A DNA stretch of 64,000 nt, taken from positions 288,105 through 352,104 of the forward strand of contig JASGKA010000001.1 of NCBI GenBank assembly GCA_047600985.1, read 5' to 3'. The notes below the pieces were generated by a model. It saw only the letters and a list, made by a program, of their open reading frames with translations. It had not been told where the DNA came from and ran no database searches. Position 1 is the first letter of the stretch, and the number at the start of each line of letters is the position of its first letter. The position numbers and the translations under genes were made by a program. This document shows, in pieces, positions 1 through 64,000 of the stretch. This DNA is from Pyrinomonadaceae bacterium (GTDB lineage: Bacteria > Acidobacteriota > Blastocatellia > Pyrinomonadales > Pyrinomonadaceae).

Positions 1-567
1 GGCTTTGTCGTCCACTTCAACCTCGATCGAAACGTCGCCTGCTTGCCACTTTCCAGATTTCATCCCCTTGATCGCATCTTTTGCTTCGCTCGGCAACGGC
101 TTTCCCGTCGTCAGGTTTGCCATGTCGTCGTCGCCCGCAGCAAGAGCATCGAGCAGAGCGGAACGCAGTTCGGTCTCGATCTTTTTACCCGCTTTCATCA
201 TGTCGAGTTCGGTGTCGTCGAGAACCGTTTCGACCGAGAATTCCAGGTGGTCAACGAGCGAGCGATCACCCGAGGCAAATAGCCGAAGCGGACGCTGACG
301 GCCGCTCGGGCCGACGTATTTGGAACTGCTGCAGCTCGACAGATTGTACTTGTCATCCCATTCATATTCGCCGGGTTTGAAGCCCGCTTTTTCGAATACC
401 GAGCAGGCCTTTGTCGGATCCACGCCTTTGCCGGACGATTTGGCGGTCGTTGTGTTTGCCGTGTTTCCAGCATTCGTGTTGCCGGTTTTCGCCGAATTCG
501 CTCCGCCAGCCGACGAACACGCCGAAAGAGCGGCTGCGACGATCATTATCAATGCTATTTTCATCAT
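1..567 (-). CDS. lipoprotein, hypothetical (3' end runs off window start)
   Basis: Hand-translated minus-strand frame is open from the ATGATG at 567-562 to base 1. It reads MMKIALIMIVAAALSAC..., a lipoprotein signal with lipobox Cys. AGGAGA lies 6 nt upstream. It is absent from the ORF track because no stop falls inside the window. Confidence 0.55.
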   Translation of the reverse strand, partial: MMKIALIMIVAAALSACSSAGGANSAKTGNTNAGNTANTTTAKSSGKGVDPTKACSVFEKAGFKPGEYEWDDKYNLSSCSSSKYVGPSGRQRPLRLFASGDRSLVDHLEFSVETVLDDTELDMMKAGKKIETELRSALLDALAAGDDDMANLTTGKPLPSEAKDAIKGMKSGKWQAGDVSIEVEVDDKA

Positions 568-574
568 CTTTCTC

Positions 575-1117
575 CTATTGTTTTAATGAGATCTTTAATC
601 TGTAATCGCCGCTCGTTGCACCGTTCGGTCCGGCAACGGCAAGCATCAGCGTGTATGCGTTTGTGGTCGAGTTGAATGTGATCGAGCGGGCGTCGGTCTG
701 AACACGGTCCTTTTTCGGATAGTCCCATTTATGCTCAGCTTCGCAGGTAACGGCTGAACTCAGGCTGTCAGGCAAAGTGTGCTTGCCGGAAGCGATCTGA
801 TAGCCGTAGATGCTCAGGTTCGTCCCCGACCGAACCGGTTCGACCGTCACGGTCACGATCGAACGCGGCGGCATATCGACGGTGTAAAAAACATGATTCC
901 CGGTAAATTTCGCTTGCTGCGTAGCTGGAAAACACGCGATCGAACTGTTCCAGGCGAACGAGAGATCGCTGAGCTTGCTGCCTTCGCTAAGATTTCCGGT
1001 TACGGTGGAAGTGAGGCCGGGTTTTATAACGACGCTGTTTACGGTGCGTTCGGTTTGGGCGCTTATGACTAAGCTTCCGATCAGTACGAACGAAATTAGT
1101 AAGATCAATTGCTTCAT
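575..1117 (-). CDS. secreted hypothetical protein (Sec signal peptide)
   Basis: ORF-track 180 aa. N-terminus MKQLILLISFVLIGSLVISAQTE is a typical signal peptide. Tightly packed with neighbouring minus-strand genes. Confidence 0.5.
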   Translation of the reverse strand: MKQLILLISFVLIGSLVISAQTERTVNSVVIKPGLTSTVTGNLSEGSKLSDLSFAWNSSIACFPATQQAKFTGNHVFYTVDMPPRSIVTVTVEPVRSGTNLSIYGYQIASGKHTLPDSLSSAVTCEAEHKWDYPKKDRVQTDARSITFNSTTNAYTLMLAVAGPNGATSGDYRLKISLKQ

Positions 1118-1692
1118 GATCCAGACTCCTTGGGCATTTTCGCGGTAAATTTGCCCTCGATGTTGTCCTCGCCATCGATAAAATGCACTTCGCCTTCGAT
1201 CACATCTTCTTTAACAGAGGTGATATTTACCCAAGACTCCTTGGTTGCTCCGAGCCTCGCGAACTGTTCCTCACCCGAGTCGCCGAAATAATAAACGCGA
1301 TACGAACCAAGTTCGAGTCCGGGCGTAATATCCTTCTCCGCAGCAAATGGCGAGCTGTAGACGCCCTCACGCAGTTTTGTACCAAAGCCTTGATCCAGAT
1401 CGATCGCTATCACTGAGAATTTGATCTTCTTCTGCTCTTTCGACGTTAGCGTCGGACCATATCGCTCGTCTTGCCCGCTATCGAGCTTCATATCAAAATT
1501 GCTGAGGAAAAAGTTGTAGAAAACCGCATCGTGCCCGCGATACGTGGCTTTCGACGCGGGTTTGATCACGCCATGTGTCGCCGTGAACGCGTCGGTCTTC
1601 TTCTCGATATTCATCTTGATATCGCCCGACGGTGCACAGCCAAAACCGAGCAGCGAAGCGAAAATTAACACGATCAATAGATATGCTTTCAT
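1114..1692 (-). CDS. lipoprotein, hypothetical
   Basis: 192 aa. MKAYLLIVLIFASLLGFGCAPSG has a lipobox-like LGFGC motif. 4-nt overlap with the downstream gene. Confidence 0.5.
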   Translation of the reverse strand: MKAYLLIVLIFASLLGFGCAPSGDIKMNIEKKTDAFTATHGVIKPASKATYRGHDAVFYNFFLSNFDMKLDSGQDERYGPTLTSKEQKKIKFSVIAIDLDQGFGTKLREGVYSSPFAAEKDITPGLELGSYRVYYFGDSGEEQFARLGATKESWVNITSVKEDVIEGEVHFIDGEDNIEGKFTAKMPKESGS

Positions 1693-1695
1693 TTC

Positions 1696-2166
1696 TCACC
1701 TCTTTAGATCTGTCAAAATACAATTCTTGATAGACACCCGATCCGGGCTGTAGCTCGATTTTGTGTACTGGCCTTTGACCGTTACGGTCGGCGATTGATG
1801 CTTGTATCGCAGGTCGTCGATACGTGTTTTCATGCTCTGATATTCAGAAAAACTGCCGGTGCAGTAGAATCCGCCGTTTATATCGCTGATCCGCAGGCTG
1901 TCGTACTCGATCGCCTCGAGCTTGCCGCCCGTGACGGTGACGATGCGGCCTTCGTCTTCTTTCTTGTAATTCAGCCCGACGACGTCGTATGCGGACATCG
2001 TCGTCGGTTCCAAGACCGGAACCGGAGTTTCAGCTTCTTTTGTCACGGCCGTGCGATTCGACGTGTTTAACGAGCTAGAATTAGCGTTATTCGCCGAATT
2101 TGAACTGACGCCGCCGCAAGCGCACATCGTAATAGCGGCCAAAGTGATAATTAATTTCGTTTTCAT
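1696..2166 (-). CDS. lipoprotein, hypothetical
   Basis: 156 aa. MKTKLIITLAAITMCACGG signal plus Cys, followed by a low-complexity N/S-rich linker. Confidence 0.5.
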   Translation of the reverse strand: MKTKLIITLAAITMCACGGVSSNSANNANSSSLNTSNRTAVTKEAETPVPVLEPTTMSAYDVVGLNYKKEDEGRIVTVTGGKLEAIEYDSLRISDINGGFYCTGSFSEYQSMKTRIDDLRYKHQSPTVTVKGQYTKSSYSPDRVSIKNCILTDLKR

Positions 2167-2181
2167 ATATTCTCTCCCGCC

Positions 2182-2403
2182 TCAATTTTGACTAGTTTTC
2201 TTACCCCTCAGCATCACAAATGCGGCTATGGCCGTAACAACGAGCCCGATAAATCCGAACAGCAGCGACGGAATGATTCCCACCATCGCTTCCTTCATGT
2301 ACACGCGGTTGTTCGTCATCGACGGCAGCATCAAAAAGATGACGAGAGCGATACCGGAGAGCAGCGTGAGGCCGATTCCTGCTAGTAATCCTGCGATCTT
2401 CAT
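2182..2403 (-). CDS. small two-TM membrane protein
   Basis: 73 aa with two hydrophobic helices (LLAGIGLTLLSGIALVIFLML and IIPSLLFGFIGLVVTAIAAFVML). Confidence 0.4.
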   Translation of the reverse strand: MKIAGLLAGIGLTLLSGIALVIFLMLPSMTNNRVYMKEAMVGIIPSLLFGFIGLVVTAIAAFVMLRGKKTSQN

Positions 2404-2422
2404 TTTTATTTCTCCTCTTTAG

Positions 2423-3610
2423 TTATGGACATGGAATAAAGCGTCCGCCGATGGTCAGAAAATCAAGCTTCGCGGCTCCGCCGGGCGGTTTGAAGAAATT
2501 GAACTCGCGGGCCTGACAATCCGGGCGGCCTTCGACCTTTGCGATCACATATCCGCCGCGAAGGCTCGTGCCCTTACCGACCTTGTAGTAGTCGTATTTC
2601 GAATCGCTGCCTTTATAGGTATAGCTGCTTGAGGTCGACCAGGACGTGTTCCTGAAAACAATCCGAAGTATCTGGATCTTCGACGCGTTTGGCAGTTTGA
2701 CGTATCCTGCCCGTATCGTCTTTTCAAGCACGGGATCCTTGGCCGTGCCGGGCTGAAAGCTCGTGCTGGACATGGTTTGTCGTATGCGATCTTTAGTCTT
2801 AACGATGAGCTTTTCGTACTCCTTCCAGTAGAGATCGATCCAGGTCGGTGGCACCGGCACACCACGTTTCGCGAATTCGGCCGTGATCTCGTTCGCGACT
2901 TTTTGACGAAACTGCGGCGTCTCAAACACCATCTCCTGAAATCTGTCGGGTATTTGATTATCCGCGCCACCAAAATCCGAATAATCGGCCTGAATGTCCT
3001 TACCGATCAACCCGGTGGTGTCATAAATTATCCCGTCCACAACGACCTGCATTCCCTGCATCTTGGTATGGACCGGGTCGGCTGCAAGTGCGCAATATCC
3101 ATTCGAGTAGCCAGCAAAATAGTTCGGTTTGTATTTCGGCTCGGGGAATGGGCCGTATTTCTTGCAGAGTTGATCGACCGCCTGCAGGTCTGACAAGATT
3201 TGAGTCCAAGCTTCCTCGGAAGACGGGATCGGATAGGTGCTGCCCGAGACCCAAACCATCTTGAAATCATAGGCCTTGCTCAAAAGCTGAATCGAACGCA
3301 TATATGGCCCGATCTCCTTCTGGAAAGTCTGCTCATTCTTCTTGCCGTTCAGGAACCGCTCGTGGGCTTTCTCGCTCTGGATAATGCGGGCTGGTCCGGC
3401 CATGATGCCCTCCTTGTACCCGTTTGATCGCACTACCTGAAACATCGGCAGATTGATAGAGGCGATGCGGACGAGTGTCCACTCGTTCTCGTAGCCGTAA
3501 TAGACAACGTCATTGACCTTGAACGAAGTGAGTGGCTCAACCTGAGTTTGAGCGAATGAACTCACGACAGCCAAAACAAGTAACCCAACGATAAGAATTG
3601 CTTTCTTCAT
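2423..3610 (-). CDS. secreted hypothetical protein
   Basis: 395 aa. MKKAILIVGLLVLAVVSSFAQTQ signal peptide. Strong SD (AAGGAGG) 7 nt upstream of the ATG at 3610. Confidence 0.55.
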   Translation of the reverse strand: MKKAILIVGLLVLAVVSSFAQTQVEPLTSFKVNDVVYYGYENEWTLVRIASINLPMFQVVRSNGYKEGIMAGPARIIQSEKAHERFLNGKKNEQTFQKEIGPYMRSIQLLSKAYDFKMVWVSGSTYPIPSSEEAWTQILSDLQAVDQLCKKYGPFPEPKYKPNYFAGYSNGYCALAADPVHTKMQGMQVVVDGIIYDTTGLIGKDIQADYSDFGGADNQIPDRFQEMVFETPQFRQKVANEITAEFAKRGVPVPPTWIDLYWKEYEKLIVKTKDRIRQTMSSTSFQPGTAKDPVLEKTIRAGYVKLPNASKIQILRIVFRNTSWSTSSSYTYKGSDSKYDYYKVGKGTSLRGGYVIAKVEGRPDCQAREFNFFKPPGGAAKLDFLTIGGRFIPCP

Positions 3611-3664
3611 TTTTGATCCTCCTTAGCTCTTCACCTGTATGTGAAGGTTTGGACCAAACATTTC

Positions 3665-3703
3665 AAAAAAAATGACGAGGACTTAAAAAAGTCTTCGTCA
3701 TCA
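3665..3703 (-). terminator. rho-independent terminator downstream of the anti-sigma gene
   Basis: On the minus strand: CCTGATGACGAAGACT-TTTTT-AAGTCCTCGTCA hairpin (one G-U pair) followed immediately by a T8 run. Confidence 0.5.
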
Positions 3704-3734
3704 GGCATTCTTGCCGCTCGTATTGTGAGTTATG

Positions 3735-4637
3735 TCATCGATTTACGTTGAATTGTGCGTCCGCCGCAGATTCGTTTTCGCCTGCATTATTTACACCATA
3801 TGCGCGGACAATATAGTCGCCTGGTGAGAGGTTTTTTGCCGGTGAACTGAAATTCAGACGGCCGCCCCGAGGCGCGATGGTAGCTGAACGATAGACGATC
3901 TTTCCCGCTCCATCCTCGATCTCGACGCGATAATTCCTGTAATCCGTGGAACGCAACGGCAGCGTGAAATTAACGCTTTTCGTGTTTTCACCTACTTTTA
4001 CTGTCGGATTAGATCCTCCAGAACGAACCAGGCCCGGCGAGAGAATTACGGCAGCGATAATGCTGTGCTGTTCGGGCGGCGGCCTATTGTCTGTATTTGC
4101 CGGCGTCGGCGTCGGTGTTTTTGCGGGTGGTTTGTTGCCGTTCACATCGATCGGAGCGGTCGGGATCGGACTCGGCAACTCGGTCGGCGTTGTTTCTGTT
4201 TGCTTTACGATATCGACCTGAGGTTTCCTCAATACCAGGAACCAGACGCCGATAATAACAGCGACCAACAGAGCGGCGGCAACAGCCAATTGCGGCAATT
4301 GAAGCGCAGCTATCAGCTTCGCCAAAAAGCCAGGCGAAACTTCGGGCAATTGTGTGGCCGGACGGTTGAGGTCAAATTCCGCAAGCATCGCGCGATGCAG
4401 ATCGAGACGCTCGCACCGCGTCTGGCTCGTGTTAGCAGCCTCGAATTTCTTTGCCTCTGCCGCTGACAAATTGCCTCGCAAGTATTCCTCAGTCAGCTCA
4501 TCATCGACGACACGGACCGCCTCGAATAGCTCCGCGTCGCCCTCAACGATCTGCTGTTCAAAGGCCTCGTGTTCCTCGCTCGGCATTTCACCTAGCAGGA
4601 ATCTGCGAATTTTGTTGTCGTCAATTTCCATCATCAT
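3735..4637 (-). CDS. putative anti-sigma factor (single-pass membrane; periplasmic C-terminal domain)
   Basis: 300 aa immediately downstream of the ECF sigma gene. Cytoplasmic acidic helical N-domain, one TM (LAVAAALLVAVIIGVWFLVL), a Pro/Thr-rich linker and a ~150-aa C-terminal domain. Confidence 0.5.
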   Translation of the reverse strand: MMMEIDDNKIRRFLLGEMPSEEHEAFEQQIVEGDAELFEAVRVVDDELTEEYLRGNLSAAEAKKFEAANTSQTRCERLDLHRAMLAEFDLNRPATQLPEVSPGFLAKLIAALQLPQLAVAAALLVAVIIGVWFLVLRKPQVDIVKQTETTPTELPSPIPTAPIDVNGNKPPAKTPTPTPANTDNRPPPEQHSIIAAVILSPGLVRSGGSNPTVKVGENTKSVNFTLPLRSTDYRNYRVEIEDGAGKIVYRSATIAPRGGRLNFSSPAKNLSPGDYIVRAYGVNNAGENESAADAQFNVNR

Positions 4638-4687
4638 CGCCGTAAATTACCGGCTTCATCTGTATGTGCAAAAATCGCGTATTCGTT

Positions 4688-5236
4688 TCATTTCGAGCAT
4701 CGGCGAATGCACGATTCGAGAGCGGACCGCAGCCGACACGCCCGGATCCGGAGCGTATTGACTGAAACCTTTAGCTCGTCTGCGATAGCTTTTCGGATAT
4801 CCTGTCGCCGCCCGTTGTCCTCGTCGTGATACCTGACGAGCAAAGCTCGGTCTTCCTCATCCATGCGGGTCATGCACTCGGTGAGGCAGTCCAGTCTTTT
4901 CTCTTTCTCACTATCGATCGAACTATCCGGAACGACAAAGTTATCGCTCTCGTCCTCGATCGTCACGTTCTGGCGTGATGGGTCGCGATAATGCTCCAGC
5001 CTGACGAAATTCGCGATGCCAAATGCGTATGCCCTGATATTTTCAATACCTTCGTCGGTCTCGAGTTTGTTCTGCACCCGCTCAAAAACAGCATCGGCCA
5101 ACTCGTCGCAGTCGTCACAGTTACGCCATTCGAAATATTTGATCAGTTTCGCCCGCAGAAGTTCGTACTCACGGCCCGCAGCATCGCGGTCGTTCGGGTC
5201 GAGCATGGAAAGCAGTGTTTCGAAACTAGTAGTCAC
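4688..5236 (-). CDS. ECF-type RNA polymerase sigma-70 factor
   Basis: 182 aa. Region-2-like N-part and region-4 HTH (ELKVSVNTLRIRACRLRSAL). 20 nt downstream of the CHAT gene. Confidence 0.7.
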   Translation of the reverse strand: MTTSFETLLSMLDPNDRDAAGREYELLRAKLIKYFEWRNCDDCDELADAVFERVQNKLETDEGIENIRAYAFGIANFVRLEHYRDPSRQNVTIEDESDNFVVPDSSIDSEKEKRLDCLTECMTRMDEEDRALLVRYHDEDNGRRQDIRKAIADELKVSVNTLRIRACRLRSALESCIRRCSK

Positions 5237-5256
5237 TCAGCGTCTGCGTGGTCGGA

Positions 5257-8200
5257 TCACAGTTCTCCCTGAATAATAAATCCTGCCCAGTAGTACGGAG
5301 AGCGATAACGCGGGATCTTTCTGAGTTCACTCTGAGCCGACCGAAGTGCGGTCGCGGGCGGCATCTTGTTCTGCAGCATGTTTCGGTAGAAGACCTTCAT
5401 GAATTCAGCGGTCGCGGCGTCGTCCACCTTCCAAAGGCTTGAAACTACCCGCCGCGCACCGGCAAACATAAATCCACGCGTCAGGCCGATCAAACCTTCG
5501 CCGCGAATATCCTTGCCAAGAGCGGTCTGACACGCGCTCAGAACGACGAGGTCGCTATTCAGCTTTAAATTGTATATCTGACCGAGCCTCATCACGCCGT
5601 CCTTCGGTTTCCCGTCGCTGCCGTAGAGTGAAAGCACGAGACCGGAAAACTCCGGATTTGTCGTATCGAGCAATCCATGCGTCGCGAAATGAACAATGCG
5701 GTATTGCGTGAGATCATGGCCGATCACATTGTCACGATTCGCTTCGAAATCGACATTGACCTCAGCCTTCCCGTCCTGAACGAACGCCGCGATATTCCTC
5801 GCCTCGACCCGCGATGAAAGCAGCCTCGGAAGTCCCTCGGTCAGGTTAACGTCGCGGAGAAGCCGTCGGGTGGACGTGGGCGTCGTTTCAAATGTAACGT
5901 TTGCCGCTTTTAGTCTGACGTCATCCTTCGCAAAAACAGCGTCCGCAAAAACTGCGAGTGTTTTCGCCGCCGGTTTCACGTTGTCCGTTTTCGAACGAAG
6001 TTCGCTGAGGACGCTCGCCGATGGAAGTGAGACGATCTCTTTCGGACCCGCGTTCTCAGCGAGCAAGGCGAAAGGTAGAAATTGAAGGATTCCGTCTGCA
6101 ACCACAACCAGCTTTTTGCCCTTGATCGCAGTAGATGCTGGTCCGAGAATTTTTTTACTGACATCTTGCTTAAGAGCATCTATCTTCGGCTCATTGTTCG
6201 TGCTATTCGCGACAAGTCCGTCGTAAAGCTCTTTTGCTTTTGTATCGATCTCAGCACGCGGGCCGAGTTCGACGACCGAAACATCTTTGTTAGTCACGAT
6301 CCATAGAAAACTCTGTTCGTCGCCGAGTTTGTATTCGAGCAAAACAGTATCTGAACCGATCAGGCTTTGGGTTTTTGAAACCGTAAAGTTCTCCGGGCTA
6401 ACGAGATCCGCGTATCTGCGATTTTGGCCATGGATCTTCTGCTTGACCGCCGTCAGTTGATCGTCGATGCCCAAGATCTCCTGCTTCAGCTCTTTCGCGC
6501 GATCTTCCGAATACTTTCCGGCCAGCATCTGCGATAGCTGACGGGACCGTCCCGTGACAAGCTCGGTCAACCGCCGTTCTTCGGCAACCAGAGTCGGATC
6601 GATCTTATCGGCGATCTCGACCCGTGCCTGCTGCAACAGCTCGATCAAAACGCGAGCCCGCGAGCGTTCGCTGATCTCGTATGCGGCTGATATCGAGCTT
6701 TGGTTCTTCTCTGATAAGGTCAGTTCGATCAGGAGCTGATAATATTGCTGCACCGATGCAAAATACGAGGCTCTTAGCCGTTGATCCGGTATCGTCCCTC
6801 GAAACTTTTCGACGAGAGCTATCGCGGCTTCGACACTCCGCTTCGCCTCATCAGCACGTTTCAGATCTCTGAGAGCTCGTGCCTTTCGATAAAGCAGTAA
6901 TGCCTCCTGATTTTTGTCCTCGAGGCGGTGCCAGATCTCTGCGGAACTCGCAAATCGGTCGAGAGCCGCAGCTTTGTCACCATTCTGGTCGGCGATCTGA
7001 CCGAGACTCGCGAGGTTTGACGCTTCGTCGCGTCGATTTTCGACTTCGCGATTTAGGGCTAATGCCTGTCCTAGAAGATCTGAAGCCGCTTTCAGGTCTC
7101 CTTTTTTCCGTTCGATAGATGCGAGGCGGCCGAGGGTTGTCGCCTTAGAGGTCTTGTCTTTCAACTCTTCAGCGATCTTCAGGGAATCCCGGTAATAGGT
7201 AGCGGCCTTTTCGAGTTCGCCTTTCGCCTCAAATAGCGATCCGATGTTGCCCAAAACCGCACCTTCGCGGCGGCGTTCAGAATTGGCGCGGCGAAGCTTG
7301 AGCGATTCTTCGTAGTACTTTAATCCTTTCTCATCGTCGCCGAGCGTATGGTAGAGCAACCCAAGGTTATTGAGGCTCGAACCTTCTGCACCGCTCTTTA
7401 TCTCACGGTCCATCGCGATCGATCTTTCGTAAAGCTCAAGAGCTTTGTCGATCTCGCCTAGACGATCGTATGCACCGGCGATCGTGCCGGTGATGAGAGC
7501 GACGGCTTTCTTGTTGCCCTCCGCTTCTCGGACGACGAGAGCTTTTTCGTATAGACCGAGCGCCGTACGGACATCGCCGCTGGTGTGAAATGCGGTGCCC
7601 ATATTGAAGTAAACCCACGCAATTCCGTCCTGGTCGTTGGTTTTCTTGTAATACTCAAGAGCCTGCTCGTAATACTCGCGAGCTTTTGCGGGCTGACTGC
7701 TGTTGGCGTACACCAGACCGATGTTGCCGATCACTGTGGTTTCCGTGTAGTGATCACCGAGTTCACGATAGATGTCGCGAGCTTTGGAATAATACCCAAT
7801 TGCCTTTTCCGAATCCCCGACCCAATCGGCCACAAGCCCGAGGTTATTTGTGGCTCCTGCTTCGAGTGTCCGATCATGCGTCTCGCGTGCAATTGCGAAG
7901 GCTTTCTCAAAATTTTCCGTCGAGCCCTTCAGATCGCTAAGGTTGTAGTAGGTAAGGCCGATCTGATTTATTAAAAAACCCTGTTTGCTCTTAAATCCCA
8001 AAGATTCAGCGATCTTCAGGCTTTCGGCATATTGTGTCAGCGCTTTTCGCGAGTCGCCGAGAGAGCGAAGTCCTGACGCAAGGTATTCGTAGGCAAGGCT
8101 TTCCCAATACTTATCCTGCTTAACACGCGAAAGCGGAATGATCGCTTCGAATTTCGCGAGAGCCGCTTGCTTTGCTGCCGCACCTTCTTTCCTGAGCTTC

Positions 8201-8664
8201 AGTCCCTCTTCGTAAAGAGCGAAGATCTTTGTAGCCGCATCATTGATCGCTTTGTCTTCAGCGGTAGTTGGACGGATCTCGATCAACTTTATCGCGTAGC
8301 CGGCAGTATCCTTTTCGGAGGTCGAGATCCAAGTGTCCAATCGGTAACGCCCATCTTTCGCTGCTGTCAGGCGGTGGCGGTCGGTGTCATAAAACCCGTT
8401 TGGAATATCAAAATCAACGAAAGCGTCCTTTGCGTCGGGCTCGTATGCCTCGGCCTGTATGTCCGCTCCTTTCTGAACTACTTCGACAACGGCAGTTTCG
8501 CCCGCTTTTAGGTCGATGTAAAAGGACTGCGTTTCCTTTTCCTTGATCTGTTTTTCAACGCCGTTTCCAACTGTGAGTATGGTTTGCTGAGCCTGCAGCG
8601 ATGCGGTCGCCGCAAAACAGAGAACAAAGGTCGAAGCTACGCGAAAAATGGCCGCTCTTGTCAT
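5257..8664 (-). CDS. secreted TPR-repeat protein with C-terminal CHAT (caspase-like) protease domain
   Basis: ORF runs to 8781, but the likely start is the ATG at 8664 (MTRAAIFRVASTFVLCFAATASLQA is a signal peptide). Multiple TPR units in the middle (...YYSKARDIYRELGD..., ...ALELYERSIAMDRE...). C-terminus carries the CHAT His (IVHFATHG) and Cys (VVLSACQTALG) dyad motifs. Confidence 0.8.
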   Translation of the reverse strand: MTRAAIFRVASTFVLCFAATASLQAQQTILTVGNGVEKQIKEKETQSFYIDLKAGETAVVEVVQKGADIQAEAYEPDAKDAFVDFDIPNGFYDTDRHRLTAAKDGRYRLDTWISTSEKDTAGYAIKLIEIRPTTAEDKAINDAATKIFALYEEGLKLRKEGAAAKQAALAKFEAIIPLSRVKQDKYWESLAYEYLASGLRSLGDSRKALTQYAESLKIAESLGFKSKQGFLINQIGLTYYNLSDLKGSTENFEKAFAIARETHDRTLEAGATNNLGLVADWVGDSEKAIGYYSKARDIYRELGDHYTETTVIGNIGLVYANSSQPAKAREYYEQALEYYKKTNDQDGIAWVYFNMGTAFHTSGDVRTALGLYEKALVVREAEGNKKAVALITGTIAGAYDRLGEIDKALELYERSIAMDREIKSGAEGSSLNNLGLLYHTLGDDEKGLKYYEESLKLRRANSERRREGAVLGNIGSLFEAKGELEKAATYYRDSLKIAEELKDKTSKATTLGRLASIERKKGDLKAASDLLGQALALNREVENRRDEASNLASLGQIADQNGDKAAALDRFASSAEIWHRLEDKNQEALLLYRKARALRDLKRADEAKRSVEAAIALVEKFRGTIPDQRLRASYFASVQQYYQLLIELTLSEKNQSSISAAYEISERSRARVLIELLQQARVEIADKIDPTLVAEERRLTELVTGRSRQLSQMLAGKYSEDRAKELKQEILGIDDQLTAVKQKIHGQNRRYADLVSPENFTVSKTQSLIGSDTVLLEYKLGDEQSFLWIVTNKDVSVVELGPRAEIDTKAKELYDGLVANSTNNEPKIDALKQDVSKKILGPASTAIKGKKLVVVADGILQFLPFALLAENAGPKEIVSLPSASVLSELRSKTDNVKPAAKTLAVFADAVFAKDDVRLKAANVTFETTPTSTRRLLRDVNLTEGLPRLLSSRVEARNIAAFVQDGKAEVNVDFEANRDNVIGHDLTQYRIVHFATHGLLDTTNPEFSGLVLSLYGSDGKPKDGVMRLGQIYNLKLNSDLVVLSACQTALGKDIRGEGLIGLTRGFMFAGARRVVSSLWKVDDAATAEFMKVFYRNMLQNKMPPATALRSAQSELRKIPRYRSPYYWAGFIIQGEL

Positions 8665-8731
8665 ATGGAACGGGCTGATTTTAGCAGAGAACCTATTGTG
8701 ATTGAAAGAGTTTTTAGCTTTCGCTGGCGGA

Positions 8732-9790
8732 TCAGAACAGCGAAAGCTGCTCAACTTGAGGCACTGCTTCCACATCCACATTGTCGTTTCGCATCGACCT
8801 CACATTAAAACCGAGCCGCTTAGCGTGAAAATCGAACAGCTTTTGAGTAACTTCCCACTGCTCTGTTTTGCCGATTCCGCGTTCTTTGTAAGTTCTATGA
8901 CGAAGCGTTCCGCCACGCTCGCGTTTCATGGTATTAACGATCTTCGCAACACGCGTCGGCGGCAAACGCTCGTGCATTTTTTCGACAAAGTACGATTCGA
9001 TCGAATCGGTATCGAGATGCAGCAGCGACATAAATGCGCGAGTTGCTCCAGATTCTTTCGCACGTTCGAGCAGGCCCGGAATATCCGATTCGTTATAACC
9101 CGGAATGATCGGCGCAATCCCGATACCGACCGTGATCCCTGCATCCGCGATCGTCCTCATCGCCCGGAAACGAGCCTCCGGTACAGCCGTGTATGGCTCG
9201 AAAGGGTTTGATCGCTCCTTTGTAAGAAATGGAAGTGAGAAAAACACCGTCACCTTTTGGAGCCTCTTTAGCAGGTCGATATCGCGCGTCACAAGCGGTG
9301 CTTTAGTAATAACGCCAACCGGTACCTGAAACTCTACGCAGACCTCAAGACATTTCCGCGTCAGCTCGTAACTCGCCTCGAGCGGCAGATATGGATCGGT
9401 CGCAAATGAAAAATCGAGATGCGGCATCTTGTCTCGGGTCCTTTTGAGTTCCTGACGAAGCAATTCGGGAGCGTTAGGCTTCACAACGATCTTTGTCTCA
9501 AAATCCGTTCCGGCCCCGTAACCCAAATATTCGTGATACTGTCGTGCAAAACAGTACGTGCAGCCATGAACGCAGCCGCGATAGCAATTGACCGTATAAC
9601 GCCAACCGCCTTCCCAGTCCGAAGCAAACGCCTTCGTTATCATTTTTTTGGTCGCTAATTCCTCGAAAACCTCGAGCTTTGTTGGCGGCGGTTCACCGAC
9701 GTATTCGGATGTGTATTTGTTGTAGGGATTCGGTGGGTTAATAATTTGTCGCACATGTGCAACAATAATGCATAGGCAAAAGAATCGCAA
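8732..9790 (-). CDS. radical SAM protein, SplB / DNA-repair-photolyase-like (COG1533 family)
   Basis: CVHGCTYC is a CX3CX2C cluster. N-terminal NPPNPYNKY resembles the SNPxNRF motif of this family. 352 aa. Confidence 0.65.
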   Translation of the reverse strand: MRFFCLCIIVAHVRQIINPPNPYNKYTSEYVGEPPPTKLEVFEELATKKMITKAFASDWEGGWRYTVNCYRGCVHGCTYCFARQYHEYLGYGAGTDFETKIVVKPNAPELLRQELKRTRDKMPHLDFSFATDPYLPLEASYELTRKCLEVCVEFQVPVGVITKAPLVTRDIDLLKRLQKVTVFFSLPFLTKERSNPFEPYTAVPEARFRAMRTIADAGITVGIGIAPIIPGYNESDIPGLLERAKESGATRAFMSLLHLDTDSIESYFVEKMHERLPPTRVAKIVNTMKRERGGTLRHRTYKERGIGKTEQWEVTQKLFDFHAKRLGFNVRSMRNDNVDVEAVPQVEQLSLF

Positions 9791-9797
9791 CTCGGAA

Positions 9798-10322
9798 CTA
9801 TAGGTCAGTCTGCATCAACAAATCAGTTTGCGGATCCGAACCGAGCTGAAAAACGTGCTTACCAACCTCGCGAAAACCATTCTTGCGGTAAAACGCTTGC
9901 GCTCGCGGGTTGTATTCCCAGACCCCGAGCCACATAACGTCATGATCGTTCGATCTGGCAAACTCAAAGCTCGCATCCATTAAGTTTTGCCCGACCCCTT
10001 TGCCCAGAAATTCCTGATGAGAGTAGAGCCGTGAAAGCTCGATAGGTTTAGTCGCCGTTATTCCGTCTTCGATGCTGCCGATGATCAGTTTTGCGTAACC
10101 GGCGGATTTCCCCTCGATCTCCGCGATGAGAAAGATCGAATTTTCGTCCGCAAGTTCCTCTGCGATCTGCTCGACGGTGAAAGCCTGACGCATGTAATGG
10201 TTCAGATCGTCCGGAGCGTTTTTCGGATGGTGTGCGAAAGCGTCCCAGAAGGTCGTGTAGGCGAGATCGGTAAGAGGTTTGGCGTCGTCGACGGTGGCTT
10301 TGCGGATGGAAACGGGATTCAT
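9798..10322 (-). CDS. GNAT family N-acetyltransferase
   Basis: 174 aa. Acetyl-CoA binding motif QEFLGKGVGQNLM, and C-terminal AFYRKNGFREVG typical of GNAT. Confidence 0.75.
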   Translation of the reverse strand: MNPVSIRKATVDDAKPLTDLAYTTFWDAFAHHPKNAPDDLNHYMRQAFTVEQIAEELADENSIFLIAEIEGKSAGYAKLIIGSIEDGITATKPIELSRLYSHQEFLGKGVGQNLMDASFEFARSNDHDVMWLGVWEYNPRAQAFYRKNGFREVGKHVFQLGSDPQTDLLMQTDL

Positions 10323-10325
10323 GGA

Positions 10326-11219
10326 TTAGGAAGAGTAAGTCTGGTCGGACAGCGTATCAACGCGCGACGTCAACCGAACGCGCAGAACGTTGGCGACCTC
10401 GCCGACGATCGAGTCTTGCAAAGCAAAGATATTCGACGCATCGTCGTCAAACGTTTTCGCCCAGATGATGCGTGCGTCATCGACATCGACCATCTCGACC
10501 GTGATACGAATGCGGTTCTCCGCTCGCTGGACCGAGCCCGTCACGATCGAGTCCACATTCAGTTCACGGCCAGCCGCCATCACATCGCGATCGGCAATCG
10601 ATGCCGAACCCGGCCGAACTGTCAGATCTGCAACACTACCGAGCCGTGCACGCAGAGTTTCACTGATCCCTTGCCCAATAAACTCATCACCGCGATCAGA
10701 TCTGAATTGAAGGACCGCAAGGCTCTGCTGTGAATTCCCAGCGACCGCATTCTTCAAGGCGGAAACAAAGAATGGTGAGCAGAAAGCGACTATATAAAGG
10801 ATAGCGATCGTAACGCCGGTTCGTCGGGCTCTATCAATTTCGGCAGCGTAGGTGAAGACTCTTGATCGGGCCGACGGCTTCCTCGTCGTTTCAACAGCAG
10901 CCAACTTTCGAACCGGAATAACGAAACTATATCCTTTGCCGGGAATGGTTACGATGAATTCGGCGTTACCGAACGTCTTTCTAAGCGTCGATATTTGCTG
11001 ATTGAGATTATTTCCCTCGACAACCGTATCGCTCCAAACCGCCTCGATCAAAGCCTCGCGTGTCAACGTTTTGCCGGAGTTTTTGAGAAGTATTGTCAGC
11101 GTATCAAACGCTTTTGAACTCAGCGGAAGCGATTCATCGCCGCAATACAGCCTCCTGGCTAGAGTATCGACTCTGAAGGAGCCAAACTCATAAATTGTAT
11201 CTGCTGAGCTGTTGTCCAT
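10326..11219 (-). CDS. CadC/ToxR-like one-component transcriptional regulator (winged-helix OmpR/PhoB-type DNA-binding domain, TM, periplasmic domain)
   Basis: YEFGSFRVDTLARRLYCGDESLPLSSKAFDTLTILLKNSGKTLTREALIEAVWSDTVVEGNNLNQQISTLRK is a trans_reg_C wHTH. TM helix IAILYIVAFCSPFFVSAL. The ORF runs to 11393, but the internal ATG at 11219 is preferred because the upstream ORF 11270..11623 would otherwise overlap. Confidence 0.6.
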   Translation of the reverse strand: MDNSSADTIYEFGSFRVDTLARRLYCGDESLPLSSKAFDTLTILLKNSGKTLTREALIEAVWSDTVVEGNNLNQQISTLRKTFGNAEFIVTIPGKGYSFVIPVRKLAAVETTRKPSARSRVFTYAAEIDRARRTGVTIAILYIVAFCSPFFVSALKNAVAGNSQQSLAVLQFRSDRGDEFIGQGISETLRARLGSVADLTVRPGSASIADRDVMAAGRELNVDSIVTGSVQRAENRIRITVEMVDVDDARIIWAKTFDDDASNIFALQDSIVGEVANVLRVRLTSRVDTLSDQTYSS

Positions 11220-11269
11220 GTGAATGAGGCGATTATATAGCAGTTTGCGGCGAGACGACAAGAAATTCG

Positions 11270-11623
11270 TTAAACTCGATCTAGAAAATTCTCTAGAACA
11301 AACACCTTTCTCAGCCTTAGGCGAACCGGCGTCTGGACGAGTGCGGCTGCTTTCAGGCTTTCGAAGCCTGACATGAAAAATGGTTCTTTGCAAGACGGAA
11401 TTTGGTCGAGCCAGGATGGAATATTCAAATGCATCTCATCGCATAAAGTCTCGATCACTCCAGCCAAAACGGCGTCGCGCTTTTCATCGTCCGTCTCGAA
11501 AGGCGTTGCTACTGCACTGAGGTCACGATGTCGTCGGAAATCATCAACGAAATCAAAAAGAGCTACCTTCCACCATTCCGGATCTTCGCGAAATCTCTGT
11601 TTTGTTTCAACGCAGCTTATCAT
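11270..11623 (-). CDS. hypothetical protein
   Basis: 117-aa ORF filling the gap between the VWA and CadC-like genes. No recognisable motif. Confidence 0.35.
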   Translation of the reverse strand: MISCVETKQRFREDPEWWKVALFDFVDDFRRHRDLSAVATPFETDDEKRDAVLAGVIETLCDEMHLNIPSWLDQIPSCKEPFFMSGFESLKAAALVQTPVRLRLRKVFVLENFLDRV

Positions 11624-11653
11624 CCTGAAAATATGGGTCCAACAACGAATCTC

Positions 11654-12604
11654 CTAGCGGCCAATATAAACATTACGCGAACGAACAATCAACCCAGGTT
11701 TTTTAATGCGGACCTCAATTTTTCGAACTTCATTTTTTTTCGCAATGGTTTGTGGGTAGTAGCCGATGCTGTATTGGCGGCGTAATTCCTCGGCGACATT
11801 CTGAAAGGATGTGGAGAGATTATCGCGAAAGACTTTACCGCCAGTTTGTTCGGCAAGGTCGTTCAGATAGGCGTTGGCAATTTTGTCATAGATCGCGACA
11901 TCTGAACCAAACTTGATGCAGTACACGAGTGCGGACGATGAGACCGCTTCCCTCAGACTGGTTTCATAGGTCGACTTCCTGATCCCGTTGGCGGGAAGCG
12001 GTGTGCCGTCGATTCCGTCGGTAAATAATACAAGAGCTTTTCGTCCGGTCAGCCTTTTCAGGACGCGTTGGCTCACCACTTCGACCACCGGATAAAGAAA
12101 CGTGCCGCTTCGGTAAACCTCAAGGCGCTTGATCTCTTTCCGGAGAGTCTCGCGATCAAGCAAATTTGTGTTTAAAACATGCATTCCTTCATTGAAAACT
12201 ATTGCCTCAATCCGGTCTGTGGGTCTCAACTGATCAATGAATTTAAGGCTGGCGGACTTAATTTGTTCGAGATTGTTCTGCATAGATCCGCTAAGATCCA
12301 TCAACAGCACGACGGTAAACGGCTGTTCAACATTCGCAAAGTACTCGATCCTCTGCTCGACTCCGTTTTCAAAGATCACGAAATCGTCCTGCACGAGAGT
12401 CGTGACAAGTTTACGATCCTTACCAAATACGCTTACAGAAACGTCCACCAGCGAAGTATCTACACGAATATCATCCTCAGGTTCAGTGACTTTTAGATCG
12501 GTCTTGGTTGGAGGGACTTGAGCAAAACGGAACTCTGTTAGGACAAGGCAAGACAGTATTAAGAGGAACCCAAGGCGTGAGTATCTAATCATTCTTGGCT
12601 TCAT
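11654..12604 (-). CDS. VWA (von Willebrand factor type A) domain-containing secreted protein
   Basis: 316 aa with signal peptide. The MIDAS-like motif in VVLLMDLSGSM is DxSxS. Typical Acidobacteria VWA architecture. Confidence 0.65.
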   Translation of the reverse strand: MKPRMIRYSRLGFLLILSCLVLTEFRFAQVPPTKTDLKVTEPEDDIRVDTSLVDVSVSVFGKDRKLVTTLVQDDFVIFENGVEQRIEYFANVEQPFTVVLLMDLSGSMQNNLEQIKSASLKFIDQLRPTDRIEAIVFNEGMHVLNTNLLDRETLRKEIKRLEVYRSGTFLYPVVEVVSQRVLKRLTGRKALVLFTDGIDGTPLPANGIRKSTYETSLREAVSSSALVYCIKFGSDVAIYDKIANAYLNDLAEQTGGKVFRDNLSTSFQNVAEELRRQYSIGYYPQTIAKKNEVRKIEVRIKKPGLIVRSRNVYIGR

Positions 12605-12623
12605 AAGCTCCGTTTCGATACGA

Positions 12624-13802
12624 TCACTTTCCGCTCATGATCAACTTAGCGATCGTCTGAAGCTGCATATTCGATGTGCCTTCGTAGATTGCCCCGATCT
12701 TTGAGTCACGCCAGAACTTTTCGACTGGGTAATCTTTCACGTAGCCATAGCCTCCGAAAAGCTCGATGGCTTTCGAAGAAACGGCCTCGGCGCAGCGGGA
12801 TGAGTAGAGTTTTGCCATCGCGGCTTCTTTTAAGAATGGCTTGCCAGCATCCTTGAGTCGCGCAGCGTTGTAAACGAGCAGGCGAGTGGCTTCGATCTCG
12901 AGGGCCATTTCGGCGAGCTGAAACTGAACTGCCTGAAAATTGCCGATCGCCTGGCCAAACTGCTCGCGTTCCTTTGTGTATTTAACGGCGGCCTCGAACG
13001 CTCCCTGAGCGATTCCCAGCATTTGGGCTCCGATGCCGACGCGGCCTTCGTTGAGAGTTTCGATCGATATCTTATAGCCCTTGCCGACCTCGCCGAGGAC
13101 GTTTTCCTTCGGGACTTTGCAGCCGTCGAGGATCAGTTCGGTCGTTGACGAAGCGCGAATACCAAGCTTGTCTTCCTTTTTACCAACAGAAAATCCTTCG
13201 AAGCTTTTTTCGACAATAAAGGCCGTGATTCCTTTATATCCTGCATCCGGATCGATCGTCGCAAATACGATAAATATCTCAGCCTCGTTTCCGTTTGTGA
13301 TCCAGAGCTTCTGGCCGTTTAGTTCGTAAAGATCGCCCTTATCGACCGCTCGAGTCTTTAGTGCAAATGCGTCCGAGCCCGAGCCTGCTTCGGAAAGGGC
13401 AAATGCTCCGACCTTCGACTCTGACATCTGCGAGAGATACTTTTTCTTTAGCTCTTCATTTCCCCAACGCATAAATGCATTGGTCACGAGGGTGTTGTGA
13501 ACATCTACAAATACCGACAGCGAAGCATCGACGCGGGCGATCTCTTCGATCGCGAGAATGGCGTTGAAGATCGTCGAGCCCGCACCGCCGTATTCCTCAG
13601 GTGATTCGATCGCCATCAGGCCGAGCTCGAAGCATTGTTTGATCAGATCAGGATCGAGTTTAGAGGCGTGTTCCATCTGCTCGACGCGCGGACGAACCTC
13701 GCCCTCGGCAAACTCGCGGACAGAGGCACGAAACAGTTCCTCTTCTTCTGATAAAACGGTCAATCCATCAGGCAATAATGCGGCGGCAGCGGCTGTACTC
13801 AT
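12624..13802 (-). CDS. acyl-CoA dehydrogenase (short/branched-chain type)
   Basis: 392 aa. Carries the full ACAD motif set (GGYGY, ...IYEGTSNMQLQTIAK...) and the FAD/CoA-binding pattern. Confidence 0.85.
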   Translation of the reverse strand: MSTAAAAALLPDGLTVLSEEEELFRASVREFAEGEVRPRVEQMEHASKLDPDLIKQCFELGLMAIESPEEYGGAGSTIFNAILAIEEIARVDASLSVFVDVHNTLVTNAFMRWGNEELKKKYLSQMSESKVGAFALSEAGSGSDAFALKTRAVDKGDLYELNGQKLWITNGNEAEIFIVFATIDPDAGYKGITAFIVEKSFEGFSVGKKEDKLGIRASSTTELILDGCKVPKENVLGEVGKGYKISIETLNEGRVGIGAQMLGIAQGAFEAAVKYTKEREQFGQAIGNFQAVQFQLAEMALEIEATRLLVYNAARLKDAGKPFLKEAAMAKLYSSRCAEAVSSKAIELFGGYGYVKDYPVEKFWRDSKIGAIYEGTSNMQLQTIAKLIMSGK

Positions 13803-13882
13803 ATAATTTCTAAATCGGGTTTTGTTAAATAACTATCGATAAAATACCATTCTAATCAAGCCATCTGGCAAAGGCAAAGCAC

Positions 13883-14932
13883 GTGAATTCCGCTATCGAA
13901 ACCCCGCAGCCCACACAAAAACGCTTTACGAAACTAAAACTGGCAGCTGTCATCCTGACCCTCTGCGGTATCGGTTTATTCGGGCTACTCGTCTATTCGA
14001 TCGGGTTTCACGAGATATATGAAGGCGTTGTGCGGTTCGGGTTCGCTGGTTTTGCGGTGATTCTGACGATCTATTTTTTCAGGATCTGTGCCCGTGCTTA
14101 TGCATGGAAGCTTTCGGTCCACGCTCCGTATCATCTCTCTATGCGCGACACGATTCCCGGTGTTGTGATCGGTGAGGCGATGAGCAGCACTTTACCGCTC
14201 GGGATCATTATCAGCGGTACATCCAAAGCCGTCGCGGTTCGCCAAAGGATACCGCTTGTCGCCGGACTCTCGTCAGTCGCGACGGAAAACCTTTTTTACA
14301 GCTTTATTACCGGAATACACCTCATTCTCGGGGCGATCGTGATGCTGCGGGTTTCTGTCGTCGAGGAGAGCGTCGTCTGGACCATAAATGCGATGATCGC
14401 GACGCTGATCATCCTGATCTTGCTTGGCATTCTCATGGTCATCCGCCAATGGCACATGGCGAGTGAATTGTGCGAGATGGTCTATCGACGCGGTTATCTT
14501 AAGAAGATACTCGAAAACGGACGGATGCACGTCAGGCTATTCGAGAACCTGATCTACGGCTTCTATCGCCAGCATCCGCACCGTTTCGTCCCGATCTGCT
14601 TGCTCGAGGGCATCTATCACGCTCTCGGCGTAACCGAAGTTTTCTACATCCTCAGCCGCCTGAACGGTGAAAGTGCAAGCTGGCTGACCGCATTCCTGCT
14701 CGAATCCATCAGCCGACTCGTGACTATCGTTTTCAAAGCGATTCCGTTCAACATCGGCGTCGACGAGGCCGGTGCGCAATACGTCGGCAATGCTATCGCT
14801 CTCGCAAGCGGAGTAGGCGTTACTCTTGCCATCATTCGCAAGGGCCGGATCTTATTTTGGACCGCCGCCGGCTGGATCCTCATTGCAAAACGCGGGCTCT
14901 CGTTCAAAGAGCTTTCTCAAACTCAGCAATAG
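13883..14932 (+). CDS. flippase-like / lysylphosphatidylglycerol-synthase-TM-domain (UPF0104) membrane protein
   Basis: 349 aa, polytopic membrane protein. N-terminal pattern KLKLAAVILTLCGIGLFGLL...YFFRICARAYAWKL is typical of TIGR00374-like proteins. Confidence 0.6.
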   Translation: MNSAIETPQPTQKRFTKLKLAAVILTLCGIGLFGLLVYSIGFHEIYEGVVRFGFAGFAVILTIYFFRICARAYAWKLSVHAPYHLSMRDTIPGVVIGEAMSSTLPLGIIISGTSKAVAVRQRIPLVAGLSSVATENLFYSFITGIHLILGAIVMLRVSVVEESVVWTINAMIATLIILILLGILMVIRQWHMASELCEMVYRRGYLKKILENGRMHVRLFENLIYGFYRQHPHRFVPICLLEGIYHALGVTEVFYILSRLNGESASWLTAFLLESISRLVTIVFKAIPFNIGVDEAGAQYVGNAIALASGVGVTLAIIRKGRILFWTAAGWILIAKRGLSFKELSQTQQ

Positions 14933-14960
14933 AGTAGAAATTAAATCAGCAAGCGAACCT

Positions 14961-16494
14961 CTATTCCAGGCCCACGAAATCCACATTTGTCACGCTCGTC
15001 GTAAACTGAAGTATCTGCGGCGAAAAACGGAATCGCTTCGAAACAACGCTGACAGTATACGTTTCGCCGATGATCACATTGTCGAAAGTATAGATACCGA
15101 AAGAGCTGGTCGTCGTGGTTCGTTTTACGTTCGACCTGTCTGTCATGCTGACGGTAGCATTTCTAAGCGGAAGGCCGGAAGGAGTTATCACCCGTCCGCT
15201 GATATTAACGCTCGGTGTGGTGAAGATGTAAGCTGAACCCGCATTCGCTATCGGATTCAGATCGTCAAAAAACTCTCCTACCAACGCCGTATTTCCACTG
15301 ATAGCGACCGAGGATCCGAAGAAATCCTCAGGAGCTCCACCATCAAAAGGTATCAGTTCTTGTTGTTCTGTCCAGATATTGTTGTTTCTTGTATATACGT
15401 AGGCCGTACCAGAACTAATACCGCCCGGCGTGTCCCCGGCGATGGCTCCGACGATTATCGTGTTCCCACCGACTGCGACCGCATAACCAAAATCATCTAT
15501 CGCCGCCCCATCAGACGCCGCCAAATGCTGCTGCTCGGTCCAAACCGTACCGTTGCGTGTAAATGCATATGCCGATCCCGCGCTGTCACCTCGGGCCGTG
15601 TCATCAAAGAATGCTCCTATCACAACCGTATTGCCGCTAATTGCAACTGCATTTCCGAAAAAATCACCTTCCGCAGCATCCGAAGCCGAGAGTTTTTGCT
15701 GCTGCGTCCAGACACCTGCGACGCGAACGAAAATATATGCTGAACCGGCATCCGTTGCGGTAGCAGAATCATCCTGGTATGAACCGGCAACGATCGTGTC
15801 GCCGTTTATGCCGACCGAAAATCCAAAGTTATCACTCGGTCCGGCATCCACTGCGTTTAGTTTTTGCTGTAGGCTCCAGACTCCGGAGGTTCGCGTATAA
15901 ACATATGCGGAACCGGCATTTTGAAGGCCCGGAGACGAATCGGCAAAGGCTCCGATAACGATCTGTATCGCCGCTGATCGCAACCGAATGGCCAAAAATA
16001 TCGAAACTCGATCGGTCGAATGCGGTTAGTTTCTGCTGAAATATCCAGTTGCTGCCCGACCGCACGAACACATAAACTGAACCGGTCGAAAAATCGTCTC
16101 GATCTGCTCCGATCACAAGGGTATCGTTCGTCATTGCGACCGACGCCCCGAAATTATCATTAGCCTCGCCGTCATCGGCGACCAGCTTTTGCTGTTGGGT
16201 CCAGACATTTCCGCTCCGTGTATAGATGTAAACGGAGCCTGCACTATCACCTGCAGGCGTATCGTCGTTGTATGACCCGACAACCGCGATATCGCCGTTT
16301 GTGGCAACCGAAGCGCCGAAGAAATCGTTTTCACCCGCATCCTGGGCCGTCAGTTTTGCCGACTGCAAAAACGCGGCAGGTGCTTGCATCAGATCGTCGT
16401 TCATCCTTGGCGTGGCCGCTAGCCCCGCGTAACCAAAGCTGAGAATAAATAGAAATGACCCGATGATCGATTTGTTTGCGCTTGAAAATTTCAT
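14961..16494 (-). pseudogene. FG-GAP repeat surface protein with C-terminal CarboxypepD_reg-like domain, interrupted by a 1-nt frameshift near 15965
   Basis: Two overlapping ORFs (15832..16560 and 14961..15995) both carry FGxSVAxxGDT..VGxxxDD FG-GAP units. The frame switches inside one repeat (FGHSVAISGDT | IVIGAFADS). Signal-peptide start at 16494 (MKFSSANKSIIGSFLFILSFGYAGLAA) with AGGAGGAG SD. Confidence 0.55.
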
Positions 16495-16680
16495 GATCTC
16501 CTCCTGTGTGATCCGAATATTAGGCCTCGGAAATAACCTTTTTCGTGATAAAATCGTCACCTTCCGGGTAATATTTCGTGACGTACTAGAGTCTGCGGCA
16601 GGAGCAACGGGAATTTCTTTAGGAAACCGTGAAGTCTTTCTGAGGTTTTGTTGAAGTTTTTGTGAATACAGGCTATCTCG

Positions 16681-18456
16681 ATGAACAGCAGCTTTTCATT
16701 CGGCAATTTTCACATTAACGGAGGCGAGCGATTGCTCTATGACGGTAGTACGCCAGTTACACTTCCGCCAAAGATCTTCGACACGCTCCTGATGCTGGTT
16801 CAGAACGCCGGACACGTGCTTAGCAAAGAAAAAATGCTTGCCGAGATATGGGAAGATAGTTTTGTCGAGGAAAATAATCTAGCTCAAAACATCTCGCATC
16901 TTCGCCGTGTTTTAGGCGAAACACAGCAGGTCAAGTTTATCGAGACGGTACCGAAATTCGGATACCGTTTTGTAGCGACGGTGGATTCGCTACCGCAAAG
17001 TATTGAATCTGCGGTCACGCACGAGGTGATCGAGCGAACAAGTGCTCGGATCTACGTCGATGATGGTTCCGAGCCTATCGAATTAGAACCCGCGACGCCC
17101 GAACCACGAGCGTTACCAAAACGTCGCCCGGAAACTCATTACGTCCAGAATGGCGAGGTCAATATTGCCTATCAGATCGTTGGTGACGGCCCGATCGATA
17201 TTGTTTTCGTGATGGGTTGGATCTCGCACCTTGAGTATTTCTGGAAGCATCACCTTTTCTCCACTTTCCTCGAACGCCTCGCTTCCTTTTCACGGCTGAT
17301 CCTATTTGATAAGCGCGGAACGGGGCTGTCTGATCGCATGCCGATCTCGGCCCTTCCTACACTCGAAGAGCGGATGGACGATGTTCGAGCCGTAATGGAC
17401 GCGGTCGGGTCAGAACGTGCTGTTCTCTTCGGTGTTTCGGAAGGCGGACCAATGTGTTCGCTATTTGCTGCGACATATCCCGAACGAACAAGTGCGGTCG
17501 TAATGTTCGGCACTTATGCGAAACGAATAAAGGACGATGACTATCCATGGGCACCGACGATCGAGCAGCGAAATAAGTTCTTCGACATTGTCCGAAGCGA
17601 TTGGGGAACTCCGGTCGGGATCGAGGAACGAGCACCGTCGATGGCAAACGATCCAGAGTTTCGCGACTGGTGGGCTGAGTATCTGCGAATGGGTGCCAGC
17701 CCGGGTGCGGCCGTCGCCCTTACAAAGATGAATTCAGAGATCGATGTCAGGAATGTCCTGCCGCTCGTTCGCGTTCCGACGCTTGTGATGCATCGGCAGG
17801 ACGACATGTGCCTCAAGGTCGAAGAAGGCCGTTTTGTTGCGGGGCAAATTCCCGGAGCAAAATACGTCGAGATGAACGGCGTCGATCATCTGCCCTTCGT
17901 AGGTGATCAGGATGCGGTTCTGGACGAGATCGAAGAATTTGTGACTGGCGTCCGGTTTGCCGGTGAATACGACCGCGTGCTCGCAACCGTGATGCACGTT
18001 AAGATCGTCGATCATATTGATGAAGCAACGCGTCGTGGCCGAGCCGATTGGGAACGGCTATTTCAACGTTCAGGCGACTACATTCGTCGACAGCTCAGTC
18101 TATTCAAGGGCAAACACGTGTCATACGACGAAACCGGCGTCCTGGCGGCATTCGACGGCCCCGCACGCGCGATCAGGTGTGCAGCGGCTATAACGCAATC
18201 CGCAAACCGGCTCGGCGTTCAAGTCAAAACCGGTCTTCACACCGGCGAGTGCGACGTTATCGGTGATTCATACGGCGGTTTTGCCGTCGCACTTGCGAAA
18301 GAGATCGCGGGCGAATCGCCGGAGGGCAGCATTCTGGTCTCGCGAACAGTAAAAGACCTCGTCGCTGGCTCGGGACTAGAGTTTTCCGAAGTCAGCAAGA
18401 GAGCCTTCGACGGCGTCGATGGTGAATGGCGACTATTTCGAGTGGAAGGCCTTTAA
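16681..18456 (+). CDS. multidomain one-component regulator: CadC-type wHTH DNA-binding domain + alpha/beta-hydrolase fold + class III nucleotidyl cyclase homology domain
   Basis: N-terminal LLYDGSTPVTLPPKIFDTLLMLVQNAGHVLSKEKMLAEIWEDSFVEENNLAQNISHLRRVLGE is a wHTH. Middle: NIAYQIVGDGPIDIVFVMGWISH...GVSEGGPM is an alpha/beta-hydrolase nucleophile-elbow-like region. C-terminal GLHTGECDVIGDSYGGFAVALAKEIA is a cyclase homology domain. Confidence 0.7.
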   Translation: MNSSFSFGNFHINGGERLLYDGSTPVTLPPKIFDTLLMLVQNAGHVLSKEKMLAEIWEDSFVEENNLAQNISHLRRVLGETQQVKFIETVPKFGYRFVATVDSLPQSIESAVTHEVIERTSARIYVDDGSEPIELEPATPEPRALPKRRPETHYVQNGEVNIAYQIVGDGPIDIVFVMGWISHLEYFWKHHLFSTFLERLASFSRLILFDKRGTGLSDRMPISALPTLEERMDDVRAVMDAVGSERAVLFGVSEGGPMCSLFAATYPERTSAVVMFGTYAKRIKDDDYPWAPTIEQRNKFFDIVRSDWGTPVGIEERAPSMANDPEFRDWWAEYLRMGASPGAAVALTKMNSEIDVRNVLPLVRVPTLVMHRQDDMCLKVEEGRFVAGQIPGAKYVEMNGVDHLPFVGDQDAVLDEIEEFVTGVRFAGEYDRVLATVMHVKIVDHIDEATRRGRADWERLFQRSGDYIRRQLSLFKGKHVSYDETGVLAAFDGPARAIRCAAAITQSANRLGVQVKTGLHTGECDVIGDSYGGFAVALAKEIAGESPEGSILVSRTVKDLVAGSGLEFSEVSKRAFDGVDGEWRLFRVEGL

Positions 18457-18463
18457 AGCATCA

Positions 18464-21400
18464 TTACTCGAGCCCCACAAGATCTCCAACCGCAAGATCG
18501 CCGTTCACCTGAAGGATCCTTGGTGAAAACCTGTATCGCTTCGAGGAAACCGTCAGTGTATAACTTCCGGCGGCCGGAACATTCGAAAAGGAAAAAATGC
18601 CGAATGAGCTTGTCGTCGCAACGCGCCTGACACTTGCAGAATCGATCAAGAAAACGCTCGCATTCCGTAATCCGAGCCCTGATGGCGTAACGACGCGTCC
18701 GCTGACCGTTGCGTTTGGACACTCCAAGGTCAACACTAGATCGAAAACCGGCGGCGGTATGGTCTGAACGCTTGTTTCAGCCGACGCCTGATTAGGATTG
18801 CCTGGAGCGAAACACCCTGCTTTCGATGCGCGAACCTTATAAAATCCAGTTATGACGTCCCAGCCAAACATTCCGCTGGTATTCGTCACGTCGGGGTTAC
18901 GGCGGTTCCCGGGTGACATTTGAGCACTCCCGTCCGGGACCGACAAGAATGGACCATTCGCAGTATCAGACCGCAGTAGTACAACGGTGGCTCCGCTCAC
19001 GGGGACATTATTGGTATTTTGTACAACGCCGCTCGGATCATTGTAGATATTAAAGTTAGAAGCATTCGGATTGCCGCCGTCCGCATCCGAAACCACCATT
19101 GAAACCAATGAGTTTCCGTGAGCTGGTGCAAGTGACGGAACTGTAGCCTGATAATTTCCGCTTCCCGGTGGAGTTTCGTTCATAGAGCCGCTCGCAAGAG
19201 TCACGTTGTCCTGACTTATGGCGTATCGCGCCGTTCGGTTCGCTCCTCCCGTGGTCGTAAGGGTCAACGTATCTCGCCAGAAGACCGTAGGCACGCCACC
19301 CGTTCCCGCACTACTCGGCACGATGGTCGTGCCTGCCGGGGGAAGTATCGGACGTGCCAACAATATGTTCTGGTTTGTAAGGGGTACTGAGCAGCTCTGC
19401 ACCGACCGATTCAGAAGCGTTCCGGGCAAGTCGGTGGAACCAGCCGGCGGATAAACCTTAATGTCATACAGGGCGTTCACCGGTATACCGAAAAAATGAT
19501 AGTTTCCCGATGCGTCGGTCGTCGCACCAAACGGACATGGGCCAGTATTTGGTTCACAAGCCTGTACCAAAGCACCGGGAACCGGGCCTTGCGAATTCTG
19601 CACAACCCCGACGATCTCGCCGCATGTGGTAGGTGACGCTCCTGTAAGTCTTAGGATCGGCTGGTCAACGACACTAGGTTGATCGTTTCCGCCACGAACC
19701 TGATACTGTCCTTCGGCAGAACTTGCATTGTCCAGATACAAACAAGCTCCGCAGTTTACCGCTCCGCCATCGCTCGTTGTATTGATACCCAACCCGCCGA
19801 TATTTCTAAATCCGATAAAATATCTCGTAGCTGCTGTGATCGCAAGCGGCGCAAATGTTCCGCCGCCAAGTTGATTTCGAGCCGTTATGGAATCAAAAGT
19901 TACGCTCCTAAGCAGCGTACCGCCAGCTGCCCTGCGATCCGTCAGGATCTCGATCGTCACGTTGCGGTTGGCACCATTCGAAGTGCTGAAATTCGTCTCT
20001 ATCTTTGTCAGATTCATCGAAACGCTAGGCGTGATATACCAGCCGACCGCGGTCAGGCTCGTGTCCCAAAAAGAAAACAACGGCGCGGCCGTAGCATTGA
20101 AATTATACGTCAAGGGCGTCGGACTTGGGGTCGGCGTTATTGAGCCGGTTGGGCTCGGGGACGGTGTGGGAGTTGGCGTCGGCGTCGGTGCCCCGACCGT
20201 TGTGGCCACGGGTGGACCAGGGATCTGAGCAACTCCGTCTGCCTCGATCGAATATCCGGTGTTGGTCACGGTACCGCTTGCGGTGTTAACAGTAACGGTA
20301 AAGGACACAGTTTGCGTCCCGGAATTTGCGGGCAGATTTCCGAGATTGAATACAACATTGCTACCTGAAAGAGTTCCGCCACCCGTGGCCGAAACGAATG
20401 TCGTACCAACGGGTAAAGGATCGCGGATAATAACGTTCGTTGCGGGATTGGTTCCAGTGTTTGAATAGCTGATCGTATATGTTAGATTCGCACCCGGCAG
20501 CACATTCGACGGCGCGCTTTTTGACACTGTCAAACCTGAGGCAAATCCGGGCGGCAAAAAGCGAGCGGCACCAAAACCACGGCCTCCGTCGAACGGCCCC
20601 TGGATCGGCACACTCGACGTTACCGAATTAGAATTGAACGGCGCTTTTACAAACACCGGCGGCTCGCCTGGCCCTTGTCCCGCCAAAATAGCGATCTGTC
20701 CGTCCGCACTGATCCCGACATCCTCGAAACCGAACTGTCCGGGCGGAAGCGTTAGATCGGAAACGACCGAATTGACCGAAAATGGTGCTGCGATAACCGC
20801 AGCATGATGTATTCCAACACTCGTGACAATGGCCGTCGTACCATCAGGAGTAATGGCGATCCCGTCGAGCGCGTTTCCTCCTGGCACGACCAAGGTCGAT
20901 CCTGTCGAAGCCGCGCTGAACGGCGCTTTGAAGATCTGAACACGATCAGCCGTACCAGCTGTCGTCAGCAGCGTTCCGCCATCGGGCGAGATGGCGATCG
21001 CCCCGTTCAGGCCATTGAAAACTGGTATTGTAAAAGCTACCGACGTATATGGAGCATCAAGGACCGATATACCGGTAGTGTGATAAACAAACGCACGCCC
21101 CGCCTATTAAAAACAATGGCTTGCGTTTGACCCGAAGCGATCTTGCCTGGCAGCGTTATCGATGTGACCGCTGATGATGAGTTGAATGGAGCTCGTATCA
21201 CATAGAGCTTGCTGTCGGTCGCATTAAACGTTCCCATCGCCAACGCCGCACTCAAATTTGGGGAAACTGCAATGGTGCCGGTGCCTTCATAACCGACCGC
21301 AGCCGTGTTGATAGTTGATACGACCGACGCGCTCGATACCTGAATAACGAAGATCCGCGAATTCAGGCCGTCACCTACCAGCGCGTTATCGCTGCCGTAA

Positions 21401-21729
21401 TAGGAAAGACTCTGTGGTAACGCGTCCGAGGGCAAGCCCGAAACGAGCGTCTGTGATCCCGGCGAGACGAACGGATCGGAGAAAACAACCAGGCGATTGC
21501 TGTTCGCGGCCTGATTTAAGCCCGTTGTAACCACAGCCTGGCGTGACGAAATGCTCACGATGTCAGGCTGATCGACCCTTTCTTGTTTATGGCCAATAGT
21601 CTGGAGCTCAGCCGACCAGCGAAAAACGAACAGACTCGCAAAGACAATAAGAAAAAGGGCCGAAATTGCACCAAGTGGTCTAGGGCTTTTCAAACACCGG
21701 GTATCCCACATCCGCTCGAAAGCTTTCAT
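18464..21729 (-). pseudogene. giant secreted YVTN-beta-propeller / DUF11-repeat surface protein with Pro/Thr linker and C-terminal CarboxypepD_reg-like domain; N-terminal 230 aa in a different frame (frameshift at a homopolymer)
   Basis: ORF 21037..21729 (signal anchor plus 40-residue YVTN-like repeats) and ORF 18464..20893 contain the same repeat type (KLYVIRAPFNSSSAVTSITLPG versus RVQIFKAPFSAASTGSTLVVPG). Hand translation shows the downstream frame is open back to 21103. The switch maps to a G4 tract on the coding strand at 21098-21101. DUF11-like segments (PGANLTYTISYSNTGTNPATNVIIRDPLPVGTTFV) and a TPTPTPTPSPSP linker. Confidence 0.55.
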
Positions 21730-21896
21730 TTTATATCTCCGTTCGGTCGCTTCAGATCAGCCTGTTTGCGATCAAATTTTTGTTCCCATTTGCCAATAAT
21801 TCTCTATAATGTTTTTCAAATCGGAAGATACTTAATGTAGGGAAAAGGCTCACAAAAAGCCGGAAACTTTGGGGTAATTTAGGGGAAATCTGTCAG

Positions 21897-23756
21897 ATGC
21901 GGAGCGAAATTCAAGAACAGGTGTATTTCAAATTTGGTGACTTCCAGCTTAGACCGGAAATGCGGTCGCTGCTTAATCTCGACGAGCCTGTTCATCTTGC
22001 CAAACGCCCGTTTGACATACTTCTGCATCTGGCAGAAAACCGTGATCGCGTTGTAACACGTGACGAGTTGATCGAAAAGTTCTGGGACGGACACGAGGTT
22101 TACGACGACGCTCTCAGAAAAACCATCAGTACGATCCGTCATGCGTTGAATGACACCTCTCCGCCCTGGCGGTACATCGGAACGGTACGCGGCAGTGGGT
22201 TTCGCTTCGTTGCCGAGATCAAAGAGACACATACCGGAACCTCGCCAACGGCGCTAGTCGATCATCGTCAAATACCGCGACGCGTCGGTTCACGAGCCGT
22301 CCTTTTGGTCACGCTTTTTTTGATCGTGATACTCTCCGCAAGCTTTGCGGTAAACCGATATCTGGGTGGAAACGTTAAAAGCTCCGCTCGATCGAAACCG
22401 AGCGTTACTGCGATCGCCGTTTTGCCGATACGCAATCTGACCGGTGATTCGGGTAATGACTACCTTTCGGACGGAATTAGTGAAGGGCTTATCAGCGAGA
22501 TCTCACGAAACAGCACGCTCAAAGTCATCTCGCGAAGTTCAAGTTTCTCGTTCCGAAATTCGGACGCGAACCCGAGCGAGATCGCCTCAAAGCTGGGCGT
22601 CGACGGCATCGTCGAAGGAAGTCTGAAAAAGGCGGGAAACGACCTTCGGTTAGACGTAACTTTGGTGTCGGGCACCAACGGCGAAGTGCTTTGGACGAAC
22701 GATTCGGCAAAAAATTTAATTGCAAACGTCTTTAACCTACAATCTGAGATCGCGTGCAGGTTGCTGGTCAGTGTAGATGCAGGCCGATGTTCTCAAACCG
22801 AGACACCGAAAAATGTCGATCCAGAAGCATATCGACTCTATTTGAAGGCCGTTCAAATGCGGAAAGACCTTTCTGCCGAAGGTTTGCGGAAAGCAGCCGA
22901 GATCTATATCGATTCGATCCGCATCGATCCGGACTTTGCCGCAACCCATGAAGCGTTAGCTACCGTTTATCTGATAATGGAGTCAAATTCCGCGGTTCCA
23001 CCTGGTTCCGTTATCCAAAAAGCTGAGGAGCAGGCAAACGAAGCGCTTCGGTTGGACGAATCTTCGGTTGACGCTCTGCTTGTTTTAAGCGAGACAAAAA
23101 CTGCCAAGAATTATGACCTGCAAATGCGGGAAATGTTGCTTCGGCAGGCAGTCGAGCGAAATCCGAATCATGTTCGAGCTCGTATGTGGCTTGCAAACAC
23201 ACTAACAGTCAGAGCAAAATTCGCGGAAGCGGAAAGCCAGCTTTTAGTCGCTCAGCAACTCGATCCCCTATCGCAGGGTGTCAGGATCAACCTATTTGAG
23301 TTATATCAATATTGGCGAAGGCCGGAAAAGGCCGCTGAGCAGGCCGATCTTTTGCTAAGTCTCGATCCGGACAATACATCTGGGTTGTGGATGAACGCGA
23401 AGTTGTTGCTTGATGCGGGCGAAACCACTAAGGCGAAGGAATTGTGGGATCGCCTTCCGGAAAGCGATAGGATAGATACGGAGATAGAATTTATACTGAG
23501 AAATGTTCACGGCGACGAGGCACGCAGAGCAGTAGACAAATTATCGCGAACGGATAAGGGGAAAACGTCGCCATTTTTTATCGGATGCGCATACGCTCGT
23601 ATCAATGATCGTGACGATGCGTTCGTTTGGTTTGAACGGGCGTACACGATGCGGCAATCTGACCTCGTATCACTGAAGATCGATCCTGCCCTGGATCTCG
23701 TCAGAGATGATCCGCGATATTTTGATCTGTTAAGGCGGATGCATTTAGATCAATAA
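21897..23756 (+). CDS. CadC-like transcriptional regulator with TM helix, periplasmic TolB-N-like domain and TPR repeats
   Basis: wHTH (FKFGDFQLRPEMRSLLNLDEPVHLAKRPFDILLHLAENRDRVVTRDELIEKFWDG...). TM AVLLVTLFLIVILSASFAV. C-terminal TPR-like helices. 619 aa. Confidence 0.7.
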   Translation: MRSEIQEQVYFKFGDFQLRPEMRSLLNLDEPVHLAKRPFDILLHLAENRDRVVTRDELIEKFWDGHEVYDDALRKTISTIRHALNDTSPPWRYIGTVRGSGFRFVAEIKETHTGTSPTALVDHRQIPRRVGSRAVLLVTLFLIVILSASFAVNRYLGGNVKSSARSKPSVTAIAVLPIRNLTGDSGNDYLSDGISEGLISEISRNSTLKVISRSSSFSFRNSDANPSEIASKLGVDGIVEGSLKKAGNDLRLDVTLVSGTNGEVLWTNDSAKNLIANVFNLQSEIACRLLVSVDAGRCSQTETPKNVDPEAYRLYLKAVQMRKDLSAEGLRKAAEIYIDSIRIDPDFAATHEALATVYLIMESNSAVPPGSVIQKAEEQANEALRLDESSVDALLVLSETKTAKNYDLQMREMLLRQAVERNPNHVRARMWLANTLTVRAKFAEAESQLLVAQQLDPLSQGVRINLFELYQYWRRPEKAAEQADLLLSLDPDNTSGLWMNAKLLLDAGETTKAKELWDRLPESDRIDTEIEFILRNVHGDEARRAVDKLSRTDKGKTSPFFIGCAYARINDRDDAFVWFERAYTMRQSDLVSLKIDPALDLVRDDPRYFDLLRRMHLDQ

Positions 23757-23765
23757 GATAATCAT

Positions 23766-25310
23766 ATGAAAAAATCGGCACTCGTTATTTTTATCGTTCT
23801 CGTTCTGAACGTCACGGGCCTAACACAATCGATCGAGGAAAAACTCAAAGAGATCGACGATTACGCTAATACCGTCACGCAAACATGGTCCGGGAAAAGC
23901 GGAGCCGGAATGGCAATCGCTGTAGTCAAGGATGACAAAGTCGTTTCGGCGAAAGGCTATGGCTTTCGCGAGCTTGGGAAACCTGATCCAGTCAACGCTG
24001 ACACGGTTTTTGCCATTGCATCAAACTCCAAAGCATTCACCGTCGCGAGTCTCGCAATTCTCGTCGATGAGAAAAAGCTCAACTGGAATGACAAAGTATC
24101 GAAATACCTGCCGGATTTTCAGATGTACGACCCGTGGGTGACGAGCGAGTTGACGATCCGCGATCTGGTGACGCACCGTGTCGGGCTCGACACGTTTAGC
24201 GGTGATCTGCTGTGGTACGAAACGACTTACACGCCGGACGAGATCTTGCGGCGAGTGAGATTTTTGAAGCCCGTTTCAAGCTTCCGGACGCAGTTTGGTT
24301 ATTCAAACCTGATGTTCATCGCCGCCGGAAAAGTCGTAGAAAAGGTTTCCGGCAAATCCTGGTGTTCGTTTGTAACCGAACGCATTCTCACGCCGCTCGG
24401 CATGTCGCGAACGGTTTGCAGCATCAACAACCTGCCCGACAACGCCGCGTGGCCGCATAACGAATCGGGCGGGACGCTGCGAAAACTCAACCGCGGCAAC
24501 GTCGACGGAGCGTATTCCGCGGCCGCACTGAATTCATCTGTCAATGATCTTTCGAAGTGGGTCCGCACGCAGCTTGGACGCGGCAAATTTGAAGGCAAAC
24601 AGATCTTCAGCGAGGCTCAAGCTTGGGGAATGCATCAACAATATCTCGCCCAGCAGATCGGACCACAGCCGATGGGCGGCGTCCAGCCGAGGCATTTTTC
24701 CGGAGTTGCGAGCGGTTGGTTCGTCTATGACTATTACGGCCGAAAAGTGATCAACCACAGCGGCGGCCTCGATGGAATGCTGTCATACACAGTTCTCATT
24801 CCCGAAGAAAACGCCGGATTTGTCATCCTGACAAACAGTGAATCGCCGATGTTCACGATCATGATGAACAAGATCCGCGACATCCTCGTCGGTGCCCCAA
24901 AACGCGACTGGAATGCCGAAGCCGTCACGCAGGTCGCAGGTATGAAGAAAGAGGCAGATGGCGAGGATGCAGCTTCGGACAAAGCACATGTTGCGAACAC
25001 AAAACCATCGCTCGCTTTGGCCTCATACGCCGGAAAATACTCCGACAAACTATACGGCGACGTAACGATCGCCGAAGAGAACGGCAAACTCGTGATGCGT
25101 TTCGTCCAATCGCCAAACTTCGTCGCCGATCTCGAACACTGGCACTACGACACCTGGCGGATCAAGTGGCGTCCGTCCGTCTCGTACAATTTTCCGCGAG
25201 GTTTCGTAAACTTTACGATCGACAAGGACGGCAAAACAGACAGGCTGACCGTGGACCAGCCGAACAACGATTTCTGGTTTTATGAGCTGGATCTGCGAAG
25301 GGCGAAGTAG
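23766..25310 (+). CDS. serine hydrolase, beta-lactamase/transpeptidase-like (class C-type fold) with C-terminal DUF3471-like domain
   Basis: Signal peptide. SxxK motif in AIASNSKAF, YSN motif (FGYSNLMF), HSGG (INHSGGLDG). 10 nt downstream of the CadC-TPR gene, so likely co-transcribed. Confidence 0.8.
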   Translation: MKKSALVIFIVLVLNVTGLTQSIEEKLKEIDDYANTVTQTWSGKSGAGMAIAVVKDDKVVSAKGYGFRELGKPDPVNADTVFAIASNSKAFTVASLAILVDEKKLNWNDKVSKYLPDFQMYDPWVTSELTIRDLVTHRVGLDTFSGDLLWYETTYTPDEILRRVRFLKPVSSFRTQFGYSNLMFIAAGKVVEKVSGKSWCSFVTERILTPLGMSRTVCSINNLPDNAAWPHNESGGTLRKLNRGNVDGAYSAAALNSSVNDLSKWVRTQLGRGKFEGKQIFSEAQAWGMHQQYLAQQIGPQPMGGVQPRHFSGVASGWFVYDYYGRKVINHSGGLDGMLSYTVLIPEENAGFVILTNSESPMFTIMMNKIRDILVGAPKRDWNAEAVTQVAGMKKEADGEDAASDKAHVANTKPSLALASYAGKYSDKLYGDVTIAEENGKLVMRFVQSPNFVADLEHWHYDTWRIKWRPSVSYNFPRGFVNFTIDKDGKTDRLTVDQPNNDFWFYELDLRRAK

Positions 25311-25339
25311 ATTCAGACTTTTGTTATTATTAGAGTGTT

Positions 25340-25543
25340 ATGAATATCAAGGTAGTGATAGAGAAGGGCGAAGACGATTACTTCGTCGCCAGAGTTCCAT
25401 CATTAAAAGGATGCTGGTCACAGGGAAAAACCCGTGACGAAGCACTTTTAAATATACGCGAAGCGATAGACCTTTATCTCGAACCTGAACCTTCGTTTAT
25501 TGCCAGTCTCGCCGGGCGTGAGGTTGTAGAGCTTGCGATATGA
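25340..25543 (+). CDS. hicB: type II toxin-antitoxin system HicB-family antitoxin (short, UPF0150-like)
   Basis: 67 aa. MNIKVVIEKGEDDYFVARVPSLKGCWSQGKTRDEALLNIREAIDLYLE matches the HicB N-domain consensus. Stop overlaps the hicA ATG (ATGA). Confidence 0.65.
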   Translation: MNIKVVIEKGEDDYFVARVPSLKGCWSQGKTRDEALLNIREAIDLYLEPEPSFIASLAGREVVELAI

Positions 25544-25759
25544 AACTTCCGCTGCTTTCTGGTAAGCAGGTTTTTTCGGGCCCTTCAGAGATTGGATTTT
25601 GCCGAAGTTGCTCGCAAAGGCAGCCATGTAAAAATGAAGCATGAGGACGGGCGTCTGATCGTTTTTCCTTATCACGATGAGATTGATCGGTTCACACTTC
25701 GCGGAGCTCTGGAGGATGCGGAAATCGACACCGCGGATTTCCTCAAAGCGGTTAGATAA
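25540..25759 (+). pseudogene. hicA: HicA-family mRNA-interferase toxin gene, frameshifted in a T6 run
   Basis: Frame 1 reads MKLPLLSGKQVFSG... then a stop. Frame +1 reads ...AEVARKGSHVKMKHEDGRLIVFPYHDEIDRFTLRGALEDAEIDTADFLKAVR. Removing one T from the T6 at 25571-25576 gives a contiguous HicA consensus (LSGKQVFRALQRLDFAEVARKGSHVKM). Confidence 0.6.
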
Positions 25760-25847
25760 ATCACGTCAACCCTCGACAAAATAAGGCTGATGTGTAAGAA
25801 TTCTCTTTCTATTCAAACTTTGTTTAGAAAAACCCTTTAGGAGAACT

Positions 25848-26051
25848 TTGTTTTTAATGTCAGAAGAAGCAGTAAAACCGGCGGAGGAAACGGCAGCAGC
25901 CGAGCCGGAGGATGTGTCCTATCAGGCCGTCGAGAAAGAAGGAACGGTAACCGCGATCTGGGAAATGCAGGGGCAAAAACACCTTCGCACCATCGATCCG
26001 CGTTCCAACGAAGGCAAGCAGATCCTCGCCCTCTTCGAAACCGCAGGTTGA
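25848..26051 (+). CDS. small hypothetical protein
   Basis: 67-aa ORF with AGGAGA upstream. No recognisable domain. Confidence 0.3.
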   Translation: MFLMSEEAVKPAEETAAAEPEDVSYQAVEKEGTVTAIWEMQGQKHLRTIDPRSNEGKQILALFETAG

Positions 26052-26068
26052 TCTAAGAAATTAGTAAC

Positions 26069-26127
26069 CACGAAAATACACCAAAGGAACACGAAATCGT
26101 TTTCGTGTTTTTTGGTGTATTTTCGTG
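26069..26127. repeat. long imperfect hairpin (27-bp arms, 4-nt loop), member of a hairpin family also present at 43711-43780
   Basis: CACGAAAATACACCAAAGGAACACGAAA-TCGT-TTTCGTGTTTTTTGGTGTATTTTCGTG. Confidence 0.6.
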
Positions 26128-26136
26128 TCCATAAAT

Positions 26137-26211
26137 GCAAAAGCCCGCGGGTAAGCAAGGGCGAATCTTGCAACTTGCAGGAAACGCCCTTGCTCACGCG
26201 CGGGCTTCTGC
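26137..26211. repeat. REPIN-like inverted doublet of a ~31-nt repeat (consensus GCAnAAGCCCGCGCGTnAGCAAGGGCGAATC), copy A
   Basis: Left arm GCAAAAGCCCGCGGGTAAGCAAGGGCGAATC, 17-nt spacer, right arm CGCCCTTGCTCACGCGCGGGCTTCTGC (reverse complement of the same motif). Confidence 0.65.
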
Positions 26212-26212
26212 A

Positions 26213-26959
26213 TCAGTAAGGAAGCAAATGCAATATTGGATGATCGACCTTCTCCAACCGCCTGCCATCAAATTCCGCCACCTGTACAACCCCGATCCCT
26301 GCCGAAGTCAAAAATATCGCCTCAGCATCATCTAACGCCTCAACCCCAACCTCGACCTCTCGGCAATCAATATTCTCCAAAACAAACTCCCGCGTCGTCC
26401 CTGCCAAACACCCCGTCGCCAAACCAGGCGTAAACAGCTCACCGCCCTTCAACCAAAAAACATTCGCCATACACGCACTCGTCACAAACCCGCGTTCATT
26501 CACACGTATCGCCTCGTGAAAGCCACGGACCTTTGCTTCATCGAGTGACATGATCGGTTCGAGATAGTTGCACGTTTTAAGTCCAGAGATAGGTGAGCGG
26601 GAATTTGTTAGAAACGACGATCTCGTAAATTTGAGCTCGGTTACACTAGTTCGGCCTTCTTTAGCCTCAATTAATATCTTCGTTGGCTCGGTACGTGTTC
26701 CCACAGTTGGCCATAGTTTGCTCGGGCGACCATCAAGGAATGTGATACGAGCTCCCCCATTTACAATCTTTTCGTTCTCAATCGTCTCTTGAAGCCTGAG
26801 GGTAACCCATTCTCGCGTGAATAAGCTAAGATCAAGTCCGATTTTCTCAGATGCAATCTCTAAACGTTTCCAATGGCTATCCCAGAACAGTACTGTTCGA
26901 CGCGAAATGCGTACCGTAGTAAAAATACCTTTTCCGTAAAGAAGACAATTTTCAGCCAC
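26213..26959 (-). CDS. aminotransferase class IV family protein (4-amino-4-deoxychorismate lyase / BCAT-like)
   Basis: 248 aa. Overall pattern LLYGKGIFTTVRI...FLTNSRSPISGLKTCNYL...FLTSAGIGVVQVAEFDGR matches the fold-type IV PLP enzyme family. Confidence 0.6.
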   Translation of the reverse strand: MAENCLLYGKGIFTTVRISRRTVLFWDSHWKRLEIASEKIGLDLSLFTREWVTLRLQETIENEKIVNGGARITFLDGRPSKLWPTVGTRTEPTKILIEAKEGRTSVTELKFTRSSFLTNSRSPISGLKTCNYLEPIMSLDEAKVRGFHEAIRVNERGFVTSACMANVFWLKGGELFTPGLATGCLAGTTREFVLENIDCREVEVGVEALDDAEAIFLTSAGIGVVQVAEFDGRRLEKVDHPILHLLPY

Positions 26960-27393
26960 TAAGAAATATTATGTGAGATATCAAGGTCTCTTGTCTCTTG
27001 TTCGTCGATAAACAAACTTTTCAGGAAAACGACGGTAAAAGCGATGAACGGAATGATATGTATAACAGAATAAATAACAAAGCCTATCTGATCACGGTAC
27101 CACGACTTGATCAGATCTTCTCTTCCAGCTTCACCAGGATCAGCCAGAATATAGCCGGTAAGAAAAATACTAGTTGCTAAAAGGCCACCGAACAGCACCT
27201 TCGCCCATTTCCGCCTCAGATCAACAGCGAGAAATCCCATAAGTGGAAAGAACAGTCCTACGAATTGACCGAAGAAGAAGAGCATGAACCATAGAAAGTT
27301 GCCGTGCCCGCCACCAGTCAGAAGCATCGTCCAAAATCCGTAAAGTACGGCATAGATCAGTCCAATCGATGCTCCTATTGATCGCCTCCACAT
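26959..27393 (-). CDS. hypothetical polytopic membrane protein
   Basis: 144 aa with four predicted hydrophobic helices. Start overlaps the upstream gene's stop by 1 nt. Confidence 0.4.
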   Translation of the reverse strand: MWRRSIGASIGLIYAVLYGFWTMLLTGGGHGNFLWFMLFFFGQFVGLFFPLMGFLAVDLRRKWAKVLFGGLLATSIFLTGYILADPGEAGREDLIKSWYRDQIGFVIYSVIHIIPFIAFTVVFLKSLFIDEQETRDLDISHNIS

Positions 27394-27405
27394 CGCTTAT
27401 ACAAT

Positions 27406-28407
27406 CTACAATTCCAACCGCACCTCATCCCCGTCCCTCACCTCGATCTTTCCCTTACGATCGTGGGCGAATTCGCTCACAAGTTCCGTAAAGATCTCAC
27501 TCTTTTCCTCCTGTGGGACGTGGCCGCAGTCTTTTAGGATGACGAAGCGGGAATTTAGGATCTCTTCGTGGAGTTTGTAGCCGTTTTTGATCGGGATGAC
27601 GTTGTCCTGGTCACCCCAGATTATGAGGGTCGGCTGGTTGATGAGGTGTGCGTCTTGTTCGAGACGATCGGCGTGCCAGTTTCGCGAGGTGGCAAGGACC
27701 GAGTGGTGGCCGTCAGCGGCGTAGAGCGGACGGCGGATCGATTCGATGCGTTCCTCGGTGATCATGTGATGATTTGCCGGAGCGAGCGTGCCCTGCATAC
27801 GGAACCGCATGAACGCCTTCGAATCGCACAAAAACGGCGTGATAGCTTCGCCGATACCGGGAACGGAGGCTAGTTTCAGGATCGGATGATTCTTCGGTTC
27901 GTCGTTGCAGACGGCATCAACCAAAACGAGTTTCTCGACATAATCCGGATCATCAAGCGTCAGATTGAGCGCCACCGCTCCGCCATACGAACTTCCCACG
28001 ATCGTCGCGCGACCGATGCCCAAACGGTTCATGAACCGCGATATCATCCTCGCCTGTCCCTGAATCGAGTAATCAAACCACGAAGGCTTTTCCGAATACC
28101 CGAACCCCAACAGATCGACCGCAATCACCCGAAACCCGGCCTCAGCCAGCATCGGAGCCGCCGTTTTCCATACATAAACCGACGCAGTGTAGCCATGGAT
28201 AAGGATCATCGGCGGATTTGCAGCATCGCCAAACTCCTGATAATGCACACGGGCTCCGTCAACATTCACAAAATGCGACCGCTCAGAATGCACCACATGA
28301 TCGGCGACCAGGTCCCATTTGACCGTCGCATCACGGGTCAAAAGCTTAACCGCGACCGCCGCTCCTACAGCTCCGCCAAAGGCTATCGCAAGATTTCGTT
28401 TTTTCAT
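27406..28407 (-). CDS. alpha/beta hydrolase fold protein (secreted)
   Basis: HGYTASVYVW, GxSxG nucleophile elbow (VGSSYGGAV), catalytic His near the C-terminus (CGHVPQEE). Start chosen at the ATG at 28407 (MKKRNLAIAFGGAVGAAVAV), not the ORF-track start at 28473. Confidence 0.75.
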   Translation of the reverse strand: MKKRNLAIAFGGAVGAAVAVKLLTRDATVKWDLVADHVVHSERSHFVNVDGARVHYQEFGDAANPPMILIHGYTASVYVWKTAAPMLAEAGFRVIAVDLLGFGYSEKPSWFDYSIQGQARMISRFMNRLGIGRATIVGSSYGGAVALNLTLDDPDYVEKLVLVDAVCNDEPKNHPILKLASVPGIGEAITPFLCDSKAFMRFRMQGTLAPANHHMITEERIESIRRPLYAADGHHSVLATSRNWHADRLEQDAHLINQPTLIIWGDQDNVIPIKNGYKLHEEILNSRFVILKDCGHVPQEEKSEIFTELVSEFAHDRKGKIEVRDGDEVRLEL

Positions 28408-28424
28408 TTGGTCATCTCTCCGCC

Positions 28425-28500
28425 CTCTGCGTCGTCCTGACTCTGCGTTCTCTGCGTTTAACGCTACATTCAACGCAGAGGCCGCCGAGGTGTCGCAGAG
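28425..28500. promoter_or_regulatory. cluster of CTCTGCG heptamers (3 direct + 2 inverted) upstream of the hydrolase gene
   Basis: CTCTGCGT at 28425, 28441, 28451. Inverted ACGCAGAG at 28473 and CGCAGAG at 28494. Confidence 0.35.
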
Positions 28501-28530
28501 TTCGCTAAGACCGAAGCCTCGTTCACAATC

Positions 28531-29439
28531 TTATACCAAAACTACTTTCGGCTGAACAACATTTTCAGCCGCGTCAAAATGCCCGATCGCGATCAGCTTT
28601 TTCTCTTCATCCAGCATCTGAACAACCTCACCATCAATGAACTCCACGTCAAAAACACGTGTGGAAAGTCCGTTTTTGGTTTTCTTCGCCCGGTCTTCGT
28701 TTAGTTCGATCTTTGCGAGATGTGCAACCGCTTCTTCCATCGGTATCAGACGGCTCGCGGGTTCTTCCATCCCGGCGAGTTCATCCAGAGTCATTGCCTC
28801 AACGATCGTAAATCTGCCCGCCGCCGTTCGTCGCAATTCGGTAAGATGCGCCCCAGTTCCCAGCTTACGTCCGATGTCCTCGGCTAGCGTTCGAATATAA
28901 GTTCCGGCGGAACAGGCAACTTTGATCGTTGCTTTATCAAAATCAGCCATCGTTCCGCCCGCTGACGCAGGCGGTTCTGACAGGAGTTCCAGCTTTTCGA
29001 TTCGCACCTTTACGGCTTTTCTTTCAACAGTCTCACCTTTGCGGGCAAGCTCGTAAAGCTTTTTGCCGTCGATCTTTTTTGCCGAATACATCGGCGGAAC
29101 CTGCTCGATCTCGCCTCTGAAATTCTCAAGAACGCGTTCGACGTCGTCAATGTTAACCCATGGTGGACCTTGGGCTTCGGACTTCGGACTTCCCGTTCGA
29201 TCTCCCGTATCGGTCTCAAATCCAAACCTCACGACCGCCTCATATTCTTTAACATCCTTGTCCAAAAACTGAGCCAGCCGAGTTGACTGGCCGACTAGGA
29301 TCACCATGACGCCGGTCGCAAAAGGATCGAGCGTGCCGGTATGTCCGACACGCTTCGTCTTCAACGCCCGCCGCACGTTGTACACAACGTCGTGCGAAGT
29401 AATTCCGGCAGGCTTATCTATGATCAAAATTCCGTTCAC
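28531..29439 (-). CDS. truB: tRNA pseudouridine(55) synthase
   Basis: ILIIDKPAGITSHDVVYNVRRALKTKRVGHTGTLDPFATGVMVILVGQSTRL is the canonical TruB catalytic region. Start placed at the GTG at 29439 (MNGILIIDKP is the usual TruB N-terminus). The ORF-track extension to 29520 runs into a repeat element. Confidence 0.85.
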   Translation of the reverse strand: MNGILIIDKPAGITSHDVVYNVRRALKTKRVGHTGTLDPFATGVMVILVGQSTRLAQFLDKDVKEYEAVVRFGFETDTGDRTGSPKSEAQGPPWVNIDDVERVLENFRGEIEQVPPMYSAKKIDGKKLYELARKGETVERKAVKVRIEKLELLSEPPASAGGTMADFDKATIKVACSAGTYIRTLAEDIGRKLGTGAHLTELRRTAAGRFTIVEAMTLDELAGMEEPASRLIPMEEAVAHLAKIELNEDRAKKTKNGLSTRVFDVEFIDGEVVQMLDEEKKLIAIGHFDAAENVVQPKVVLV

Positions 29440-29471
29440 GCCTCTAAGTCTAACCTTTGCAGGAGTCCGCT

Positions 29472-29590
29472 GCACAAGCCCGCGCGTCAGCAAGGGCGAT
29501 TCATTCAAGATAGAGTGCATTTAGATCCCGCCGGAACTTCGTCAGCCAAAGTTCGCGATTCGCCCTTGCTTACGCGCGGGCTTTTGCACG
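29472..29590. repeat. REPIN-like inverted doublet, copy B (same 31-nt motif as 26137-26211), ~54-nt spacer
   Basis: Left arm GCACAAGCCCGCGCGTCAGCAAGGGCGATTC. Right arm GATTCGCCCTTGCTTACGCGCGGGCTTTTGCACG. Confidence 0.65.
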
Positions 29591-29601
29591 AAACTTACTT
29601 C

Positions 29602-30153
29602 ATGCGGCAGCGGCGACAACCAATAAAAGACGAAGATCGCGTGATCAGCGAGCGTTCGCGCGAAAAGACGATGAAACGCGCGGGCAATCTGCTCGCCGCA
29701 AAGGCTCGTTCCGTTCGCGAACTCCGAGAACGCCTTCTCGAAAAGCCCTGGACCGACGCCTCGATCGTTGACGAAGTTATCGAGAAACTCAAAGGCTATA
29801 AATACCTCGACGACGAACAATACGCCCGCGAGACAGCACTTTCAAAGCTCCGCCAAAAGCCCCAGGGCAAACGCCGCCTGCAGCAATCGATGGCTCGCAA
29901 AAAACTTGATCGCTCGACTGTCGACACCGCTATATCCGACGCATTCGAGGCGATGCCGGAATCGGACCTGATCGACCTCGCCATCGCCAAGCGTCTCAAA
30001 CTAAAAGGCTTTCCCGACACTCGCGACGAGACGAAAAAATTCTACGATTTCCTCCTCCGCCAGGGCTTCGGCTTTGATCTGATCCGCGAGAAAATGTCGG
30101 CGGTAGATAAAAACCGTTACAGCGAAAATGAAACGGAAGATATACCTTCCTAA
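29602..30153 (+). CDS. recX: recombination regulator RecX
   Basis: Basic/acidic three-repeat helical pattern (...AKARSVRELRERLLEK...KLKGYKYLDDEQYARETALSKLRQKPQGKRRLQQSMARKKLDRSTVD...) typical of RecX. Start at the ATG at 29602, downstream of the REPIN. Confidence 0.65.
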   Translation: MRQRRQPIKDEDRVISERSREKTMKRAGNLLAAKARSVRELRERLLEKPWTDASIVDEVIEKLKGYKYLDDEQYARETALSKLRQKPQGKRRLQQSMARKKLDRSTVDTAISDAFEAMPESDLIDLAIAKRLKLKGFPDTRDETKKFYDFLLRQGFGFDLIREKMSAVDKNRYSENETEDIPS

Positions 30154-30320
30154 CTTTGCGGCCTTTGCCTACTTCGCGACTTTGCGGGAAATCAAAGCGA
30201 AACAACGCTCAACCACTTGAAGAATTCCCGAACTTGGACTAGATTCATCTCGTATATTATTTTATCGAGGTTACGCGAGATCAATTAAGGCAAATTTGGC
30301 CGTTCTCGTGATCCTAAAAG

Positions 30321-30860
30321 ATGCTTCTCCTCATTGCAGTTTTGGCTACTCTGTCGGCTGCGTTTCTGCTGTTTCGCTACGCGAAGCGGCGCGATCCTGA
30401 GCTTCCCGTCCAGCAAACGATCTCTATCGAACCGCCGTTGAACGCTCGGCCTTTATTCGAGCCGACGGACGAAGAACTGCGTCGCGAATCCGAAGAAAAA
30501 GCCGCCCGTGCGATCGCCCGCCGCGAATACCGGGCTAAAGCGAAAGCCCGCGAAGCTGTAGATTCTGCTCTAAACGATTGGCGGACGGACCGTACCTCAA
30601 AAACTGCTGCGGAATTGCTACGAGTTGCGACCGAAAGCCGCCTCGAAGGTGCGTTTTCGCGCGCTGCAAACGAGATAATCGAAGATTTCCGCTTATCCCG
30701 CTTCACTGGGATCACGGAAAGCGATCTGGCTGCGCTTTTGGACAGCCATTTGAGGCTGCTCCCCGCTGAGGAACGTTCCTCGGGTGAGCTATTTTGGCTA
30801 AAACAGGAGATCGCTGATCTCGCTGAAACGCGGGCTGCCAGCCCGCGAACGCACGGTTAA
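30321..30860 (+). CDS. hypothetical N-terminally anchored protein
   Basis: 179 aa with one N-terminal TM helix, then a charged helical region. Confidence 0.4.
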   Translation: MLLLIAVLATLSAAFLLFRYAKRRDPELPVQQTISIEPPLNARPLFEPTDEELRRESEEKAARAIARREYRAKAKAREAVDSALNDWRTDRTSKTAAELLRVATESRLEGAFSRAANEIIEDFRLSRFTGITESDLAALLDSHLRLLPAEERSSGELFWLKQEIADLAETRAASPRTHG

Positions 30861-30907
30861 CACGTAAGTTATGAACACGCGGGTTGGCAGGCTCGCGTTC
30901 CAAGTGT

Positions 30908-33094
30908 ATGCAAAACAATATTCCATTTATCGTTGCTGGCGTCATGGCCTTGATCGGCCTGCTGGTCGTCTGGTACATCGTGACCAGATTCCTCGTCAAT
31001 GTCGGAGCACAAGAGGTCGCGATCAAGGAGCGACGTTATTTTGGCCGCCGCATGCCGCAGGGTCGCGTCGTCGCAACCGAAGGCGAGGTCGGGATCCAGG
31101 CTGATGTCTTAAAACCGGGCCTCCACTTTGTCTGGTACCCTATCGAAGCGGTCGTTCGAAAAGTCCCGCTTGTCGAGATCGGAGCCGACGAACTCGGCGT
31201 CATAGAGGCCATCGACGGCGAACCGATGCAAACCGGCAGCATCTTCGCCCCCGACCGTGCGCAGAACGCCCACAACAACTTTCAGGATCCGATCACGTTC
31301 ATAAAGAATGGCGGCGTGAAGGGCATTCAGCTACGCACGCTGCCGCCAGGAAAATGGGCGATCCATCCTTACCTTTTCAACGTTTCGATCGCAAAGGCGA
31401 CGATCATTCCGCCCGGAAGCATCGGCGTTGTCACTTCTGCCGACGGCGCACAGCTCGAACCCGGACGCCTGCACGGCAGCGCGATCAAGGGACATAAGAA
31501 TTTCCAGGATGCCGAGAGTTTTATCTCAAACGGCGGCCAAAAAGGCCCGCAGGTCGAAACGCTTACGCCCGGTACGTATCGTATCCATGCCCAATCGTTC
31601 TCGATCGACAACCCGAACGATATTCAGCCGGGCCTTTTCAGCGTGAAATTGTATGAGGCGACAAAGATCTCAGAAAACCAGATCGGCCTCGTCGAAGCCC
31701 TGGACGGAGCCCCACTCGATCCGCGCGATTACGTCGCACAGGCCGTCACGGGCCACGACAATTTTCAGGACAGTAACACCTTCATCAGCGGCGGCGGCCA
31801 ACGCGGCCCGCAGAAGGACATTCTGCTGCCCGGCACCTATTACATAAACCCGCTGATGTTCAAGGTGATCCTCGAATCGGCAAAAGAGGTCAAACCCGGC
31901 GAAGTTGCCGTGATCGTGTCTAACGTCGGCAAAGATCCCGGCGAAGAGATCCGTCAGGCGATGGCCGCCAAAATACGCGAACGCCTCGAACGCGAGGAAG
32001 AAGAGCAGGTCACGATCGCTGCCGAAAAACTCGACAAAGTTGACGGCGATTCGATCTCGATCGACCAGATCAAAGCCGAGCTCACCAGCGACCCAGCCGA
32101 CAAACGCCTCGATAGCGGAGCCCACGAGGCTTATGTCGTACCCGAGGGCTATCGCGGTATTCAGGAAACGGTCGTCGGTCCTGGACGTTACTACGTCAAC
32201 ACTCTCGCGACGACCCCGATCGTGATTCCAACTACAAACATGACCGTTGAATGGACGGCGGAAGAAGTCGGAAACTCGTTCGACCCGTTCGCTGTTATCT
32301 CGAAAGATGGTTTTACCATGCAGCTTGAGGTCCGCGTCGTCTTTCGTGTGAAGCCCGAGGACGCACCGTTCATGGTCGCGAAGATCGGCAGCACCGAAAA
32401 ACTCGTCCAGAATGTCATGCACCCGCTTATCGACTCGATCTTCCGAAATCAGGCTTCGGAATCGAGCGCGATGGCTTATCTCCAGAACCGCCACGAGGAA
32501 CAGGAACGCGCCGAGGCGAGAGTTCGCATGCACCTTCTCAAGTACCACGTAGATGTCGTCAACGTGCTCATCTGCCACATTCATCTGCCCGAAGAGTTGA
32601 TGAAAACGCAGACCGAAAAGATCCTCGCCGAGCAGAAGCAGAGCATGTTCAGTGCCCAACGCGAAGCTGAGATCAAGCGTATCGAACTTGAGAAGACCAG
32701 TTCGCAGGCCGACAATCAACGCAGCCTGATGGAAGCCACGGTCGGCGTGGACATTGCCGGCAAACGCTCCGAACAGCGTAAGAAAGAAGCCGAGGGCGAG
32801 GCTTATTACATCTCGGAAACGGGTAAGGCCGAGGCTGAAAAGGTTCGGCTAATGGGTGAAGCTCAAGGCGTCGCCTACAACGAACAAGTCAAAGCCATGG
32901 GCGGTGCAAACATCGCAATGATCGAAACGCTCAAGGTCATCGGCGAAAAAGGCGTCCGCATCACGCCCGACATCCTGGCCTCAGGCGGCGGAAACGGCGA
33001 CGGCGGCGGCATCGGGCAACTTCTCTTGCTCAACCTTTTCAAGGACCAAATAAAAGCAAAGCCGCCCGAGGACGAAAAACCGCCTTCGATCTAA
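30908..33094 (+). CDS. flotillin-like SPFH/band-7 domain protein with ~4 internal tandem ~95-aa repeats
   Basis: N-terminal TM. SPFH-like PGLHFVWYPIE... The unit HxNFQDxxTFIxNGGxKGxQ...LxPGxYxIxP...PG..GVV is repeated. C-terminal flotillin-type coiled coil and Gly-rich tail. ATG at 30908 preferred over the TTG at 30884. Confidence 0.65.
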   Translation: MQNNIPFIVAGVMALIGLLVVWYIVTRFLVNVGAQEVAIKERRYFGRRMPQGRVVATEGEVGIQADVLKPGLHFVWYPIEAVVRKVPLVEIGADELGVIEAIDGEPMQTGSIFAPDRAQNAHNNFQDPITFIKNGGVKGIQLRTLPPGKWAIHPYLFNVSIAKATIIPPGSIGVVTSADGAQLEPGRLHGSAIKGHKNFQDAESFISNGGQKGPQVETLTPGTYRIHAQSFSIDNPNDIQPGLFSVKLYEATKISENQIGLVEALDGAPLDPRDYVAQAVTGHDNFQDSNTFISGGGQRGPQKDILLPGTYYINPLMFKVILESAKEVKPGEVAVIVSNVGKDPGEEIRQAMAAKIRERLEREEEEQVTIAAEKLDKVDGDSISIDQIKAELTSDPADKRLDSGAHEAYVVPEGYRGIQETVVGPGRYYVNTLATTPIVIPTTNMTVEWTAEEVGNSFDPFAVISKDGFTMQLEVRVVFRVKPEDAPFMVAKIGSTEKLVQNVMHPLIDSIFRNQASESSAMAYLQNRHEEQERAEARVRMHLLKYHVDVVNVLICHIHLPEELMKTQTEKILAEQKQSMFSAQREAEIKRIELEKTSSQADNQRSLMEATVGVDIAGKRSEQRKKEAEGEAYYISETGKAEAEKVRLMGEAQGVAYNEQVKAMGGANIAMIETLKVIGEKGVRITPDILASGGGNGDGGGIGQLLLLNLFKDQIKAKPPEDEKPPSI

Positions 33095-33141
33095 GTCAGA
33101 ACCGCCTGCGTAAGCGGGCGGAAGATTAGGGCATTTAATTC

Positions 33142-33182
33142 GCCGCAGATAAACAGCACGTTTGTCTGCGGCAAATTTTTTT
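33142..33182 (+). terminator. rho-independent terminator after the flotillin-like gene
   Basis: GCCGCAGATAAAC-AGCAC-GTTTGTCTGCGGC, then AAATTTTTTT. Confidence 0.7.
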
Positions 33183-33267
33183 GAATCCATTTCCTCGCCC
33201 ATCGCGAAATCTCAGACAAAAGGACAAACCTTTTCGCTAAAACTAAAACTCAAGGGGAAATATTGAA

Positions 33268-33840
33268 ATGAAAACACTAGTAGCATTATTCGTTCTGACA
33301 CTCGGCGTCGCTTTTGGAACTTCGACCGCCTTTGCACAGGGCGATATGAAAATGGACGGCAACCCGATGGTTGGCGGTGCAGCAATGTACAAGACCAAGA
33401 ACATCGTCGAGAACGCCGTTAACTCAAAGGATCACACCACGCTCGTCGCCGCTGTTAAGGCTGCCAGCCTGGTTGACACGCTCGCCGGTGCTGGCCCATT
33501 CACGGTTTTTGCTCCGGTAAACAGTGCATTCGACAAACTGCCCGCTGGCACGGTCGATACGCTTCTCAAGCCTGAGAACAAAGCAACCTTGGTCAAGGTC
33601 CTGACCTACCACGTAATTGCTGGAAACTTCAGCTCTGGTGACGTCGTCGCCGCGATCAAGAAAGGCAAGGGCAAAGCTGAATTCACCACCGTTGCCGGCG
33701 GCAAGCTGTGGGCAATGCTCGACGGCAAATCGGTTGTCCTCATGGACGAAAAAGGCGGGAAATCAACGGTAACGATCGCTGACGTTAAGCAATCAAACGG
33801 CGTCATCCACGTTGTCGATTCGGTACTCCTGCCAAACTAA
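33268..33840 (+). CDS. fasciclin (FAS1) domain-containing secreted protein
   Basis: Signal peptide. TVFAPVNSAFDKLPAGTVDTLL and LTYHVIAG are FAS1 H1/H2 motifs. Confidence 0.8.
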   Translation: MKTLVALFVLTLGVAFGTSTAFAQGDMKMDGNPMVGGAAMYKTKNIVENAVNSKDHTTLVAAVKAASLVDTLAGAGPFTVFAPVNSAFDKLPAGTVDTLLKPENKATLVKVLTYHVIAGNFSSGDVVAAIKKGKGKAEFTTVAGGKLWAMLDGKSVVLMDEKGGKSTVTIADVKQSNGVIHVVDSVLLPN

Positions 33841-34058
33841 ACTCCAACTCGCCCGGTCGATCGCGGGCAAAAAATATCAAGGTATTCTGCTGAAAGCGTT
33901 TCTGGAGGGGTTCGCTATTCAGCTCGAAAAAGGGAAGTCCCGCGATCAATGGGCGTTCGATCAAACCTCTCCGGCCCCACTTTTTCAATTCACTATTCAC
34001 CACAGCGAGGTTAATATTCGAAAGGGTATTGGCGTCGCTGTGTCTTTTAGGAGCCTTC

Positions 34059-34625
<567 letters not shown>

Positions 34626-34629
34626 TTCC

Positions 34630-35865
34630 TCAGCTTGTTTTTGGCTCCCCAGCCGACCGGACGGTCGTCAGGCACAATATAGCGACCACGGAAACGCAGG
34701 CACTTGCGATGAAAGCAACATGAGCTCCGTATTGGTTCCAAATCAGTCCAAAGATTAGGGACGCAGGGAAAACGGTGATGCCGAATGCCAGATTGTAGAG
34801 GCCATAGGCGGTCCCACGTTTTTCTTCCGGAACCATGTCGGCAACGAGGGCTTTTTCGACTCCTTCGGTCAGGCCGAAATACAGTCCGTAGATGATGAAA
34901 AGCAGCCAACATTGCCACGCTGAACTTACAAACGCAAATCCGAGATAAACGAATGCATAGATGATCCAACCAGATATGATCATCGTCTTGCGTCCCAGCT
35001 TGTCCGAAAGATCGCCGCCGATCAGTGAGCTTACGACCTTACTGAAATGTAGTGTCATCCAGAGAAGCGGAAGCACGACGGGCGAAACACCTGCGTCCGA
35101 TGCACGCAAAAGCAGAAAAGCGTCGGTGGAATTCGACAACGTAAATACTGCGATCACCACCAGAAAACGCTTGAAATTGGAATCGAAACCTTTCAATGAG
35201 AGGTTTGGTGCGGCGGCCGTCGAAGCGTCAGTATCGGGATTTTCGCGGACAACGAACGCAATGATCAGCAAGCCGAGCACTACCGGGACGGAAGCGAACA
35301 GAAAAACCTGTTGATATTCACCGATGGTTGGATTTTTTGTATCGACCGCAAAAATGTTCAGAAGCAGGAAGGCAGCCACGGGTCCGAATACCGCTCCCAT
35401 GTGGTCAGCCGCACGGTTGAAACCAAAGGCAAATCCGCGCTGATTCTTGGGGACGCTATCCGCGATCAACGCGTCACGCGGGGCTCCGCGAACGCCTTTG
35501 CCGACGCGGTCCGCCATTCTGACGACGAGGACCTGCGGCCATGATGTCACGAAAGCCAAAAATGGCCGCATTATCGCGGCGAGCGAATAGCCGAGAAAAA
35601 CCGGCAGTTTTCGCGATCCGAAACGATCGCTTAGGTAGCCGGAGACGAGTTTTAGCAGGCTCGCGACCGATTCGGCAAATCCCTCGATCAGGCCGATGGC
35701 AAACGGCGACGCTCCGAGGCTCAGGGCGAGAAAAGCCGGAAGCAGCGGGTAGATGATCTCGCTGGAAGTGTCATTTAATAGGCTGACCGCGCTCAACGCG
35801 AGAACATTTCGCGGCAACCGTCGATATCGCTGCCATCGTGATGTTTCGGTCGAGAGCTCGGCCAT
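34630..35865 (-). CDS. MFS transporter
   Basis: 411 aa. 12-TM pattern with an MFS motif-A-like region (GYLSDRFGSRK). Confidence 0.75.
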   Translation of the reverse strand: MAELSTETSRWQRYRRLPRNVLALSAVSLLNDTSSEIIYPLLPAFLALSLGASPFAIGLIEGFAESVASLLKLVSGYLSDRFGSRKLPVFLGYSLAAIMRPFLAFVTSWPQVLVVRMADRVGKGVRGAPRDALIADSVPKNQRGFAFGFNRAADHMGAVFGPVAAFLLLNIFAVDTKNPTIGEYQQVFLFASVPVVLGLLIIAFVVRENPDTDASTAAAPNLSLKGFDSNFKRFLVVIAVFTLSNSTDAFLLLRASDAGVSPVVLPLLWMTLHFSKVVSSLIGGDLSDKLGRKTMIISGWIIYAFVYLGFAFVSSAWQCWLLFIIYGLYFGLTEGVEKALVADMVPEEKRGTAYGLYNLAFGITVFPASLIFGLIWNQYGAHVAFIASACVSVVAILCLTTVRSAGEPKTS

Positions 35866-35877
35866 AATGCAGGAAAT

Positions 35878-36132
35878 TTATCTGGGACGCGTAGGCTTAG
35901 GACGGTCGGTATTTCCTCCGCTGCCGCCGCTGAATGCCCATAATGCGATGCTGCCGGCGATCGCGACTGCGAGAATGACGGCGACGATGACCATTCTAAA
36001 CGCCATCTTCACCGTCTTCTTCAGCATTTTGAAGGCAATAAATGCCGCCGCGAGCAGCACGAGAAAGAATACGACCGCCGCAACGACGCCGACTCCACCG
36101 GCAACCGGTGCTACGTCAAGAAGAATTGTCAT
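35878..36132 (-). CDS. small hydrophobic membrane protein
   Basis: ATGA overlap with the yacG stop. [34 protein letters not shown]... Confidence 0.35.
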
Positions 36133-36347
36133 ACAGAACGGCCCTCCGCAGCCTTTTCTATAGCATCGATATCTTCGTCCGAAAGCGTCTCCGTTTCGCT
36201 TGGTATCGCGAATTCTTCGTCGGCCCATGCTCCGAAATCGAGCAGTTTGCAGCGTTCTGAGCAAAACGGCCTGAATTCGTTTCCGGTATATTCAGTTTCG
36301 CGTCCGCAGACGGGACATTTCACGATCGGCATAAGAAGGTTTAGCAT
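36129..36347 (-). CDS. yacG: DNA gyrase inhibitor YacG-like zinc-finger protein
   Basis: [35 protein letters not shown] matches the YacG C4 zinc-ribbon consensus. Confidence 0.7.
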
Positions 36348-36453
36348 ACCAAAAGCAGGATGCGAACATCGAACCTGCCGTTGATTTCATCGAACTACTA
36401 CGTTTTCATAAACGTATTTGATGCAAAGATCTTGCATATTAATAAATAAACTT

Positions 36454-37437
36454 ATGAGCGACTACAGAGAGAGATTTGAACGTTGGCAGAAAAAGGCTAC
36501 TGAGAAGTTTGAGGAGATCGATGCGCAGCTCGGGCTGAAGGACAAGATCGAGGGCGGCGCTCGCGTCGTTGTCGACACCGCCCGCACCGGAGCCGAGCGG
36601 ATCAAAACCGAAGCCGAAAAGACCGATGTCGGTAAACGTGCCGTCAAAGTCGCTGAAGATGTGGTCGAAACAGCGGCCGGAACTGCAAAAACGGCCTGGA
36701 ATGTGAGCGAACCGCTTCGCGACGTCGCTGCCGATGCCGGATCAAAAGCCGGCGGCGTCGTTGTCGATGCTGCGGGAAAAGCCGGCGAGTTCATCGACGA
36801 CGCGGTCGAGTCAGTTGGGTCGAATGCCAAACGCGTGTCTAAGGTTGTCGGTTTTGGTGCGGGATTGTCGTCAACGCTCGATTCGGCTTTGAGATCGGCA
36901 AAGAAAGCTTCGGAATGGGTGCAGGCCGATCCGCTCCGGGCAGCGACGACCGGAGTCTCGATGGCGATCGGTGCAGGACTTGGCGTAGTTTTTACCGGGA
37001 TCAGCTCGCATTGGCTTTTGAATTCTGCAATTCCGGCGTATTCCGTCAAAAAGATCGCTCAGGAATTCGACGCCTACCTCGGGCGTCGCGAAGAAATGAT
37101 CGCCAAAGGCCATCTGTCGGATGCCGACGCCGAACGCGTCGCTTTTGAACGTGATATTGCAAAACGCATCGGAGCACCATTGCTCGGCGCATTCTCGTTC
37201 GCGTCGGGAGCCGTGATGATGAGCAATGTTCTGAATCCGGTCGCCGTGACCGGATTCCCGCTCGGCAATATTATCGGCGGAAATCCGCTGCTCGAAGGCG
37301 TCTGGTTCTTTGGTAACGGAATGGTCTGTTTCAAGACGAGCTACGATTTCTTTATGATCGCCCTCGACGGACAGGAAGATGTGGAGAAGATGGTGAACGA
37401 GATAAAAGGATTGCTGCCGTCAACGTCCGCTAGTTGA
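36454..37437 (+). CDS. hypothetical protein
   Basis: ORF-track 36418..37437. Start moved to the ATG at 36454 (MSDYRERFERWQKK). Ala/Gly-rich, no recognisable domain. Confidence 0.4.
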   Translation: MSDYRERFERWQKKATEKFEEIDAQLGLKDKIEGGARVVVDTARTGAERIKTEAEKTDVGKRAVKVAEDVVETAAGTAKTAWNVSEPLRDVAADAGSKAGGVVVDAAGKAGEFIDDAVESVGSNAKRVSKVVGFGAGLSSTLDSALRSAKKASEWVQADPLRAATTGVSMAIGAGLGVVFTGISSHWLLNSAIPAYSVKKIAQEFDAYLGRREEMIAKGHLSDADAERVAFERDIAKRIGAPLLGAFSFASGAVMMSNVLNPVAVTGFPLGNIIGGNPLLEGVWFFGNGMVCFKTSYDFFMIALDGQEDVEKMVNEIKGLLPSTSAS

Positions 37438-38464
37438 TCTGGATCGGAAAAGGCACGAAACAGAGAGCGAATATCAGGAGCGTGAGGAACGCGATCAGTT
37501 TTCTTTTCGCATCAAGCGGAGTCTCATCAAACGGCCGCGGGTGTTTCACCCGCATCATAATTGCGAGGATGACGGCAACCAAAAATCCGCTCGGGCTGCC
37601 GTAGATCAAAAGCCCCAGGATCGAAAGCGTCGCCATGACCGGAAATGCTATCCGTCCGGTCCAGTAATGGACCTTTTCTCCGAACACGGCATAGACCGCG
37701 TGTCCGCCATCGAGCTGTCCCGATGGAATGAGATTTAGTGCGGTGACAAGCAAACCGACCCACGCGGCGTAATAGAAGGCATTTCCCACGCTTAAAGCGG
37801 GATCTTTGCCAACGATCACGCCCAACAACCTCATCAGCAAAGGATCCGAAAATAGCAAACCGCTCGGCTGCGCCAGTTGCTCCGCAGTTGCCGGCTGCAT
37901 CGTCATAACTCCGATGATCGCGATCGGCAAAAGTGCGAGAAATCCGGCGATCGGGCCGGCGACGCCAATGTCAAAAACAGCCCGCCGCGAGGGCATTGGC
38001 GAGAGGATCTTGATAAAAGCGCCAAAAGTACCCGCCGGGCCGATCATCGGCGGCGTCGGGATAAAAAATGGCAGTGTCGCGTCAACTCGATAGATCCGGC
38101 ACGCAATGTAATGACCCATTTCGTGACAGATCAGGATGAAAAGCAGTGATAACGAGAACTGCAAACCATACAACAGATGTCCTGGCAATGTGAAAAGGGC
38201 TCGTACCGCATCGACCAACAGGAATGCGTATTTCGCCGGAAGCGAAAAAATGAACTGCAAGACTTCCTGTAAATTCTGCGGGTCGGCCTCGGGAAGTGTT
38301 TGATATGGACCGAAGGGAAATATCGAGCCGGCGATCGTTACCGTACAGAAGGTAAACCCGAGTAGCAGAATGTGCTTGATCCACGTACGCAGCGTCGGCC
38401 GCATCGATGGTCGCTCGTACTGATAAAAATGATCGATCTGATCTGGTTCGGTCATCGTGAACAA
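37430..38464 (-). CDS. M50 family (site-2 protease-like) membrane metalloprotease
   Basis: HEMGHY is an HExxH motif inside a TM helix. Polytopic membrane protein, 344 aa. Confidence 0.75.
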   Translation of the reverse strand: MFTMTEPDQIDHFYQYERPSMRPTLRTWIKHILLLGFTFCTVTIAGSIFPFGPYQTLPEADPQNLQEVLQFIFSLPAKYAFLLVDAVRALFTLPGHLLYGLQFSLSLLFILICHEMGHYIACRIYRVDATLPFFIPTPPMIGPAGTFGAFIKILSPMPSRRAVFDIGVAGPIAGFLALLPIAIIGVMTMQPATAEQLAQPSGLLFSDPLLMRLLGVIVGKDPALSVGNAFYYAAWVGLLVTALNLIPSGQLDGGHAVYAVFGEKVHYWTGRIAFPVMATLSILGLLIYGSPSGFLVAVILAIMMRVKHPRPFDETPLDAKRKLIAFLTLLIFALCFVPFPIQIN

Positions 38465-38558
38465 AAAGATCGTAGAAACGTGCCGCCAACGCTTATATTG
38501 CGTCGGCTTCCGTATCTACGATCGGATACCAAACCAAATGATACTAAAATTGGTGTGA

Positions 38559-38834
38559 CTAATCGACTGCTTTGGCTGAAAGCTCCTTGCCGGGCTTAAA
38601 TCTGATAGTCTTTCCAGCCGGGATCGGTACTTCCTTTCCCGTACGCGGATTTCGTCCAACACCGCGCTTACGAGCTTTAACCACAAAAACCCCAAAACCT
38701 CGCAACTCGATACGTTTACCCTTGGCGAGAGCTTCTTTCATCGCATCAAAGAGCGAATCAACCACTTGTTCTGCTTTCTGCTTTGGGACGCCGGTTCGGT
38801 CAGCGACGAGATTAACAATGTCAAGCTTGATCAT
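38559..38834 (-). CDS. HU/IHF family DNA-binding protein (IHF-beta-like)
   Basis: 91 aa. GFGVFVVKARKRGVGRNPRTGKEVPIPAGKTIRFKPGKEL is the HU/IHF arm signature. Confidence 0.8.
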   Translation of the reverse strand: MIKLDIVNLVADRTGVPKQKAEQVVDSLFDAMKEALAKGKRIELRGFGVFVVKARKRGVGRNPRTGKEVPIPAGKTIRFKPGKELSAKAVD

Positions 38835-39073
38835 TATTTCCTCCTTTTCGAAAACGGAAACACGAGAGAGACTAAAAAATGAAACGTGTTGGAATCATAG
38901 TCCTGTAAGTCTCCCGCTGTCAAGATTTTGCGGCAAATTTGCTACGTTATTTTCTGATACATTCCTCCTACGGCATAAGCCGTATCAATAGCACGCAAAA
39001 AAGCGGTTTTTACGGTCGCGAGTCGTACCAATATGCTAGAATCGGGACACGCCTTTATAGGAGTAAATAAGTT

Positions 39074-39904
39074 ATGCGTTGGAGAGACCAGAGGCAGAGC
39101 GATAATGTTGAGGACCGCCGTGGAATGGGCGGCGGTAGAACCGTCGCGATTGGCGGCGGCGGGCTCGGCGTGGTTATTCTCGCACTCGCGATCTACCTCT
39201 GCGGCGGGGACCCAAGTCAATTGCTCCAGACGGGGCCTTCGCAGGAACAGGTTCCGGCACCTGGAACGACGGCGAACAAAGCCCGTCCCAAAGATGAGAA
39301 CGAACAGTTTGCGAGGGCGATCATGGGAAATCTGGAAGACGCCTGGAAGCAGATCCTGCCTTCGCAAAGCCGTGTTCGCTATCAGGATCCGAAACTCGTG
39401 CTATTTACAGGCCAGATCTCTTCTGCCTGCGGATACGCGAGTTCTGCCACCGGGCCTTTCTATTGTCCGGGCGATCAAAAGCTTTATCTTGATTTCGCTT
39501 TCTTTGACGAGCTTCGTCGCGAGTTCAAGGCTCCCGGCGATTTTGCCCAGGCTTACGTTATCGCACACGAATTCGGCCATCACATTCAGAATTTGACCGG
39601 GATAATGGACAAAGTTCAACGAGCAGGTGAGAACAATCGGCTTTCCGTCGCGCTCGAGCTCCAAGCCGATTGCTACGCCGGTATTTGGGCGAACTTCGCC
39701 GCTAAACAAGGCCGCGTCGAAGCTGGAGATGCGGAGGAAGCGGTTCGAGCAGCCGCAGCGGTTGGCGACGATATGATCCAGAAACGAACGCAGGGCTATG
39801 TTGTTCCCGATTCGTTTACCCACGGCTCGGCACAGCAGCGAATGCAGTGGTTTGCCAAGGGTATGCAATCAGGCGACATGAAGCAGTGCGAAACATTCCG
39901 GTAG
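39074..39904 (+). CDS. YpfJ-like putative neutral zinc metallopeptidase (Zn_peptidase_2)
   Basis: HEFGHH (HExxH), a conserved GDxxxQ region (YVIAHEFGHHIQNLTG), and the N-terminal MRWRDQRQSDNVEDRRG typical of this family. Confidence 0.8.
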   Translation: MRWRDQRQSDNVEDRRGMGGGRTVAIGGGGLGVVILALAIYLCGGDPSQLLQTGPSQEQVPAPGTTANKARPKDENEQFARAIMGNLEDAWKQILPSQSRVRYQDPKLVLFTGQISSACGYASSATGPFYCPGDQKLYLDFAFFDELRREFKAPGDFAQAYVIAHEFGHHIQNLTGIMDKVQRAGENNRLSVALELQADCYAGIWANFAAKQGRVEAGDAEEAVRAAAAVGDDMIQKRTQGYVVPDSFTHGSAQQRMQWFAKGMQSGDMKQCETFR

Positions 39905-39925
39905 AACAGGCTGCCAAGCCTGTTC
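39904..39925. repeat. REP hairpin 5' of RAYT
   Basis: GAACAGGCT-GCCA-AGCCTGTTC, a perfect 9-bp stem. Confidence 0.6.
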
Positions 39926-39962
39926 GTGCCATGGATATCACCGCTCTCTAAAGCAACAGACC

Positions 39963-40679
39963 ATGCACGAATACAAACAGTTCTATCGCCGAAAGCTACC
40001 TCATCTCCACTCACCCGGAGGAACTCTCTTCGTAACATTCCGACTCGCCAACTCAATACCGAAATCTGTAATCAACCGTTACAAGAACGAGAAACAATTC
40101 ATAGAGCATCAAATTCGAACGTCGCTGATCGTTTCATCTGAAACCAACGAAGTCACCGATTCTCGCTCCTCGAAACTAAAAGAATTTCACCGGAACTGGT
40201 TCCGTAAATTCGAAGAGGTTCTTCATAACGAAACTACCGGTCCGGCCTGGCTAGTTGAAAGAGAAGTCGCTGCAATGATATATGAGAGTCTGATTCATCG
40301 ACACGGGAAAGAATACGATCTGAAGGCTTTTTCCATAATGTCAAACCATGTTCATGCGGTCTTCAAGCCTTACCTTTCGGAACGGTCACTGATCGAGACC
40401 AGGGAAGGTCATCGAACAAGATTCGAGAGTTCTGAACCGACACTGGCGGTCATCATGCGGTCTTTGAAAGGCTATACTGCCCGAACTGCAAATAAGATAT
40501 TAAACCGGTCGGGATCGTTTTGGGAGGCGGAAAGTTACGATCACGAGGTAAGGAATAACGAGGAGTTTTTTCGAATCGTCAAATATGTTCTACAAAATCC
40601 GGTCAAAGCCGGATTGGTCGATTCTTGGCAAAGGTGGGAGTGGAATTGGGTCGCAGACGATTTGCGGCATTATTTTTAG
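39963..40679 (+). CDS. REP-associated tyrosine transposase (RAYT; IS200/IS605-like Y1 HUH transposase)
   Basis: HUH motif in SNHVHAVFKP. Catalytic Tyr region IVKYVLQNPVKAGLV. N-terminal RRKLPHL...GTLFVTFRLANS. Flanked by inverted REP hairpins. Confidence 0.7.
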   Translation: MHEYKQFYRRKLPHLHSPGGTLFVTFRLANSIPKSVINRYKNEKQFIEHQIRTSLIVSSETNEVTDSRSSKLKEFHRNWFRKFEEVLHNETTGPAWLVEREVAAMIYESLIHRHGKEYDLKAFSIMSNHVHAVFKPYLSERSLIETREGHRTRFESSEPTLAVIMRSLKGYTARTANKILNRSGSFWEAESYDHEVRNNEEFFRIVKYVLQNPVKAGLVDSWQRWEWNWVADDLRHYF

Positions 40680-40710
40680 CACCTGCGGAGCGTCTACTCC
40701 GTCGCATGAG

Positions 40711-40732
40711 CGACAGGCTTGGCAGCCTGTCG
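40711..40732. repeat. REP hairpin 3' of RAYT, inverted relative to the 5' copy
   Basis: CGACAGGCT-TGGC-AGCCTGTCG. The loop is the reverse complement of the 5' copy's loop. Confidence 0.6.
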
Positions 40733-40736
40733 TACA

Positions 40737-41264
40737 TTAGGCAAACGGCCGCCCGTACAATTCCTGATAGACCCAGCCGAGAAATCGCACTTCGGCGGTA
40801 CAAAGGGCCTCGATCCAGCAGCTTGTCAGATAGATGCGTTTCTCCGCATTAGTGGGAAGCTTTTCGGACTTCTTTACCGCAAACGAATCGAGATCGGCAT
40901 CAAGCCCATAAGATTCCGTGATCTCCGTCTTTGTCTTGTGCGAATCCTGTATCGCAGTGAGCAAATTAGTGATCCACGATTGTAGCTCTTCCTCAGTCGG
41001 ATTTTCTGCTACGGCTTGCAGGGCTCCGATCGCAAATCTCGCCTCCGCGTTTTCAAATGGGTAGATCGCGACGCCGTTCACCTTGTCATCCTGCTGTTTC
41101 CACTGGAACAGTTCCCCGGTGTTCGCGTGCCTGATCCGAGCGGTCCGTTCGTCATAGTTGAGAAACCATTCTAAAAGATCAGCGAGCGATCCGATGTCCG
41201 GTTTCCCTTGCGGGTCGATCCGAAGTTTTGGCGGCTGATTCTCGGCTTCTTTCGTGTTTGCCAT
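40737..41264 (-). CDS. hypothetical protein
   Basis: 175-aa ORF, no motif recognised. Confidence 0.4.
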   Translation of the reverse strand: MANTKEAENQPPKLRIDPQGKPDIGSLADLLEWFLNYDERTARIRHANTGELFQWKQQDDKVNGVAIYPFENAEARFAIGALQAVAENPTEEELQSWITNLLTAIQDSHKTKTEITESYGLDADLDSFAVKKSEKLPTNAEKRIYLTSCWIEALCTAEVRFLGWVYQELYGRPFA

Positions 41265-41348
41265 AAACTCTATTTCAGCACTGATGCCCGTTCAAAACCA
41301 GTCAGTTTTTACATTTAATGAGCCCGACCGTTATAATCACTTCACACC

Positions 41349-42347
41349 GTGGCTGAAAACATTCTCGAAAATCCGGTCCTTGCCGAACTCACAGAAGCAG
41401 AAAAACGCGACCTTGGATTCGGCTCCGTCGTTACCGGCAGTAATCGACGTCTGCTGAACCACGACGGAACGTTCAATGTCCGGCGAACCGGTCTTTCGGC
41501 GATATCTTCGCTCAACCTGTATCACACGCTGCTTGAGATGAAATGGAGAACGTTTCTCCTACTTATTCTGCTTCTATATTTCATCAGCAACATTCTTTTC
41601 GGGCTGTTTTATTCGCTGCTCGGAGCAGACGGTCTTGTAGATGTGTCTTCCACACCGACAGAAAATCTATTTGTTCGAGGATTCTTTTTCAGCGTCCAGA
41701 CGTTCGCTACGATCGGGTATGGAACGATCCATCCATCGGGGATCGTTCCAAATCTGCTGGTCACGATCGAATCGTATTACAGCCTGCTTGCAAACGCCCT
41801 GATCACGGGCCTCGTCTTCGCGAGATTTGCCCGTCCGACCGCGAAGATACGATTCAGCGATTCGGCGATCATCGCCCCATATCGTGGTGTCACGGGTCTG
41901 ATGGTACGGCTAGTAAATGGCCGAAAGAATCATCTGATCGATGTCAAGGCTACCCTGATGTACGCACGCTTTGTCGAGGACAACGGACGTATCGTGCGAA
42001 AGTTTGACACGCTGCCGCTGGAGCGGGATAACGTCGCCTTTTTACCGCTCGCCTGGACGATCGTTCATCCGATAACCGCTGATTCTCCGCTATACGGTGT
42101 CACCAAAGAGGAAGTTATCCGGAGCGACGCCGAGCTGCTTGTTCTGATAAACGCGACCGACGAAACATTCGCAGCGATCGTGCATTCGCGTTCCTCTTAT
42201 AAAGCCCACGAAGTAAAGGTAGGCCATAAATTCGTAAATATCTACAACGAAACCGCCGAAGGCGAGCCGATATCTATCGACGTGCGAAAACTCTCGCTCA
42301 CTGTGCCCGCAGAGCTTCCGGTCCTGAAACTAAACGAGGAAAACTAA
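41349..42347 (+). CDS. inward-rectifier-type potassium channel (KirBac family)
   Basis: Selectivity filter TIGYG, two TM helices and a pore helix (FFFSVQTFATIGYGTIHP), and a cytoplasmic Ig-like C-domain. Confidence 0.8.
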   Translation: MAENILENPVLAELTEAEKRDLGFGSVVTGSNRRLLNHDGTFNVRRTGLSAISSLNLYHTLLEMKWRTFLLLILLLYFISNILFGLFYSLLGADGLVDVSSTPTENLFVRGFFFSVQTFATIGYGTIHPSGIVPNLLVTIESYYSLLANALITGLVFARFARPTAKIRFSDSAIIAPYRGVTGLMVRLVNGRKNHLIDVKATLMYARFVEDNGRIVRKFDTLPLERDNVAFLPLAWTIVHPITADSPLYGVTKEEVIRSDAELLVLINATDETFAAIVHSRSSYKAHEVKVGHKFVNIYNETAEGEPISIDVRKLSLTVPAELPVLKLNEEN

Positions 42348-42943
42348 TGTTTACCGGCCTAATTGAAGAACTCGGAACGATCCAAAGCCTCTCCGAACAC
42401 GCCGGCGGCGTTCGTATAGTCGTGGCTGCGAACCTAGTCACATCGGACATCTCAAACGGCGATTCGATCGCGGTGAACGGCGTCTGCCTTACCGCACTCG
42501 AACCAACTCCGAATTCGTTCGCCGCAGATATGTCACCGGAAACGCTCGACCGAACAACGCTCGGCAGACTTGCCGCAGGTTCGCGAGTAAATCTCGAGCG
42601 GGCTGTCACACCAGCGACACGGCTCGGCGGCCACATTGTTCAAGGTCACGTCGATGGTCGCGGCAAATTTATCTCGGCTGAACCAGAAGGTGATTTCTGG
42701 ACCGTCAGGATCGGCTTTGCTCCTGAGATGGCTCGTTATCTCGTTCACAAAGGCTCGGTCACGGTCGAAGGGATATCGCTAACGATCGCCGCACTTGCAG
42801 AAGGCTATTTTGATATCGCGATCATCCCGAAAACCTGGGAAATGACCAACCTCTCGACCCTAAAACCAAACGATGACGTCAACCTCGAGGCCGACGTCAT
42901 CGCTAAGTATGTCGAGCGAATGATGCAGTTTCGGGAAAGCTGA
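42347..42943 (+). CDS. ribE: riboflavin synthase (alpha chain)
   Basis: MFTGLIEELGTI ... second lumazine-binding repeat HKGSVTVEGISLT. 198 aa. Start overlaps the Kir stop (TAATG). Confidence 0.85.
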   Translation: MFTGLIEELGTIQSLSEHAGGVRIVVAANLVTSDISNGDSIAVNGVCLTALEPTPNSFAADMSPETLDRTTLGRLAAGSRVNLERAVTPATRLGGHIVQGHVDGRGKFISAEPEGDFWTVRIGFAPEMARYLVHKGSVTVEGISLTIAALAEGYFDIAIIPKTWEMTNLSTLKPNDDVNLEADVIAKYVERMMQFRES

Positions 42944-42964
42944 AAACCGATTTTTTTCCAGTCG

Positions 42965-43024
42965 CCAGTTCACAGTTTCGAGTTACCAGTTAGTCGAATC
43001 TGGAAACTCGAAACTGTGAACTGG
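42965..43024. repeat. perfect 20-bp inverted repeat with 20-nt spacer between convergent ribE and eda
   Basis: CCAGTTCACAGTTTCGAGTT ... AACTCGAAACTGTGAACTGG. The spacer is itself palindromic at its ends (CCAG...CTGG). Confidence 0.6.
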
Positions 43025-43049
43025 AATCTGGTCTAAAACCCATTTCGCT

Positions 43050-43700
43050 CTACTGTCCGCGAGCTTCCTTAATGATCTGAATGTACTGCTTGGCCGCATC
43101 CGTAACGACCTGCGGATTTCCTTCCTTGATCGCTTTGATATTGACGAGATCGGTTCCAACGCCGAGGGCAGACGCTCCCGCGTTGATGAAATCTGCTGCG
43201 GTTTTAAGCGAAACTCCGCCCGTTGGGATGATCTTGACCTGCGGGAATGGGCCTTTCAGATTTTTGACGTAGCTTGCTCCGCCGACCGAACCGCACGGGA
43301 AAACCTTTACAAAATCAACACCTGCACTCCACGCCGTGATAACTTCCGTCGGCGTCAGAACGCCGGGACAGATCGGGGCACTGTAACGATGACAGAGTGC
43401 GATCGTGTCGAGATTCAATGCCGGGCTGACGATGAACTGCGCTCCCGCGAGCAAACATGCTCGAGCGGTTTCAGGGTCAAGCACCGTTCCCGCTCCAACC
43501 AGAACGTCGCTGCCGTATTTGTCAGCGACCTTCTCGATCACGCGAACCGCCCCCGGCACGGTCATCGTGATCTCAAGCACGTTCACGCCGCCGGCCTTGA
43601 TCGCCTCAATAACCTGCATCGCCTCATCCGCCGACGAAGCCCTAACAACTGGAACGAGGCCAACTTCCTCGATCTGCTTTACAATTTCTGCTTTAGTCAT
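43050..43700 (-). CDS. eda: 2-dehydro-3-deoxy-phosphogluconate / 4-hydroxy-2-oxoglutarate aldolase
   Basis: 216 aa. TIM-barrel Eda signature (GVNVLEITMTVPGA, ...KVFPCGS...). Confidence 0.85.
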   Translation of the reverse strand: MTKAEIVKQIEEVGLVPVVRASSADEAMQVIEAIKAGGVNVLEITMTVPGAVRVIEKVADKYGSDVLVGAGTVLDPETARACLLAGAQFIVSPALNLDTIALCHRYSAPICPGVLTPTEVITAWSAGVDFVKVFPCGSVGGASYVKNLKGPFPQVKIIPTGGVSLKTAADFINAGASALGVGTDLVNIKAIKEGNPQVVTDAAKQYIQIIKEARGQ

Positions 43701-43710
43701 AATTTTCTTT

Positions 43711-43780
43711 CCCGCGAAATACGCGAAATAACGCGAAAAAAAGACGTCTTATTTTCGCGTCCTTTCGCGTATTTCGCGGG
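43711..43780. repeat. long nested hairpin between kdgK stop and eda start; related to hairpin 26069-26127
   Basis: CCCGCGAAATACGCGAAATAACGCGAAAAAAAGACGTCTTATTTTCGCGTCCTTTCGCGTATTTCGCGGG. Outer 18-bp perfect stem, inner stems, and a palindromic AAGACGTCTT core. Confidence 0.6.
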
Positions 43781-43788
43781 CACAATTC

Positions 43789-44883
43789 TTATCTGGCAAC
43801 GCGCGCTCCGCCGCCTTTCATTACTCTGAGAACGTCCGACAGGCCGACGGTCGTAGTGTCGCCCGGTGTTGTCATTGCGAGAGCTCCGTGAGCGGCACCG
43901 CAGTTTACCGCCCATTCCGGTGATTCTCCGGTAAGGAATCCGTAGATCAATCCCGAAGCAAACGAATCGCCGCCGCCGACGCGGTCAAAGATATCGAGAT
44001 CCGGACGCATTATCGCCTGGAACAACTGGTTCTCGGTAAAACAAACCGCTCCCCAATCGTTTACCGAAGCCGTTTTCGCGTTGCGAAGTGTTGTCGCCGC
44101 AACCGCAAAATTCGGATAATCCGCGACCGCTTTGCGGATCATCTTTTCAAAATTGACGATGTCGAGCTTCGAATGATGCTCGTCCTGCCCTTCGACCTCA
44201 TAGCCGAGACAAGCCGTGAAATCCTCTTCGTTACCGATCATCACATCGACGTATTGAGCGAGGTCGCGGTTGACTTCCTGTGCCTTTGCCTGGCCGCCGA
44301 TGGCTTTCCAGAGCGAATCGCGATAGTTGAGATCGTACGAAATGATCGTGCCGTGCTTTTTAGCACACGCCATCGCTTCTTTAGCGACTTCCGGCGTGGT
44401 TTCCGACAGGGCACAGAAAATACCGCCGGTGTGCAGCCATCGGGCACCTTCTTCGCCAAAGATCTTTTCCCAATCGATGTCGCCCTTCTTGAGCTGCGAA
44501 ACCGCCGTGTTGCCGCGATCCGAGCAGCCGAGAGCGGCCCGAACGCCGAATCCGCGTTCGGTAAAGTTCATACCGTTGCGAACGGTGCGTCCGACACCGT
44601 CGTATTTGACCCACTTGACGTGCGACTGATCGACACCACCCTGATACATCAGGTCCTGTACAAGGCGTCCAACTGGATTGTCAGCCAGAGCCGTGACGAT
44701 TGCGGCATCGAGGCCGAAACATCGCTTCAAACCGCGAGCCACATTATATTCACCGCCGCCTTCCCACACTTCGAACGACCGCGTTGTATGGACGCGCTTA
44801 TCACCGGGATCAAGCCGGAGCATTACTTCACCGAGGGAAACTATGTCCCATTTACATTCTGATTTTGGTCTGATATTTAGCAT
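43789..44883 (-). CDS. kdgK: 2-dehydro-3-deoxygluconokinase (PfkB family)
   Basis: PfkB motifs (GGEYNVARGL N-terminal, DRVGGGDSFASGLIYG C-terminal). Position in the KDG operon. Confidence 0.8.
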   Translation of the reverse strand: MLNIRPKSECKWDIVSLGEVMLRLDPGDKRVHTTRSFEVWEGGGEYNVARGLKRCFGLDAAIVTALADNPVGRLVQDLMYQGGVDQSHVKWVKYDGVGRTVRNGMNFTERGFGVRAALGCSDRGNTAVSQLKKGDIDWEKIFGEEGARWLHTGGIFCALSETTPEVAKEAMACAKKHGTIISYDLNYRDSLWKAIGGQAKAQEVNRDLAQYVDVMIGNEEDFTACLGYEVEGQDEHHSKLDIVNFEKMIRKAVADYPNFAVAATTLRNAKTASVNDWGAVCFTENQLFQAIMRPDLDIFDRVGGGDSFASGLIYGFLTGESPEWAVNCGAAHGALAMTTPGDTTTVGLSDVLRVMKGGGARVAR

Positions 44884-44887
44884 CGTT

Positions 44888-44936
44888 TTTAGGTCTTTGG
44901 TCTTTGGTTTTCGGTTTTCGGCCCTTGGTTTTGTAC
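44888..44936. repeat. tandem 7-nt direct repeats in the kduD-kdgK intercistronic gap
   Basis: Plus strand: TCTTTGG TCTTTGG TTTTCGG TTTTCGG CCCTTGG TTTTGTA. Confidence 0.45.
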
Positions 44937-44967
44937 CTTTTCTTGCTACTGGCTTCTGGCTACTTCT

Positions 44968-45732
44968 TCACCTTCCCATCCAGCCGCCGTCGACGACGAG
45001 AATGTGGCCATTTAAATAATCGCTCGCGGGCGATGAAAGGAATACTGCCGCTCCGGCCAGGTCTTCCGGCGAGCCCCAGCGTCCGGCGGGAATGCGTTCA
45101 AGTATCTGGCGGTTTCTCGTTTCGTCTGCCTGCAAAGCTGCCGTATTATTCGTCGCGATATATCCGGGAGCGATGGCGTTGACGGTAATAGAATTCTTCG
45201 CCCATTCATTCGCCAAAGCCTTAGTCAGGCCCGCAACTCCCGATTTTGAGGCCGTATATGCCGGAACCGTTATTCCGCCTTGAAACGACAGGAGCGAAGC
45301 TATATTGACGATCTTGCCCGAATTCTGCTCGACCATATGCCGGCCCGCGGCTTGAGCGAGTCGGAAGACACTCGAAAGATTTACTTCGATAACGGTCGCC
45401 CAGTCTTCCTCGCTAAAATCCACTGCCGGTGTTCGTCGGATCATTCCGGCGTTGTTGATCAGAATGTCGATCCGGCCAAATGCATCGATCACATCGGCTA
45501 TGACGCGCTTTGGAACTTCCTTGTCCGCCATATCGCCCGTGACTTCGACCGCACGGCGTCCGGTTCGTTCAACCGCGGCTACGACCTCTGCCCCGTCGCC
45601 GGGTTTGCGGCAATGGCAAGCAACATCCGCGCCGGCTTCGGCGAGTCCGACAGCGATCGAACGCCCGATACCGGTTGCCGAGCCGGTCACGAGAGCGACC
45701 TTACCGTCGAGTTTGAATTTGTCGAGGATCAT
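44968..45732 (-). CDS. kduD: 2-dehydro-3-deoxy-D-gluconate 5-dehydrogenase (SDR)
   Basis: TGxxxGIG (VTGSATGIGRS), catalytic YxxxK (YTASKSGVAGLTK), NAG. Start at the ATG at 45732 (MILDKF) so as not to overlap hairpin 45747-45801. Confidence 0.8.
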   Translation of the reverse strand: MILDKFKLDGKVALVTGSATGIGRSIAVGLAEAGADVACHCRKPGDGAEVVAAVERTGRRAVEVTGDMADKEVPKRVIADVIDAFGRIDILINNAGMIRRTPAVDFSEEDWATVIEVNLSSVFRLAQAAGRHMVEQNSGKIVNIASLLSFQGGITVPAYTASKSGVAGLTKALANEWAKNSITVNAIAPGYIATNNTAALQADETRNRQILERIPAGRWGSPEDLAGAAVFLSSPASDYLNGHILVVDGGWMGR

Positions 45733-45746
45733 AATTCCAAGTTCTG

Positions 45747-45801
45747 AGTGCAAGCTTTAGCTTGTCACCCTCTGCGCGTGGTACAAGCTAAAGCTTGCAC
45801 T
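45747..45801. repeat. perfect 19-bp inverted repeat, 17-nt spacer, between kduI and kduD
   Basis: AGTGCAAGCTTTAGCTTGT ... ACAAGCTAAAGCTTGCACT. Confidence 0.6.
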
Positions 45802-45809
45802 CTGAACGT

Positions 45810-46643
45810 TTATTTCTGTGACGATTCTAGTCCCGTTGACCCGGTTGCGTACTCGGGCTGTACGTTTACAACGCCGAACTGGCGATCAACACCTTCGCGA
45901 TTTGCAGCCATCATCCAGAGAAAATTGATCTGTCCGCCCGGTGCGGCGACGTTCGGGTGAAAGCCCTTGGGCATTATGACAACATCGCCTTCCCTGACTA
46001 CTTGTACGAGTTCCGGGGTTTCGCCATTAGTGTAAACCATCTGAATGCCAAACTGCGGTGCCGGCATATCAATGTAAAGATACGCTTCCTCAAGCAGATT
46101 GGCGTGTTCATGCGGCGGCCAGGAAGTCCAGTTTCCATCCGTCGAAAATGTAACGCCGGCCATAATTCGTCCCGCCTCGATGTTCTTTCCGAACAGAATG
46201 TTCAGATCGCGTTCCGACGGCTGCTTTCCGGCGATGAAATGCAGTGCCGGATCCTTGCGGATCGCTTCGAACGAAACGAACTGCAGCGGATATTGATTCT
46301 CGACCGGCGAAGAGATCTCAGCCAGATCAAACCCCGCATCGCTCGCCACCGTGATCTCTGAATCGCGCGGCACATACAACGCGTCATAACGATTCATCGC
46401 GAAAGTTTGTCCGCCCGTTGTGACGCTCCCGGAACCGTTCAGGCAGATCAGTCCGGTTTCGTGCTCAGCGTTCTCGAACGATAGAGCGGCATCGCCCGCT
46501 TCGAGGATGATACGGCCATAGAAAAGATTTCGCGAAGCGGTCGCTCCCGGGGCGACGGAATTCGTTCGTCCCTTTGCTTTGTGCGTTCCTTTAACGACAC
46601 AAGTCGCCGGATCGATATTTTCGAGTTGTATCTGTACTTGCAT
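45810..46643 (-). CDS. kduI: 5-dehydro-4-deoxy-D-glucuronate isomerase
   Basis: 277 aa (KduI is ~278 aa), bicupin. Metal-site-like HEHAN...E region. Operon context with kduD. Confidence 0.75.
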   Translation of the reverse strand: MQVQIQLENIDPATCVVKGTHKAKGRTNSVAPGATASRNLFYGRIILEAGDAALSFENAEHETGLICLNGSGSVTTGGQTFAMNRYDALYVPRDSEITVASDAGFDLAEISSPVENQYPLQFVSFEAIRKDPALHFIAGKQPSERDLNILFGKNIEAGRIMAGVTFSTDGNWTSWPPHEHANLLEEAYLYIDMPAPQFGIQMVYTNGETPELVQVVREGDVVIMPKGFHPNVAAPGGQINFLWMMAANREGVDRQFGVVNVQPEYATGSTGLESSQK

Positions 46644-46663
46644 AATTCCTCCAAACTTTCAGG

Positions 46664-47872
46664 TCAAAGCATACTGAGATAGTCTTCGACCGCTACTTCC
46701 AAAGCACCGCCGATCGCCGAACCGACCGGTTCGCCGGCCTCGACGGACCAGCCGTCGATCTTGCCGATAATGCTCCGCCGGATCGCCGCGTTCAGCGGTT
46801 CTTCGATAAATTTCCAGCCGTACACCAGACGGCCGCTGATAATGACCCTCGGAATTCCGATACCCATTATCACATTTGCGATGCCGATGCCGAGGTAATC
46901 ACCGATGCGTTCGAGCGTTTTCTTCGAACGAACATCGCCGACCTCAGCCTTACTTACGATCTCGACAAATCGCGGAGCAACTTCGCCGGGCCCGGCAGGA
47001 CGATCGCCCATATAAAGTGACGAAGCGGCTCCCGCTGAGCCGTATTTTTCCCAACAGCCGCGATTGCCGCAAACGCAAGGTTTGCCGTTCGCGACGATCG
47101 TCATGTGGCCGAATTCACCTGCAATTCCCCGCCCAGCTCCCGTGCCGCGATAGACCTCGCTGCCGATCACGAGGCCGACGCCGATGCCGGTTCCGGACCG
47201 GACGAGAATGAAATTCGTCATCAGTCCATCCTCGGAATTGCGGATCTTTAGCCGAGCCTCGTACATCGCCGCCGCGGTCGAATCATTTTCCACGACCACG
47301 CGTGTGCCTTCGTGAACCCTCAAAGCCTTGGCGACGTCGATGTTTTTCCAGTCAAGGTTTGGAGCAAATATCAACTTTTCACGCTGCGGATCGACCATTC
47401 CTGCAACGCTCACACCGATCACGCCGAGGCGTTTGTTGGCGTTCTTGCGAACTAGAATGTCAACCTGCTCGCGGGCAAGCCTTAAAGCGTAGCTCGCGGT
47501 CTTTGGCGTTTCAAAATCGGTCTCGTCAGTGACCTCGCCGCGAAGCGTGGTCATGCCGACCTGCGAACGTCGAACACCGAGGTTTACGCCAATAAAATAC
47601 GTGTCGTCGTCAGCGAACGACAGAACGCGTGAACGGCGTTTCAAACCCTCGGCGGCGAGCGATTCCTCGCGAATGATCCCCTGAGCGATCAGCGGCTTGA
47701 CGTTCTCTGTAACGGTGCTTTTATCGATCGAGAGCCGCTCGGCGATCTCGGTGCGCGTGATCGGCTGTGCCGCCCTGATCAGGCGAAGCAGCTGATTGCC
47801 CTTTCGCGAGGTGTTCGAAGGCGTCCTCGACGCTCCCAGCAACTCGGATTGATATAACTGACCGTTATCCAT
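46664..47872 (-). CDS. ROK family transcriptional regulator
   Basis: N-terminal HTH (RTEIAERLSIDKSTVTENVKPLIAQGIIRE). ROK sugar-kinase-like body with a Cys/His zinc motif (CVCGNRGCWE). Confidence 0.8.
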   Translation of the reverse strand: MDNGQLYQSELLGASRTPSNTSRKGNQLLRLIRAAQPITRTEIAERLSIDKSTVTENVKPLIAQGIIREESLAAEGLKRRSRVLSFADDDTYFIGVNLGVRRSQVGMTTLRGEVTDETDFETPKTASYALRLAREQVDILVRKNANKRLGVIGVSVAGMVDPQREKLIFAPNLDWKNIDVAKALRVHEGTRVVVENDSTAAAMYEARLKIRNSEDGLMTNFILVRSGTGIGVGLVIGSEVYRGTGAGRGIAGEFGHMTIVANGKPCVCGNRGCWEKYGSAGAASSLYMGDRPAGPGEVAPRFVEIVSKAEVGDVRSKKTLERIGDYLGIGIANVIMGIGIPRVIISGRLVYGWKFIEEPLNAAIRRSIIGKIDGWSVEAGEPVGSAIGGALEVAVEDYLSML

Positions 47873-47891
47873 TTTTCGTTATTATAATATT

Positions 47892-49466
47892 CTATAACGA
47901 AACGGTCTGTTCTGCCCAGAACTGAAATTCGCGGTGCTTCAATATTTCCGCTTTTGCCTGGATCTCGCCGCTCGCGGTCTGCCGGACGTGCTCGAAAAGC
48001 CGCGTTCCGGCATCGGCAATGCTCTCAGTGCCGTCGATCACATCGCCAGCCGAGATATCGAGATCCTGCGACATTCGCTCGAAAACACGATTATTCGAGG
48101 CAAGCTTGATCACCGGCGTGATCGCATTACCGATCGTCGTACCGTTTCCGGTCGTGAAGACAACTACCGTCGCACCCGAGGCGACCAAACCCGGCGTCGA
48201 TTCCTGATCATAACCAGGGCCCTGCATCAGATTCAGCCCGCGAACCTTCGGCGTTTCGGCATAGTCGATACAATCCTCGATCCGCGTCGTTCCGGCCTTG
48301 ACGATCGCACCAAGAGATTTGATCGTGATGTTCAGCAATCCGCCAGCCTTATTGCCGGTACTCGGATTCTGGCCAAGAACGCCGCCAAATTTGGATGCGT
48401 AATCCTTGTACCAATCGACCAGCGCGTAAACCTTTTTCCCGATAGCGGAATCCTTTGCCCGATTTGCGAGAATGTGTTCAGCACCGCAGAACTCAGGCAC
48501 CTCGGTAAGCAGGACCGTTCCGCCGCTTCGCACAAGCAGATCTGAGGCGTAGCCAAGTGCCGGATTTGCGGATATTCCTGAGAATCCGTCGGAACTTCCG
48601 CATTTGACCCCGAGCACAAGTTCGCTGACGGGAAACTCCTCACGGGTGAACCGGTTAACCTCAGGAAGCATCTCTGCTACCGTTTTCAGCCCTAGTTCGA
48701 TCGCCGACTGCGTACCGCCGACGTCCTGAATGCCTATCTTAAAAACAGGCTTCTCAAGCGGCTTTTCGCGATTGGTCAGATACTTTTCGACGTAGGTGAG
48801 ATTCGTTTTTTCGCAGCCAAGATCGATCAGTATCACACCGCCGACATTCGGATGATCGGCGTAATTCGACAAAGTACGCATCATCAGGTCAAGATTTGAA
48901 CCGTCCTGGCAGCCGCAGCCTTTGTTGTGCGGGATGGCGACGACGCCGTCCACGTTTGGATAAAGATCGCGTTTGTAGTGCAAAAACTCCGACATCATCG
49001 AGATCTGCGTCGCCTCGTGGCTCGCACACATCGATGTCGGAACGATCAGCAGGAAATTACGCGTTCCGACACGGCCGTCCGCCCTGCGAAAACCCATGAA
49101 TGTTCCAACCTCATCAGCCGGAAAATAATCCGGAGCAGGTGTATGCAGATCGTCCGGCAGGTCGCGAACCACGGGAACGTCGTCAGACATATTCTCGTGC
49201 GTGACCCACTCGCCTTTCTCGATCCCGAGCGAAGTTCCGATCGGCTGGCCATATTGACGAACATAATCGCCGGCGGGAATCTCGCTGATCGCAAATCTGT
49301 GCCCGGGCGGCACCGCCTTGAGCACCGTAACCACTTTTCCGCCTGGTAGCGTTACGGTTAATCCGTCGCGCGTCTCATTTTTGACAACCGCCACATTGTC
49401 ATCAGGACTAACGATTATCGCGTATTCGCTTATCGCGGCCGCTTTCTCTGCGTAAGTATCCAACAT
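47892..49466 (-). CDS. uxaA: altronate dehydratase (UxaA family hydro-lyase)
   Basis: N-terminal SAF domain, large C-terminal UxaA domain (...GCEKTNLTYVEKY...). 524 aa. Confidence 0.75.
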   Translation of the reverse strand: MLDTYAEKAAAISEYAIIVSPDDNVAVVKNETRDGLTVTLPGGKVVTVLKAVPPGHRFAISEIPAGDYVRQYGQPIGTSLGIEKGEWVTHENMSDDVPVVRDLPDDLHTPAPDYFPADEVGTFMGFRRADGRVGTRNFLLIVPTSMCASHEATQISMMSEFLHYKRDLYPNVDGVVAIPHNKGCGCQDGSNLDLMMRTLSNYADHPNVGGVILIDLGCEKTNLTYVEKYLTNREKPLEKPVFKIGIQDVGGTQSAIELGLKTVAEMLPEVNRFTREEFPVSELVLGVKCGSSDGFSGISANPALGYASDLLVRSGGTVLLTEVPEFCGAEHILANRAKDSAIGKKVYALVDWYKDYASKFGGVLGQNPSTGNKAGGLLNITIKSLGAIVKAGTTRIEDCIDYAETPKVRGLNLMQGPGYDQESTPGLVASGATVVVFTTGNGTTIGNAITPVIKLASNNRVFERMSQDLDISAGDVIDGTESIADAGTRLFEHVRQTASGEIQAKAEILKHREFQFWAEQTVSL

Positions 49467-49472
49467 AAAAGA

Positions 49473-50399
49473 TCAGTCAAACAGGTCAGCAAGGACATAA
49501 GACCTGACGTTCGGGTGCAGCCTCATCAGCAATCCAGGATTCACATCGCACTGCCGCTGCAGCTCGTCAGCGTCGGCCGACAGTTCCGTTTCGAGAAACC
49601 GCTTGAAACTTGGTTTTTTGCCGGGTGCGGTCGATGCGTCAACGATCGACTGAACGATCAATTTCGCCCCAAGTATCGCCGCCGGCCCGAGCGTAAGAAT
49701 GTGCGTTGCATTTCGACATTCGGTCTCGTCCGCTTCTGAGATCACGCTGCCGCCGACCTTGAATTTTGAAATATGGTGCTCGAGGATCGTCGGCGAGATC
49801 GGAATGATACCCAGAAAATCACTGAAACGAGCCCCGCACCCGGGCTTGATATAACAAAGGTGCGACGCCGCTTCGGCCTCAGGCCCGAAGCCCATAAAAA
49901 AGATATCGATGCCGCCGAGCGATTCGAGCCTTTCGAGATAGCCGGAAAGTGCCCCTTCGAGGTCATCCGTTTCCGTCAACATTGGCGTAAAGCTCTTGAT
50001 CTTCGCGAAAAACTGAGGCCCCAGCAGACGTTCAAAGTCTCTGACGAAGCTCAGGCCATTATTCATCCGCATCGGCGCCAAAGCATCCTGCGTGAATACA
50101 TGAAGCCGGCCAAGCAGTTCGTCGATCTCGTTAGTTTCAGCAAGCTGGCTAATGATCGCGTACATCGCCTGAGCCCCGCGGCCGCCGAGCAGAACGATCG
50201 TAATGTCGCCGCTTTTCGTCTGTGCGTAGGCAACAAGCTCGTCAAACATCGCTCGGCCGACCGCCGCTTCGTTCTCAAGTACCTGATACCCGAATGTTTC
50301 CGCAGGCACAGGATCTTTCAGCATGGATCCTGGAAAACTGAGCCAGACATTGTTCCCTGCTACGCGGCGTTCAACTATTTTTGAGGTGGATGTTTGCAC
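49473..50399 (-). CDS. NagB/6-phosphogluconolactonase-family sugar-phosphate isomerase/deaminase-like protein (start uncertain)
   Basis: IVLLGGRGAQAMY and FMGFGPEAEAASHL loosely match the GlcN6P-deaminase / 6PGL fold signature. The ORF-track N-terminal ~70 aa lie in an AT-rich promoter region and are probably not translated. Alternative starts are the GTG at 50399 or the ATG at 50324. Confidence 0.4.
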   Translation of the reverse strand: MQTSTSKIVERRVAGNNVWLSFPGSMLKDPVPAETFGYQVLENEAAVGRAMFDELVAYAQTKSGDITIVLLGGRGAQAMYAIISQLAETNEIDELLGRLHVFTQDALAPMRMNNGLSFVRDFERLLGPQFFAKIKSFTPMLTETDDLEGALSGYLERLESLGGIDIFFMGFGPEAEAASHLCYIKPGCGARFSDFLGIIPISPTILEHHISKFKVGGSVISEADETECRNATHILTLGPAAILGAKLIVQSIVDASTAPGKKPSFKRFLETELSADADELQRQCDVNPGLLMRLHPNVRSYVLADLFD

Positions 50400-50633
50400 T
50401 TGGTTATCTATAATATTATATTGTAATTGGTTTAACCAATTAAAAGCAAGTCTTATCCAAAATTTTGTATAAATGCTAAAAAGGGCGTTCATTATGTGAG
50501 CATAAGTGTTGTCAATGGTGAATGTTTTACGCAGTTTGACAATAATTCTTAAGGAAGCGGCAACGTGGCGATAGCTGCAAAATGGTATGACCTTTAGCCG
50601 CTTCACCAATTGCCCAATTTCAATATTCGTTTT
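50400..50633. promoter_or_regulatory. AT-rich divergent promoter region with palindrome AATTGGTT-T-AACCAATT (50425-50441)
   Basis: ~35% GC over 230 nt, versus ~57% in the flanks. TATAAT-like hexamers. A perfect 8+1+8 palindrome, candidate operator for the ROK or GntR regulator. Confidence 0.5.
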
Positions 50634-51410
50634 ATGAGTTACAGCAAATTAGATCTGAATGGCCGCGTAGCCGTCGTTATCGGTGGCACATCCGGCATCG
50701 GAAGAGCGATCGCGCATGGACTCGCCGAAGCCGGAGCTGACGTCGTCTGCACCTCACGCCGCCAGGACCAGGTCGATACTGCCGCGAGCGAGATAGAATC
50801 GATCGGCCGCCGTACACTGCGGACGGTCTCTGACGTTTCGGATAAAGATTCGATGCAGGCCCTTCTCGACGAGTGTATAGCTGCGTTTGGAAAGGTTGAC
50901 ATCCTGGTCAATTCAGCCGGCCGCACGAAGCGTGAACCGACGCTCGATCTCGACGAGGAAACCTGGAACGAGATCCTCGAGACCAATTTGACCGGAACCT
51001 TGCGTTCGTGTCAGGTTTTCGGGAGGCACATGCTCGAAAACGGTTATGGGCGTATCATCAATATCGCGTCGCTCTCGACCTTCGTTTCCCTCTTCGAAGT
51101 AGCCGCTTACGCCGCAAGCAAAGCCGCTGTGGCATCCCTAACAAAATCCCTCGCGATCGAATGGGCAAAACGCGGTGTGAACGTAAATGCGATCGCACCC
51201 GGAGTTTTTCGAACCGCGTTGAACCAAAAACTTCTCGACGAAAGCGACCGCGGACGCGAGTTCCTGACGCGAACGCCGATGGGACGTTTCGGAAATGTCG
51301 AGGAACTTGCCGGAGCAGCGGTGTTTCTCGCATCAGAAGCGGCAAGTTTTGTTACCGGTGAGGTCATCGTCGTCGATGGCGGATTTTTGGCAAGTGGAGT
51401 TAACCAGTAG
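50634..51410 (+). CDS. SDR family oxidoreductase
   Basis: GGTSGIGRA, NSAG, YAASKAAV. Start at the ATG at 50634 (MSYSKLDLNGRVAVV). Confidence 0.8.
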   Translation: MSYSKLDLNGRVAVVIGGTSGIGRAIAHGLAEAGADVVCTSRRQDQVDTAASEIESIGRRTLRTVSDVSDKDSMQALLDECIAAFGKVDILVNSAGRTKREPTLDLDEETWNEILETNLTGTLRSCQVFGRHMLENGYGRIINIASLSTFVSLFEVAAYAASKAAVASLTKSLAIEWAKRGVNVNAIAPGVFRTALNQKLLDESDRGREFLTRTPMGRFGNVEELAGAAVFLASEAASFVTGEVIVVDGGFLASGVNQ

Positions 51411-51413
51411 TAA

Positions 51414-52529
51414 ATGGCCTCAGCCGAGCTCGAAGAGAAAACCCGACGTCTAACAGAGTTGCTCGAACGTGAGCAGCTCGGCGGTGTTTTGCTCAATGCC
51501 CAGCACAATTTTGCCTGGCTAACGGCCGGGAAGACGAACGGCATCGACCATAGCCGTGAAAATGGTGCCGCATCGCTGCTCGTGACGCGCTCGGGCAAAC
51601 GATTTCTGCTCGCAAACAACATTGAAACACCTCGCATGCTGGCTGAGGAGGTTTCCGCCGAGGACTTCGAACCTGTCGATTTCGCCTGGCAGGAAGAAAA
51701 AGCCATCGGCGATACGGCGTTACGGTTGGCAAAAAGCCTCACGGACGGCGAGATAGCGACCGATATACCACTGTTTTCGGACGCCCGGGCGATCGAAGGC
51801 AAGATCGCCGTGTGCCGCTACATACTGACGAATGATGAACTCATTCGTATCCGCGAACTCGGCCACGACGCGGGTGAATCGATCCAAAGGGCTGTGTCAG
51901 AGATCGCAGCCGGCGACACCGAGATAGAGATCGCCGCCAAAATGCGCAATGTGCTTTCGCAAAAGAACATCACATCCGTCGTAACCCTCGTCGCGGCAGA
52001 CGAGCGGATAGGCCATTTCCGGCACCCGATTCCGACCGCAAATGCTTGGAAAAAAACGCTTTTGATGGTAACGTGTGCCAAACGTTTTGGTTTGATCGTC
52101 AGTCTGAGCCGACTGGTTTGTGTAGGATCTGTTCCAGCCGATCTTGAGAGGCTCACCGAAGCTAACGCAGCCGTAAATGCTGCTCTCTATGCTGCAACAC
52201 GTCCGGGCACGTCGGGATCGGAGCTTTATTCGGCAGCGTCGGCCGCATACGCCGAACAGGGATTCGCGGGCGAGATCGACAAGCATCATCAGGGCGGAGC
52301 TGCCGGATACAAGACGCGCGAATGGGTCGCTCATCCGGAAAGCCGCGAGAGGGTACATCTCGATCAGGCATTCGCGTGGAACCCGTCGATAACCGGAACC
52401 AAAGTCGAGGAAACCGTCCTCACGACGGATCGAGGTGTCGAGGTGATCACCGCCTCGCACGACTATCCTCGGATCGAAACGGTAATTGGCGGCGAGAGTT
52501 TCTTTTCTCCTGGGATTTTATCAATTTAG
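51414..52529 (+). CDS. M24 family metallopeptidase (Xaa-Pro aminopeptidase/creatinase-like)
   Basis: Creatinase-N-like N-domain. C-terminal pita-bread region with HQGGAAGY (H-x-G-H-like) and ...VEETVLTTDRGVEVIT. Confidence 0.6.
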   Translation: MASAELEEKTRRLTELLEREQLGGVLLNAQHNFAWLTAGKTNGIDHSRENGAASLLVTRSGKRFLLANNIETPRMLAEEVSAEDFEPVDFAWQEEKAIGDTALRLAKSLTDGEIATDIPLFSDARAIEGKIAVCRYILTNDELIRIRELGHDAGESIQRAVSEIAAGDTEIEIAAKMRNVLSQKNITSVVTLVAADERIGHFRHPIPTANAWKKTLLMVTCAKRFGLIVSLSRLVCVGSVPADLERLTEANAAVNAALYAATRPGTSGSELYSAASAAYAEQGFAGEIDKHHQGGAAGYKTREWVAHPESRERVHLDQAFAWNPSITGTKVEETVLTTDRGVEVITASHDYPRIETVIGGESFFSPGILSI

Positions 52530-52545
52530 CGAGAGGTAATTCGGA

Positions 52546-54039
52546 ATGAACGATCAATCGGAGATCATTGAGAGTCAAAAACAGCAGGATGACGGCGAAT
52601 TTTTGGCGGCACCTGAGGAATCGGGAAGCTCTGCGACCGGTGCCGCAATAGCAGGCGTTGGCGATCCGACGGCACGCGTCGGCAACTATCGCTGGATGAT
52701 CTGCGGCATCCTGTTTTTCGCCTCGGCGATCAACTACATCGACCGCCAGGTGATCGCTATTCTGAAGCCTACGCTTCAAAAAGAATTCGGCTGGAATGAC
52801 ATCGATTACGGCTGGATCATTTTCGCATTCACGACCGCATACGCTATCGGCTTCATTTTCGTCGGCCGGTTGATGGACAAGATCGGCACGAAGAAAGGCT
52901 TTACGCTCTCGATCGTGCTTTGGAGCATCGGAGCTTTACTTCACGCCTGGGCACTCGCGGTCGGCGAGGTGACCTTTCCGATACTTACTCCGATAATTAA
53001 CGGTATCGTTTCCGTCGTCAATGCGGTCATAACCACGATCGGTTTTGCGCCATGGTCGATCGCACTTTCGGTGTCGGTCGTCGGATTTATTGTGGCGAGA
53101 TTTGTGCTCGGCCTCGGCGAATCGGGCAACTTCCCGGCCGCGATCAAAACGACTGCGGAATGGTTTCCGAAGAAGGAACGTGCTCTCGCGACAGGTATTT
53201 TTAACGCCGGAACCAACGTCGGAGCTCTCGCAACGCCGCTGCTCGTGCCAGTGATCGTCGCCTATTACGGGTGGTATGAAGCATTCATTATCACGGGCGT
53301 ACTCGGCTTTATCTGGCTCGCCTTCTGGCTTTTCATGTACCGCCGTCCCGAGGAACATCCTAAGCTTTCTAAAGAAGAACTCGCATACATCCAGAGCGAC
53401 CCGTCAGATCCGGTGGTCAAGATACCGTGGCTGACTCTGCTCAAGCATCGCCAGACGTGGTCGTTTGCGATCGGTAAATTCCTGACAGATCCGATATGGT
53501 GGGTATATCTTTTCTGGCTACCGGATTTCCTCCAAAAACAGCACGGCCTCGATCTGAAAACGTTTGGTATTCCGATCGCAATTATCTACATCATCGCTGA
53601 CGTCGGCAGCGTCGGCGGCGGTTGGATCTCATCGACGCTTATCAAACGCGGCTACACGATCAATCGTTCGCGCAAGACAGCGATGCTGATCTGTGCATTA
53701 TCGGTAGTACCGATCGTGATCGCCTCGATGACGTCGAATCTATGGCTCGCCGTGGTGCTCATCGGCATCGCCGCCGCGGCTCACCAAGGCTGGTCGGCAA
53801 ACCTTTTCACGCTCACTTCGGACATGTTTCCGAAACAGGCCGTCGGAAGCGTCGTCGGTATCGGCGGAATGTCCGGAGCGGTCGGCGGAATGTTCATCGC
53901 ACCGCTCGTCGGCTATATCCTCGCAACCACCGGCAGCTATCTGCCGATCTTTATCATCGCCGCTTCAGCATATTCGATCGCACTGCTGATAATTCACGGA
54001 CTTGCACCGAAACTCGAACCGGCTAAGATAGATGCCTGA
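52546..54039 (+). CDS. MFS transporter, hexuronate (ExuT)-like
   Basis: YRWMICGILFFASAINYIDRQVIAILKP is the ACS-family / ExuT N-terminal signature. 497 aa. Confidence 0.7.
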   Translation: MNDQSEIIESQKQQDDGEFLAAPEESGSSATGAAIAGVGDPTARVGNYRWMICGILFFASAINYIDRQVIAILKPTLQKEFGWNDIDYGWIIFAFTTAYAIGFIFVGRLMDKIGTKKGFTLSIVLWSIGALLHAWALAVGEVTFPILTPIINGIVSVVNAVITTIGFAPWSIALSVSVVGFIVARFVLGLGESGNFPAAIKTTAEWFPKKERALATGIFNAGTNVGALATPLLVPVIVAYYGWYEAFIITGVLGFIWLAFWLFMYRRPEEHPKLSKEELAYIQSDPSDPVVKIPWLTLLKHRQTWSFAIGKFLTDPIWWVYLFWLPDFLQKQHGLDLKTFGIPIAIIYIIADVGSVGGGWISSTLIKRGYTINRSRKTAMLICALSVVPIVIASMTSNLWLAVVLIGIAAAAHQGWSANLFTLTSDMFPKQAVGSVVGIGGMSGAVGGMFIAPLVGYILATTGSYLPIFIIAASAYSIALLIIHGLAPKLEPAKIDA

Positions 54040-54065
54040 TCGATGATGCGTTAGGAAAGAGAAAA

Positions 54066-54094
54066 GGGCCTACCAATTTGGTGAGGCCATTTTT
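54066..54094 (+). terminator. terminator between convergent MFS and GH43 genes
   Basis: GGCCTACCA-ATTT-GGTGAGGCC then ATTTTTT. Confidence 0.55.
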
Positions 54095-54114
54095 TAATCA
54101 CAGAACCAGAATAT

Positions 54115-55731
54115 CTACTTTTCGATGCGAAACCAATCGATATCCGCGGAGCCGCCATCGTTGAACTTGCCCGGCCGGTTAAAGAAAAAGCCAACCTTTG
54201 CGCCGATCCAGCGACCTTCGCGAGCCTTGAATGGTTCGCCGATGTTCGTGAACGAATTTCCGTCAGTACTGTAGCTGAATGTACACATCGCACCTGTTTT
54301 TACCGTAACGCGAAGATAAAATTCCTTCGCTGAAAGTATCTGCGGTGCAGTTTCCGTCTCGGGTGTTCCCTTATCAGCATCTTTAACGGTCGAGCGTGAG
54401 ATGTACGTCTTGCCGCCGCGATTTGTAATGCCGATCAGTGAATAATCGATTCCCATTACAACGAGACCGAAACGCTCGCCCTCAAAACGCGGCGTCAATG
54501 AGACCTTGGCGGTCGCGGTGAATTCGTCTGCCGGTGTCTTTTGAAGCAGTAAATTTGGCAGGTCCCAAAGATTTTTGTAGCCCTCGGGCTGCTGCACCGA
54601 GAACATTCTCAGAACGCCTTTGTCAGGAAACGGAAAAGCCCAGGCAGCTATCGGATTTGCGTGCCACTGCCACTGGCGGCCGAGCATCGTCTCGTTGAAT
54701 TCGTCGCTGTCTGGCGGGGTGGCGATCGGATACTGTTTCCCGACATTCGGCTTTTTGAACTGCATAACCGGCTCACCTGTTCCATCACCGTCAGCGTCCG
54801 AACCGATCACGGGAAATCCATTCTTCCAAACCGCCGGCTGCAAATGAACGACGCGTCCATACGGCCCCTTGTCCTGAAAATGTAAGAACCACCACTCACC
54901 CGACGCTGTGTCAACTAAGGCTCCCTGGTGAGGGCCGTTGATGGTCGATTTTCCTTGAGCGAGTACAACCTTTCGCTCGTACGGCCCGTAAACATTCTTC
55001 GAACGCAGGACGAGCTGCCAACCGGTTGCGACTCCGCCGGCAGGAGCGAGAATGTAGTAGTAACCTTCCCGCTTCATAAACTTCGGCCCCTCAACCGTCG
55101 GATCAGCATCATGACCGTCAAAAACCATCACGCCGTCATCGAGAAGTTTCGTCCCGTCGGGACTCATTCTTTTGACGACAAGCAGGCTTTTTATCCCCGC
55201 ACGGCTGCCCGCAAAGGCATGAACGAGGTACGCCTTGCCGTCATCGTCCCACAATGGACACGGGTCGATCCAGCCTTTTCCCTCCGCGATGAGCAGGGGT
55301 TTCGACCATTCACCCGCCGGATCCTTGGCCTTGGTCATGTAGATGCCGTAATCAGGATCGGGATAAAAAATATAGAATTCGCCCGCATGAAATCTGATCG
55401 CCGGAGCCCAGACACCGCCGCCGTGCTGTGGCTTTTTGAATATGTCGGCAGGCGGCTGTTCACGGAAAACGTGATTGATAAGCCGCCAGTTTACGAGGTC
55501 TTTCGAATGGAGTATAGGCAAGCCGGGAATAGCGTTAAAGCTCGACGATGTCATATAGAAATCGTCGCCGACGCGTATCGCGTCAGGGTCGGAATAGTCG
55601 GCATTAAGAACTGGATTTTTATAAGTGCCGTCACCATTATCCGCGACCCAGACCTTGGAAACCTGGGCGTCCGCCATCGAAAAAAACACGAAAACCAACG
55701 AGATCAGGATCGATTTCGACAGACGGTGCAT
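54115..55731 (-). CDS. glycoside hydrolase family 43 (beta-xylosidase / alpha-L-arabinofuranosidase-like) with C-terminal beta-sandwich domain
   Basis: NPVLNADYSDPDAIRVGDDFYMTSSSF is the GH43 blade-1 catalytic Asp region. Signal peptide starts at the ATG at 55731 (MHRLSKSILISLVFVFFSMADA). Confidence 0.8.
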   Translation of the reverse strand: MHRLSKSILISLVFVFFSMADAQVSKVWVADNGDGTYKNPVLNADYSDPDAIRVGDDFYMTSSSFNAIPGLPILHSKDLVNWRLINHVFREQPPADIFKKPQHGGGVWAPAIRFHAGEFYIFYPDPDYGIYMTKAKDPAGEWSKPLLIAEGKGWIDPCPLWDDDGKAYLVHAFAGSRAGIKSLLVVKRMSPDGTKLLDDGVMVFDGHDADPTVEGPKFMKREGYYYILAPAGGVATGWQLVLRSKNVYGPYERKVVLAQGKSTINGPHQGALVDTASGEWWFLHFQDKGPYGRVVHLQPAVWKNGFPVIGSDADGDGTGEPVMQFKKPNVGKQYPIATPPDSDEFNETMLGRQWQWHANPIAAWAFPFPDKGVLRMFSVQQPEGYKNLWDLPNLLLQKTPADEFTATAKVSLTPRFEGERFGLVVMGIDYSLIGITNRGGKTYISRSTVKDADKGTPETETAPQILSAKEFYLRVTVKTGAMCTFSYSTDGNSFTNIGEPFKAREGRWIGAKVGFFFNRPGKFNDGGSADIDWFRIEK

Positions 55732-55750
55732 AATTTTGAGGTTCCTGTTT

Positions 55751-56581
55751 TTACGGTTTGAGGCCGTTGCTTTCGGCACGGGCTTCCTGCTCTTCGAGAC
55801 GCTGGGCCTTTTGGGTTTCGACGAGATGATCGTGCATTGCACGACTTGCCGCTTCGGTATCGCGTTCACGCATCGCACGATAGATGTTGTGGTGCTGCTC
55901 GGCAGATTCTTTTAGGTCGCGGGCACGTTTAACGGTTTTCGAACGGCTATCGAACAGGATCGTTGCGACCATATTCATCAGCGACGTGAGAATGCGGTTG
56001 TTCGACGCAGCCGCGATAGTCTGGTGAAACTTCATATCGTGAACCAGATACTGTTCCGGATCATCGATCGAAGCGTACATTCCTGTGATCTCCTCGGCCA
56101 TCAAAGTCATTTGTTCGCTGGTTGCCCGCTCTGCCGCCATTCCGGCGATGCTCATCTCCAATGCAAGCCTCGCCTCAAACATCTCGTCCGATGTAAATCC
56201 GTGCAGAGCCGAAAGCATTCTGAGAGCACTGCTGTCGAGCGTCGGGGATTCGTGGCGTTCGGAAACAAACGTTCCCGCGCCTTGTCGCGATTGCAGAATT
56301 CCAACCGTCGCCAGCGAACGAATGCCTGCTCGCAGTGTCGGACGACTGACACCCAGCAGTTTCGCAAGATCTCGTTCCGGCGGCAGACGATCGCCCGGCG
56401 ACAGTTCACCGCTGTGGATCATGTCACGCAGACGTACGACGACCTCCTCGGCGGTGGTGCCGTTCTTTTCGGAATTGAGATTCTCAAAAACTGCCGGTGT
56501 TTTCTTTGGCATTTGCTTGATCTGATTACTATTTACGCAAATTTTAGCGTAGAAAGCCGAGATTGTCGAAACATCGCTCAT
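55751..56581 (-). CDS. GntR family transcriptional regulator (FadR/FCD subfamily)
   Basis: HTH (RLPPERDLAKLLGVSRPTLRAGIRSLATVGIL). Helical FCD C-domain. ATGA overlap with the upstream cupin gene. Confidence 0.8.
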   Translation of the reverse strand: MSDVSTISAFYAKICVNSNQIKQMPKKTPAVFENLNSEKNGTTAEEVVVRLRDMIHSGELSPGDRLPPERDLAKLLGVSRPTLRAGIRSLATVGILQSRQGAGTFVSERHESPTLDSSALRMLSALHGFTSDEMFEARLALEMSIAGMAAERATSEQMTLMAEEITGMYASIDDPEQYLVHDMKFHQTIAAASNNRILTSLMNMVATILFDSRSKTVKRARDLKESAEQHHNIYRAMRERDTEAASRAMHDHLVETQKAQRLEEQEARAESNGLKP

Positions 56582-57108
56582 TTCGGAAGCGGATCCTCAA
56601 AGATCTTGATAAGGATCATCGAAAAGCCTTTTCCGGTAACGCTTCGCCGATGCGGTGTTCCGCGCGGAACCATGATCAGATCGCCTTCTTTGATCACGAC
56701 AGATTGCGCTCCAGTTACGGTTTTTGCCCGCCATTCGCCGGGCGATTGTTCTTTCGGATCGACCAGCGTTCCGCCCAGTTCGAGCGTCGCCTGGCCTTTC
56801 AGCACGTAGTAAACGTCGTCCGATTTATCATGCAGCTCGACCATGTCACCGCTGCGGCGATGATCGTGCTGGATCGCAACCCGCGTTTCCATTCCGGCAC
56901 CGCCAATGATGTCCTCGACCTTGGTTAGCGTCGGATTTTTCGGATCCGGATCGGTCTTGTCGCCCGCGAGTTTCTTTTCGAGATCGGCTACAGACTGTTT
57001 CGACTTTACAACGAAAGGCTTGATTGCGACCGAAGGCTGCCGTTGTGCAGCGGCCGCACCGGCTGCAATTAGAATAGCGAAAAGCGAAAAAATGATCTGT
57101 TTTCTCAT
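56578..57108 (-). CDS. secreted cupin domain protein
   Basis: Signal peptide. Cupin motifs (...VAIQHDHRRSGDMVELH... GDLIMVPRGTPH). Confidence 0.6.
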   Translation of the reverse strand: MRKQIIFSLFAILIAAGAAAAQRQPSVAIKPFVVKSKQSVADLEKKLAGDKTDPDPKNPTLTKVEDIIGGAGMETRVAIQHDHRRSGDMVELHDKSDDVYYVLKGQATLELGGTLVDPKEQSPGEWRAKTVTGAQSVVIKEGDLIMVPRGTPHRRSVTGKGFSMILIKIFEDPLPK

Positions 57109-57114
57109 AATTAC

Positions 57115-59016
57115 TTATTTCCTTGATTGAGCGATCAGCCATTTGCTGAGGTCCTGAGCGGCTTTGAAATTCTCGTATTCGTACGGCAGCCGTCGGCCAT
57201 CGGTGTATTCGTTATACAGCCACGGGTCGCCGATCACAAAGACCGAACCTTTGCCGTATTTTGTCATTGCTATCAAAACGTCACCATTGACGGTCAACAC
57301 TGATTTTGCGTCTTTCGACAGTGACAATGTCGAGACCTCCTTGATGTAGATCTCTTTGGTATTCGGGAAGATCGGATTGCCCGCTGGGATCATCACGCGG
57401 CCCATTTTGTAATCATTGTTCAAGACCTCAAACTTTCGGTCCTTGTTGAATTTGATCCCAAACGTTTCCGACAAGGTATTAAATTTATCCAGCTCAGCAT
57501 TCTGCCCGTCGTTGCCAAACAGTGCGAGCACACCGCCTTTTTTGACCCAGTCAGCGATCGCTTTCACATTGTTAGGGCCGACGAATTGAGGATTTGCCGT
57601 CTCTTTTTCAGTATCAGGATCTACGATGACGTAAACGCTCGCACCCGCGAGATTCGCTTCCGTCGGAGCTGTCGAAAGCTGCTCCACCTTGCCGCCTGAC
57701 GTACGGAACGTGTTCATAAAGATCGCGAAACCGGAATCGAGCAGTTCGTTCGCTTTGTAATGCCACAGTTCGTCAACGCCAAGTTTGTTTTTTCGGATCT
57801 CGTGATTGAAATAATCGTCGAGGAGAACCGTCTTACCGCGAGCTGACCAGCCTTTTTCGTACGCTTCCATCTCGAGAGCCGCACGGATTGCCGGGCCGAG
57901 GCCCTTGGCGTCGTTCGTACGGAGCTTTTCGCTCATGTAGTAATCGTAACTGCCGTCGCGGTACGGATTACCGCCGAGGCCGGAAACGGAAACGGTTCCT
58001 TCCCAATCAGTTTGGCCCTGAGCGTTCACTTTTATGAATTCCTTCTTGATACCTGCCCAACCGGTCGAAGCGACCTTCATGTACTTTTCAGGCAAATATC
58101 CCTCGCGAACGCCGCGTGCGAGTGCGTAAACGAACATCGCCGATGCTGACGATTCAAGGTAATTTTTCTCCTTGCCGCCGAGATCGAGAATGTCCCACCA
58201 GACGCCACTTTTCTTGTCCTGGACCTTTTCGACCGCCGCCGCAGTGCGGTTCAGGATAGCGATCAGCTCCGAACGACGGGGATTGTTCTGCGGAAAATAT
58301 TCCAACACGTCGATTAAGCCCATCGCGTACCAACCCATCGCTCGTCCCCAGAAATGTGGTGATTGGCCTGTCGTTTTGTTAGCCCATTTTTGCTGCTTCG
58401 ACTCGTCCCAGCCGTGATAAAGCAGACCCGTTTTCGCGTCTCGCGAATGCTTTTCCATCCAAACGAACTGATTTGCGATGTCGTTCCAATTGTCCTCGTT
58501 AAAGAACATCGAGTATTCCGCATAAAAAGGCTCACCCATGTACAGCCCGTCGAGCCACATCTGATATGGATAGATCTTTTTGTGCCAAAAGCCACCTTCG
58601 TTCGTTCGCGGATGTGATCGCAGCTGCGTGCGGCCGATCTCGACCATTTTGCGGTATTTCTCATTACCCGTCGCACGATAGAGCATCAGCATCGAGGTCA
58701 TCGGAGTGACGTGGTCGATGTTGTATTCGTCGATCTTGTAATCCTTGTGCTCGCCTTTTTCGTCTATCCAGTTATCCATACCCTTTTGGATATGGTTGAA
58801 ATATTTGGCATCGCCGGTCGCGTACCACATTGCCTGAATAGCTTTGTGAATGACGCCCTGCTCATAATTCCATCTCGGCGGAATGCCCGGCTGATTTCGG
58901 GCATCGACCCAGATGCGGTTCATCGCTGTGTCGGCAAGCTGCTCGGAAACGGGCTTTTGAGCCATCGTACCGACGGTTAGCAAAAAGAGAAGTACAAGAA
59001 TGATCGTGCTTTTCAT
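57115..59016 (-). CDS. glycoside hydrolase family 105 (unsaturated rhamnogalacturonyl hydrolase) fused to a C-terminal DUF4350 / glutamine-amidotransferase-like domain
   Basis: GH105 alpha6/alpha6 region (WNYEQGV, WHKKIYPYQMWLDGLYMGEPFY, HFWGRAMGWYAMGLID). ~250-aa C-terminal extra domain. Signal peptide at 59016 (MKSTIILVLLFLLTVGTMA). Confidence 0.75.
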   Translation of the reverse strand: MKSTIILVLLFLLTVGTMAQKPVSEQLADTAMNRIWVDARNQPGIPPRWNYEQGVIHKAIQAMWYATGDAKYFNHIQKGMDNWIDEKGEHKDYKIDEYNIDHVTPMTSMLMLYRATGNEKYRKMVEIGRTQLRSHPRTNEGGFWHKKIYPYQMWLDGLYMGEPFYAEYSMFFNEDNWNDIANQFVWMEKHSRDAKTGLLYHGWDESKQQKWANKTTGQSPHFWGRAMGWYAMGLIDVLEYFPQNNPRRSELIAILNRTAAAVEKVQDKKSGVWWDILDLGGKEKNYLESSASAMFVYALARGVREGYLPEKYMKVASTGWAGIKKEFIKVNAQGQTDWEGTVSVSGLGGNPYRDGSYDYYMSEKLRTNDAKGLGPAIRAALEMEAYEKGWSARGKTVLLDDYFNHEIRKNKLGVDELWHYKANELLDSGFAIFMNTFRTSGGKVEQLSTAPTEANLAGASVYVIVDPDTEKETANPQFVGPNNVKAIADWVKKGGVLALFGNDGQNAELDKFNTLSETFGIKFNKDRKFEVLNNDYKMGRVMIPAGNPIFPNTKEIYIKEVSTLSLSKDAKSVLTVNGDVLIAMTKYGKGSVFVIGDPWLYNEYTDGRRLPYEYENFKAAQDLSKWLIAQSRK

Positions 59017-59021
59017 AAATT

Positions 59022-60080
59022 CTATTTTTTCAGAGGGATCGACTGGTTCCAACTCGCGCCTTGTCCGTTGATAGTTCCGCTTACGGCGAAGAAAACGTGT
59101 GTCGGTTTGCCGTTTTCGATCAAAACGTGGGGCCGCTCGGTCTTGCCGACTTTCGTTGTCGTGCCGTCAGCCCACAGGATGTTCCTCGAAACCGCGATCC
59201 CGGGCTGTGGTACCGTCCATTTTATCCCGTCGTTAGACGTTGCGAAAAAGATCTCTTTGTCGGGCGAATATTTACGTTCGTGATCGAGCATCAGGGCTTT
59301 GTACTTGCCCTTTTCCATCCAGATAAATGGATCTTCGGCACCGATGCCCATGTTCAGCGGCTCGTTTGAAACTCGTTTGTACTCACCGTCAAACCTGTCA
59401 GCGATCGCCAAACCGATCGCGTGAACCGTCAGCCGCGTAACTCCTTTATAATAAAGCATTACACGTCCGTCTTTAAGCACAAGCGGAGCGGCGTTGCTCG
59501 TTAGATAACGATCCCACGAGTCGGCCTTTACATCCAGGATCGGCTTATCAAGCCGTTTCCACGGGCCGTACGGCGACTTTGAGGTGGCAAGGCCGATGCG
59601 TTCGTGCTGGTGAGCATCGAGTTTGGTCGGTGAATCGTCATTTATCCGAAAGTCTAAACCCGGTCGTTTTCCTTTGTAGGTCGTTCCGGTGTAATACAGC
59701 AAGTACGTATCTTTATATTTCCTGATCGCCGGATTGTGAGTCATTTGCCCGTCCCAGAATTCCTCGCCGCGAGGCGGCAGAGCGACGTCATTAAATTTGT
59801 ACGGGCCAGCCGGCTTGTCGGAAATTGCGTGAACGATCTCGGAATTCGTCAGCCAATATGGCCCAAATCCCGGCGGTTTCGGCCATCGGGACGCAAACAT
59901 ATGATATTTGCCGTCATCACCCTTGATGACCGAACCGCACCAAACCCAATAACCATCCATCCTGAAACCGCCATCGAGCGGAGCCGGCAAAAGCTTGTCG
60001 TGAAACTCATTCGTCTGCGCTGACAGACCGGCCGCAAAAACAGCCAGCAAAATAATTATCTGCAAACGCTTAAGTCTCAT
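59022..60080 (-). CDS. secreted five-bladed beta-propeller glycoside hydrolase-like protein (GH43/GH32 clan)
   Basis: Signal peptide. KGDDGKYHMFASRW blade motif. Family assignment uncertain. Confidence 0.5.
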   Translation of the reverse strand: MRLKRLQIIILLAVFAAGLSAQTNEFHDKLLPAPLDGGFRMDGYWVWCGSVIKGDDGKYHMFASRWPKPPGFGPYWLTNSEIVHAISDKPAGPYKFNDVALPPRGEEFWDGQMTHNPAIRKYKDTYLLYYTGTTYKGKRPGLDFRINDDSPTKLDAHQHERIGLATSKSPYGPWKRLDKPILDVKADSWDRYLTSNAAPLVLKDGRVMLYYKGVTRLTVHAIGLAIADRFDGEYKRVSNEPLNMGIGAEDPFIWMEKGKYKALMLDHERKYSPDKEIFFATSNDGIKWTVPQPGIAVSRNILWADGTTTKVGKTERPHVLIENGKPTHVFFAVSGTINGQGASWNQSIPLKK

Positions 60081-60832
60081 TATTTCCTCAGATACTTCAC
60101 CAGCTTGATCTTATTTTCGCGGATACCTTCGACCGCGAGTTTTGCCATTTCCTCGGCACCGAGAGGCGAAAAATGCGTGTTGTCTTCAACGCCCTTCGGA
60201 TAATTGACGTGCTCGCCCGGCTTGAGCTGTAGAAACAACTTTGTCGAGCCATCTTTTCCGTACCGCGTCAAAACCGCTGCACTTTTGGTCTCCATGTCGA
60301 TCACGGCGACGTTTTCGGCCTTGCCGACAGCTTTTACGGCGTCGGGATAGTCGCCGTGGGTTTTGACCAGCACGTCGTTCTCAAATTTCCGCCGCGAAAC
60401 CGGCGTCATCAGAACCGGCGTCGCCCCCTTCGCCCGAACCTCGTGAATGAACCGCGACAGATTTGTCTTGTAATCGTCTGGCGACGCGTAAACCGCCGGC
60501 TTGTCCTTCTTTTCGTCGTTATGACCGAACTCGATAAAGACAAAGTCGTCCTTTTTCAGCACATCGATGATCTTTTTCCATTGTCCTTCATCGACGAATG
60601 ACTTCGTGCTGCGGCCGTTCAACGCCCGATTGTCGACCTTTACTTTCGTCGGATCAAAATATTGCTGGAGCATCTCGCCCCAACCTGTTTCAGGCCGACG
60701 ATCCGCATTTTTATTTGCGGCGGTAGAGTCGCCGGCAATATAGATCGTTATCTGCGCAGCCGCCGAAAACACGGAAGCGAGCGTAAGGATCGCAGCAAAT
60801 ACGACAAACCCAATGATCCTAGTAAAACTCAT
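60080..60832 (-). CDS. rhamnogalacturonan acetylesterase (CE12, SGNH hydrolase)
   Basis: GDS block (IYIAGDSTAANK), GxND block (FGHNDEKK). RhgT-like. Confidence 0.8.
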   Translation of the reverse strand: MSFTRIIGFVVFAAILTLASVFSAAAQITIYIAGDSTAANKNADRRPETGWGEMLQQYFDPTKVKVDNRALNGRSTKSFVDEGQWKKIIDVLKKDDFVFIEFGHNDEKKDKPAVYASPDDYKTNLSRFIHEVRAKGATPVLMTPVSRRKFENDVLVKTHGDYPDAVKAVGKAENVAVIDMETKSAAVLTRYGKDGSTKLFLQLKPGEHVNYPKGVEDNTHFSPLGAEEMAKLAVEGIRENKIKLVKYLRK

Positions 60833-61575
60833 TTCTTCAGATACTTAGCCAGTTTTAACTTGTCCTCGCGAATGCCCGCAACTGCGAGTTTTGCCATTTC
60901 TTCAGCCCCGAGCGGACGAAAGTGCGTGTTGTCATCAACGCCATTCAGAAAATTCGGATGCTCGCCCGGTTTTAGCTGCAAAAATAACGCCTTCGACCCC
61001 TCGACACCGTATTTCACGATCACCGCTTCGCTCTTGCGGTGCATATCGATGAGCGGCACTTTCTGCTCTTTTGCGACAGTGCGAAAAATATCCGGATATT
61101 CGCCGTGAACATCGACAAACTTCCCATCCTTATCAAACCGCCGCCGCATTACTGGTGTCATCAGCACGATATTCGCCTTTTTGCCTTTTACGTCCGCGAT
61201 AAATCGGATCAGGTTCTTCTTGAAATCTTCAGGCGGCGTATATCGGTCCGGCCTGTCCTTGGCACTATCATTGTGGCCGAACTGGACGAAGACGTAATCA
61301 TCCTTTTTCAGATCATCAACTATCCGTTGCCAGTGGCCTTGCTCGATAAATGTCCGCGTACTGCGGCCATTTTGTGCCCGATTTTCGATCTTTACCTTTG
61401 CCGGATCGAAATACTGCTGAAGCATCTCGCCCCAACCGGTTTCAGGACGCCTGTCCGCAGTTTTAACCGCCAAAGTCGAATCGCCCGCCAGAAAAACGGT
61501 TAACTGAGCAGACGCGGAGACGCACAAGAACGTAAGGAAAATGCCGACCCGTGCTGCCCTGCCGATCGAGATCAT
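60829..61575 (-). CDS. rhamnogalacturonan acetylesterase (CE12), tandem paralog
   Basis: VFLAGDSTLAVK, FGHNDSAKD. ~55% identical to the neighbouring paralog. Start at the ATG at 61575 (signal peptide). Confidence 0.8.
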   Translation of the reverse strand: MISIGRAARVGIFLTFLCVSASAQLTVFLAGDSTLAVKTADRRPETGWGEMLQQYFDPAKVKIENRAQNGRSTRTFIEQGHWQRIVDDLKKDDYVFVQFGHNDSAKDRPDRYTPPEDFKKNLIRFIADVKGKKANIVLMTPVMRRRFDKDGKFVDVHGEYPDIFRTVAKEQKVPLIDMHRKSEAVIVKYGVEGSKALFLQLKPGEHPNFLNGVDDNTHFRPLGAEEMAKLAVAGIREDKLKLAKYLKK

Positions 61576-62888
61576 ATTCGCACCAGATCGCCGATCTTCA
61601 CCGCCCGTTTCTGCTCGATACTCGTCCTCGCTGCGATGCCTGTTAGGCAAGACATCGCACCGGCACGCGAATCGGGCAATTTCAGATGTTCTGGAACCTG
61701 GGCATTCTTAAATATAACATCCCGCAGCTTATCATCGCCGCCGCCGTGACCGGTTGTAACGTTCGGCATGTCGATGCGCTCGCGGCTCCGTGGAAAACTT
61801 TTGATCAGATAGATCTCAGACTGCTGAGGCTCCTGCCATGACTGACGTTCGTAATCGCGAACCTCGAGCCGGCCTTTGGTTCCGTTGAAAGCGATACGAT
61901 AACCCTCGATAGGCATCGAAGCATTCAAAGAATAGCTCATCGTGACGCCATTCGAATACTTAACACCCGCCGACATCGTGTCGTAAATATCGATGTCCTC
62001 CTTAAACACACAGCCGTCGCGCATATAACCGTCGACGTCCTCGCATTCCGCATAAAGTTTCATCAGACGGGCATCTTTTGTGAGGTCCCAGAAGAACGGG
62101 CATTTCGCCTTGTGCGGACATGTGCGGCAATTCGTGTGGCGATATTCACCGGCCTTGCCGTAAACATTCAGGTCTCCGTAAGCTGTCACCTCGACCGGAT
62201 CGGCGCCGAGCCACCAGTTCACGAGATCAAAATGATGCGTCGCCTTGTGCACCCAAAGACTGCCGCCGCCGGATTTCAGACGATGCCAGCGGCGGAAGTA
62301 ATCCGCTCCGTGCGACGTGTCAAGATACCAAGCGAAATCGACCGACGTGATCTTCCCGATCTCGCCTGCCTGCAATATCTCTTTTATTTTCTGATGTTTG
62401 GGTGCATAACGATAGTTGAACGCGACGGTGATCTTTCGATTGTGTTTCTTCTCAGCGTCGAGAACAGCCTGACAGTCAACGGCCTGCGTGACCATCGGCT
62501 TTTCGGTTATCACATCGATCCCCATCGCAAGAGCCTTCGTAATGAACTGATGATGCGTCGAATCCATCGTCGTTACCATCAAAAGGTCCGGCTTGGACTT
62601 CGCGACCATTTCTTCGAAATTCGTGAACGTCGGGCAGCTCGCACCGATCAGCTTTCGTCCGGCTTCGGCACGCTTGCCATTCTTGTCGCAAAGCCCAACG
62701 AACTCGACCTCGTTCGCATAGCGTTCGAAGATGTCCTTGCCCCACATTCCGGTGCCGCGATGGCCCGTGCCAACCATGGCATAACGCCGCCGGGCAAGCG
62801 GCGTTACCGTGGCTGGAACGGTGCGGGATAGTAAAGCCGAAGCCGCTGCAAGGCTCGTAGTTTTCACAAAATCACGTCTGTTGATCAT
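61572..62888 (-). CDS. Gfo/Idh/MocA family oxidoreductase with twin-arginine (Tat) signal
   Basis: MINRRDFVKTTSLAAASALL is an RRxFxK Tat motif. Rossmann GTGHRG... Confidence 0.8.
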   Translation of the reverse strand: MINRRDFVKTTSLAAASALLSRTVPATVTPLARRRYAMVGTGHRGTGMWGKDIFERYANEVEFVGLCDKNGKRAEAGRKLIGASCPTFTNFEEMVAKSKPDLLMVTTMDSTHHQFITKALAMGIDVITEKPMVTQAVDCQAVLDAEKKHNRKITVAFNYRYAPKHQKIKEILQAGEIGKITSVDFAWYLDTSHGADYFRRWHRLKSGGGSLWVHKATHHFDLVNWWLGADPVEVTAYGDLNVYGKAGEYRHTNCRTCPHKAKCPFFWDLTKDARLMKLYAECEDVDGYMRDGCVFKEDIDIYDTMSAGVKYSNGVTMSYSLNASMPIEGYRIAFNGTKGRLEVRDYERQSWQEPQQSEIYLIKSFPRSRERIDMPNVTTGHGGGDDKLRDVIFKNAQVPEHLKLPDSRAGAMSCLTGIAARTSIEQKRAVKIGDLVRI

Positions 62889-64000
62889 TTCGCCTTCTCC
62901 ACAGTTTTAGCCGTAAGCTCGGTAACGGCGGCCCCGTTAAATTTCACGTTGTTTAGCTTTATGCCTTTTACGTTTTTGATCACGTTGCTGTCGGCGACGT
63001 TGTCGAAAGTGCTGTTTGAGATCGACACATCATAGATCGGGGCAGCGTCGAGGCCCTGAATATCAACGCCGTACTTGCTCTTGCCGCTCTTCAAACCATC
63101 GACCACAAAGTTCCGCATCACCGGCGTAAATCCGCCTTTGGCACCTTCCTCGTAGTTGAAATCGATCGTGATCAAAGCGTGTGCTACCTGCCCGACGGTG
63201 ATATTTCTGAAGTAGAAATTCTCGAGCAAGCCGCCGCGCGAAGCGTTGTTTTTCACACGCAGAGCGTGATCAAGATTCGGGCTGTCCATCTTATTGTTTT
63301 CGGCGAAAACATTACGAACTCCGCCTGAGATCTCGCTGCCGATCGTCACGCCGCCGTGGCCGTCCTTCATTTCGCAACCGCGGACGATGACGTTCTCGGT
63401 CGGAGTGGCGAGTCGGCGGCCATCGTTATTTCGACCCGATTTGATCGCGATGCAGTCATCGCCGGTGTCAAAAAAGCAGTCCTCGATCAGCACGTCTTTG
63501 CACGATTCCGGATCGCAGCCGTCATTGTTTGGCCCGTGTGTGGCGATGTGAAGCTTTCGCACGATCACGTTTTCGCATAGCACAGGATGCACTTCCCACA
63601 TTGGCGAATCGACGATCTTGACGCCTTCGATCAAAACGTTTTTGCACTTGTACGGCTGTATGAACTGCGGACGCAAATAGTCCTGTGGGCCGCCGAAGAT
63701 CCGTTCCGCTACCGGCACGTTCTTGTCCATCATTTCATAAAGCCTGGCACGTGCTGCCCGCTGGCTGATGACGTTCGGATCGCCACCGTAGCGTGGATTG
63801 CCGTGCCATTTCCAGAAGAAAGATTTGCCCTGTCCGTCGAGCGTTCCTTCGCCGGTGATGCCAATATTTGTTTGCTCGTACGCGTAGATCAGCGGCGAAA
63901 TGTGCATCAGCTCCATGCCTTCCCAACGGGTGTGAACGATCGGCATGTAAGCCTTTGGGTCCATTGAGAATTTGAGCGTCGCTCCCTTCGAAACGTACAG
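62885..64000 (-). CDS. glycoside hydrolase family 28 (polygalacturonase / rhamnogalacturonase-like), 5' end beyond window
   Basis: GH28 motifs NDGCDPESC, GDDCIAIKSG, GHGGVTIGSE, RVKN. The reading frame stays open to base 64000. Confidence 0.8.
   Translation of the reverse strand: MYVSKGATLKFSMDPKAYMPIVHTRWEGMELMHISPLIYAYEQTNIGITGEGTLDGQGKSFFWKWHGNPRYGGDPNVISQRAARARLYEMMDKNVPVAERIFGGPQDYLRPQFIQPYKCKNVLIEGVKIVDSPMWEVHPVLCENVIVRKLHIATHGPNNDGCDPESCKDVLIEDCFFDTGDDCIAIKSGRNNDGRRLATPTENVIVRGCEMKDGHGGVTIGSEISGGVRNVFAENNKMDSPNLDHALRVKNNASRGGLLENFYFRNITVGQVAHALITIDFNYEEGAKGGFTPVMRNFVVDGLKSGKSKYGVDIQGLDAAPIYDVSISNSTFDNVADSNVIKNVKGIKLNNVKFNGAAVTELTAKTVEKAK

What the first reader, a model, noticed from the sequence alone, without database searches (positions are those of the whole stretch)
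3735..8664. ECF sigma / anti-sigma pair co-operonic with a secreted TPR-CHAT caspase-like protease
Three consecutive minus-strand genes with 20-50 nt spacing:
- a 1,135-aa protein with a Sec signal peptide, a central TPR array, and a C-terminal CHAT domain retaining both catalytic residues (HFATHG His, LSACQT Cys);
- an ECF sigma factor;
- a single-pass anti-sigma factor with a ~150-aa periplasmic domain.

The unit ends at an intrinsic terminator (3665-3703).

TPR-CHAT proteases are known as Craspase (Csx29) in type III-E CRISPR loci, where they cleave Csx30 to release an ECF sigma factor. Here there is no CRISPR/gRAMP nearby, and the protease is predicted periplasmic.

This suggests an uncharacterised envelope signalling cascade in which a periplasmic caspase-like protease acts as the site-1 protease on the anti-sigma factor's periplasmic domain. 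An M50 site-2 protease is encoded at 37430-38464.
Basis: partly seen in the sequence, partly recalled or inferred. Interest (0 to 1): 0.75.

Follow-up and report, generated by a model that had tools for sequence, protein, structure and literature searches.

The report
Secreted CHAT protease with sigma/anti-sigma pair
A soil acidobacterium encodes, side by side, an exported caspase-like protease, an unusual stress-type sigma factor and its membrane-bound inhibitor. The trio recurs in many related bacteria and may be a signalling switch triggered by proteolysis, but that has not been shown.

Summary
Three adjacent minus-strand genes, with gaps of 20 and 50 nt and ending at a real intrinsic terminator, encode:
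- a 1,135-aa exported TPR-CHAT protein with the His/Cys dyad intact;
- a very divergent ECF-type sigma factor;
- a single-pass anti-sigma factor, made of a zf-HC2-class N-domain, a TM helix, a disordered linker and an Ig-like periplasmic domain.

The host is a Pyrinomonadaceae (Acidobacteriota) MAG.

The linkage is conserved. Of 44 genomic loci holding the sigma family, 35 hold a TPR-CHAT gene, 31 of them directly upstream. Of 72 informative metagenomic loci holding the closest CHAT relatives, 41 hold this sigma/anti-sigma family. Gene order and orientation vary, yet the dyad is invariant. The anti-sigma family is large, about 10,000 clusters at 50% identity.

The site-1-protease idea remains an inference. 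It is not unprecedented: Myxococcus DdvA is an anti-sigma factor with a fused periplasmic TPR-CHAT domain, for which the same mechanism was proposed (also unproven). This locus is a split, trans-acting variant.

I add one testable detail. Arg205 of the anti-sigma factor is the only fully invariant residue, lies in a flexible loop, and is followed by S/D/G. HetF, another CHAT protease, cleaves after Arg.

The M50 protease is real but unlinked. No CRISPR or defence genes lie nearby.

The parts
5257..8664 (-). Gene for the exported TPR-CHAT protein, 1,135 aa, stop codon included
   Evidence: ORF. Pfam CHAT 3.4e-63 and TPR_12 in six stretches. Exact match to NCBI MFT3742919.1.
8590..8664 (-). Predicted Sec signal peptide, residues 1-25, with LQA|QQ as the likely cleavage site
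   Evidence: Read directly from the sequence. A hydrophobic N-terminus is conserved in homologues. Heuristic only.
8140..8586 (-). N-terminal domain of the mature protein (residues ~27-175). It has no Pfam match. By eye it looks like a PPC-type beta domain.
   Evidence: No Pfam hit. Conserved in the closest homologues at E 1e-18 to 1e-27 but absent from several linked ones. The fold assignment comes from my own reading and was not tested.
6685..8067 (-). TPR array, residues ~200-660
   Evidence: Pfam TPR_12, TPR_1, TPR_2 and TPR_MalT hits. PDB sequence hits to TPR proteins.
5266..6147 (-). CHAT caspase-like domain, residues 840-1133. Catalytic His996 is at nt 5679-5677 and Cys1045 at nt 5532-5530.
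   Evidence: Pfam PF12770. The dyad is invariant in 35 linked homologues.
4688..5236 (-). Divergent ECF-type sigma factor, 182 aa, GTG start, with six conserved cysteines
   Evidence: TIGR02989 1.6e-15, below its cut-off. AF2 model with 4+4 helices. Foldseek top hits are almost all ECF sigma factors, such as SigL, sigmaE and AlgU. Alignment A1.
3735..4637 (-). Single-pass anti-sigma factor, 300 aa. Cytoplasmic zf-HC2-class domain at residues 1-~95; TM helix at 115-136 (nt 4295-4230); disordered P/T-rich linker at 137-192 (nt 4229-4062); Ig/FN3-like domain at 193-300 (nt 4061-3738).
   Evidence: AF2 model. Fold searches. The N-domain profile hits PF13490 proteins and proteins named RsiW or RskA. 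The gene lies directly downstream of the sigma gene in 39 of 44 loci.
4023..4025 (-). Codon of Arg205, within the motif L-x-P-G-[LT]-[VL]-R-[SDG]-x-G. Candidate protease cleavage site (speculative).
   Evidence: R is present in 158 of 158 family representatives and is the only fully invariant residue. It lies in a stretch with pLDDT below 50, residues 202-208.
3663..3702 (-). Intrinsic terminator closing the unit: hairpin at 3702-3671, U8 at 3670-3663
   Evidence: dG -15.6 kcal/mol, z -5.3.

Best explanation
This is a conserved three-part envelope signalling module of Acidobacteriota.

Shown or well supported:
- The anti-sigma factor spans the inner membrane once.
- Its cytoplasmic N-domain belongs to the zf-HC2 class and presumably holds the divergent ECF-type sigma factor.
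- Its periplasmic part is a 33-98-residue disordered linker followed by a small Ig-like domain.
- The TPR-CHAT protein is exported and keeps a functional-looking caspase-type His/Cys dyad.

Inferred:
- The TPR array, and where present the N-terminal beta domain, senses a periplasmic protein or peptide cue and allosterically switches on the CHAT domain.
- The CHAT domain then cuts the periplasmic part of the anti-sigma factor in trans. The most likely site is after the invariant Arg205 at the base of the Ig-like domain, or within the linker.
- The truncated anti-sigma factor becomes a substrate for an intramembrane site-2 protease and cytoplasmic proteases.
- The sigma factor is released and drives a regulon that is not yet identified. 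Candidates are the patchily recurring secreted proteins of unknown function encoded next to the module.

In short, this would be the split, trans-acting counterpart of the mechanism proposed for the fused anti-sigma/TPR-CHAT protein DdvA.
For: 1. Linkage starting from the sigma factor. Of 44 genome loci, 31 have a TPR-CHAT gene directly upstream on the same strand and 4 more have one nearby. Of the 9 without, 6 are short contigs. An anti-sigma homologue follows in 39 of 44.
2. Linkage starting from the protease. Of 72 informative loci holding the best metagenomic CHAT-domain relatives, 31 have the sigma gene directly downstream and 10 more have a sigma or anti-sigma gene in the locus. Linked CHAT domains cluster together in sequence: nearest-neighbour concordance is 85 of 113, against 59.8 +/- 6.2 in shuffles with a maximum of 82.
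3. The linkage survives rearrangement. The CHAT gene lies after the anti-sigma gene in L007 and L079, is divergent in L125 and L031, is convergent in L042, and lies 5 kb downstream in L127. In L120 a different, Pfam-positive ECF/zf-HC2 pair sits next to a close CHAT relative.
4. No fourth gene is broadly conserved, so the trio is the unit.
5. The His/Cys dyad is invariant, so catalysis matters. Export signals are conserved.
6. The anti-sigma factor has the anatomy of a regulated-proteolysis substrate: a long disordered linker and one fully invariant Arg in a flexible loop, followed by S/D/G. The CHAT protease HetF cleaves PatU3 between R117 and S118, and clan CD family C50 prefers Arg (PMC9457339).
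7. Fusion precedent. DdvA joins a zf-HC2-type anti-sigma factor to a periplasmic TPR-CHAT domain, and removing that domain exposes DdvA to RseP (PMC11506125).
8. An M50 intramembrane protease is encoded in the window.
Against: - There is no direct evidence of cleavage or of any physical contact.
- The DdvA model itself is unproven. Its dyad mutants had no phenotype in unperturbed cells and no trigger is known.
- About 43% (31 of 72) of the closest CHAT relatives show no sigma or anti-sigma gene of this family within the flanks. This CHAT clade therefore also works in other contexts.
- No conserved ECF-type promoter was found upstream of the CHAT gene or between the CHAT and sigma genes.
- In close relatives the CHAT gene ends in a strong hairpin, so it is not always in the sigma operon.
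- With the CHAT gene first in the operon, it could equally be an output.
- Arg205 could simply be structural.
- The M50 gene is 29 kb away, and Pfam detects no PDZ domain in it.
- The CHAT domain shows no sequence-level similarity to DdvA or Csx29 in the PDB, so the analogy rests on architecture, not close homology.
Confidence: 0.4

Rival explanations
1. The protease is the output, not the input. The Ig-like domain of the anti-sigma factor senses the signal by some other route. The released sigma factor then raises expression of the exported TPR-CHAT protease, which acts on an external or periplasmic target such as foreign proteins, surface structures or the neighbouring secreted proteins.
For: In the window the CHAT gene is the first gene of the same transcription unit, with a 20-nt gap and no hairpin. 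ECF regulons usually include neighbouring genes. No other neighbour is conserved. Many close CHAT relatives occur without the pair, so they have substrates other than this anti-sigma factor.
Against: No shared ECF-type promoter was found upstream of the CHAT genes. In close relatives a terminator-like hairpin and a sigma-70-like promoter separate the CHAT gene from the sigma gene. The DdvA fusion argues for physical coupling of TPR-CHAT to the anti-sigma factor rather than a regulator-target relation. The invariant Arg and disordered linker of the anti-sigma factor are left unexplained.
Confidence: 0.25
2. The TPR-CHAT protein is a periplasmic co-sensor or partner of the anti-sigma factor, but the anti-sigma factor is not its substrate. 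One possibility is that it docks on the Ig-like domain in an RseB-like manner and is titrated away by a ligand. Another is that it processes a third protein or peptide whose product the anti-sigma factor senses.
For: TPR arrays are protein-binding scaffolds. The conserved Ig-like domain could be a docking module. The conserved linkage is equally compatible with this reading.
Against: The invariant dyad means catalysis is required for something. No third conserved partner gene exists.
Confidence: 0.2
3. The module is a phage or invader alarm like DdvA-DdvS, switching on defence genes located elsewhere.
For: This is argued by analogy with DdvA-DdvS and with the Craspase and type III-B CHAT cascades, which control sigma factors. 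Some loci carry a STAND NTPase regulator inserted in the module (L005, L008). One locus has a phage-tailspike-type Peptidase_S74 protein nearby.
Against: PADLOC finds nothing beyond a generic TPR hit. The window has no CRISPR array or defence genes, and the neighbours are housekeeping or regulatory genes. The very large family size and the presence of several copies per locus fit general environmental sensing better. This reading concerns the biological role and does not exclude the main mechanism.
Confidence: 0.1
4. The adjacency carries no functional meaning and is merely inherited synteny within one lineage.
For: All loci come from one phylum, with a few oddly binned MAGs.
Against: The linkage persists at 24-48% protein identity, across several acidobacterial classes, and through changes in gene order and strand. 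It also appears with a different ECF pair in L120.
Confidence: 0.03

Closest known systems
DdvA-DdvS of Myxococcus xanthus: a transmembrane anti-sigma factor with a fused periplasmic TPR-CHAT domain, plus its ECF sigma factor (PMC11506125, PMC6061681)
   Same: An ECF-type sigma factor; a single-pass anti-sigma factor with a zf-HC2-class cytoplasmic domain; a flexible periplasmic linker; a periplasmic TPR-CHAT module with a His/Cys dyad. The proposed logic is the same: CHAT acts as site-1 protease, followed by an M50 site-2 protease.
   Different: - Here TPR-CHAT is a separate, signal-peptide-bearing protein, so cleavage would be in trans by a soluble enzyme, not autoproteolysis within a dimer.
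- The anti-sigma factor instead carries a small Ig-like domain.
- The anti-sigma N-domain has no conserved Cys/His zinc ligands, whereas DdvA is CHCC zinc-bound.
- The sigma and CHAT profiles find no PDB sequence match, so they are not close homologues of DdvS or DdvA.
- The host phylum is Acidobacteriota, not Myxococcota.
- There is no adjacent CBASS/CRISPR island.
Type III-E Craspase: gRAMP/Cas7-11 with the Csx29 TPR-CHAT protease, which cleaves Csx30 to free the RpoE-like sigma factor (PMC10028731)
   Same: A TPR-CHAT protease genetically coupled to an ECF-type sigma factor and its inhibitor. Proteolysis is proposed to release the sigma factor.
   Different: Craspase is cytoplasmic and is activated by RNA-guided target binding. 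This locus has no CRISPR array, gRAMP, Csx30 or Csx31; the protease is exported; and the inhibitor is a membrane anti-sigma factor. The NCBIfam match of the sigma factor to the III-E sigma model is only E 4e-4, against a 100-bit cut-off.
ECF54 group (Actinobacteria), whose conserved gene context includes CHAT, subtilase and carboxypeptidase proteins (PMC8999054, PMC7826278)
   Same: ECF sigma genes recurrently neighboured by CHAT-domain genes, with proteolytic control proposed.
   Different: ECF54 has no recognisable anti-sigma factor and occurs in a different phylum. Here a membrane anti-sigma factor is always present. Whether this sigma factor falls in any numbered ECF group could not be tested.
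HetF-PatU3 of Anabaena (PMC9457339)
   Same: A CHAT protease associated with TPRs that cleaves one specific regulatory protein after an Arg (R117|S118). The anti-sigma motif here is R205 followed by S, D or G.
   Different: HetF is membrane-anchored with a cytoplasmic CHAT domain. Its substrate is a cell-division and differentiation inhibitor, not an anti-sigma factor.
Canonical regulated intramembrane proteolysis of anti-sigma factors (DegS-RseA-RseP; Prc/CtpA in cell-surface signalling) - from general knowledge
   Same: A single-pass anti-sigma factor whose periplasmic part must be trimmed before an M50 protease can act.
   Different: The known site-1 proteases are serine proteases or signal peptidases and are normally not encoded next to the pair. 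Here a clan CD cysteine protease is the conserved neighbour.

Membership tests
CHAT domain proteases (Pfam PF12770; clan CD caspase-like) | Significant match to the CHAT profile above the gathering score | tested here: met
   214 bits against a cut-off of 24; E 3.4e-63; residues 840-1133.
CHAT domain proteases (Pfam PF12770; clan CD caspase-like) | Catalytic His-Cys dyad present | tested here: met
   H996 (in ATHG) and C1045 (in SACQT). Both are invariant in 35 sigma-linked homologues.
CHAT domain proteases (Pfam PF12770; clan CD caspase-like) | Demonstrated peptidase activity | not testable with these tools
   Needs biochemistry.
ECF (group 4) sigma-70 family | Passes the curated sequence models: Pfam Sigma70_r2 and r4_2, NCBIfam TIGR02937 | tested here: not met
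   r2 scores 13.7 bits (cut-off 24), r4_2 scores 16 bits (cut-off 25.7), and TIGR02937 scores 30.5 bits (cut-off 42.9). Neither the single sequence nor the family profile finds any PDB sigma factor by sequence.
ECF (group 4) sigma-70 family | Two-domain sigma2 + sigma4 architecture of about 180 aa, without regions 1.1 or 3 | tested here: met
   The AF2 model has 4 helices, a disordered linker and 4 more helices. The top ~17 Foldseek hits are almost all full-length ECF sigma factors (SigL, sigmaE, AlgU, SigH), with probability up to 0.98 but weak E-values of 0.01-0.2. TIGR02989 scores E 1.6e-15 over residues 38-177.
ECF (group 4) sigma-70 family | Encoded next to a cognate anti-sigma factor | tested here: met
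   An anti-sigma homologue lies directly downstream in 39 of 44 loci.
Class I (zf-HC2 / ASD) transmembrane anti-sigma factors | N-terminal anti-sigma domain homologous to zf-HC2 proteins | tested here: met
   The single sequence is sub-threshold (E 0.0089). However, 7 of 12 homologues hit zf-HC2, with a best E of 7.9e-5. The N-domain profile A4 retrieves 152 proteins at E down to 1e-40, many of them carrying PF13490 or named RsiW or RskA.
Class I (zf-HC2 / ASD) transmembrane anti-sigma factors | H-x3-C-x2-C zinc-binding motif | tested here: not met
   The N-domain has no conserved Cys or His in alignments A2, A4 or the 158-sequence alignment. It would therefore be a non-zinc ASD.
Class I (zf-HC2 / ASD) transmembrane anti-sigma factors | Binds and inhibits its sigma factor | not testable with these tools
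   No complex prediction was available. Needs two-hybrid or pull-down assays.
DdvA-like TPR-CHAT anti-sigma factors | TPR-CHAT fused to the anti-sigma factor in a single polypeptide | tested here: not met
   The genes are separate. The anti-sigma factor is 300 aa with an Ig-like C-domain. None of the 120 listed N-domain relatives or the 150 best full-length relatives exceeds 375 aa.
DdvA-like TPR-CHAT anti-sigma factors | Sequence homology to DdvA or DdvS | tested here: not met
   Profiles A1, A2 and A3 find no such PDB chain at E <= 1-10. This assumes the DdvA-DdvS entries are in the PDB copy used here; the paper cites 8RW5 and 8RLZ.
Type III-E Craspase system | Neighbouring gRAMP/Cas7-11, CRISPR array, Csx30 and Csx31 | tested here: not met
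   The window has no tandem array and no ORF of 1,000 aa or more other than the CHAT gene itself. PADLOC finds only a generic TPR hit.
Regulated intramembrane proteolysis cascade | Site-1 cleavage of the periplasmic domain, followed by M50 cleavage | not testable with these tools
   Only the parts are present: a disordered linker, the invariant R205 and an M50 gene 29 kb away.

The most novel reading that the evidence does not exclude
A very large family of acidobacterial ECF-like sigma/anti-sigma pairs, previously unrecognised and counting thousands of sequence clusters, is switched on by a dedicated, soluble periplasmic caspase-like (TPR-CHAT) protease. The protease cuts the anti-sigma factor in trans after an invariant arginine. 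This would be the first site-1 protease of clan CD and the first direct demonstration of the mechanism so far only hypothesised for DdvA.
Probability: 0.33. Interest if true: 0.75.

Novelty: new variant of a known kind. Interest (0 to 1): 0.6.

Why it matters
- **Untested idea, simpler system.** Caspase-like CHAT proteases have lately been tied to sigma-factor control in CRISPR type III-E and III-B systems and in Myxococcus DdvA. In none of the envelope cases has cleavage of the anti-sigma factor been shown. Here enzyme and substrate are separate proteins, which suits a simple in vitro test: protease, the 164-residue periplasmic fragment, and a predicted P1 arginine.
- **Abundance.** The anti-sigma family has 9,988 clusters at 50% identity with E <= 1e-10. 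Its members are invisible to current annotation: the sigma factor fails the Pfam and NCBIfam cut-offs, and both the sigma and anti-sigma proteins are annotated 'hypothetical'. A sizeable share of signal transduction in soil Acidobacteriota may therefore be unaccounted for in ECF censuses.
- **Evolution.** A split and a fused solution to the same wiring in two phyla would show that the TPR-CHAT/anti-sigma coupling is a recurrent design.

Tried and rejected
1. **Promoter search upstream of the CHAT genes.** An exact dyad count and a Gibbs sampler on 27-28 upstream regions found nothing above shuffled controls: dyad maximum 4 against 3-4, information content about 12 against about 10.7 bits.
2. 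**A false promoter motif.** A strong bipartite 'motif' upstream of the sigma genes, TGGGC-N16-GGCG in 26 of 79 sequences, turned out to be the coding sequence of the conserved CHAT C-terminus (YWAGF..QGEW). I rejected it.
3. **CHAT-sigma intergenic regions.** After masking the coding part, no shared ECF-type promoter emerged. Terminator-like hairpins did show up in the closest relatives.
4. **PDB sequence searches.** The sigma, anti-sigma and CHAT-domain profiles gave no informative hits.
6. **A conserved fourth gene.** Clustering of ORFs downstream of the anti-sigma gene found only small, patchy groups of 2-5 loci.
7. **Fused forms.** A search for CHAT-fused members of this anti-sigma N-domain family found none among the listed hits.
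8. **Structure library.** The afdb50 fold library was unavailable.
9. **Defence-system reading.** PADLOC returned nothing specific.
10. **The radical SAM gene upstream (8732-9790).** It is not conserved next to the module in other loci, so it is not part of it.

Full report
**1. What is in the sequence**

Three adjacent ORFs lie on the minus strand.
- 8664..5257 encodes 1,135 aa from the ATG at 8664. The open frame reaches 8781, but that extension overlaps the upstream radical SAM gene.
- 5236..4688 encodes 182 aa from a GTG start.
- 4637..3735 encodes 300 aa.

The intergenic gaps are 20 and 50 nt. The 1,135-aa product is identical to NCBI MFT3742919.1, 'CHAT domain-containing protein [Pyrinomonadaceae bacterium]'. 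The other two products match NCBI 'hypothetical proteins' of the same MAG on a 1.44-Mb contig. Pyrinomonadaceae belong to the Acidobacteriota, class Blastocatellia.

The unit ends at a hairpin (3702-3671) followed by U8. Its dG is -15.6 kcal/mol, z -5.3, and none of 200 shuffles folds as well. The simple scanner missed it because of one mismatch in the stem. The junction between the CHAT and sigma genes has no significant structure (z -0.5), so in this genome the three genes are most simply one transcript.

**2. The protease**

Pfam gives CHAT at E 3.4e-63 (residues 840-1133) and a long TPR array, with TPR_12 matching six stretches. In an alignment of 35 sigma-linked homologues the catalytic His (H996, in 'THG') and Cys (C1045) never vary.

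The N-terminus reads MTRAAIFRVASTFVLCFAATASLQA|QQ, with a basic start, a hydrophobic core and a small-x-small site. Nearly all full-length homologues have an equivalent segment. No signal-peptide predictor was available, so export is a well-founded inference, not a computed call. There is no lipobox.

Residues ~27-175 have no Pfam match. By eye they resemble a pre-peptidase C-terminal type beta domain; I did not test this. A profile of the CHAT domain finds no PDB chain by sequence, so the domain is not close to Csx29 or DdvA.

**3. The sigma factor**

This protein is much more divergent than the finding implies.
- It fails every curated cut-off: Pfam Sigma70_r2 at 13.7 bits, r4_2 at 16 bits, and NCBIfam TIGR02937 at 30.5 against 42.9 bits.
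- Neither the sequence nor a 10-member profile hits any sigma factor in the PDB.

Three results nevertheless place it with ECF-type sigma factors.
- TIGR02989 aligns over residues 38-177 at E 1.6e-15.
- The AF2 model (mean pLDDT 77.5) shows four helices, a disordered linker and four more helices.
- Its top ~17 Foldseek PDB matches are almost all full-length ECF sigma factors, including SigL, sigmaE, AlgU and SigH, followed by other sigma-70-family factors. Probabilities reach 0.98 but E-values are weak, 0.01-0.2.

The family has six conserved cysteines, which is unusual.

**4. The anti-sigma factor**

The AF2 model gives four regions.
- A helical N-domain at residues 7-90, pLDDT about 80-87.
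- A TM helix at 115-136.
- A disordered Pro/Thr-rich linker at 137-192.
- A confident beta-sandwich at 193-299.

The sandwich is a generic Ig/FN3/MG-like fold. On its own the N-domain only grazes zf-HC2 (E 0.009). However, 7 of 12 homologues hit that model. A profile of the N-domain plus TM region retrieves 152 proteins at E down to 1e-40, many carrying PF13490 or named 'anti-sigma factor RsiW' or 'RskA' by their sources. The anti-sigma assignment is therefore supported by homology as well as by position. The zinc-ligand motif is absent.

An exhaustive profile search shows that the family is very large. Among 1.84 billion cluster representatives, 14,697 score E <= 1e-3, 9,988 score <= 1e-10 and 3,252 score <= 1e-30. 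The best 150 are almost all full-length proteins of about 245-375 aa.

**5. Is the linkage real?**

*Starting from the sigma factor.* A scan of one genome per species found 44 loci. Nearly all are Acidobacteriota MAGs (Pyrinomonadaceae/Blastocatellia, Thermoanaerobaculia, Vicinamibacterales, Terriglobales), with sigma identity of 30-48%.
- 31 loci have a TPR-CHAT ORF directly upstream on the same strand.
- 4 more have one elsewhere in the locus.
- Of the 9 without, 6 are contigs with less than 2.3 kb upstream.
- 39 of the 44 loci have the anti-sigma homologue directly downstream, and four of the five exceptions are cut by contig ends.

*Starting from the protease.* The 80 best metagenomic relatives of the CHAT domain, at 45-60% identity, gave 72 informative loci.
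- 31 have the sigma gene directly downstream.
- 10 have a sigma or anti-sigma gene elsewhere in the locus.
- 31 have neither.

Linked and unlinked CHAT domains segregate in sequence space. Nearest-neighbour concordance is 85 of 113, against 59.8 +/- 6.2 for shuffled labels and a maximum of 82 in 2,000 shuffles. The 13 nearest relatives of the window's domain are all linked.

*Through rearrangement.* Independent gene calls with precomputed Pfam annotation show the same trio. They also show it at greater divergence and in other arrangements.
- At 24% anti-sigma identity the CHAT gene is divergently transcribed.
- In another subclade the CHAT gene lies 5 kb downstream, behind seven genes for secreted proteins of unknown function.
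- In L007 and L079 it follows the anti-sigma gene.
- In L120 a different, Pfam-positive ECF/zf-HC2 pair sits directly upstream of a close CHAT relative.

No fourth gene is broadly conserved.

**6. A qualification on 'co-operonic'**

The gap between the CHAT stop and the sigma start has a median of about 104 nt across 31 loci, ranging from 8 to 199. In the window's closest relatives this spacer holds a strong hairpin. In L001 the stem is 29 bp with dG -51 kcal/mol and z -10.6, followed by a U-run. L001 also has a sigma-70-like promoter scoring 10 of 12 just before the sigma gene. The conserved feature is thus neighbourhood, not always a shared transcript. I found no shared ECF-type promoter, either upstream of the CHAT genes or in the spacers. 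One apparent motif proved to be the coding sequence of the CHAT C-terminus.

**7. Mechanism**

*Shown.* The parts, their topology (inferred from sequence and model), the intact dyad and the conserved linkage.

*Inferred.* The exported TPR-CHAT protein cleaves the periplasmic part of the anti-sigma factor, licensing intramembrane proteolysis and sigma release.

Two observations make the anti-sigma factor look like a substrate.
- The TM helix is followed by a low-complexity linker of variable length, median 68 residues and range 33-98.
- In 158 diverse family members the only fully invariant residue is Arg205, in the motif L-x-P-G-[LT]-[VL]-R-[SDG]-x-G. It sits at the start of the Ig-like domain, in the one stretch of that domain that AF2 models with pLDDT below 50.

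The cyanobacterial CHAT protease HetF cleaves PatU3 between R117 and S118, and its authors note the Arg preference of clan CD family C50 (PMC9457339). Craspases, by contrast, cut after Leu or Met. The arginine is therefore a lead, not a rule.

*Strongest outside support.* DdvA of M. xanthus has the same kind of anti-sigma factor fused to a periplasmic TPR-CHAT domain. Truncating that domain exposes DdvA to RseP. The authors propose CHAT-mediated self-cleavage of the linker, but they found no phenotype for dyad mutants and know of no trigger (PMC11506125). DdvA-like fusions are reported only in Myxococcota and one Comamonas species.

*Rivals.*
- CHAT as the sigma-controlled output, about 0.25.
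- CHAT/TPR as a co-sensor whose substrate is something else, about 0.2.
- A defence-alarm role, which overlaps with the main model and has no positive evidence here.
- Meaningless synteny, effectively excluded.

**8. Surroundings**

The M50 gene at 37430-38464 is real (Pfam 8.3e-19, with HExxH and NxxPxxxLDG motifs). It lies 29 kb away, and Pfam finds no PDZ domain in it, so it says nothing specific about this cascade.

The neighbours of the module are a radical SAM protein, a GNAT acetyltransferase, a CadC-like membrane regulator, a VWA protein and an acyl-CoA dehydrogenase. Downstream are four small secreted proteins of unknown function. The window has no CRISPR array, no Rfam family and no gRAMP-sized ORF.

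**9. Comparison and novelty**

In working logic the module resembles DdvA-DdvS, and more loosely Craspase-Csx30-RpoE and the ECF54 gene context (PMC8999054). It is not a member of the DdvA family: it is not fused and has no detectable sequence homology. Nor is it a type III-E system.

In the searchable literature I found no description of a separately encoded, exported TPR-CHAT protein conserved next to a transmembrane anti-sigma/ECF pair, nor of this acidobacterial family. That library omits most subscription journals, so absence is not proof.

I rate it a new variant of a known kind. A specialist would not be astonished, given DdvA. The split architecture, the size of the family, the sigma factor's invisibility to standard models and a concrete predicted cleavage site still make it a worthwhile and readily testable lead. 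Interest: 0.6.

Noticed in passing
window 4688-5236 (-): The sigma family has six conserved cysteines: C40, C117, C121 and C167 are invariant, and C176 and C180 are conserved in at least 90% of members (CxxxC pairs in sigma4). Its anti-sigma factor lacks the usual zinc ligands. This may be a metal or redox site on the sigma factor itself.
   Followed up: no
window 575-3610 (-): Four consecutive genes for signal-peptide or lipoprotein-like proteins of unknown function (395, 156, 192 and 180 aa) follow the module's terminator. The 180-aa protein is 49% identical to an ORF about 1 kb downstream of the anti-sigma gene in L005. Weaker relatives of the 395- and 192-aa proteins lie downstream in L023 and L024. 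They are possible regulon members.
   Followed up: partly
L127:7034-12043 and L128:7045-12165: In one subclade the sigma/anti-sigma pair is followed by about seven genes for secreted proteins of unknown function. One has a Peptidase_S74 (endosialidase chaperone) domain. The TPR-CHAT gene comes after these genes in L127. A 443-aa secreted protein from this set recurs just after the anti-sigma gene in L128, L024, L010 and L046.
   Followed up: partly
L005:5388-7895 and L008:5306-7879: A SARP/AfsR-like STAND regulator (Trans_reg_C + NB-ARC + TPR) is inserted directly upstream of the sigma gene. In L005 it lies between the sigma gene and a CHAT gene about 4 kb further upstream.
   Followed up: partly
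L120:949-5364: A canonical, Pfam-positive ECF sigma factor and a zf-HC2 anti-sigma factor lie directly upstream of a close relative of this CHAT protein. The CHAT link is therefore not confined to the divergent sigma family.
   Followed up: partly
L001:1069-1210, and the equivalent spacers in L002, L004, L009, L010, L013, L023 and L045: Long, perfect terminator-like hairpins lie between the CHAT and sigma genes in the window's closest relatives; in L001 the stem is 29 bp with dG -51 kcal/mol. L001 also has a sigma-70-like promoter scoring 10 of 12 before the sigma gene. The window has only a 20-nt gap here.
   Followed up: partly
window 8718-8750 (-) and 8665-8715 (-): An 11-bp inverted repeat, AGCTTTCGCTG-N11-CAGCGAAAGCT, overlaps the stop codon of the upstream radical SAM gene. 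By eye a weak sigma-70-like TTTCAA-N18-TGcTAAAAT lies just before the CHAT start, which would give a nearly leaderless mRNA. No Shine-Dalgarno sequence is evident.
   Followed up: no
window 10326-11393 (-), 16681-18456 (+), 21897-23756 (+): Three genes encode proteins with an N-terminal Trans_reg_C (OmpR/CadC-type) DNA-binding domain fused to different C-terminal parts: TolB_N/FlgO-like, alpha/beta hydrolase, and TPR. This is a cluster of one-component ToxR/CadC-like regulators.
   Followed up: no
L049, L050, L054, L074: Some metagenomic loci carry two tandem TPR-CHAT genes ahead of one sigma gene. L074 carries two sigma/anti-sigma pairs within 5 kb. The module therefore multiplies locally.
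   Followed up: no

Follow-up and report, generated by a model that had tools for sequence, protein, structure and literature searches.

A predicted soluble regulator from Pyrinomonadaceae joining a winged helix, an alpha/beta hydrolase and a degenerate cyclase homology domain

Rv1900c (LipJ) of Mycobacterium tuberculosis joins an alpha/beta hydrolase to a cyclase homology domain (CHD) of class III, lacks a DNA-binding domain and is named an adenylyl cyclase by its depositors and by NCBIfam. Its CHD carries His in place of the catalytic Asn (PMC4886424). Regulators of the CadC, HilA and ToxR type possess an N-terminal winged helix of the OmpR family without a receiver domain; CadC and ToxR are anchored in the membrane and carry their sensors in the periplasm. 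In plant D14, KAI2 and DAD2 and in Bacillus RsbQ, the bacterial precedent, a hydrolase with an intact Ser-Asp-His triad serves signalling and not metabolism; these are separate proteins that act via partner proteins. Mycobacterial proteins of the Rv0386 type (cyclase, AAA ATPase, TPR and LuxR-HTH) unite a DNA-binding domain with a class III CHD in one polypeptide, as does the protein described here, but in them the CHD stands at the N-terminus and is reported to be active, and a hydrolase domain is absent. Loss of catalytic residues in a domain retained under selection is seen in degenerate GGDEF/EAL domains and pseudokinases, which differ in fold from the class III CHD considered here, and in the inactive second site of heterodimeric cyclases.

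We analysed a 64-kb stretch of DNA (the window) from a Pyrinomonadaceae MAG. It encodes a 591-aa protein that is homologous to Rv1900c across the whole hydrolase+CHD cassette, with identical domain order, and adds a winged helix at the N-terminus. The ORF list has the 591-aa frame at exactly the coordinates of the gene, and the automated annotation names the product only 'alpha/beta fold hydrolase'.

16681..18456, + strand: gene of the winged-helix (wHTH) / alpha-beta hydrolase / pseudo-cyclase regulator, 591 aa, NCBI MFT3742929.1
16681..16995, + strand: OmpR/CadC-type winged helix, aa 1-105 (PF00486)
16996..17118, + strand: disordered linker, aa 106-146 (pLDDT <50)
17128..17949, + strand: alpha/beta-hydrolase, aa 150-423 (PF00561)
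17971..18447, + strand: degenerate class III CHD, aa 431-589 (phmmer, family profile, AF2)

The three-domain layout had been proposed by a first-pass annotation, and Pfam, phmmer against the PDB, NCBIfam and AF2 together confirmed it. The same annotation had called the architecture unusual, which it is not: the layout was common to more than 120 protein clusters (>=67% identity), and species-representative genomes gave at least 573 matches, the best 80 of which were all from Acidobacteriota MAGs. JGI labels on the clusters read wHTH / esterase, with a third label starting 'cl' that we read as class 3 adenylate cyclase. Literature searches on the architecture or on bacterial dead CHDs yielded nothing specific; the family is widespread and unstudied. 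Over aa 148-586 the protein matched the NCBIfam model LipJ NF058673 almost end to end (model positions 6-447 of 449, E 5e-103). The score of 345 bits was far under the 800-bit equivalog cut-off, making the protein a LipJ homologue and not an equivalog. A role in anti-phage defence was rejected, since PADLOC gave just a marginal generic hydrolase match.

The assignment of the N-terminal ~100 residues to an OmpR/CadC winged helix was borne out by a match to Trans_reg_C PF00486 over aa 24-97 (E 4.6e-18, 65.5 bits against a gathering cut-off of 26.2 in Pfam). The CadC DNA-binding domain 5JU7 matched it at 2.3e-10 in the PDB search, as did the HilA/EilA and CadC DNA-binding regions in NCBIfam. As in regulators of this type, no receiver domain accompanies it. 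The winged helix was modelled with a pLDDT of ~90 in the full-length model and showed a median dN/dS of 0.11; its recognition-helix region, V62-E-E-N-N66 .. Q69-N-I-S72 .. R75, was invariant across the family. The linker that follows was hydrophilic and poorly conserved (mean pairwise identity 0.28, median dN/dS 0.24). A 19-residue hydropathy scan detected no transmembrane segment in the protein, its maximum of 1.28 lying in a strand of the hydrolase, and a membrane topology like that of CadC was rejected on this ground. Unlike CadC and ToxR, the protein appears to be soluble, and its input module would consist of a hydrolase and a dead cyclase. Our preferred reading, to which we assign as a whole a probability of about 0.6, is a soluble one-component transcription regulator with the hydrolase as its signal sensor and the dead CHD as its dimerising or transducing part.

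Repeat array and neighbouring genes

Three features outside the coding region bear on what such a regulator might control.

16617..16669, + strand: candidate operator, array of five direct repeats spaced by 10/11/11/11 bp (TRF and pattern scans)
15832..16560, - strand: FG-GAP_2 repeat (secreted) gene, divergent from the regulator gene
23766..25310, + strand: beta-lactamase-family / DUF3471 gene, conserved downstream partner in orthologous loci

The array starts with a leader unit, CTTTAGGAA, followed by four nnnTGAR units, with core triplets TAG at 16620 and TGA at 16630, 16641, 16652 and 16663, and its 3' end lies 12 nt before the ATG of the regulator gene. TRF reported a period of 11 and 3.5 copies. 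In the 64 kb, the strict triple TGAR-N7-TGAR-N7-TGAR occurred at the array only (expected 0.07) and CTTTAG..TGAR..TGAR matched once (expected 0.01). The consensus unit among orthologues was W-TTTCTGAAR, and the leader TCTTTAG was conserved at >=94%. The 2.25 Mb scanned held 43 further matches, 41 of them upstream of the gene on the same strand, and a majority of these adjoin members of a local cluster of FG-GAP and small-protein genes. Winged helices of the OmpR/PhoB family usually bind DNA at direct repeats arranged in tandem with helical spacing, and a tandem direct repeat upstream is a likeness to the CadC, HilA and ToxR type. The conserved array is a likely operator of the regulator gene. 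Two points weigh against this: the closeness of the array to the ATG, and a scan of 16400-16760 that found neither a sigma-70-like promoter nor a terminator.

The array might alternatively serve as a promoter element, or be bound by some other regulator, of the FG-GAP and small-protein cluster, with the wHTH protein binding at another place. Its location directly at the start codon would be odd for an activator site, and arrays also precede other genes of the neighbourhood. We nevertheless consider this rather unlikely. Array and gene occur together at 61 of 80 orthologous loci, including the present window, which lacks the other cluster genes, and in these same species the recognition helix does not vary. 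The layout of tandem direct repeats, one helical turn apart, is moreover the one expected for an OmpR/PhoB-type winged helix, and no array was found at the two other wHTH genes of the 64-kb window.

The FG-GAP_2 gene shares with the regulator gene the 120-bp intergenic region that holds the array, and is a possible co-regulated target in the source genome. At other loci the array is located 88-157 bp upstream of FG-GAP_3-type genes; the link is weak because these are not orthologous to the FG-GAP_2 gene. Homologues of the relatives' FG-GAP_3 genes and of their conserved divergent small Cys/His gene were absent from the 64-kb window, so that the regulon suggested by the relatives is not directly transferable. 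In 28 of the loci fetched, the beta-lactamase/DUF3471 gene followed the regulator gene in the same orientation, in 15 of them within 90 bp; here it is displaced by ~5.3 kb, directly behind a different wHTH-TPR regulator. That these usual partners are absent or displaced counts against the favoured reading.

The alpha/beta-hydrolase domain

Residues ~150-400 had been assigned to an alpha/beta hydrolase, and this was upheld: Abhydrolase_1 PF00561 matched aa 174-407 (E 1.2e-13, 51.8 bits, cut-off 25.8), and the G-x-S-x-G elbow and a triad are present.

17437-17439, + strand: Ser253 in GVSEGG, nucleophile elbow, triad
17803-17805, + strand: Asp375, triad
17887-17889, + strand: His403, triad

Among close relatives Ser253 was kept in 120/120, Asp375 in 119/120 and His403 in 120/120, and the hydrolase was the most constrained domain of the protein (identity 0.83, median dN/dS 0.06). 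In Foldseek it reached a TM of ~0.8 to D14, KAI2, DAD2 and RsbQ and to aryl esterases. The signalling hydrolases were its best structural matches, a rank to be read with their over-representation in the PDB in mind, and they also matched in sequence at E 1e-7 to 1e-12. Identity to D14, KAI2 and RsbQ was only ~20%, with E-values equal to those for aryl esterases; membership of the D14/KAI2/RsbQ family is not established, because the likeness is no stronger than to ordinary esterases. Unlike in these systems, the hydrolase is here covalently joined to a DNA-binding output. At family level its best matches were 3-oxoadipate enol-lactonase, macrolide esterases and TtEst-type esterases. No NCBIfam match of the 591-aa protein reached an equivalog cut-off, and an identity as the enol-lactonase PcaD (TIGR02427) was rejected at 82.5 bits against 255.85.

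These matches to enzymes, together with the strong constraint and the perfect triad, may speak for a trigger enzyme, that is, a hydrolase acting mainly as a metabolic esterase or lactonase, a winged helix that autoregulates the gene and a dead CHD that is only an oligomerisation scaffold. The array at the gene's own promoter would agree with autoregulation, and the beta-lactamase-family serine hydrolase encoded close downstream in the 15 loci mentioned above would be an example of a partner. We regard this as unlikely, given that arrays are also found at other promoters of the local cluster and that no equivalog assignment was obtained. In addition, the cassette is joined in other proteins to at least five output domains, a protein kinase among them, which is the pattern of a sensor module and not of a single metabolic enzyme.

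Loss of catalytic positions in the cyclase homology domain

The C-terminal ~170 residues had been aligned by eye to class III CHDs, an assignment that holds. By phmmer against the PDB the domain matched 1YBT, the CHD of Rv1900c, at E 7.5e-23 and Ma1120 at 1e-11; with a family profile the values were 3.7e-37 and 8e-18, and 3MR7 matched at 3.9e-8. With the full-length model Foldseek returned hydrolase matches only, and a separate model of the CHD alone was hence searched. This AF2 model (pLDDT 91.8) superposed on 1YBU with a TM of 0.89 and 1.6 Å, and its top 50 matches in the PDB were all class III cyclases. The comparison to Guanylate_cyc PF00211 that the first-pass annotation had suggested gave no match to the 591-aa protein even at E<=10 in Pfam; the homology is significant through the PDB searches instead. 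PF00211 does detect relatives that have kept the catalytic residues (P0156, P0165).

In cyclases the substrate-specifying pair is Lys/Asp for ATP and of Glu/Cys type for GTP. Six former catalytic positions were located in the domain:

18001-18003, + strand: K441, metal Asp (Rv1900c D302)
18121-18123, + strand: S481, substrate-specifying
18133-18135, + strand: T485, metal Asp (Rv1900c D346)
18268-18270, + strand: S530, substrate-specifying
18289-18291, + strand: A537, transition-state Asn (His in Rv1900c)
18301-18303, + strand: E541, transition-state Arg

They were read from three alignments, one by HMMER to 1YBT with comparison to Ma1120, one by MAFFT that took in 134 representatives, and one over 169 columns without gaps (180 bits) to an HMM of 63 active-like relatives; Rv1900c, Ma1120 and this HMM served as references, PF00211 having given no reportable match. 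The computed alignments agreed with the by-eye claim that both metal-binding Asp are replaced, HVK441IV standing for FTD302IV and DET485G for AGD346G of Rv1900c, and they went beyond it, as all six positions were non-canonical. No intact metal Asp or substrate-specifying residue was seen alongside the significant CHD match. Mycobacterial hydrolase-CHD fusions had been put forward as a precedent for a dead CHD. This must be withdrawn for Rv1900c, which keeps D302, D346 and R406 where the 591-aa protein has K441, T485 and E541, and which is thus its active counterpart.

In 120 close relatives the six positions were among the least conserved of the CHD: position 441 was K, S, R or Q and never acidic, position 485 was N, D, G, T, S or E among close orthologues, and position 530 T, K, S, V or A. 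The scaffold motifs RVLATV, AxFDGPAR, GxHTGEC, TVKDLVAGSG and WRLF were invariant. With a median dN/dS of 0.10 a pseudogene or decaying domain could be rejected, and such purifying selection fits a non-catalytic structural or regulatory role. Judged from its sequence, the domain is a conserved pseudo-cyclase.

Could the CHD instead be the real sensor, with the hydrolase as an accessory? A nucleotide or another small molecule would then be held allosterically in the old active-site cleft at the dimer interface, much as in the forskolin or second-site pocket of mammalian cyclases. The fold and the dimer-forming scaffold are preserved under selection, and E523-C524-D525 after the GxHTG motif is invariant. 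The six positions that line the pocket are, however, the most variable of the domain among close orthologues, a variability that a conserved ligand pocket would not tolerate, and it is the hydrolase, not the CHD, that is the most conserved part. We find this highly doubtful.

That the domain still works as a cyclase with non-canonical or relocated residues is extremely improbable. D444, D483/E484 and D529 do lie near the lost Asp positions, and Sinha et al. in 2005 reportedly found Rv1900c to tolerate an Asn in place of the substrate Lys and a His in place of the catalytic Asn. Here, however, the transition-state Arg has gone along with the two metal-binding Asp. None of the 120 relatives has an acidic residue at position 441, the acidic residues close by vary (D or G at 483; E, D, N or K at 484), and PF00211 recognises the residue-keeping relatives and not this protein.

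Output fusions and proposed mechanism

Stand-alone hydrolase+CHD proteins mostly retained the catalytic residues, whereas an output domain was nearly always attached to forms with a dead CHD. Additional sequence of >=60 aa was present in 67/73 representatives with a degenerate CHD versus 9/63 with an active-like one, and the hydrolase triad was kept in 62/73 versus 36/63; Fisher p-values on these representatives are inflated by shared ancestry and are of descriptive use only. Across the wider family, loss of catalytic residues goes with output-domain fusion, an association based on only about 10 independent transitions in a rough NJ tree. The fusion partner changed ~36 times on a rough tree, and in the 20 representatives sampled the extra domains were wHTH, wHTH+BTAD, Ser/Thr kinase, LuxR/GerE, AraC and AAA_16+TPR. 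Relatives of the cassette with the AAA_16+TPR or LuxR domains known from the Rv0386 type exist. No account of a transcription factor served by a bacterial dead CHD turned up in the literature searches.

Active cyclases use the class III CHD fold as a head-to-tail dimer. In the soluble one-component regulator that we favour, no cAMP would be made. The hydrolase would be the signal input, binding and probably hydrolysing a small ester or lactone-type ligand, and the dead CHD would supply or transmit a ligand-dependent dimerisation that puts two or more winged helices on the tandem TTCTGAAR repeats. Own promoter and divergent neighbour gene would be controlled in this way and, in relatives, the local cluster of FG-GAP secreted proteins and the gene of the small Cys/His protein.

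By analogy with D14 and KAI2 the cassette might even be a general bacterial module for small-molecule perception, a possibility that we put forward tentatively. Hydrolysis of the ligand at the Ser-Asp-His triad would then alter the conformation, to be read out via a pseudo-cyclase dimer wired directly to DNA-binding or kinase outputs, and in Blastocatellia it would switch the FG-GAP cluster through operators spaced by 11 bp. If true, one-component sensors would gain a new class, and a bacterial pseudo-CHD would have a function assigned to it for the first time.

Class III CHDs are normally read as makers of cAMP or cGMP. Here a large clade of LipJ-like cassettes seems to have lost the cyclase chemistry, kept the fold under selection and become connected, time and again, with outputs of wHTH, SARP-type, LuxR, AraC and kinase kind. 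Hydrolase + dead-CHD proteins should accordingly not be counted as cAMP sources in genome surveys. All in all, the sequence data point to an unrecognised sensor/dimerisation module that would be common in soil Acidobacteriota and beyond and that, in a phylum in which very few transcription factors have been characterised, comes with a concrete candidate operator and a candidate local regulon.

Domains and catalytic positions of the regulator

The regulator gene was placed exactly by the first-pass annotation (16681..18456, + strand, 591 aa) and its product is identical to NCBI MFT3742929.1, 'MAG: alpha/beta fold hydrolase [Pyrinomonadaceae bacterium]', which is encoded on a 1.44-Mb contig of an organism in the Blastocatellia (Acidobacteriota). 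Pfam recognised two domains, Trans_reg_C (aa 24-97, E 4.6e-18) and Abhydrolase_1 (aa 174-407, E 1.2e-13), whereas PF00211 (Guanylate_cyc), the model proposed for checking the cyclase homology domain (CHD), did not match even at E<=10. Despite this silence of Pfam, the cyclase homology of the C-terminus is solid. Its 170 aa matched 1YBT, the cyclase domain of M. tuberculosis Rv1900c (LipJ), in the PDB (E 7.5e-23) and also, at E 1e-11, Ma1120 of M. avium; with a 16-sequence family profile these values became 3.7e-37 and 8e-18, and 3MR7 was newly matched at 3.9e-8. The NCBIfam LipJ model (bifunctional lipase/adenylate cyclase) covered aa 148-586 at E 5e-103, but with 345 bits, well under the equivalog cut-off of 800 bits, the protein is a homologue of LipJ and not an equivalog. 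PDB titles report LipJ/Rv1900c as an active cyclase; it was also reported as an esterase (PMC10865251).

The full-length AlphaFold2 model (pLDDT 84.9, pTM 0.71) showed four regions:

aa 1-105, winged helix
aa 106-146, disordered linker
aa 150-423, alpha/beta-hydrolase
C-terminus, domain with cyclase-type strand/helix order

The CHD modelled on its own (pLDDT 91.8) superposed on Rv1900c with a TM of 0.89 and 1.6 A, and its best 50 PDB matches were all class III cyclases. No transmembrane segment was found in the whole protein. It would work like the CadC/HilA-type regulators with an N-terminal winged helix-turn-helix (wHTH), but as a soluble protein.

The six canonical class III positions were read in three ways: by HMMER alignment to 1YBT and Ma1120, by MAFFT alignment with 134 family representatives, and against an HMM of 63 relatives with catalytic residues kept (gapless, 169 columns, 180 bits). 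All three were concordant at every position.

Catalytic positions in Rv1900c and in the regulator (Rv1900c in 1YBT chain numbering, anchored on N342/H402)
Metal Asp 1: D302, K441
Substrate Lys position: N342, S481
Metal Asp 2: D346, T485
Substrate Asp: D395, S530
Transition-state Asn position: H402, A537
Transition-state Arg: R406, E541

N342/H402 is reportedly the published numbering of Sinha et al. 2005. Both metal-binding Asp had tentatively been judged replaced by eye; since the three alignments agree on six replaced positions, both calls were right and the degeneracy is complete. Rv1900c itself carries His in place of the catalytic Asn (PMC4886424). Residual cyclase activity of the CHD is a very unlikely alternative.

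Among 120 close relatives of the same architecture (>=67% identity), the catalytic positions rank among the least conserved of the CHD: residue 441 is K/S/R/Q/A and never Asp, and residue 485 is N/D/G/T/S/E. Five scaffold motifs do not vary: RVLATV, AxFDGPAR, GxHTGEC, TVKDLVAGSG and WRLF. Pairwise identity averages 0.63 for the CHD versus 0.28 for the linker, and across 25 orthologue pairs the dN/dS median is 0.10 for the CHD, 0.11 for the winged helix, 0.06 for the hydrolase and 0.24 for the linker. The dead CHD is therefore not decaying, a reading ruled out by these values, and is under purifying selection. An unlikely alternative is that the dead domain holds a pocket for a ligand.

The hydrolase is the most constrained of the domains. 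In the same relatives its triad is kept at Ser253 (GVSEGG, 120/120), Asp375 (119/120) and His403 (120/120). A trigger enzyme is a less likely alternative reading of the protein. No curated enzyme family was reached (PcaD, 82 bits versus a cut-off of 256). The nearest structures were the receptor hydrolases D14/KAI2/DAD2/RsbQ and a Pseudomonas aryl esterase (TM ~0.8), in a ranking that is not discriminating, such receptors being over-represented in the PDB; the hydrolase resembles the receptor hydrolases and is at most a putative member of their group.

A cassette shared with many output domains

HMMER, run exhaustively over 1.84 billion cluster representatives, returned 4461 relatives at E<1e-30, and the common unit of the top 150 is a hydrolase+CHD cassette. 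Seventy of these are stand-alone cassettes of ~445 aa without N-terminal extension, 55 of which keep D..D..R; their commonest signature, DKDDHR, resembles DNDDHR of Rv1900c. D..D..R is kept in none of the 22 wHTH-fused forms. Dead CHDs are associated with output-domain fusions, an extra region of >=60 aa being present in 67/73 degenerate-CHD representatives versus 9/63 active-like ones, although the ~10 active/degenerate transitions in a rough NJ tree mean that this association reflects few independent events and that p-values are inflated. In Pfam-scanned proteins, PF00211 matched only members with catalytic residues kept. Pfam scans of 20 extended proteins identified the following extra regions:

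wHTH+BTAD (SARP-like), N-terminal
Ser/Thr kinase
kinase+wHTH
AAA_16+TPR
LuxR/GerE HTH, C-terminal (7/10 tested)
AraC HTH

With ~36 fusion-partner changes in the same tree, the cassette has clearly been shuffled among output domains many times, and thus behaves as an input module. The Ser-Asp/Glu-His triad is retained in 62/73 degenerate-CHD representatives and in only 36/63 active-like ones. Seen from the other side, degeneration within the top 150 (P0121-P0270) is reciprocal, the triad being lost in 27/63 active-like versus 11/73 dead-cyclase representatives. One representative, P0156 (718 aa; wHTH, SARP-like BTAD, hydrolase and CHD), has a complete DKDDAR signature, as in Ma1120, and is matched by PF00211. 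By its sequence the cyclase is apparently active although it is joined to a DNA-binding domain, so that such fusion does not strictly entail the loss of catalysis.

The architecture had been called unusual. It is not, in the sense of rare: relatives occur at >=573 places in species-representative genomes, and JGI names already give wHTH, esterase and an incomplete third label, which we read as class 3 cyclase. Of the >=573 places, the best 80 nearly all carry an Acidobacteriota label (Pyrinomonadaceae, Blastocatellia, Chloracidobacterium or unclassified), with one contig labelled Nitrospiraceae. Our literature searches found no description of a dead bacterial CHD joined to a transcription factor.

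Repeat array and gene neighbourhood

Five direct repeats lie within the 65 bp preceding the start codon, at spacings of 10, 11, 11 and 11 bp:

16620, core triplet TAG
16630, core triplet TGA
16641, core triplet TGA
16652, core triplet TGA
16663, core triplet TGA

TRF gave a period of 11 with 3.5 copies. TGAR-N7-TGAR-N7-TGAR was found in the 64 kb only at the array (expected 0.07), and CTTTAG..TGAR..TGAR occurs once in the window (expected 0.01). In 61 of 80 orthologous loci the array is present, at most 150 bp before the ATG, with unit consensus W-TTTCTGAAR and a nearly invariant leader unit TCTTTAGRAA. Classical sites of OmpR/PhoB-family winged helices are tandem direct repeats one helical turn apart, and VEENN..QNIS..R in the region of the recognition helix does not vary within the family; we therefore propose the array as a candidate operator of the regulator itself. 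No sigma-70-type promoter was recognised upstream of the gene. In some orthologous loci (L029 and L031), short and simple tandem repeats such as GACTTGGGACTTGGG and AGTGAAAAGTGAAGAGTGAAAAG are inserted between array and ATG.

A further 43 array matches were found in 2.25 Mb scanned, 41 of them on the same strand, upstream of the regulator gene. Many of these 41 precede FG-GAP_3-type secreted-protein genes or a small Cys/His gene by 88-157 bp. Arrays before FG-GAP_3-type genes (~408 aa) near the regulator suggest a local regulon. Extra TCTTTAG + TTCTGAAR 11-bp arrays were seen in L032 (2724-2761, 4650-4687, 5906-5932) and in L031, L019, L050 and others, without exception oriented as at the regulator gene. 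Less probably, the array belongs to another factor. Three CadC-like wHTH genes lie within a 13-kb part of the window, with the array at the regulator only; one of them (10326-11393, -, 355 aa, N-terminal Trans_reg_C, weak TolB_N/FlgO-like matches) has a wHTH 41% identical to that of the regulator.

A divergent ~100-aa gene, the small Cys/His gene mentioned above, lies upstream of the regulator in 44 fetched loci (e.g. L001 5549-5851 (-), L032 7506-7808 (-)). Pfam does not match its product, in which an invariant CxxC is followed further on by a His and a Cys and which is probably a small zinc-binding protein judging from these residues; the gene is absent from the window. There, the divergent neighbour is an FG-GAP_2 gene. 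Two FG-GAP_2 repeat ORFs on the minus strand, 14961..15995 and 15832..16560, are in different frames and have 164 nt in common. The stretch 14961-16560 looks like one frameshifted secreted FG-GAP + CarboxypepD_reg gene, which would be a pseudogene or else the product of an error in the assembly.

Downstream, a beta-lactamase/DUF3471 gene follows on the same strand in 28 fetched loci, at a distance of no more than 90 bp in 15 cases, and directly in the close relatives L001 and L002. The window has ~5.3 kb with three genes in between (18464-23756), an insertion found in none of 84 fetched loci:

within 18464-23756, -, DUF11/CarboxypepD_reg secreted protein
within 18464-23756, -, 230-aa ORF of no known identity
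21897..23756, +, second wHTH+TPR regulator

The beta-lactamase-family gene follows the latter after 10 nt, which may represent a regulator swap. Several loci have a HicB/HicA toxin-antitoxin pair just 3' of the regulator/beta-lactamase genes (L001 9369-9787, L004 7994-8412); it was not found near the regulator in the window.

Proposed mechanism

Head-to-tail dimers are the form in which class III CHDs act, and regulatory domains work by re-orienting the dimer. From this, we infer that the pseudo-CHD would supply or pass on dimerisation. The protein would make no cyclic nucleotide; the hydrolase would serve as signal input, its ligand being bound or hydrolysed, and dimerisation would put the winged helices, on their flexible linker tether, onto the repeats.

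All in all, a large set of 'cyclase' domains is re-read as non-catalytic, hydrolase+CHD is defined as a shuffled sensor cassette, and the array offers a concrete candidate operator.
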